Shown here: piece after piece, positions 1 to 32,662 of the stretch
How positions within the stretch are numbered: position 1 is the first letter of the stretch
How the letters are laid out: each line of letters begins with the position of its first letter
Program-made: the position numbers and the translations under genes
Notes under the pieces: generated by a model
The model's input: only the letters and a program-made list of their open reading frames with translations
Told to the model about the DNA's origin: nothing
The model's database searches: none
Assembly (NCBI GenBank): GCA_904063045.1
Contig: CAJFCJ010000126.1
Coordinates: forward strand, 1 to 32,662
Reading direction: 5' to 3'
Length of the DNA stretch: 32,662 nucleotides
Source of the DNA: Dimorphilus gyrociliatus
Lineage: Eukaryota > Animalia > Annelida

Positions 1-3000
1 AGTTGACTGGTTTGGTCATCTTGATACATCCCTTTCTTCTGTTGTATCTGAATCCCTTCTTGCATACACATCTGTATCCGAAAATGCCTCTTCTCATGCA
101 TCTTGCACCCTTGCATGGTTTCTTCAAACATGGGTTTGGTCTTGTGTATTTAACGCATCCCTTTTTACTGTTGTATCTGAATCCTCTCTACAGAGACATC
201 TGTAACCGAATCTTCCTCTTCTCACACATTTAGTTTTCTTACATGGGTCTTGGCACATGGATTATATTTCACACAGCCTTTAGCTCCGCGATAAATGAAT
301 CCTGGTCTACATAAACATTTGTATCCAGTGATACCTCTTCTGATGCATCTGGATTTTTTGCATGGTCTCTTCAAGCATGGGTTCTTTCCGTATTTAACGC
401 AGCCAATTTGGCGTTGTATCTGAATCCCTTCTTACATTGGCATCTGATTCTTCTACCCAAAGTCAAACATCTAGCATTTCCTATGCAAGAGTTCTTCTTG
501 CACAAGTTGACTGGTTTGGTCATCTTGATACATCCCTTTCTTCTGTTGTATCTGAATCCCTTCTTGCATACACATCTGTATCCGAAGAGTCCTCTTCTCA
601 TACATCTTGCACCCTTGCATGGTTTCTTCAAACATGGGTTTGGTCTTGTGTATTTAACGCATCCCTTTTTGCTATTGTATCTAAATCCTCTCTTGCACAA
701 ACATCTGTAACCAGAAAGACCTCTTCTCAAACATCTGGCTCCCTTGCATGGTCTCTTTGAACATGGTTCTTGTTGTATTTGATACAGCCTTTGTTCTGTT
801 GTAGAAGAGTCCCTTCTTGCAGACACATCTATATCCAGCAATACCTCTTCTGAGACATTTAGCTCCCTTACATGGTCTCTTCAAGCATGGGTTTGGTCTT
901 GTGTATTTCACACATCCCTTTTTGCCATAATATCTGAAGCCTGGTTTACAAAGACATCTATAACCGTTGAAACCTCTTCTCATACATCTGGCTCCCTTGC
1001 ATGGTTTCTTCAAGCATGGGTTGAAGTTGAATTTGACACAGCCTTTTTTGGCGTTGTATCTGAATCCTCTTCCACATTGACATCTGATTCTTCTGCCGAG
1101 AGATACACATCTAGCCTTTCCTTTGCAAGAATTCTTCTTGCACAATTGTGTAGCAGATCTCTTGCAAGATTTGGTTTTAGCATCAAGATGCTTCTTGGTG
1201 GACAAACACATCTATGACGTGAACCGATGTTGATACATCTTGCTTTTCCACATGGTTTTCTGGCACAAGGTCTGGACACACATCCAGCCTTTGCGCTATA
1301 ATATTGACTTCTCTTGCATACACATCTGTATCTAGTCAAACCACGACGGAAACATCTAGCTGGCTTTCTACATGGGTTGCTGTCACATGGGCTGGTCAAA
1401 GTTTTGACATCCCTTTGTTCTATAGTATTTTTGTCCAGATGGACAAATGCAACGGTATCCTTCTTCAAACCGAAACATCTAGCTCCACGTTTACATGGGT
1501 TCTTGGCACATAATTGGGCACTGTTACAAAGATGCAAGTGATAATGATATGTTCATTGTGGATTATTTGTATAATCCTTTAATGGTCTACTTACAGTCAG
1601 ATGTCTTTGGTGCAACTCTGAGAGAACTGGCCTTGTTTCCTGGTTTGATTACGTCGTATTCTCCTGTGGGAAACGGGCAATGGGATAACATATCCTCCCT
1701 TGTCGTACAATTCCCATGTTTTCTTGCCAATAACTTTCAATGATTCGACTCTATCTCCAAATTTCAATTCAGATAATTCTGGAGTATCCTTTTCAACGAC
1801 GATGAAATCTCCCTTGAAGTTTTCTTCATCGTACAAAATGATACCTTCTCTTGGCTCTTTCACTATCTTCGTACACAGCCTTTGGCTTCATCGTATTCGA
1901 AATCATCATCTTTGCAGGTACATTTGAAACCATTGGCGAGATCGGCGCATGTTGCTCCTGTTTTGCATGGGTTTGGTTTACAATTGTCAACGTCTTCTGG
2001 AGATCTCTGATAGATGAAACTTTGTCATCAGCACCGTATCTCTTCAAAGTTGGGTATTTTCCTTGCTTCAAGATGACCAATTCGTCTTCATATTTGTCGT
2101 CATCATAGAGTTGCCATCTCTGCCACCAAACACGATAGCGGATTCGGCAGTGTTATCACATCCGATTTGGGACAAATCTGGTACATCGTCCTTGACAACG
2201 CAACGTTTTCCCTTGAAGTTTTCTTCAGAGTAGAAAACGACTCCTTCCTTTGGATCTTCCTCTTTGTCATCATCGTCAGCATCATCATCGTCATCCAACG
2301 AAGAAGCAACACATCCCTTGAGTCTGTCGTATTCCATTCCTCGTCGTGGACATTTGCATTCGTAGAATTTTTCTGTGAGTTCACAAGTGGCTCCACCCTT
2401 GCAAATGTTGTTGATAGAACAGTAGTCTCTGAAGCATTCCTTTTCTCTCTTGATGAATCCCTTTTGCAGGTGAAACAGGAGTTCTTTTTGCAGGATTCTG
2501 TAAAGGTTATTAATGAATTTTATTGCAAATACAAAATAACCTGCTCCTACTATATTCTACTTACGTTCGCATGTCTTGACGGCAAGTTTAGGTTGAATTT
2601 TGACCAAATCTTCGAAATCTTCAATTTCCAATAAATGACTGTCGAATGGTTTGGAAGCAATGGCCTTCAATTCATCTTTGTCCAATCTCTTTCCAACACC
2701 AACAGCAAATGTTGTTACCTTTGCAGTTTAAGTGAATTAGCAGCAGCCAACGTGAGTCTCTTATTGTAAGATCTTCCATCTGTGACAACAATAGCAATGT
2801 GTGGTACATTCTTTCTTGCTGAAGCGAACGCTCTCTTAGCAGAAGTGAGAGCGCAGCTGTGTTGTTCCTCCTCTTGTGTATGGTGTGCTCAAGATGGCCT
2901 TAACAAGGCTCTGTTTGTTTGTGTACTTGGCAAAGGAGAATCTATTTCTAACGGAAGATGCGAATGTCATCAAACCAACACGAACATCTTTCTTTCCAAT

Positions 3001-6000
3001 CTTCATTTTGTTTACAACTTCGGCTGTGAATTTCTTGACTTCTTCAAAGTTATGAGCTCTGACAGATCCAGAAGCGTCCAAAACGAAAAGGATATCGGCT
3101 TCAGCGCCGCATCCATCTCCCATGTCTGGAACAGCAATACAACCCTTTCTCTTGTCATACACGTTTCCGATTGGGCAAGAGCATCTGTATCCACCACCAT
3201 AATTGATACATTTCGATCCTTCGACACAAATGTCTTTGTCTTCGCATTCATTGATGTCGATACATTTGTTGTTTTCTCTCTTGTATCCTCTTGGACATCT
3301 GATTGTTAGACCGTAATATGGTCTCAAAGAGCTGACCTTTGTTCTTGAAGACAAATTGATACAGTTTCCGGCGCGGGCGGCATAGGAGAAGTGTCTGAAG
3401 TATTTGCCGTTGTACAACAACCAGATTTTCTTTCCACTGACCATAACTGACTCGGCAGTGTTATCGAAAGGACCGAGGTTGGAGGAAGCAGAGTAGAATG
3501 TCTTTTGTTTTCCTTTACAGTCTCCATCATCGAAGAGAATGATTCTGTCACCACTTGGATTTTTGGTTTAGCACATCCGTTACGTGTGTAGACAAATCCA
3601 GCTGGACAAGCGCAAACGAAGCTGCTCTTTCTGTTCGAACACTTAGCATTTCCTCTACAACGTCCGGCTTTGAAGCAAGCATCGTAATCTGTGTGAAGAG
3701 AAAAAGTATGTATTGATTTTTGTCAAGTAGTGTTTGTGAATCGATCGCAATGTGACTCTCTCTATGACCTTCAATTATAACACTTACAGCATTTTCCATC
3801 AGATTCGTAATATCCTGGTCTGCATTTGATGCATTTCTTGCCGGATGGACATGCAGATTGACAGGCTCTTGAAGCAAGAGACAAATAGATACCACCCAAA
3901 GCATTGAAGTCGCTGGCGGCGAAAGAATGCTTTGCTGTTGGTTCGGAAGCCATGGCTTTCAATTCTCCAGCATCCAAGTTGTGTCCGATTCCAACAGAAA
4001 TCAATTTGACGGATTTGTCCTTAAGGATTTTCTGTAAAACATATAACGATAGAAATATATATTAATGCTAATGTCTATGAAGTGTTCCGAAAACTCACAT
4101 CAGCTTCTTGGATTGTTCTGCGGCGGTTGTTTGATCTTCCATCAGTGATTACAACAACGATTGTTGGAGTGTTCTTTCTGCTTTTTGGCAATACAGTCAT
4201 ACGAGTGAATTTCAAGGCTCTGTCAGTGGCAGTACCACCTCCTCTGTATCTGATTCTCAAAATGTTATCCAAGAGAGATTTCTTGCTGGAGTGTTTGTCC
4301 AAGTTGAATTCCAAGTAGGTTCTTGATTGGTATTTGACGACGGAAACACGCATGGCGTTTTTTCCAATAGTGAATTTAGAAGCAATGTTGTAGACAAATC
4401 TCTTCATTTTTTCAAAATTGTGAGATCCAACAGATCCGGAAGAATCCATGACGAAGACAATATCTGATTTGGAAGCACATCCTTCACCTAAATCGGGGAT
4501 CTTTTGACATCCATCTTGTGAGTCATACACTGTTCCTTGTGGACAAGCGCATCTGTATCCTCCTCTTTGGTTAACACATTTAGCTCCATGTTTGCATGGT
4601 TTAGTTTTACATTCGTCAATATCGACGCATTTCCCTTTCACCAATTTTGATCCTCTGCTGCATCTTGGAATGGAATATCTATTGCAAGAATTGTAAACAA
4701 CCTTCTTTCCATTCAACATGTAATAGGACATGCCGAATTTCTTTTGAATTGGGTATTTGACATTGTTGATCATGACCATCTTTTTGAGGTAGCTGCTCAT
4801 GGTTCCGATGCTACTGAAGAGGTTGAATGACGTCTTCTTGCCGTTGAGTGTGAAGTAGAATCTTCCCTTTTGTTTAACATCACGGATGACATTAATACGT
4901 TTCTTTCCATATTGGAAATAGTAGTTTGATCCTGATGGTCTCAAAGAGAAACTCTTGCCATTGATTCTCAATGATGCGGTTCTGATTGATGTTCTTGGTG
5001 GTGTTGTAAGACCGCCGAAAGAAAGTTTGACTTGGTAGTTTTTACCGTTAAAGTTCAATTTATATGTGTTTGGAGTAGTTGTTCTGTTCAAATAGAGGTT
5101 ATAGGTATAGCGGACTATTTGAATTTGTTAGGTGATTGAAACAGTAAGGTGACAAATTGTATTTACCTCATGAGACGGTATGTCTTCTTTGCAAAGTAAA
5201 AGATCCAATGACTTCCGGAACGTGTGAGGGAGAATGATTTTCCACCAATTCTGAGTGTAGGTGTAGCTCTTCTTTGGGCAACACAGGCTCTGTTTCTTGT
5301 GTAGTATTTTCTTCCTCCTCTGTAGAAGTAGTAAGATCTTCCGCTTCCTCTATTTAATGTGTATCTGTATTTGCTTCCCAAAAGATAACTGTAGGAAGAG
5401 AATGGTTTGTAATGAATTGTCGTGGTTATGTTTTGAAAGGGTTGGGTGGAATGATTTTACTAACGTTTTGCTTCCGAGACCGATTGGTTTCATATTTTTG
5501 TCTACGTAAACCTTGCGTTTGCTCTTTCCGTAAATGAAGTAATAGCGACTTCCCTCCAGGCGTAATTGAAATTTCATACCTCCGTAGTAGAGATATTTGA
5601 CGCTGCTCTTCATCATTGATGAGATCTGAGAAGAAGTGTACCAAACCTTTTTGTTGTTTTTCAAAATGTAGTATTTCAAGCCATTTTTGTATAGACGGTA
5701 TCTGACGCCACCGATCATAATGTATCTGATACTGGCACCAGTAGTCTTTCCACGTCTGTTCAAGTAGATGGCTTTTCCGTTGATGATGTAATAATAACGG
5801 CCGCTCTTTGATTTGCGGAGTTCGTATTTCTTACCACCAATTCTGATGTATCTCTTGTAACTGGAGCGTTTGATGATTGTTTTCTTTGTATAGGTGACTT
5901 TTCTGTTACCAAAAGAAACGTATCTCTTGAGAGCTCCAATTCTGAAGAACCATCTACTTCCTTCTTTTTGTAGAAGGTAACGTTTTCCCCCGTAGATGTA

Positions 6001-6409
6001 GTATCTGTGAAAGATGAAGTATAGGAATGAGAGGAAATCATTGAAGGTTTCACTCGATAAAGGGAATAATGGGATATGGAAGAGAGGCATTACTTTACCT
6101 TCTATAAGAAACAAAACGCTTCTGTGTTGTTTTCTTACTGGTAGAGTATTTCCAGTAATTAACATAGAAGGTTCTACTTCCGATTTTATAGAAGTATCTA
6201 CCATCTTTAGCTTTTTGGATCAAATATTTATTTGTTCCATTTCTGAAGTAAGTTTTCGATTCAAATGTCTTGTAATATTTTGTTGGTCTAATGGTTTTTT
6301 TCAGGATAGAGCGTCCAACCGTTTCAGAGTCTGTTGGACTTTTCAATATAAGAGCTCCAGCTGTTGCTGCTAAGAGCACGATAAGGCAAAGCCGAGGTAT
6401 CGGCAGCAT
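1..6409 (-). CDS. Second type A copy, 3' part off the window edge; about 20 single-base deletions in 1-3560, probably consensus errors
   Basis: Exons 6409-6099, 6004-5465, 5388-5167, 5083-4099, 4031-3788, 3688-2565, 2497-1595, 1520-<1. Carries type-A diagnostic residues (IVLL and KKTIRP at the N-terminus; RPNPCLKKPCKGARCM in EGF repeat 8) and the same upstream flank as the copy at 22321-31204. Offset to that copy drifts from 24776 at base 1 to 24796 by ~3600. Confidence 0.75.
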
Positions 6410-6441
6410 ATTTGTTTGCAGGTTGTTGTTATCTAAGTTAC

Positions 6442-6497
6442 CTGAAATGATGAAAATTTTTAAGTTAATTCTGCTTTTGCTTTTTCGTTATACATAC
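6442..6497 (-). other. Putative 56-nt 5'UTR intron of type A (repeat copy 31237-31292)
   Basis: G|GTATGT donor, tttcatcatttcAG acceptor 32 nt before the ATG. Confidence 0.6.
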
Positions 6498-6548
6498 CGG
6501 AGTCGAAAGTATATTTCGGCTCTGATGTTTTTACTCGATATCGTTTTG

Positions 6549-6589
6549 GTCGAGTGACAAAGATTTTTGAACTTTCTGTGATTTATATA
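6549..6589 (-). promoter_or_regulatory. Core promoter of type A: TATATAAA (6589-6582) and initiator-region GTCACTCGAC (6558-6549)
   Basis: Minus strand ctatataaat, then ttgtcactcgac 29 nt after the TATAAA start; followed by a 5'UTR intron and the ATG. Confidence 0.6.
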
Positions 6590-8001
6590 GTTTTTTAATA
6601 TTTGTTTAACATGTTCGTTAGCACTCCTTTCTCCATATTTTTTTAATTGATTAGAAAGATGTGGCGTCTATTTTTGAACATTTTACATCTGTGTCTAAAA
6701 ATAGAGATTCAATTTTATATACTCTTTTAAAGCAGTTTGTGAAAGGTCATAGTCTAATAGACTTTTTGTTCACAGTGAAATAGTTTTTTAGTAAAGGTTT
6801 GTTTTTTGTTACCCTTTTTCTTTACGTGTGATGTTTGTTGCTATGACTGTCTTTCTTATGTTTATTGTAATGATTTTGCAATGTTCTTTTTTACGTCGAA
6901 AATTATATTATTTCCTTTTTTGTGTTGAAATATAGATTGTTTTAGAAAACTCCTTTGTTCAGTTAATGATCTTTTTGATAAGTTCTGTATCATAACAGCC
7001 TTTCATTGATACTAGATGTTGATCAAGCCTATTAAGGAATTGGTTTTTATTTAGAAATATTTATCTTGAATTAGCAGACGTATTAGAAACGGGAAAATTT
7101 GGAAGAATATGTTGAAATTCTTAAGAAGTTTGAAGGGAACATTACATTGTTCACATGATATTATCGAGTTTTTGTCCAATAAAGCAATGTGATATATGCA
7201 ATAACCGTAATTTGAGATAGCTGTAAACTTAATGGCAGATTAGCGTATATAACTCATGCTTAACTGTCTCGAAATGAGCTACATTTACAAGTGCAGACGT
7301 TATTGGATGAAATTAGAAAGTTTACTCCTTTAAGTAAGTTTTCAACTACATAAAATACTATTAAGAGTCATTAAAGATTTTAATTACTAGTATTTAGTCG
7401 TTAAACCGTTGATAACATCAGTATTATAAAAATTAGTAACTTGTGACTGTATGTGAAAAACTTAGGTTCGAATACTCTCAAGATAATACGTTTTTTCTTT
7501 TTGTTTTCATACTATGATTTACTACTTAACACTATTATTTAATTTAATGGTTAATAGTGATTCTGATTTCTCAAGTATTATAACAAATAAACTCTTTATA
7601 ATAAAATTATCTTAAACTGTTAAATTTGCATATTTTCTACTTTTTCGCAGAGATAAGGCGCTTTTTAAAACTAAATGTTAATACTAAAGCAAACATTGGT
7701 ATGAGAAGACATTAGCCTAATCCTTTTTGAGAATTGTCCATGTTTTCTCAACTTTGCTCTCCATTATGGTGAACTTGTGCTCATTATACACGATTACTAG
7801 ACAATATTCTACAGGAGATTTTTTTGTTCTTATTGCTAAAATGCTTTCAAGAAATCGCCTATTCTATTTATTAAATATTCTGATAACTTTTAAATAAAAA
7901 CACATTTCAAACAAAAGTTTAATATGCTTCAGTAAATTTTTAGTATTTGAACAGGATATAATTCAGTTTCCCACAATGAATAACTGAAGTTGTACATTTC
8001 A

Positions 8002-8007
8002 TTTATT
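8002..8007 (-). terminator. Candidate polyadenylation signal AATAAA of the small gene
   Basis: tttatt on the plus strand ~48 nt past the stop; the background is AT-rich, so it may be chance. Confidence 0.45.
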
Positions 8008-8054
8008 CAAAACTTTTATATTATTAAGTGATGTAATTTCTATTTAGCATTGAG

Positions 8055-9017
8055 TTATATCACATCTGTTGTTAGTTCTGTTGTTGGTACTTCAGTAGTT
8101 GGTAGTTCAGTAGTTGGTAGTTCAGTAGTTGGTAGTTCAGTAGTTGGTAGTTCAGTTGTTGGAACTTCAGTTGTTGGTAGTTCAGTAGTTGGAACTTCAG
8201 TAGTTGGTACTTCAGTTGTTGGTAGTTCAGTAGTTGGTAGTTCAGTTGTTGGCAGTTCAGTGGTTGGAACTTCAGTTGTTGGCAGTTCAGTGGTTGGAAC
8301 TTCAGTTGTTGGTACTTCAGTTGTTGGTACTTCAGTTGTTGGCAGTTCAGTGGTTGGAACTTCAGTAGTTGGTACTTCAGTAGTTGGTACTTCAGTTGTT
8401 GGTACTTCAGTTGTTGGTAGTTCAGTTGTTGGTACTTCAGTTGTTGGTACTTCAGTAGTTGGTACTTCAGTAGTTGGTACTTCAGTTGTTGGTACTTCAG
8501 TTGTTGGTAGTTCAGTTGTTGTTACTTCAGATGTAGTTGTGTGATGTTTTTTAATACATCCGTAGAAGTAGAGATATTTATATCCATCTGGGCAAACACA
8601 CTTGTAAAAGTAACCTTTAGGTACGCATTTGGAGATTCCTCTACATCTGTTTCGACTACAGGCATTTATACATCCCCTAAAATGGCTATAGTATTCACCA
8701 TTTTTACAGATGCATGTATATCCATAGGCTCCTCGTCTTTTGCATACTGCATTTCGACATGGTTGGTAGTTGCAAGGGTTGAAATTGTTTTTAACACAGC
8801 CTAGGTTTGTCTTGTAGACGTAACCTGGGTAGCATAAACACCTAAACCTGCTCCAACCATAGGAAAAGCAAATACCCTTTTTGCATGGATTATTACGACA
8901 AGGGTTATGATAGGAGACGAAGTGTGAATTGCTATGCTTGTAACTAGGACTGTTGGAATGGGCTGCAACAATTGCAACTAAAAGAAAAAGTTGGCATATT
9001 TTAAAAATCGGCCACAT
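8055..9017 (-). CDS. Small secreted paralog, 320 aa: signal peptide, His/Ser-rich leader, 3 Tyr-rich EGF-like repeats, ~29 PTTE(V/L) repeats
   Basis: Single uninterrupted ORF MWPIFKICQLFLLVAIVAAHS...; three 6-Cys units with the same spacing as the big-gene repeats (NPCRNNPCKKGIC..RCLCYPGYVYKTNLGC); ends TTDVI-TAA; has its own TATA box, 5'UTR intron and AATAAA. Confidence 0.88.
   Translation of the reverse strand: MWPIFKICQLFLLVAIVAAHSNSPSYKHSNSHFVSYHNPCRNNPCKKGICFSYGWSRFRCLCYPGYVYKTNLGCVKNNFNPCNYQPCRNAVCKRRGAYGYTCICKNGEYYSHFRGCINACSRNRCRGISKCVPKGYFYKCVCPDGYKYLYFYGCIKKHHTTTSEVTTTELPTTEVPTTEVPTTEVPTTEVPTTEVPTTELPTTEVPTTEVPTTEVPTTEVPTTELPTTEVPTTEVPTTEVPTTELPTTEVPTTELPTTELPTTELPTTEVPTTEVPTTELPTTEVPTTELPTTELPTTELPTTELPTTEVPTTELTTDVI
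8066..8535 (-). repeat. Coding VNTR of ~29 x 15-nt PTTE(V/L) in the small gene
   Basis: Tandem ggt(a/t)(g/c)ttcag(t)(a/t)gtt-type 15-mers on the plus strand. Confidence 0.95.
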
Positions 9018-9034
9018 CTCTTCTTATAGGATAT

Positions 9035-9099
9035 CTGAATAAAAGATTTAAAAAGAATTATTAAAGTATTAAACAAATTATCTAATATGTAACACTTAC
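9035..9099 (-). other. Putative 65-nt 5'UTR intron of the small gene
   Basis: GTAAGT donor, ttttattcAG acceptor 17 nt before the ATG. Confidence 0.6.
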
Positions 9100-9150
9100 T
9101 GTAAAAACTTGAGTTTTAAGTTTCCTTAGTAACTTTTACCTTGATTCTGA

Positions 9151-9191
9151 GTCAAGTGACAATATTTTCATACAAATTTCAGGCTTTTATA
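9151..9191 (-). promoter_or_regulatory. Core promoter of the small gene: TATAAAA (9191-9185) and GTCACTTGAC (9160-9151)
   Basis: 31-nt spacing; followed by a 5'UTR intron and the ATG at 9017. Confidence 0.6.
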
Positions 9192-10723
9192 CATTTTTTT
9201 GTTTAATCAATATGCTGTTGAACATTTTGTTACATACATTTTTTGTATTGATATACAATATTACACAATCGATATATTAAAAATTCTTATCAAATATCAA
9301 TTATATTTCAACAAAATGTTTTAATATTTCAAGTTTAATATATTATTTAAAAGAAGCAAGCGAAAACGTTACTAATAATTGGGCGTTTGACGTTTATTTG
9401 CGTCATTATAATCATAGAATATATATTAATCTATAAAAAAAAAGGAATTATTGAGTAATGTAAAGGAATTTTTAAATATCAAATTTTACTTTTATTTACA
9501 AAAGATGTTGAAGAAAATTTTTTGTTTACATTGTAATAAATCTTTTCCGGTGTACCAACATAACGATTTATTTTATAAACTATGTGTTATATTTATTATT
9601 ACGGATAAAGATTAAATTCTCCATTCAATTAATAATTTATTCAGTTAACGTATATTATCCAAGATATGACTTGCTACTATTTTTCATTAAAATTACCTTT
9701 TTTTTATATTTTATTATGTATTTACTTAATACTCTCTTTAAAATTGTTTGTTATACAATTTATTAATCAATAGTGATAACCAGAGTTTAATTGTCGAAAG
9801 AGATTCTTTACATTATAATAAATTTCAACCTAAAGGTTTTTAGGTATATATGTTATTTCCAATCTGTTTTCTTAATTATAACCGAATAATGAATATTAAT
9901 TAAATTTTATGCTAATTACATAATTATACTATTTCTCGTCCATTTTAATAACGGTCATTTATGTGAGTGCAAAAACGTACACTTTGTAATAGTTTTCATC
10001 TCTCTAAATACTGCATTAGTTTCTCTTAAACCATAGCTAGTCATGACTTGATAGATAGGAACAACTTTATTTAAAAAAGCTCATTTAATCAATCTATAAA
10101 CTAGAGCATCCTATAAACTATGAATGCGTATAATAATATGGAAAACCTGACAAAAGAAATAATGAAAACGATCAATTTTAATCAAGAATTCGTTACTATT
10201 TTACTGATTTGAGAGATGATCATGCCTTGTTCTAATAATATTTTATGCTATGAATAGGAAACACATCCAGCATCAAAGGCATTTAAAATTTAATCAATCA
10301 TATGATTTACATTATAAATTAGCACTTTACTTTTGCTGTACTTCCTAACATTTTAAGCGATATTGCCACCGAAAACAACTCTACTGCAAAATGACCGCAT
10401 AAAGATGCAAGAAAGACAACAAAACATGTTCAGCTACCAAGTGTTATAAATTCCCAGTTACAGATAAAAAAAATTAAACAACTAAGTGAAAAAAAGTTCG
10501 ATACAATTTCTCCTAATATTGAAGAATTTTGAGGCGTTAAATAAAGAAACAGATTACAAAAAAAGGTTATTATTCTTTTCAAGTTAAATTCCGCTCTTTG
10601 ATAACCATAGAAAAAAAGAATACAACACAAATAAAAACATGCCACTGATTAAATAATAGTTATTTCTAACCACATTTCTTTATTAGTCAAACAATTCCTT
10701 TTCAAATACTTCTATGAGTAATA

Positions 10724-10729
10724 TTTATT
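10724..10729 (-). terminator. Candidate polyadenylation signal AATAAA of type B
   Basis: tttatt ~145 nt past the stop; a second one at 10679-10684. Confidence 0.35.
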
Positions 10730-10873
10730 AAATAAGATAAGTAACACTATTTTATACTAATCAAGAACTCCATCAATAAAACCAAATGATTGCTTCAAAA
10801 TAAGTATATTCTATCAAAAGTCAATAATTTTAAAACAATAAATATAAAGCACAGACACGAAATTTAAATCAAA

Positions 10874-13800
10874 TTAGGCAGTTGGCTTTGCGGGACAAGT
10901 GCGTGGAACACAGAATTCAGGACTATTATCTTGGGATTCACAAAGATCTGGACGACCGCATTGTGTACATTTATTTCTGTTCTTTCCACCACATTGACAT
11001 CCATTGTTTTGACAACAAGCACAATCCTTTGTTGCATCATCAGCGCAAGGACATCCACCCTTAGATTTGGTCCATGGATCTCTTACTTCTTCTTCGCGAG
11101 GATCACCACATCTATCAGGATATCCGCATTGCACACATTGTTGATGGTTAGATTTGCTGCATTGACAACCTCCTGGATAACAACAAGCACAATCCATTCT
11201 ACTCTTGTCGAAATAACATTGACATCCACCAGGACTCTTTGTCCAGATATCCTTCTTAATGACATTGACCAATTTTTCATCTTCAGCCTTTCTGAAGCCG
11301 TACAATTCAGCTCTAAGACCTACACAGTTGTTGTTTGATTTAACTGGCACAATTCTTACAAATTTAGCCTCGACTGGTTTACCATAGTATCTATGGAGAC
11401 AATGATGTTTCCACGAATCATCATCTTTGTTTCCCTTCCACACCTTCACCTTTTCGGCATCGTCTTTATCCTTCAATGTTTCAAAGCTATTACCATCCTT
11501 AGATACTTCGAGAGTGTACTTCTTAACATAACAATCTTCTCCCTTGGCACCCTTTGTTCCGATACCGTGAACTCCCAACACATCACCAATGTCTACTGTA
11601 AGTGTTGGTCTCTCATCAGATGGAGAAGGCTTCCATCCAGACAATTTTGGTCTGCTGTTCTGGGCTTCGAATCCTGGTTGTTCAGTGCTACCGACAATAT
11701 CACCATCTTCAATGATTTTACTGTGCATACCCAAAGGACGAGGCTTGGGTTTTGCTGGAGGATCGGGAACAAAGTATTTTTCATCTTCATTATCGCTATC
11801 ATCATCTTGTTGACCTTGAGGTGGACGTCTATCAGGGAATGAAATGACATCAGTGGTTGTTTCAAGAGTAGTAGATGGAGTAGTGGTAGGAGGAGTGGTA
11901 GGAGCTTCAGTAGTTGGTTGTTCTGGTGTGGTTGGTTGTTCTGGTGTTGTTGGTTGTTCTGGTGTGGTTGGTTCTTCAGGAGTAGTTGGTTGTTCTGGTG
12001 TTGTTGGTTGTTCTGGTGTGGTTGGTTGTTCTGGTGTTGTTGGTTGTTCTGGTGTGGTTGGTTGTTCTGGTGTGGTTGGTTCTTCAGGAGTAGTTGGTTG
12101 TTCTGGTGTTGTTGGTTGTTCTGGTGTGGTTGGTTGTTCTGGTGTGGTTGGTTCTTCAGGAGTAGTTGGTTGTTCTGGTGTGGTAGGCGCTTCTGTGGTT
12201 GGAGCTTCTGTGGTTGGAGCTTCTGTGGTTGGAGCTTCTGTGGTTGGAGCTTCTGTGGTTGGAGCTTCTGTGGTTGGAGCTTCAGTTGTTGGAGCTTCTG
12301 TTGTTGGAACTTCGGTTGTTGGTGGAGTACCAGTAGATGGAGTTGTTGGTGGTTGATTTGTTGTGACTGGGATAATCTTAACACATTTGTTGTTTCTTCT
12401 GTTGAATCTGAAGCCTTTCTTGCATACGCATCTGTATCTGAAACCTCTGGCAACACATCTGGCAACTTTTCCGCATGGTCTTCTACGGCAGGGGTTGAAT
12501 TTCATACATCCTCTCTTGCGGTTGTAGAAGAATCCCTTTTTGCAGACGCATCTGTATCCAGAACGGCCTCTTCTTTGACATCTAGATTTCAAACATGGCT
12601 TCTTGGCACATGGATTGACCTTGCCGTATTTCAAGCATCCTCTTCTTGGTTGATAGTAGAATCCCTTCTTACACAAACAGGTGAATCCGAAAGGACCACG
12701 TCTCACACATCTAGCGCTCTTACATGGTCTTTTTGCACATGGGTTTGGTCTTGTGTATTTAACACATCCCTTTCTGCTGTTGTATCTGAATCCTCTCTTG
12801 CACAAGCATCTGTATCCGAAGAGTCCTCTTCTCACACATCTAGCTCCCTTGCATGGTCTCTTCAAACATGGATTGCGTCTGTTCAATTTGATACAACCTC
12901 TTCTTCTGTTGTAGACGAATCCCTTTTTACAAAGACATCTGTATCCAAACAATCCTTTTCTTACACATTTGCTTCCTTTGCATGGTCTTCTCAAACATGG
13001 GTTGCCCTTGATACATCCAAGTCGGCTATTATAGAATAATCCCTTCTTGCAAGTACATTTGTAACCGAATTTTCCACGTGTTGAGCATTTAGCTCCCTTG
13101 CATGGTCTTCTCAAGCATGGGTTGTATTTAACACATCCCTTTCTTGAGTTGTATCTGAATCCTCTCTTACAGACGCATCTGTAACCGAAGAGTCCTCTTC
13201 TCATGCATCTTGTTCCTTTGCATGGTTTCTTCAAGCATGGGTTCTTTCCGTATTTAACGCAGCCAGATTTGGCGTTGTATCTGAATCCCTTCTTACATTG
13301 GCATCTGATTCTTCTGCCCAAAGTCAAACATCTAGCATTTCCTCTGCAAGAGTTCTTCTTGCACAAGTTGACTGGTTTGGTCATCTTGATACATCCCTTT
13401 CTTCTGTTGTATCTGAATCCCTTCTTGCATACACATCTGTATCCGAAAATGCCTCTTCTCATGCATCTTGCACCCTTGCATGGTTTCTTCAAACATGGGT
13501 TTGGTCTTGTGTATTTAACGCATCCCTTTTTGCTGTTGTATCTGAATCCTGTCTTACAGAGACATCTGTAACCGAATCTTCCTCTTCTCACACATTTAGT
13601 TTTCTTACATGGGTTCTTGGCACATGGATTATATTTCACACAGCCTTTAGCTCCGCGATAAATGAATCCTGGTCTACATAAACATTTGTATCCAGTGATA
13701 CCTCTTCTGATGCATCTGGATTTTTTGCATGGTCTCTTCAAGCATGGGTTCTTTCCGTATTTAACGCAGCCAGATTTGGCGTTGTATCTGAATCCCTTCT

Positions 13801-16800
13801 TACATTGGCATCTGATTCTTCTACCCAAAGTCAAACATCTAGCATTTCCTATGCAAGAGTTCTTCTTGCACAAGTTGACTGGTTTGGTCATCTTGATACA
13901 TCCCTTTCTTCTGTTGTATCTGAATCCCTTCTTGCATACACATCTGTATCCGAAGAGTCCTCTTCTGAGACATTTAGCTCCCTTACATGGTCTCTTCAAG
14001 CATGGGTCTGGTCTTGTGTATTTAACGCATCCCTTTTTGCTGTTGTATCTGAATCCTCTCTTGCACAAACATCTGTAACCGGAAAGTCCTCGTCTCAAAC
14101 ATCTGGCTCCCTTGCATGGTCTCTTTGAACATGGGTTCTTGTTGTATTTGATACAGCCTTTTGTTCTGTTGTAGAAGAGTCCCTTCTTGCAGACACATCT
14201 ATATCCAGCAATACCTCTTCTGAGACATTTAGCTCCCTTACATGGTCTCTTCAAGCATGGGTTTGGTCTTGTGTATTTCACACATCCCTTTTTGCCATAA
14301 TATCTGAAGCCTGGTTTACAAAGACATCTATAACCGTTGAAACCTCTTCTCATACATCTGGCTCCCTTGCATGGTTTCTTCAAGCATGGGTTGAAGTTGA
14401 ATTTGACACAGCCTTTTTTGGCGTTGTATCTGAATCCTCTTCCACATTGACATCTGATTCTTCTGCCGAGAGATACACATCTAGCCTTTCCTTTGCAAGA
14501 ATTCTTCTTGCACAATTGTGTAGCAGATCTCTTGCAAGATTTGGTTTTAGCATCAAAGATGCTTCTTGGTGGACAAACACATCTATGACGTGAACCGATG
14601 TTGATACATCTTGCTTTTCCACATGGTTTTCTGGCACAAGGTCTGGACACACATCCAGCCTTTGCGCTATAATATTGACTTCTCTTGCATACACATCTGT
14701 ATCTAGTCAAACCACGACGGAAACATCTAGCTGGCTTTCTACATGGGTTGCTGTCACATGGGCTGGTCAAAAGTTTTTGACATCCCTTTGTTCTATAGTA
14801 TTTTTGTCCAGATGGACAAATGCAACGGTATCCCTTCTTCAAACCGAAACATCTAGCTCCACGTTTACATGGGTTCTTGGCACAATAATTGGGCACTGTT
14901 ACAAAGATGCAAGTGATAATGATATGTTCATTGTGGATTATTTGTATAATCCTTTAATGGTCTACTTACAGTCAGATGTCTTTGGTGCAACTCTGAGAGA
15001 ACTGGCCTTGTTTCCTGGTTTGATTACGTCGTATTCTCCTGGTGGGAAACGGGCAATGGGATCAACATATCCTCCCTTGTCGTACAATTCCCATGTTTTC
15101 TTGCCAATAACTTTCAATGATTCGACTCTATCTCCAAATTTCAATTCAGATAATTCTGGAGTATCCTTTTCAACGACGATGAAATCTCCCTTGAAGTTTT
15201 CTTCATCGTACAAAATGATACCTTCTCTTGGCTCTTTCACTATCTTTCGTACACAGCCTTTGGCTTCATCGTATTCGAAATCATCATCTTTGCAGGTACA
15301 TTTGAAACCATTGGCGAGATCGGCGCATGTTGCTCCTGTTTTGCATGGGTTTGGTTTACAATTGTCAACGTCTTCTGGGAGATCTCTGATAGATGAAACT
15401 TTGTCATCAGCACCGTATCTCTTCAAAGTTGGGTATTTTCCTTGCTTCAAGATGACCAATTCGTCTTCATATTTGTCGTCATCATAGAGTTGCCATCTCT
15501 TGCCACCAAACACGATAGCGGATTCGGCAGTGTTATCACATCCGATTTGGGACAAATCTGGTACATCGTCCTTGACAACGCAACGTTTTCCCTTGAAGTT
15601 TTCTTCAGAGTAGAAAACGACTCCTTCCTTTGGATCTTCCTCTTTGTCATCATCGTCAGCATCATCATCGTCATCCAACGAAGAAGCAACACATCCCTTG
15701 AGTCTGTCGTATTCCATTCCTCGTCGTGGACATTTGCATTCGTAGAATTTTTCTGTGAGTTCACAAGTGGCTCCACCCTTGCAAATGTTGTTGATAGAAC
15801 AGTAGTCTCTGAAGCATTCCTTTTCTCTCTTGATGAATCCCTTTTTGCAGGTGAAACAGGAGTTCTTTTTGCAGGATTCTGTAAAGGTTATTAATGAATT
15901 TTATTGCAAATACAAAATAACCTGCTCCTACTATATTCTACTTACGTTCGCATGTCTTGACGGCAAGTTTAGGTTGAATTTTGACCAAATCTTCGAAATC
16001 TTCAATTTCCAATAAATGACTGTCGAATGGTTTGGAAGCAATGGCCTTCAATTCATCTTTGTCCAATCTCTTTCCAACACCAACAGCAAATGTTGTTACC
16101 TTTGCAGTTTTAAGTGAATTAGCAGCAGCCAACGTGAGTCTCTTATTGTAAGATCTTCCATCTGTGACAACAATAGCAATGTGTGGTACATTCTTTCTTG
16201 CTGAAGCGAACGCTCTCTTAGCAGAAGTGAGAGCGGCAGCTGTGTTGGTTCCTCCTCTTGTGTATGGTGTGCTCAAGATGGCCTTAACAAGGCTCTGTTT
16301 GTTTGTGTACTTGGCAAAGGAGAATCTATTTCTAACGGAAGATGCGAATGTCATCAAACCAACACGAACATCTTTCTTTCCAATCTTCATTTTGTTTACA
16401 ACTTCGGCTGTGAATTTCTTGACTTCTTCAAAGTTATGAGCTCTGACAGATCCAGAAGCGTCCAAAACGAAAAGGATATCGGCTTCAGCGCCGCATCCAT
16501 CTCCCATGTCTGGAACAGCAATACAACCCTTTCTCTTGTCATACACGTTTCCGATTGGGCAAGAGCATCTGTATCCACCACCATAATTGATACATTTCGA
16601 TCCTTCGACACAAATGTCTTTGTCTTCGCATTCATTGATGTCGATACATTTGTTGTTTTCTCTCTTGTATCCTCTTGGACATCTGATTGTTAGACCGTAA
16701 TATGGTCTCAAAGAGCTGACCTTTGTTCTTGAAGACAAATTGATACAGTTTCCGGCGCGGGCGGCATAGGAGAAGTGTCTGAAGTATTTGCCGTTGTACA

Positions 16801-19794
16801 ACAACCAGATTTTCTTTCCACTGACCATAACTGACTCGGCAGTGTTATCGAAAGGACCGAGGTTGGAGGAAGCAGAGTAGAATGTCTTTTGTTTTCCTTT
16901 ACAGTCTCCATCATCGAAGAGAATGATTCTGTCACCACTTGGGATTTTTGGTTTAGCACATCCGTTACGTGTGTAGACAAATCCAGCTGGACAAGCGCAA
17001 ACGAAGCTGCTCTTTCTGTTCGAACACTTAGCATTTCCTCTACAACGTCCGGCTTTGAAGCAAGCATCGTAATCTGTGTGAAGAGAAAAAGTATGTATTG
17101 ATTTTTGTCAAGTAGTGTTTGTGAATCGATCGCAATGTGACTCTCTCTATGACCTTCAATTATAACACTTACAGCATTTTCCATCAGATTCGTAATATCC
17201 TGGTCTGCATTTGATGCATTTCTTGCCGGATGGACATGCAGATTGACAGGCTCTTGAAGCAAGAGACAAATAGATACCACCCAAAGCATTGAAGTCGCTG
17301 GCGGCGAAAGAATGCTTTGCTGTTGGTTCGGAAGCCATGGCTTTCAATTCTCCAGCATCCAAGTTGTGTCCGATTCCAACAGAAATCAATTTGACGGATT
17401 TGTCCTTAAGGATTTTCTGTAAAACATATAACGATAGAAATATATATTAATGCTAATGTCTATGAAGTGTTCCGAAAACTCACATCAGCTTCTTGGATTG
17501 TTCTGCGGCGGTTGTTTGATCTTCCATCAGTGATTACAACAACGATTGTTGGAGTGTTCTTTCTGCTTTTTGGCAATACAGTCATACGAGTGAATTTCAA
17601 GGCTCTGTCAGTGGCAGTACCACCTCCTCTGTATCTGATTCTCAAAATGTTATCCAAGAGAGATTTCTTGCTGGAGTGTTTGTCCAAGTTGAATTCCAAG
17701 TAGGTTCTTGATTGGTATTTGACGACGGAAACACGCATGGCGTTTTTTCCAATAGTGAATTTAGAAGCAATGTTGTAGACAAATCTCTTCATTTTTTCAA
17801 AATTGTGAGATCCAACAGATCCGGAAGAATCCATGACGAAGACAATATCTGATTTGGAAGCACATCCTTCACCTAAATCGGGGATCTTTTGACATCCATC
17901 TTGTGAGTCATACACTGTTCCTTGTGGACAAGCGCATCTGTATCCTCCTCTTTGGTTAACACATTTAGCTCCATGTTTGCATGGTTTAGTTTTACATTCG
18001 TCAATATCGACGCATTTCCCTTTCACCAATTTTGATCCTCTGCTGCATCTTGGAATGGAATATCTATTGCAAGAATTGTAAACAACCTTCTTTCCATTCA
18101 ACATGTAATAGGACATGCCGAATTTCTTTTGAATTGGGTATTTGACATTGTTGATCATGACCATCTTTTTGAGGTAGCTGCTCATGGTTCCGATGCTACT
18201 GAAGAGGTTGAATGACGTCTTCTTGCCGTTGAGTGTGAAGTAGAATCTTCCCTTTTGTTTAACATCACGGATGACATTAATACGTTTCTTTCCATATTGG
18301 AAATAGTAGTTTGATCCTGATGGTCTCAAAGAGAAACTCTTGCCATTGATTCTCAATGATGCGGTTCTGATTGATGTTCTTGGTGGTGTTGTAAGACCGC
18401 CGAAAGAAAGTTTGACTTGGTAGTTTTTACCGTTAAAGTTCAATTTATATGTGTTTGGAGTAGTTGTTCTGTTCAAATAGAGGTTATAGGTATAGCGGAC
18501 TATTTGAATTTGTTAGGTGATTGAAACAGTAAGGTGACAAATTGTATTTACCTCATGAGACGGTATGTCTTCTTTGCAAAGTAAAAGATCCAATGACTTC
18601 CGGAACGTGTGAGGGAGAATGATTTTCCACCAATTCTGAGTGTAGGTGTAGCTCTTCTTTGGGCAACACAGGCTCTGTTTCTTGTGTAGTATTTTCTTCC
18701 TCCTCTGTAGAAGTAGTAAGATCTTCCGCTTCCTCTATTTAATGTGTATCTGTATTTGCTTCCCAAAAGATAACTGTAGGAAGAGAATGGTTTGTAATGA
18801 ATTGTCGTGGTTATGTTTTGAAAGGGTTGGGTGGAATGATTTTACTAACGTTTTGCTTCCGAGACCGATTGGTTTCATATTTTTGTCTACGTAAACCTTG
18901 CGTTTGCTCTTTCCGTAAATGAAGTAATAGCGACTTCCCTCCAGGCGTAATTGAAATTTCATACCTCCGTAGTAGAGATATTTGACGCTGCTCTTCATCA
19001 TTGATGAGATCTGAGAAGAAGTGTACCAAACCTTTTTGTTGTTTTTCAAAATGTAGTATTTCAAGCCATTTTTGTATAGACGGTATCTGACGCCACCGAT
19101 CATAATGTATCTGATACTGGCACCAGTAGTCTTTCCACGTCTGTTCAAGTAGATGGCTTTTCCGTTGATGATGTAATAATAACGGCCGCTCTTTGATTTG
19201 CGGAGTTCGTATTTCTTACCACCAATTCTGATGTATCTCTTGTAACTGGAGCGTTTGATGATTGTTTTCTTTGTATAGGTGACTTTTCTGTTACCAAAAG
19301 AAACGTATCTCTTGAGAGCTCCAATTCTGAAGAACCATCTACTTCCTTCTTTTTGTAGAAGGTAACGTTTTCCCCCGTAGATGTAGTATCTGTGAAAGAT
19401 GAAGTATAGGAATGAGAGGAAATCATTGAAGGTTTCACTCGATAAAGGGAATAATGGGATATGGAAGAGAGGCATTACTTTACCTTCTATAAGAAACAAA
19501 ACGCTTCTGTGTTGTTTTCTTACTGGTAGAGTATTTCCAGTAATTAACATAGAAGGTTCTACTTCCGATTTTATAGAAGTATCTACCATCTTTAGCTTTT
19601 TGGATCAAATATTTATTTGTTCCATTTCTGAAGTAAGTTTTCGATTCAAATGTCTTGTAATATTTTGTTGGTCTAATGGCTTTTTTCAGGATAGAGCGTC
19701 CAACCGTTTCAGAGTCTGTTGGACTTTTCAATATAAGAGCTCCAGCTGTTGCTGCTAAGAGCAAGATAAGGCAAAGCCGAGGTATCGGCAACAT
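10874..19794 (-). CDS. Large secreted mosaic protein, paralog type B (intact, 2,786 aa after splicing): SP, Y/K/R/G-rich repeats, EGF/vWA/betagamma-crystallin modules, 20 basic EGF-like repeats, PTTE array, F5/8C, Cys-rich tail
   Basis: Coding exons inferred by hand (minus strand): 19794-19484, 19389-18850, 18773-18552, 18468-17484, 17416-17173, 17073-15946, 15878-14970, 14895-10874. All 7 introns are GT..AG with matching phases, total 8361 nt = 2786 aa + TAA, no internal stop. Hydrophobic N-terminus MLPIPRLCLILLLAATAGA. Recognisable motifs: DIDEC/DINEC (EGF-Ca), DSSGS/DASGS (vWA MIDAS), FYSEENFKG..DNTAES (betagamma-crystallin), PLGM..LRAELYG (F5/8C). Confidence 0.9.
10940..11243 (-). other. 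Two tandem 10-Cys repeats at the C-terminus (family not recognised); type A copy at +11447
   Basis: WTKSPGGCQCYFDKSRMDCACCYPGGCQCSKSNHQQCVQCGYPDRCG and WTKSKGGCPCADDATKDCACCQNNGCQCGGKNRNKCTQCGRPDLCE. Confidence 0.8.
11297..11737 (-). other. F5/8 type C (discoidin) domain; type A copy at 22744-23184
   Basis: PLGMHSKIIEDGDI..SGWKP..LTVDIG..GIGTKG..YVKKYTLEVSKDG..WKGNKD..AKFVRIVP..LRAELYG matches the FA58C pattern. Confidence 0.9.
11845..12360 (-). repeat. Coding VNTR, type B: 15-nt PTTE(A/V) units plus 15 x 18-nt PTTPE(Q/E) units; mucin-like stalk
   Basis: Tandem ggttggagcttctgt and ggttggttgttctggtgt units on the plus strand; in-frame translation. Confidence 0.95.
12380..14895 (-). repeat. 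Array of 20 Lys/Arg-rich EGF-like repeats (type B); includes a 507-nt, 4-unit internal duplication
   Basis: Consensus NPCLKRPCKGARCxRRGLFGYRCxCKKGFRYNxRKGCVKY, 6 Cys per unit, 20 units counted; agccagattt recurs at 13261 and 13768. Confidence 0.93.
14985..15225 (-). other. betagamma-crystallin-like domain 3
   Basis: IILYDEENFKG..GDRVESLKV..WELYDKGGY..PGEY..GNKASSLR. Confidence 0.85.
15381..15624 (-). other. betagamma-crystallin-like domain 2 (acidic)
   Basis: VVFYSEENFKG..CDNTAESAIV..WQLYDDDKYED..GKY..DDKVSSIR: two Greek-key signatures, each with an N/D-N/D-x-x-S/T-S-like motif. Confidence 0.85.
15950..16480 (-). other. vWA domain 2; type A copy at +11411
   Basis: DILFVLDASGSV, RVGLMTFA, GGTNTAAAL, IAIVVTDGRS, TFAVGVG; preceded by EGF-Ca DINECEDKDICVEGSKCINYGGGYRCSC. 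Confidence 0.92.
16703..16933 (-). other. betagamma-crystallin-like domain 1 (degenerate, basic second half)
   Basis: IILFDDGDCKG..FDNTAESVMV..WLLYNGKYF..TKVSSLRP; the first half is visible only after splicing intron 5. Confidence 0.7.
17245..17850 (-). other. vWA domain 1 (interrupted by phase-0 intron 17417-17483); type A copy at +11411
   Basis: DIVFVMDSSGSVG (MIDAS DxSxS), GGGTAT, IVVVITDGRS, KLISVGIG; preceded by EGF-Ca DIDECKTKPCKHGAKCVNQRGGYRCAC. Confidence 0.92.
18071..19735 (-). other. Tyr/Lys/Arg/Gly-rich N-terminal region, about 10 degenerate ~30-40 aa repeats (type B coordinates; spans introns 1-3)
   Basis: Recurring YIRIGGKKYEL, YIYGGKRYLL, YIMIGGVRYRL, YLYYGGMKFQL, LRIGGKSFSL, LRINGKSFSL, each followed by GS/GR-YY[FY]; only one Cys in ~470 aa. 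Confidence 0.7.
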
Positions 19795-19828
19795 AGCTTT
19801 TTAGTTACTTGATAACTGTTTTTGAAAT

Positions 19829-19897
19829 CTGTTTGAATGTGTAAGGTTTTTCAATGTAAATTTTTTTTATTTTTAAAGTATATTGTAATTCTCTTAC
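19829..19897 (-). other. Putative 69-nt 5'UTR intron of type B
   Basis: G|GTAAGA donor, cattcaaacAG acceptor (alternative AG at 19817-19816). Confidence 0.5.
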
Positions 19898-19943
19898 CAA
19901 AAAATATTTTCTCAAGTAGAGTTTTACTTTTTCGACTCTGCTG

Positions 19944-19983
19944 GTCAGTTGACTTCGAATGAGAGAATGATTTCCTTTTTATA
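19944..19983 (-). promoter_or_regulatory. Core promoter of type B: TATAAAA (19983-19977) and GTCAACTGAC (19953-19944)
   Basis: 30-nt spacing, equivalent to type A although the surrounding sequence is unrelated. Confidence 0.6.
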
Positions 19984-22320
19984 AGAGTTTTTTGTTTGAA
20001 CAAGATGTTTTAAATCTTTGATTTCTGTTTCTTTTTCGATTTTTCTATTTTTAAGATGTAACAGGTGGAAATATAAGAAGTCATTGTATGATTTGTTTTG
20101 AAAAGTTTCATTATTGTTTTTGATGCATTAAATTGATTTAAGATATCTGTATTATGGCTTTTATAAGTTGCATTCAGTTTTATTTCTCTAATTTTGAGTT
20201 GAGTTTTATATATTGTTCTTTTTGTGAATATACATTTTTTAAGATTTGTGTTTTTTTTTGGTTTTTAATCAATGGTCAAGTTAAAAATAGACTGAAATGA
20301 TTGACTACTGACGTTTACATTCCTATATATTATTTTTAACTTTCGCAGTAAAGTTGCTATACTCAGTATGAGTGATTGATTTAATAGAATAAATTTTGTT
20401 TCTTCACATTCCTTTGATGCAATTCGTCTGATTTTTAAGTCACCTAAGTATTAAAGATCAAGGTTTTTATTCAAATAATGTTATCGAATCACTTGATATC
20501 CTCGTTGTTTTCTTTTGAAGTGATGTTATATTTAATCATCATGTGAAATTCTCGTATGATGTTAGATATTTCCTTGATAAATTATCTGAGTATTATTTCT
20601 TTAATTATCATTTTAAGCTAGTAAAAATACGTCTAAAGCTGTGGCACATGAGGAAAATATGAGATACATGTAAGGCTTGTTATTTTTTGTTTTCAAAAGA
20701 ATATTTATGTGTCACAAAAAAGGAAAAGCCTTTTTATCGAATTGAGTCACTTTTAAGAGTTTTGGGATGATTTTAAAACGAAACTTTATAAAGGAATGAT
20801 TTTTTTGAAAAGATAAATTTTTATAATTAAAGTAATTAGTTAATAGAGAGTTTCAAAATAAGCGTAATAAAAATTGTTACTATTCCTTAGTCTCTTTGGT
20901 ATCAATTATGACAACTTAGCTATTTACTTAATGTCTATTGCTATTCCTACATTGTTTCTAAAAAACTTCATCATATGCTTCTCCTGTTAAATCTAAATTT
21001 TTAAAATCAACTACTATTGGCGTTTTGTCTGCCGAATAGATATAATTTATAAATTGTCAATTAGAGTTGTTAAGGAATACAAGGTACATTTTTCTGATAA
21101 TGCATACAAATAAATTTAAACCTATCAATCTTTAATGGACAATAGCACTTAGTTTCTCTATTATTTTAGTACTCTGTCTTTAATTCTTTCTTAAAAATAA
21201 TAAAATCTAATAATTATAAATCTTTTTCTATCCTCTAACTGCTTTTACAAAATACAGATTGTTTCATTATTGATACAATATAACCATGATAAAATGATTA
21301 TTAGTATAGGCCTATCATGCAATATGGTTTATATGATGAACTATAGCTGTTTTTTTTTGAATGGTATAACAAAAGGAGCTGTGTCCCAAAATTTTATTTG
21401 TAAAAAGTATATTGGTTAAAGAATGTACATTAAAATATACTTCCAATGTGATACAAACTAGGAAAATTTACTTATAAAAGACGTATTTGTAAACTTTTCA
21501 GGAACAAATATTCTGTTTCATAAATACATTTATGAAAAGTACGCTGGCTGAGGCGAACATTGTCCAAAAAAAGAAGTTGGTAAAGATATTGTTGTCAAAT
21601 TCAAACTATAATTTCAACCATATTTCCAAGGAAACAGTATAACATTCTTTTTCTTCATTCTCTATCTAAAGCAAACCGCATTACAGAAATGTTTAAAGTG
21701 TAATTCTTAAAGACATAGAATAAAGCCATCATTTAATCATTAACACTTTTAACATTAAACATTAAATAAATCCAACATTAGGACCAATTAAGTTCCTCAT
21801 TTCAGAGACGAGAGCAATAGTCATAACCGAAAACAATCGTGACAACTGGTTAATGAATTCAGTGCTCCACCACTAGAAATTTCTGTCTGAAAAGTGAGCT
21901 CTAGCAATCGATACTTTATCCAAACTGTTAAGAGCATTAGTATTTCTATACCTATAAATTATTACAAAAAACTAATTACAAAGAGGCTGCCATTAAATAT
22001 ATTGTTCACTTATACCTAAATGGTATCTAAAGTGTGACACCCATATTGAAAAGGGAGTAAAAAAGTGCAACACAACTGAGCACCAAAGAACGCTTGAAGT
22101 ACTTTCAAAATTCGTGATTTTAGGACACTTCATTACAATGAAAAACCACAATGACACTGTATTTATAAATGTATTAAGAGATCCAAAACAGAACATCATC
22201 CAATTAATATATCAACTTTGAAAAACACATGATTATAATCAAACGACGACCGTTCACTTTTGGTGAGGAATTATTTAAATATACAGTTTAAAGTGAATTA
22301 TTTGAATATCAATAATTTAT

Positions 22321-25300
22321 TTAATTAAGTGGTTTAGCAGGGCATGTGCGTGGAACACAGAATTCAGGACTATTATCTTGGGATTCACAAAGATCTGGAC
22401 GACCGCATTGTGTACATTTATTTCTGTTCTTTCCACCACATTGACATCCATTGTTTTGACAACAAGCACAATCCTTTGTTGCATCATCAGCGCAAGGACA
22501 TCCACCCTTAGATTTGGTCCATGGATCTCTTACTTCTTCTTCGCGAGGATCACCACATCTATCAGGATATCCGCATTGCACACATTGTTGATGGTTAGAT
22601 TTGCTGCATTGACAACCTCCTGGATAACAACAAGCACAATCCATTCTACTCTTGTCGAAATAACATTGACATCCACCAGGACTCTTTGTCCAGATATCCT
22701 TCTTAATGACATTGACCAATTTTTCATCTTCAGCCTTTCTGAAGCCGTACAATTCAGCTCTAAGACCTACACAGTTGTTGTTTGATTTAACTGGCACAAT
22801 TCTTACAAATTTAGCCTCGACTGGTTTACCATAGTATCTATGGAGACAATGATGTTTCCACGAATCATCATCTTTGTTTCCCTTCCACACCTTCACCTTT
22901 TCGGCATCGTCTTTATCCTTCAATGTTTCAAAGCTATTACCATCCTTAGATACTTCGAGAGTGTACTTCTTAACATAACAATCTTCTCCCTTGGCACCCT
23001 TTGTTCCGATACCGTGAACTCCCAACACATCACCAATGTCTACTGTAAGTGTTGGTCTCTCATCAGATGGAGAAGGCTTCCATCCAGACAATTTTGGTCT
23101 GCTGTTCTGGGCTTCGAATCCTGGTTGTTCAGTGCTACCGACAATATCACCATCTTCAATGATTTTACTGTGCATACCCAAAGGACGAGGCTTGGGTTTT
23201 GCTGGAGGATCGGGAACAAAGTATTTTTCATCTTCATTATCGCTATCATCATCTTGTTGACCTTGAGGTGGACGTCTATCAGGGAATGAAATGACATCAG
23301 TGGTTGTTTCAAGAGTAGTAGATGGAGTAGTGGTAGGAGGAGTGGTAGGAGCTTCAGTAGTTGGTTGTTCTGGTGTGGTTGGTTGTTCTGGTGTTGTTGG
23401 TTGTTCTGGTGTGGTTGGTTCTTCAGGAGTAGTTGGTTGTTCTGGTGTTGTTGGTTGTTCTGGTGTGGTTGGTTGTTCTGGTGTTGTTGGTTGTTCTGGT
23501 GTGGTTGGTTGTTCTGGTGTGGTTGGTTCTTCAGGAGTAGTTGGTTGTTCTGGTGTGGTTGGTTCTTCAGGAGTAGTTGGTTGTTCTGGTGTGGTAGGCG
23601 CTTCTGTGGTTGGAGCTTCTGTGGTTGGAGCTTCTGTGGTTGGAGCTTCTGTGGTTGGAGCTTCTGTGGTTGGAGCTTCTGTGGTTGGAGCTTCAGTTGT
23701 TGGAGCTTCTGTTGTTGGAACTTCGGTTGTTGGTGGAGTACCAGTAGATGGAGTTGTTGGTGGTTGATTTGTTGTGACTGGGATAATCTTAACACATTTG
23801 TTGTTTCTTCTGTTGAATCTGAAGCCTTTCTTGCATACGCATCTGTATCTGAAACCTCTGGCAACACATCTGGCAACTTTTCCGCATGGTCTTCTACGGC
23901 AGGGGTTGAATTTCATACATCCTCTCTTGCGGTTGTAGAAGAATCCCTTTTTGCAGACGCATCTGTATCCAGAACGGCCTCTTCTTTGACATCTAGATTT
24001 CAAACATGGCTTCTTGGCACATGGATTGACCTTGCCGTATTTCAAGCATCCTCTTCTTGGTTGATAGTAGAATCCCTTCTTACACAAACAGGTGAATCCG
24101 AAAGGACCACGTCTCACACATCTAGCGCTCTTACATGGTCTTTTTGCACATGGGTTTGGTCTTGTGTATTTAACACATCCCTTTCTGCTGTTGTATCTGA
24201 ATCCTCTCTTGCACAAGCATCTGTATCCGAAGAGTCCTCTTCTCACACATCTAGCTCCCTTGCATGGTCTCTTCAAACATGGATTGCGTCTGTTCAATTT
24301 GATACAACCTCTTCTTCTGTTGTAGACGAATCCCTTTTTACAAAGACATCTGTATCCAAACAATCCTTTTCTTACACATTTGCTTCCTTTGCATGGTCTT
24401 CTCAAACATGGGTTGCCCTTGATACATCCAAGTCGGCTATTATAGAATAATCCCTTCTTGCAAGTACATTTGTAACCGAATTTTCCACGTGTTGAGCATT
24501 TAGCTCCCTTGCATGGTCTTCTCAAGCATGGGTTGTATTTAACACATCCCTTTCTTGAGTTGTATCTGAATCCTCTCTTACAGACGCATCTGTAACCGAA
24601 GAGTCCTCTTCTCATGCATCTTGTTCCTTTGCATGGTTTCTTCAAGCATGGGTTCTTTCCGTATTTAACGCAGCCAGATTTGGCGTTGTATCTGAATCCC
24701 TTCTTACATTGGCATCTGATTCTTCTACCCAAAGTCAAACATCTAGCATTTCCTATGCAAGAGTTCTTCTTGCACAAGTTGACTGGTTTGGTCATCTTGA
24801 TACATCCCTTTCTTCTGTTGTATCTGAATCCCTTCTTGCATACACATCTGTATCCGAAAATGCCTCTTCTCATGCATCTTGCACCCTTGCATGGTTTCTT
24901 CAAACATGGGTTTGGTCTTGTGTATTTAACGCATCCCTTTTTACTGTTGTATCTGAATCCTCTCTTACAGAGACATCTGTAACCGAATCTTCCTCTTCTC
25001 ACACATTTAGTTTTCTTACATGGGTTCTTGGCACATGGATTATATTTCACACAGCCTTTAGCTCCGCGATAAATGAATCCTGGTCTACATAAACATTTGT
25101 ATCCAGTGATACCTCTTCTGATGCATCTGGATTTTTTGCATGGTCTCTTCAAGCATGGGTTCTTTCCGTATTTAACGCAGCCAGATTTGGCGTTGTATCT
25201 GAATCCCTTCTTACATTGGCATCTGATTCTTCTACCCAAAGTCAAACATCTAGCATTTCCTATGCAAGAGTTCTTCTTGCACAAGTTGACTGGTTTGGTC

Positions 25301-28300
25301 ATCTTGATACATCCCTTTCTTCTGTTGTATCTGAATCCCTTCTTGCATACACATCTGTATCCGAAGAGTCCTCTTCTCATACATCTTGCACCCTTGCATG
25401 GTTTCTTCAAACATGGGTTTGGTCTTGTGTATTTAACGCATCCCTTTTTGCTATTGTATCTAAATCCTCTCTTGCACAAACATCTGTAACCAGAAAGACC
25501 TCTTCTCAAACATCTGGCTCCCTTGCATGGTCTCTTTGAACATGGGTTCTTGTTGTATTTGATACAGCCTTTTGTTCTGTTGTAGAAGAGTCCCTTCTTG
25601 CAGACACATCTATATCCAGCAATACCTCTTCTGAGACATTTAGCTCCCTTACATGGTCTCTTCAAGCATGGGTTTGGTCTTGTGTATTTCACACATCCCT
25701 TTTTGCCATAATATCTGAAGCCTGGTTTACAAAGACATCTATAACCGTTGAAACCTCTTCTCATACATCTGGCTCCCTTGCATGGTTTCTTCAAGCATGG
25801 GTTGAAGTTGAATTTGACACAGCCTTTTTTGGCGTTGTATCTGAATCCTCTTCCACATTGACATCTGATTCTTCTGCCGAGAGATACACATCTAGCCTTT
25901 CCTTTGCAAGAATTCTTCTTGCACAATTGTGTAGCAGATCTCTTGCAAGATTTGGTTTTAGCATCAAAGATGCTTCTTGGTGGACAAACACATCTATGAC
26001 GTGAACCGATGTTGATACATCTTGCTTTTCCACATGGTTTTCTGGCACAAGGTCTGGACACACATCCAGCCTTTGCGCTATAATATTGACTTCTCTTGCA
26101 TACACATCTGTATCTAGTCAAACCACGACGGAAACATCTAGCTGGCTTTCTACATGGGTTGCTGTCACATGGGCTGGTCAAAAGTTTTTGACATCCCTTT
26201 GTTCTATAGTATTTTTGTCCAGATGGACAAATGCAACGGTATCCCTTCTTCAAACCGAAACATCTAGCTCCACGTTTACATGGGTTCTTGGCACAATAAT
26301 TGGGCACTGTTACAAAGATGCAAGTGATAATGATATGTTCATTGTGGATTATTTGTATAATCCTTTAATGGTCTACTTACAGTCAGATGTCTTTGGTGCA
26401 ACTCTGAGAGAACTGGCCTTGTTTCCTGGTTTGATTACGTCGTATTCTCCTGGTGGGAAACGGGCAATGGGATCAACATATCCTCCCTTGTCGTACAATT
26501 CCCATGTTTTCTTGCCAATAACTTTCAATGATTCGACTCTATCTCCAAATTTCAATTCAGATAATTCTGGAGTATCCTTTTCAACGACGATGAAATCTCC
26601 CTTGAAGTTTTCTTCATCGTACAAAATGATACCTTCTCTTGGCTCTTTCACTATCTTTCGTACACAGCCTTTGGCTTCATCGTATTCGAAATCATCATCT
26701 TTGCAGGTACATTTGAAACCATTGGCGAGATCGGCGCATGTTGCTCCTGTTTTGCATGGGTTTGGTTTACAATTGTCAACGTCTTCTGGGAGATCTCTGA
26801 TAGATGAAACTTTGTCATCAGCACCGTATCTCTTCAAAGTTGGGTATTTTCCTTGCTTCAAGATGACCAATTCGTCTTCATATTTGTCGTCATCATAGAG
26901 TTGCCATCTCTTGCCACCAAACACGATAGCGGATTCGGCAGTGTTATCACATCCGATTTGGGACAAATCTGGTACATCGTCCTTGACAACGCAACGTTTT
27001 CCCTTGAAGTTTTCTTCAGAGTAGAAAACGACTCCTTCCTTTGGATCTTCCTCTTTGTCATCATCGTCAGCATCATCATCGTCATCCAACGAAGAAGCAA
27101 CACATCCCTTGAGTCTGTCGTATTCCATTCCTCGTCGTGGACATTTGCATTCGTAGAATTTTTCTGTGAGTTCACAAGTGGCTCCACCCTTGCAAATGTT
27201 GTTGATAGAACAGTAGTCTCTGAAGCATTCCTTTTCTCTCTTGATGAATCCCTTTTTGCAGGTGAAACAGGAGTTCTTTTTGCAGGATTCTGTAAAGGTT
27301 ATTAATGAATTTTATTGCAAATACAAAATAACCTGCTCCTACTATATTCTACTTACGTTCGCATGTCTTGACGGCAAGTTTAGGTTGAATTTTGACCAAA
27401 TCTTCGAAATCTTCAATTTCCAATAAATGACTGTCGAATGGTTTGGAAGCAATGGCCTTCAATTCATCTTTGTCCAATCTCTTTCCAACACCAACAGCAA
27501 ATGTTGTTACCTTTGCAGTTTTAAGTGAATTAGCAGCAGCCAACGTGAGTCTCTTATTGTAAGATCTTCCATCTGTGACAACAATAGCAATGTGTGGTAC
27601 ATTCTTTCTTGCTGAAGCGAACGCTCTCTTAGCAGAAGTGAGAGCGGCAGCTGTGTTGGTTCCTCCTCTTGTGTATGGTGTGCTCAAGATGGCCTTAACA
27701 AGGCTCTGTTTGTTTGTGTACTTGGCAAAGGAGAATCTATTTCTAACGGAAGATGCGAATGTCATCAAACCAACACGAACATCTTTCTTTCCAATCTTCA
27801 TTTTGTTTACAACTTCGGCTGTGAATTTCTTGACTTCTTCAAAGTTATGAGCTCTGACAGATCCAGAAGCGTCCAAAACGAAAAGGATATCGGCTTCAGC
27901 GCCGCATCCATCTCCCATGTCTGGAACAGCAATACAACCCTTTCTCTTGTCATACACGTTTCCGATTGGGCAAGAGCATCTGTATCCACCACCATAATTG
28001 ATACATTTCGATCCTTCGACACAAATGTCTTTGTCTTCGCATTCATTGATGTCGATACATTTGTTGTTTTCTCTCTTGTATCCTCTTGGACATCTGATTG
28101 TTAGACCGTAATATGGTCTCAAAGAGCTGACCTTTGTTCTTGAAGACAAATTGATACAGTTTCCGGCGCGGGCGGCATAGGAGAAGTGTCTGAAGTATTT
28201 GCCGTTGTACAACAACCAGATTTTCTTTCCACTGACCATAACTGACTCGGCAGTGTTATCGAAAGGACCGAGGTTGGAGGAAGCAGAGTAGAATGTCTTT

Positions 28301-31204
28301 TGTTTTCCTTTACAGTCTCCATCATCGAAGAGAATGATTCTGTCACCACTTGGGATTTTTGGTTTAGCACATCCGTTACGTGTGTAGACAAATCCAGCTG
28401 GACAAGCGCAAACGAAGCTGCTCTTTCTGTTCGAACACTTAGCATTTCCTCTACAACGTCCGGCTTTGAAGCAAGCATCGTAATCTGTGTGAAGAGAAAA
28501 AGTATGTATTGATTTTTGTCAAGTAGTGTTTGTGAATCGATCGCAATGTGACTCTCTCTATGACCTTCAATTATAACACTTACAGCATTTTCCATCAGAT
28601 TCGTAATATCCTGGTCTGCATTTGATGCATTTCTTGCCGGATGGACATGCAGATTGACAGGCTCTTGAAGCAAGAGACAAATAGATACCACCCAAAGCAT
28701 TGAAGTCGCTGGCGGCGAAAGAATGCTTTGCTGTTGGTTCGGAAGCCATGGCTTTCAATTCTCCAGCATCCAAGTTGTGTCCGATTCCAACAGAAATCAA
28801 TTTGACGGATTTGTCCTTAAGGATTTTCTGTAAAACATATAACGATAGAAATATATATTAATGCTAATGTCTATGAAGTGTTCCGAAAACTCACATCAGC
28901 TTCTTGGATTGTTCTGCGGCGGTTGTTTGATCTTCCATCAGTGATTACAACAACGATTGTTGGAGTGTTCTTTCTGCTTTTTGGCAATACAGTCATACGA
29001 GTGAATTTCAAGGCTCTGTCAGTGGCAGTACCACCTCCTCTGTATCTGATTCTCAAAATGTTATCCAAGAGAGATTTCTTGCTGGAGTGTTTGTCCAAGT
29101 TGAATTCCAAGTAGGTTCTTGATTGGTATTTGACGACGGAAACACGCATGGCGTTTTTTCCAATAGTGAATTTAGAAGCAATGTTGTAGACAAATCTCTT
29201 CATTTTTTCAAAATTGTGAGATCCAACAGATCCGGAAGAATCCATGACGAAGACAATATCTGATTTGGAAGCACATCCTTCACCTAAATCGGGGATCTTT
29301 TGACATCCATCTTGTGAGTCATACACTGTTCCTTGTGGACAAGCGCATCTGTATCCTCCTCTTTGGTTAACACATTTAGCTCCATGTTTGCATGGTTTAG
29401 TTTTACATTCGTCAATATCGACGCATTTCCCTTTCACCAATTTTGATCCTCTGCTGCATCTTGGAATGGAATATCTATTGCAAGAATTGTAAACAACCTT
29501 CTTTCCATTCAACATGTAATAGGACATGCCGAATTTCTTTTGAATTGGGTATTTGACATTGTTGATCATGACCATCTTTTTGAGGTAGCTGCTCATGGTT
29601 CCGATGCTACTGAAGAGGTTGAATGACGTCTTCTTGCCGTTGAGTGTGAAGTAGAATCTTCCCTTTTGTTTAACATCACGGATGACATTAATACGTTTCT
29701 TTCCATATTGGAAATAGTAGTTTGATCCTGATGGTCTCAAAGAGAAACTCTTGCCATTGATTCTCAATGATGCGGTTCTGATTGATGTTCTTGGTGGTGT
29801 TGTAAGACCGCCGAAAGAAAGTTTGACTTGGTAGTTTTTACCGTTAAAGTTCAATTTATATGTGTTTGGAGTAGTTGTTCTGTTCAAATAGAGGTTATAG
29901 GTATAGCGGACTATTTGAATTTGTTAGGTGATTGAAACAGTAAGGTGACAAATTGTATTTACCTCATGAGACGGTATGTCTTCTTTGCAAAGTAAAAGAT
30001 CCAATGACTTCCGGAACGTGTGAGGGAGAATGATTTTCCACCAATTCTGAGTGTAGGTGTAGCTCTTCTTTGGGCAACACAGGCTCTGTTTCTTGTGTAG
30101 TATTTTCTTCCTCCTCTGTAGAAGTAGTAAGATCTTCCGCTTCCTCTATTTAATGTGTATCTGTATTTGCTTCCCAAAAGATAACTGTAGGAAGAGAATG
30201 GTTTGTAATGAATTGTCGTGGTTATGTTTTGAAAGGGTTGGGTGGAATGATTTTACTAACGTTTTGCTTCCGAGACCGATTGGTTTCATATTTTTGTCTA
30301 CGTAAACCTTGCGTTTGCTCTTTCCGTAAATGAAGTAATAGCGACTTCCCTCCAGGCGTAATTGAAATTTCATACCTCCGTAGTAGAGATATTTGACGCT
30401 GCTCTTCATCATTGATGAGATCTGAGAAGAAGTGTACCAAACCTTTTTGTTGTTTTTCAAAATGTAGTATTTCAAGCCATTTTTGTATAGACGGTATCTG
30501 ACGCCACCGATCATAATGTATCTGATACTGGCACCAGTAGTCTTTCCACGTCTGTTCAAGTAGATGGCTTTTCCGTTGATGATGTAATAATAACGGCCGC
30601 TCTTTGATTTGCGGAGTTCGTATTTCTTACCACCAATTCTGATGTATCTCTTGTAACTGGAGCGTTTGATGATTGTTTTCTTTGTATAGGTGACTTTTCT
30701 GTTACCAAAAGAAACGTATCTCTTGAGAGCTCCAATTCTGAAGAACCATCTACTTCCTTCTTTTTGTAGAAGGTAACGTTTTCCCCCGTAGATGTAGTAT
30801 CTGTGAAAGATGAAGTATAGGAATGAGAGGAAATCATTGAAGGTTTCACTCGATAAAGGGAATAATGGGATATGGAAGAGAGGCATTACTTTACCTTCTA
30901 TAAGAAACAAAACGCTTCTGTGTTGTTTTCTTACTGGTAGAGTATTTCCAGTAATTAACATAGAAGGTTCTACTTCCGATTTTATAGAAGTATCTACCAT
31001 CTTTAGCTTTTTGGATCAAATATTTATTTGTTCCATTTCTGAAGTAAGTTTTCGATTCAAATGTCTTGTAATATTTTGTTGGTCTAATGGTTTTTTTCAG
31101 GATAGAGCGTCCAACCGTTTCAGAGTCTGTTGGACTTTTCAATATAAGAGCTCCAGCTGTTGCTGCTAAGAGCACGATAAGGCAAACCGAGGTATCGGCA
31201 GCAT
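22321..31204 (-). CDS. Large secreted mosaic protein, paralog type A (2,774 aa if one 1-nt deletion in the signal-peptide codons is corrected)
   Basis: Same exons as type B at constant offset +11411 (exons 31204-30895, 30800-30261, 30184-29963, 29879-28895, 28827-28584, 28484-27357, 27289-26381, 26306-22321). The last exon is 36 nt shorter (two fewer PTTPEQ units) and ends PAKPLN*. A G is missing between 31186 and 31187 (ggcaaaccga vs ggcaaagccga in the other two copies), probably a sequencing error. Confidence 0.85.
23292..23771 (-). repeat. Coding VNTR, type A: same structure with 13 x PTTPE(Q/E)
   Basis: 36 nt shorter than type B and a different order of EE/EQ variants. Confidence 0.95.
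23790..26306 (-). repeat. Array of 20 Lys/Arg-rich EGF-like repeats (type A)
   Basis: Same array as 12380-14895 with clustered differences in repeats 7-8 and 11-13. Confidence 0.93.
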
Positions 31205-32662
31205 ATTTGTTTGCAGGTTGTTGTTATCTAAGTTACCTGAAATGATGAAAATTTTTAAGTTAATTCTGCTTTTGCTTTTTCGTTATACATACCGGAGTCG
31301 AAAGTATATTTCGGCTCTGATGTTTTTACTCGATATCGTTTTGGTCGAGTGACAAAGATTTTTGAACTTTCTGTGATTTATATAGTTTTTTAATATTTGT
31401 TTAACATGTTCGTTAGCACTCCTTTCTCCATATTTTTTTAATTGATTAGAAAGATGTGGCGTCTATTTTTGAACATTTTACATCTGTGTCTAAAAATAGA
31501 GATTCAATTTTATATACTCTTTTAAAGCAGTTTGTGAAAGGTCATAGTCTAATAGACTTTTTGTTCACAGTGAAATAGTTTTTTAGTAAAGGTTTGTTTT
31601 TTGTTACCCTTTTTCTTTACGTGTGATGTTTGTTGCTATGACTGTCTTTCTTATGTTTATTGTAATGATTTTGCAATGTTCTTTTTTACGTCGAAAATTA
31701 TATTATTTCCTTTTTGTGTTGAAATATAGATTGTTTTAGAAACTCCTTTGTTCAGTTAATGATCTTTTTGATAAGTTCTGTATCATAACAGCCTTTCATT
31801 GATACTAGATGTTGATCAAGCCTATTAAGAATTGGTTTTTATTTAGAAATATTTATCTTGAATTAGCAGACGTATTAGAAACGGGAAAATTTGGAAGAAT
31901 ATGTTGAAATTCTTAAGAAGTTTGAAGGGAACATTACATTGTTCACATGATATTATCGAGTTTTTGTCCAATAAAGCAATGTGATATATGCAATAACCGT
32001 AATTTGAGATAGCTGTAAACTTAATGGCAGATTAGCGTATATAACTCATGCTTAACTGTCTCGAAATGAGCTACATTTACAAGTGCAGACGTTATTGGAT
32101 GAAATTAGAAAGTTTACTCCTTTAAGTAAGTTTTCAACTACATAAAATACTATTAAGAGTCATTAAAGATTTTAATTACTAGTATTTAGTCGTTAAACCG
32201 TTGATAACATCAGTATTATAAAAATTAGTAACTTGTGACTGTATGTGAAAAACTTAGGTTCGAATACTCTCAAGATAATACGTTTTTTCTTTTTGTTTTC
32301 ATACTATGATTTACTACTTAACACTATTATTTAATTTAATGGTTAATAGTGATTCTGATTTCTCAAGTATTATAACAAATAAACTCTTTATAATAAAATT
32401 ATCTTAACTGTAAATTTGCATATTTTCTACTTTTTCGCAGAGATAAGGCGCTTTTTAAAACTAAATGTTAATACTAAAGCAAACATTGGTATGAGAAGAC
32501 ATTAGCCTAATCCTTTTTGAGAATTGTCCATGTTTTCTCAACTTTGCTCTCCATTATGGTGAACTTGTGCTCATTATACACGATTACTAGACAATATTCT
32601 ACAGGAGATTTTTTTGTTCTTATTGCTAAAATGCTTTCAAGAAATCGCCTATTCTTTTATTT
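24777..32662 (+). repeat. Right copy of ~7.9-kb direct repeat (matches 1-7872)
   Basis: ORF-track proteins recur at +24796 (4075/28871, 5163/29959, 5350/30146, 6095/30891); about 6 single-base deletions accumulate over the last 1.5 kb. Confidence 0.95.
31344..31384 (-). promoter_or_regulatory. Core promoter of type A (repeat copy)
   Basis: Identical to 6549-6589. Confidence 0.6.

Follow-up and report, generated by a model that had tools for sequence, protein, structure and literature searches.

The 32,662-nt window analysed here is the whole of contig C126 (CAJFCJ010000126.1) of Dimorphilus gyrociliatus, and belongs to a tandem array, comprising at least five near-identical gene copies, that breaks the assembly. 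The gene encodes a secreted mosaic protein of 2,786 residues, which is most likely a scaffold component of mucus, glue or cocoon. New here are the array itself, the identity between its copies from the ATG to near the stop codon, and an orthologue that keeps domain order and charge.

Gene model and domain architecture

The gene runs on the minus strand from 19794 to 10874, and its eight exons join into an 8,361-nt ORF of 2,786 codons plus a stop. A single RNA contig from a public run (X1 record 1; 4,764 nt, ~97% alike and colinear with 19686 to 14363) crosses all seven introns, every one of which has CT..AC borders on the plus strand, corresponding to GT..AG on the minus strand. The RNA runs X2 and X3 contain subsets of the X1 splice joints, and each exon is open in the frame predicted by these joints. 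Because one RNA contig spans seven GT..AG introns, the eight exons constitute one reading frame. A preliminary description of this DNA had proposed one spliced chain, as opposed to exons of separate genes, and the RNA contig indeed joins the exons into one transcript; its length estimate was ~2,790 aa, and the exact count is 2,786 codons. The X3 contigs are spliced and have a per-contig word depth of ~4,700–13,800, although depth of this kind reflects expression poorly.

Hydrophobic 19-mers are confined to residues 1–26 and, as there is no second hydrophobic segment, the chain has no transmembrane helix. The gene product is thus secreted, with a signal peptide and without a membrane anchor, as had been proposed. 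Cysteine makes up 7% of the whole protein, and K+R 21%.

Table 1. Gene copies, introns and protein features in the window (domain rows refer to copy B and run from N- to C-terminus)
Feature	Position	Strand	Evidence or remark
Copy A, 5′ 6.4 kb only, truncated by contig end	1-6409	−	99.4% identical to B
Copy B	10874-19794	−	sole copy fully intact in assembly
Copy C	22321-31205	−	exons 2–7 same as copy B
Introns skipped by X1 record 1	19390-19483, 18774-18849, 18469-18551, 17417-17483, 17074-17172, 15879-15945, 14896-14969	−	RNA
Signal peptide with start codon (exon 1; residues 1–~23)	19726-19794	−	ATG at 19794, hydrophobic 19-mers, open exon
N-terminal Tyr/Lys-rich repeats, rest of exon 1, exons 2–3, exon 4 residues 1–135	18063-19725	−	repeat units
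Calcium-binding EGF 1, DIDEC motif	17892-18008	−	EGF_CA 1e-07
vWA domain 1, intron 17417-17483 inside, MIDAS DSSGS intact	17267-17846	−	VWA 1.3e-31 (exon 4), 3e-06 (exon 5)
Cys-rich linker and EGF unit across exon 5/6 joint (intron 17074-17172)	16958-17266	−	EGF_3/hEGF, Cys pattern
βγ-crystallin domain 1, divergent	16703-16930	−	Crystall 27.6 bits, BLASTP
Calcium-binding EGF 2, DINEC motif	16523-16642	−	EGF_CA 5e-09
vWA domain 2, MIDAS DASGS intact	15974-16480	−	VWA 1.1e-43
Exon 7 as a whole, EGF and βγ-crystallin	14970-15878	−	Crystall 7e-28 (two stretches), EGF 1.5e-4
Exon 7 EGF	15691-15801	−	
Exon 7 acidic poly-Asp linker	15628-15681	−	
βγ-crystallin 2, DDKVSS Ca-site motif	15370-15621	−	Crystall
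Exon 7 EGF between crystallins	15253-15360	−	
βγ-crystallin 3	14977-15237	−	Crystall
Polycationic EGF rod, ~20 EGF units, 838 aa	12380-14895	−	EGF 9.6e-40
Mucin-type stalk, 9 × TTEAP and 15 × PTTPE[Q/E], 177 aa	11849-12379	−	composition, repeats
Acidic linker ahead of discoidin	11639-11848	−	
Discoidin (F5/8 type C)	11294-11638	−	F5_F8_type_C 1.8e-17
C-terminal tail, two tandem ~50-aa modules with 10 Cys each, then short 2-Cys end	10874-11293	−	
Stop codon	10874-10876	−	

Domain, sequence and fold searches, which were run exon by exon, recovered the parts that the preliminary description had read from the open reading frames (Table 1). Both vWA domains (1e-31 and 1e-43) have motifs that fit the collagen-VI/integrin-I-type fold with a complete MIDAS (DxSxS, T, D). 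Among solved chains, vWA2 is nearest to collagen VI alpha-3, mussel PTMP1 and the integrin I-domains (alpha-M/X), with PTMP1 as second-best match (4.4e-27). Three βγ-crystallin domains had been claimed; two are strong (7e-28), and the third is divergent, scoring 27.6 bits alone (Crystall cut-off 25) and 23.5 bits inside the whole exon, and matching the exon 7 crystallins by BLASTP at 1e-06. The predicted total of ~25 EGF-like units agrees with 24 by strict Cys pattern and ~25 by Cys count; in exon 6, the EGF_3/hEGF match covers residues 7–33 and the Cys pattern residues 4–38. The EGF rod is composed of 31% K+R, 6% Y and 14% C, and only 3 of its 838 residues are acidic. It is followed by the expected mucin stalk (177 aa, acidic, 66% T+S+P), a discoidin domain (2e-17) nearest among solved chains to neuropilin b1, factor V/VIII C domains and lactadherin, and a Cys-rich tail of two 10-Cys modules.

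The tail gave no Pfam match and no PDB sequence match, and its AF2 model, based on a 5-row alignment, reached a pLDDT of 38.6. The Pfam domain scan found no vWD, C8 or TIL domain in any exon. Likewise, the CTCK cystine knot and the N-terminal vWD assemblies of the gel-forming mucin/vWF family were absent from the scan, as was any collagen or coiled-coil assembly module.

The N-terminal Tyr/Lys repeat

The N-terminal region consists of ~11 units of ~30 aa, seven of them clean and ~4 degenerate, which bears out the Tyr/Lys-rich repeats described earlier. Its 467 residues include 23% K+R and 12% Y, with nine acidic residues. Pfam was silent on four N-terminal pieces even at E≤10, and so was a PDB sequence search. 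AF2 modelled the exon 2 repeats as four-stranded β-meanders (pLDDT 73.5), and the Tyr residues fall in the conserved strands of this predicted fold. With the exon 2 model, Foldseek found no PDB match at E≤0.001; its weak rows were choline-/glucan-binding repeat proteins (E ~0.01, TM <0.2). The best Z in a wide VIA-align search was 4.0, the ESM-Atlas shape search gave TM ≤0.37, and the ESM-Atlas feature search returned nothing usable. A cell-wall-, choline- or glucan-binding β-hairpin repeat of the CW_binding_1/CROPs type was considered and rejected, with no Pfam match and non-significant fold scores. As the fold cannot be classified, any ligand of the repeat is a guess. The β-meander model and a dN/dS of 0.06 indicate that the repeats form a folded, conserved domain, unlike low-complexity DOPA sequence of the mussel type.

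Orthologue and relatives

A related species (L014; run SRR23372231) carries an orthologue with matching exon and domain order. Its dN/dS ranges from 0.06 to 0.24, with dS saturated, and its identity is 79% in exon 2 and 83% in exon 7, with a dN/dS of 0.06 in both. In 293 aa of the orthologue's rod, K+R amounts to 29% and only 3 residues are acidic. The dN/dS values indicate strong purifying selection on every part of the protein, the new Tyr/Lys repeat among them.

The preliminary description had not recognised the combination as a named protein, and neither word searches nor an exhaustive HMMER search with exon 7 retrieved an architecture-level relative elsewhere. What the HMMER search matched were small multi-crystallin proteins and EGF arrays of the Notch or SVEP1 kind, none of them an orthologue. 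It also missed the 83%-identical Logan product seen on L014, so the search library has gaps and the lack of relatives carries little weight. When 450 aa of the rod were used in a word-seeded search, a method that misses distant kin, the matches were three weak generic EGF proteins, with no foot protein and no close relative in the size class of the rod. The C-terminal cassette of discoidin and twin 10-Cys tail is 46% identical to metagenomic P0001 over 93% of the query region; in the tail alone, identity is 59% with the P0001 tail and 47% with those of amphioxus LCCL-repeat proteins. The protein is probably restricted to the dinophilid annelid lineage.

A tandem array homogenised over the coding sequence

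Besides the copies in the window (Table 1), contig C27 stops within the EGF exon and contig C284 carries a 3′ part. Copy C differs from copy B in exon 8 by 10 substitutions and a 12-aa (36-nt) mucin deletion, and has a 1-nt deletion (frameshift) at codon 7 in the assembly. In copies A, D and E, most differences from B are one-base indels (18–30); copy A has 20 small indels, which break at least the vWA2 ORF. Identity between copies begins at the ATG and stops 9 nt short of the stop codon. The flanks beyond these limits fall into three unrelated upstream types (A/C, B and D) and three downstream types (spacer 1, spacer 2 and a unique C284 flank).

The array might in part be an assembly artefact, for example if haplotigs or mis-joined long reads had multiplied a gene of which only one or two copies are real. 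In favour of this, the window forms a small contig of its own in a PacBio-based assembly (PMC7854359), and the one-base indels of A, D and E are typical of unpolished long-read ends. We nevertheless regard this explanation as quite improbable, since the copies have three distinct flanks on either side, real substitutions and a 36-nt change in repeat length separate B from C, and each of the two spacers connects to genes inside one contig. An array homogenised exactly over the coding sequence between unrelated flanks offers a clean case in which to study concerted evolution under dosage selection, and is consistent with the earlier suggestion that the protein is made in bulk.

The neighbours of the array are MFS and kringle-discoidin genes upstream and an Hsp20 gene downstream. 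As these flanking genes are unrelated, we dropped the hypothesis that the locus is part of a wider cluster of adhesive genes.

Proposed function

We somewhat favour the reading that the protein is a lineage-restricted polycationic scaffold, which would act as a cohesive cross-linker in externally secreted material such as gliding mucus, adhesive-gland secretion or a substrate-glued cocoon. The cationic EGF rod and the Tyr/Lys β-meanders would grip polyanions (acidic or sulphated mucin glycans, conditioned surfaces) by charge and aromatic contacts, while the vWA, calcium-binding EGF and βγ-crystallin domains could bind protein partners using seawater Ca/Mg. The discoidin domain may bind sugar or lipid, the putatively O-glycosylated stalk would serve as a spacer, and the twin 10-Cys tail may link chain to chain. 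The gene array would provide the dosage for bulk secretion. This proposal fits with the biology of these worms, which repeatedly lay cocoons glued to surfaces (PMC8667735; PMC5101659), and with the resemblance of vWA2 to PTMP1, a mussel byssal matrix protein. Counting against it, collagen VI and matrilins of the internal extracellular matrix use these domain types too, and copy B is the only copy that reads fully intact in the assembly, with C frameshifted and A, D and E carrying many indels. Literature searches on the biochemistry of dinophilid glands and cocoons returned morphology and culture accounts only.

The shared domain types could instead point to a protein of the internal extracellular matrix that links basement membranes, cuticle or muscle attachments in the manner of matrilins or collagen VI. 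Among solved chains, the vWA-EGF-vWA unit with intact MIDAS is closest to collagen VI and integrin I-domains, and the discoidin domain to neuropilin and factor V/VIII C domains. Internal matrix proteins, however, do not usually have a mucin stalk, a net charge in the hundreds or a homogenised multi-copy array; a collagen or coiled-coil assembly module is absent here, and the depth of the RNA contigs is apparently very high, albeit a weak measure; we therefore consider this role unlikely.

A role in mucosal defence, in which the polycationic chain would sit in surface mucus or the cocoon as an agglutinin or antimicrobial scaffold and would coat and clump microbes via charge, discoidin and lectin-like repeats, has little probability as a whole. 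Its appeal lies in the extreme cationic charge, the discoidin domain and the possibly carbohydrate-binding, β-hairpin-like repeats, as well as in the fact that immune effector genes also show array amplification. The fold matches behind the repeat assignment (weak Foldseek rows) are however non-significant, and a chain of 2,786 aa scaffolded by vWA and EGF domains suggests a structural role.

A permanent glue of the mussel type would need its tyrosines hydroxylated to DOPA. A six-frame HMM search of the 77.9-Mb genome gave no candidate for the tyrosinase domain PF00264, while the same method found haem peroxidase PF03098 at four or more loci; the negative is soft because controls were silent and exons are short, and a published survey of tyrosinases does not extend to this species. 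With no tyrosinase detected, Tyr-to-DOPA curing is not supported, and the result speaks softly against mussel-type DOPA chemistry. Curing as in Mfp-2, for which the Tyr/Lys-rich EGF array (PMC12817120) and the 12% Tyr of the N-terminal repeats could be cited, is very improbable given this soft negative, the predicted placement of Tyr in conserved β-strands of a folded repeat, a word search, of a kind that misses distant kin, that brought up no Mfp-2 homology, and an animal that glides and is not sessile (PMC8667735).

Within the scaffold reading, a bolder version is doubtful as a whole: the Tyr/Lys β-meander would be a new polyanion- or glycan-binding family, the protein the main cohesive part of the dinophilid cocoon or temporary adhesive, and gene conversion would keep the array identical exactly from ATG to stop while its copies are driven by three unrelated promoters, which would let different glands or stages secrete the same protein. 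If a cohesive role were true, this would be the first molecularly defined cohesive component of a cocoon or temporary adhesive in a meiofaunal annelid. As the animal is small and culturable and an in situ hybridisation protocol is published, function is directly testable.

Comparison with known adhesive and matrix proteins

Few temporary or cocoon adhesives have been characterised beyond mussels, barnacles, sea stars and flatworms, and they are lineage-specific giants that draw on the same small set of modules. The gene described here adds an annelid example, which is unusual in two respects: its positive charge lies within folded EGF units and not in disordered K/R tracts, and it contains a conserved, unclassified Tyr/Lys β-repeat.

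The closest working analogue is flatworm Mlig-ap1, a cohesive component with K/R-rich regions, a lectin, a vWD domain and 17 calcium-binding EGF units (PMC6410801). Both proteins are giant, secreted, extremely Lys/Arg-rich and lineage-restricted without named homologues, and in each a long EGF array goes together with a sugar-binding module. The function of Mlig-ap1 is charge-dependent, as polyanions such as heparin block attachment (PMC6410801). Its charge, however, lies in low-complexity KR regions, whereas here it lies in folded EGF units and the new β-repeat; Mlig-ap1 has a C-type lectin and vWD-C8-TIL, while the worm protein lacks C-lectin and vWD and instead contains vWA, βγ-crystallin and discoidin domains. 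Mlig-ap1 is treated here as an analogue, and homology is not claimed.

The comparisons drawn in the preliminary description, with the EGF array of Mfp-2, the two vWA domains of PTMP1 and the multimodular Sfp1, were correct (PMC12817120). Tandem Lys/Tyr-rich, Cys-rich EGF units are shared with Mfp-2, sea star Sfp3/4 and scallop Sbp9, which have a bulk cohesive role in secreted material (PMC12817120). The worm protein is, however, ~6 times longer than Mfp-2 and has many further domains, and the word search, which misses distant kin, retrieved no sequence kinship beyond the EGF fold. PTMP1 and collagen VI share the two collagen-VI-/integrin-type vWA domains with MIDAS motifs, but PTMP1 is a 454-residue chain of two vWA domains only, whereas in the worm protein they are two of ~45 modules. 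Sfp1 and P0001 are likewise large, Cys-rich multimodular chains with calcium-binding EGF and discoidin domains; they differ in carrying vWD-C8(-TIL), and lack the Tyr/Lys repeats, vWA, βγ-crystallin and cationic rod. The protein joins traits of the Sfp1/Mlig-ap1 type (a large, secreted, Cys-rich chain with a lectin-type discoidin and two calcium-binding EGF units) with one of the Mfp-2 type (the array of Tyr- and Lys-rich EGF units in the rod). We read it as a further variant among the large multimodular proteins that act cohesively in invertebrate secretions.

Gene structure and splicing

Six-frame translation yielded a 1,340-aa open exon at 10874-14896, and the open reading frames upstream of it matched vWA, βγ-crystallin and EGF domains. 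Public sequencing runs settle how these pieces are joined in copy B, the minus-strand gene. A 4,764-nt RNA contig from a coral metatranscriptome (run X1) is colinear with the window from 19686 to 14363 (~97% alike) and skips seven stretches of 67-99 nt, each bounded by GT..AG on the minus strand (7/7); subsets of these splice joints recur in runs X2 (100% alike) and X3 (>99% alike). This contig crosses all seven introns, so that the exons form one chain and not separate genes, as the preliminary description had proposed. All eight exons are open in the phase set by the joints and total 8,361 nt (2,786 codons plus stop), with an AATAAA ~150 nt downstream of the stop codon. The D. gyrociliatus genome is compact, with a published median intron of 66 bp and a long-read (PacBio) assembly (PMC7854359). 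The X1 contig differs from the window by many A>G and G>A changes; the coral system sampled there is probably home to a close relative or strain of the worm.

Exons of copy B and associated features (window positions unless another sequence is named)
Feature	Position	Strand	Basis or remark
Exon 1	19794-19484	minus	RNA joints
Exon 2	19389-18850	minus	RNA joints
Exon 3	18773-18552	minus	RNA joints
Exon 4	18468-17484	minus	RNA joints
Exon 5	17416-17173	minus	RNA joints
Exon 6	17073-15946	minus	RNA joints
Exon 7	15878-14970	minus	RNA joints
Exon 8	14895-10874	minus	RNA joints
Twin 10-Cys module	10877-11293; P0001:1225-1367; P0003:1055-1181		conserved in annelid, metagenomic VWD-discoidin protein and amphioxus
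Small separate gene (putative)	8055-9017	minus	in spacer between copies B and A

Domain architecture

Domains, relatives and folds were searched exon by exon, and composition was computed from pooled exon pieces; every item of the domain inventory drawn up earlier proved correct. The only hydrophobic segment is the N-terminal signal peptide, which bears out the secreted chain without a membrane anchor. The ~480 residues that follow form ~11 units of ~30 aa (7 clean, ~4 degenerate), rich in K+R (23%) and Tyr (12%), with nine acidic residues. Beyond them lie a calcium-binding EGF and an intron-split vWA1; an EGF and a divergent βγ-crystallin then precede another calcium-binding EGF and vWA2. The MIDAS motif is intact in both vWA domains. 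The nearest solved structures to vWA2 are collagen VI, mussel proximal thread matrix protein 1 (PTMP1) and integrin I-domains. An EGF, a poly-Asp linker, a βγ-crystallin, an EGF and another βγ-crystallin lead to a rod of ~20 EGF units in 838 aa, of which 31% are K+R and just three are acidic. The chain ends with a 177-aa Thr/Pro/Glu mucin stalk, an acidic linker, a discoidin domain and a tail of two ~50-aa modules with 10 Cys each. Overall, it contains 12% K, 9% R, 7% C and 5.5% Y.

The Tyr/Lys repeat had no Pfam match even at E<=10 and no sequence match in the PDB. In the AF2 model, built on a two-row alignment, every unit is an antiparallel β-meander with four strands (pLDDT ~75-88), and disordered linkers join the units (pTM 0.30). 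None of the fold searches run returned a significant match to this model; the weak, non-significant Foldseek rows were mostly choline-, glucan- and glycan-binding β-hairpin repeat proteins, a likeness of the model that we treat as a lead and not a result.

Conservation and relatives

Searching with exon 2 matched a single protein, P0175 (80% identity), encoded on the 8,330-nt genomic contig L014 from sample SRR23372231. As far as the beginning of the EGF rod, exons and domains follow one another on this orthologous contig as they do in copy B. By exon, identity to copy B is 56-89% and dN/dS 0.06-0.24, with dS saturated (0.9-2.4); the Tyr/Lys repeat exon has a dN/dS of 0.06, and nearly all its Tyr residues are invariant. 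The L014 rod keeps its charge (K+R 29%, three acidic residues). Because of the low dN/dS, the invariant Tyr and the retained charge, the sequence comparison indicates that the whole chain, odd composition included, is under purifying selection.

The discoidin and tail cassette is 46% identical to the metagenomic protein P0001, in which it follows a cbEGF-ShK-VWD-C8-TIL region. Without the rest of the chain, the twin 10-Cys tail is also C-terminal in amphioxus LCCL-repeat proteins such as P0003. It follows the pattern W-T-x-S … C-x-C … D-C-x-C-C … G-C-x-C … C-x-Q-C-G … C, matched no family in a Pfam search and has the appearance of a C-terminal domain of secreted mosaic proteins that has yet to be named. 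For the EGF rod, no close relative was found within its size class. When exon 7 was used in an exhaustive HMMER search, the matches were confined to generic EGF arrays and to small proteins with several crystallin domains; absence claims from this library are soft, since the window's own protein was missing from its matches, as was the 367-aa Logan product of L014, which is 83% identical.

A tandem array of near-identical copies

The assembly comprises 77.9 Mb in 349 contigs, of which the window is one complete 32.7-kb contig (C126). It holds copies A, B and C, with a mutual identity of 99.3-99.7% and two alternating spacers; copy A retains its 5' 6.4 kb, the rest being lost at the contig end. 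Copy D fills the final 7.3 kb of the 663-kb contig C27 (G000:C27:655551-662881), which stops within the EGF exon. The 3' part of copy E opens the 9.7-kb contig C284 (G000:C284:1-4774), which begins inside the gene and continues into unique DNA. The flanks of the copies are of three different kinds on the upstream side and three on the downstream side, so the array is genuine: no fewer than five genes stand in tandem, and the assembly breaks within them. The genes flanking it are unrelated to the mosaic gene: MFS and kringle-discoidin genes upstream and Hsp20 downstream. The kringle and discoidin exon, an uncommon pairing, lies ~8 kb upstream of the array (L013:1320-1985, minus strand; C27 ~647.3-648.0 kb).

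Near-identity of the copies begins exactly at the ATG (edges 19795, 6410 and 31206; L011:1551 in copy D) and ends 9 nt before the stop codon (edges 10883 and 22330), the last two residues differing between B and C. The upstream DNA is of three unrelated kinds, one common to A and C, another in B and a third in D; the same protein thus lies behind different putative promoters. Between copies B and C, exons 2-7 are identical, and exon 8 shows 10 residue differences and an indel of 12 aa in the stalk. Only copy B has an intact reading frame in the assembly. In copy C one base is missing at codon 7 (31180-31190), and A, D and E differ from B chiefly by 18-30 single-base indels; the vWA2 reading frame of A (2836-3444) is shortened to 202 aa, compared with 296 aa in B. 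These indels and the codon-7 gap may stem from errors in the long-read (PacBio) assembly, or some copies may really be decaying.

The putative small gene in the B-A spacer, a spacer that starts a second time at 31206-32662, would encode a signal peptide followed by three EGF units rich in Tyr and ~30 TTEVP/TTELP mucin repeats. Its mucin run ends in …TTDVI, like the stalk of the large gene, and the gene resembles a miniature paralogue set between copies of the array.

Function and comparison with known systems

The sequence supports a predicted secreted, non-anchored, multivalent binder of very large positive charge, with putative sites for metal-dependent adhesion, a discoidin domain predicted to bind sugar or lipid, and a spacer that would be glycosylated. 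The protein is conserved and its gene amplified. Because of these features, the structures nearest to vWA2, an analogous flatworm adhesive and the habits of the worm, which moves by ciliary gliding and glues one cocoon after another to a surface, we lean towards a cohesive polycation of externally secreted material. That the same binder serves in an internal matrix seems rather unlikely, and a role in mucosal defence is less probable again. A mussel-type DOPA glue is very improbable, and is weakened by a six-frame search of the genome that detected no tyrosinase (PF00264) domain; animal haem peroxidase is present at no fewer than four loci. If confirmed, the absence of tyrosinase would mean that this annelid lacks the enzyme on which DOPA or melanin chemistry normally relies.

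For the favoured cohesive polycation, the best working parallel is flatworm Mlig-ap1. This K/R-rich giant with lectin and EGF modules gives a temporary adhesive its cohesion, and polyanions neutralise it (PMC6410801). Giant multimodular cohesive secretion proteins of marine invertebrates are a kind already known; new within that kind are this domain architecture, a polycation embedded in EGF units, the Tyr/Lys β-repeat and the homogenised array whose limits coincide with the coding sequence.
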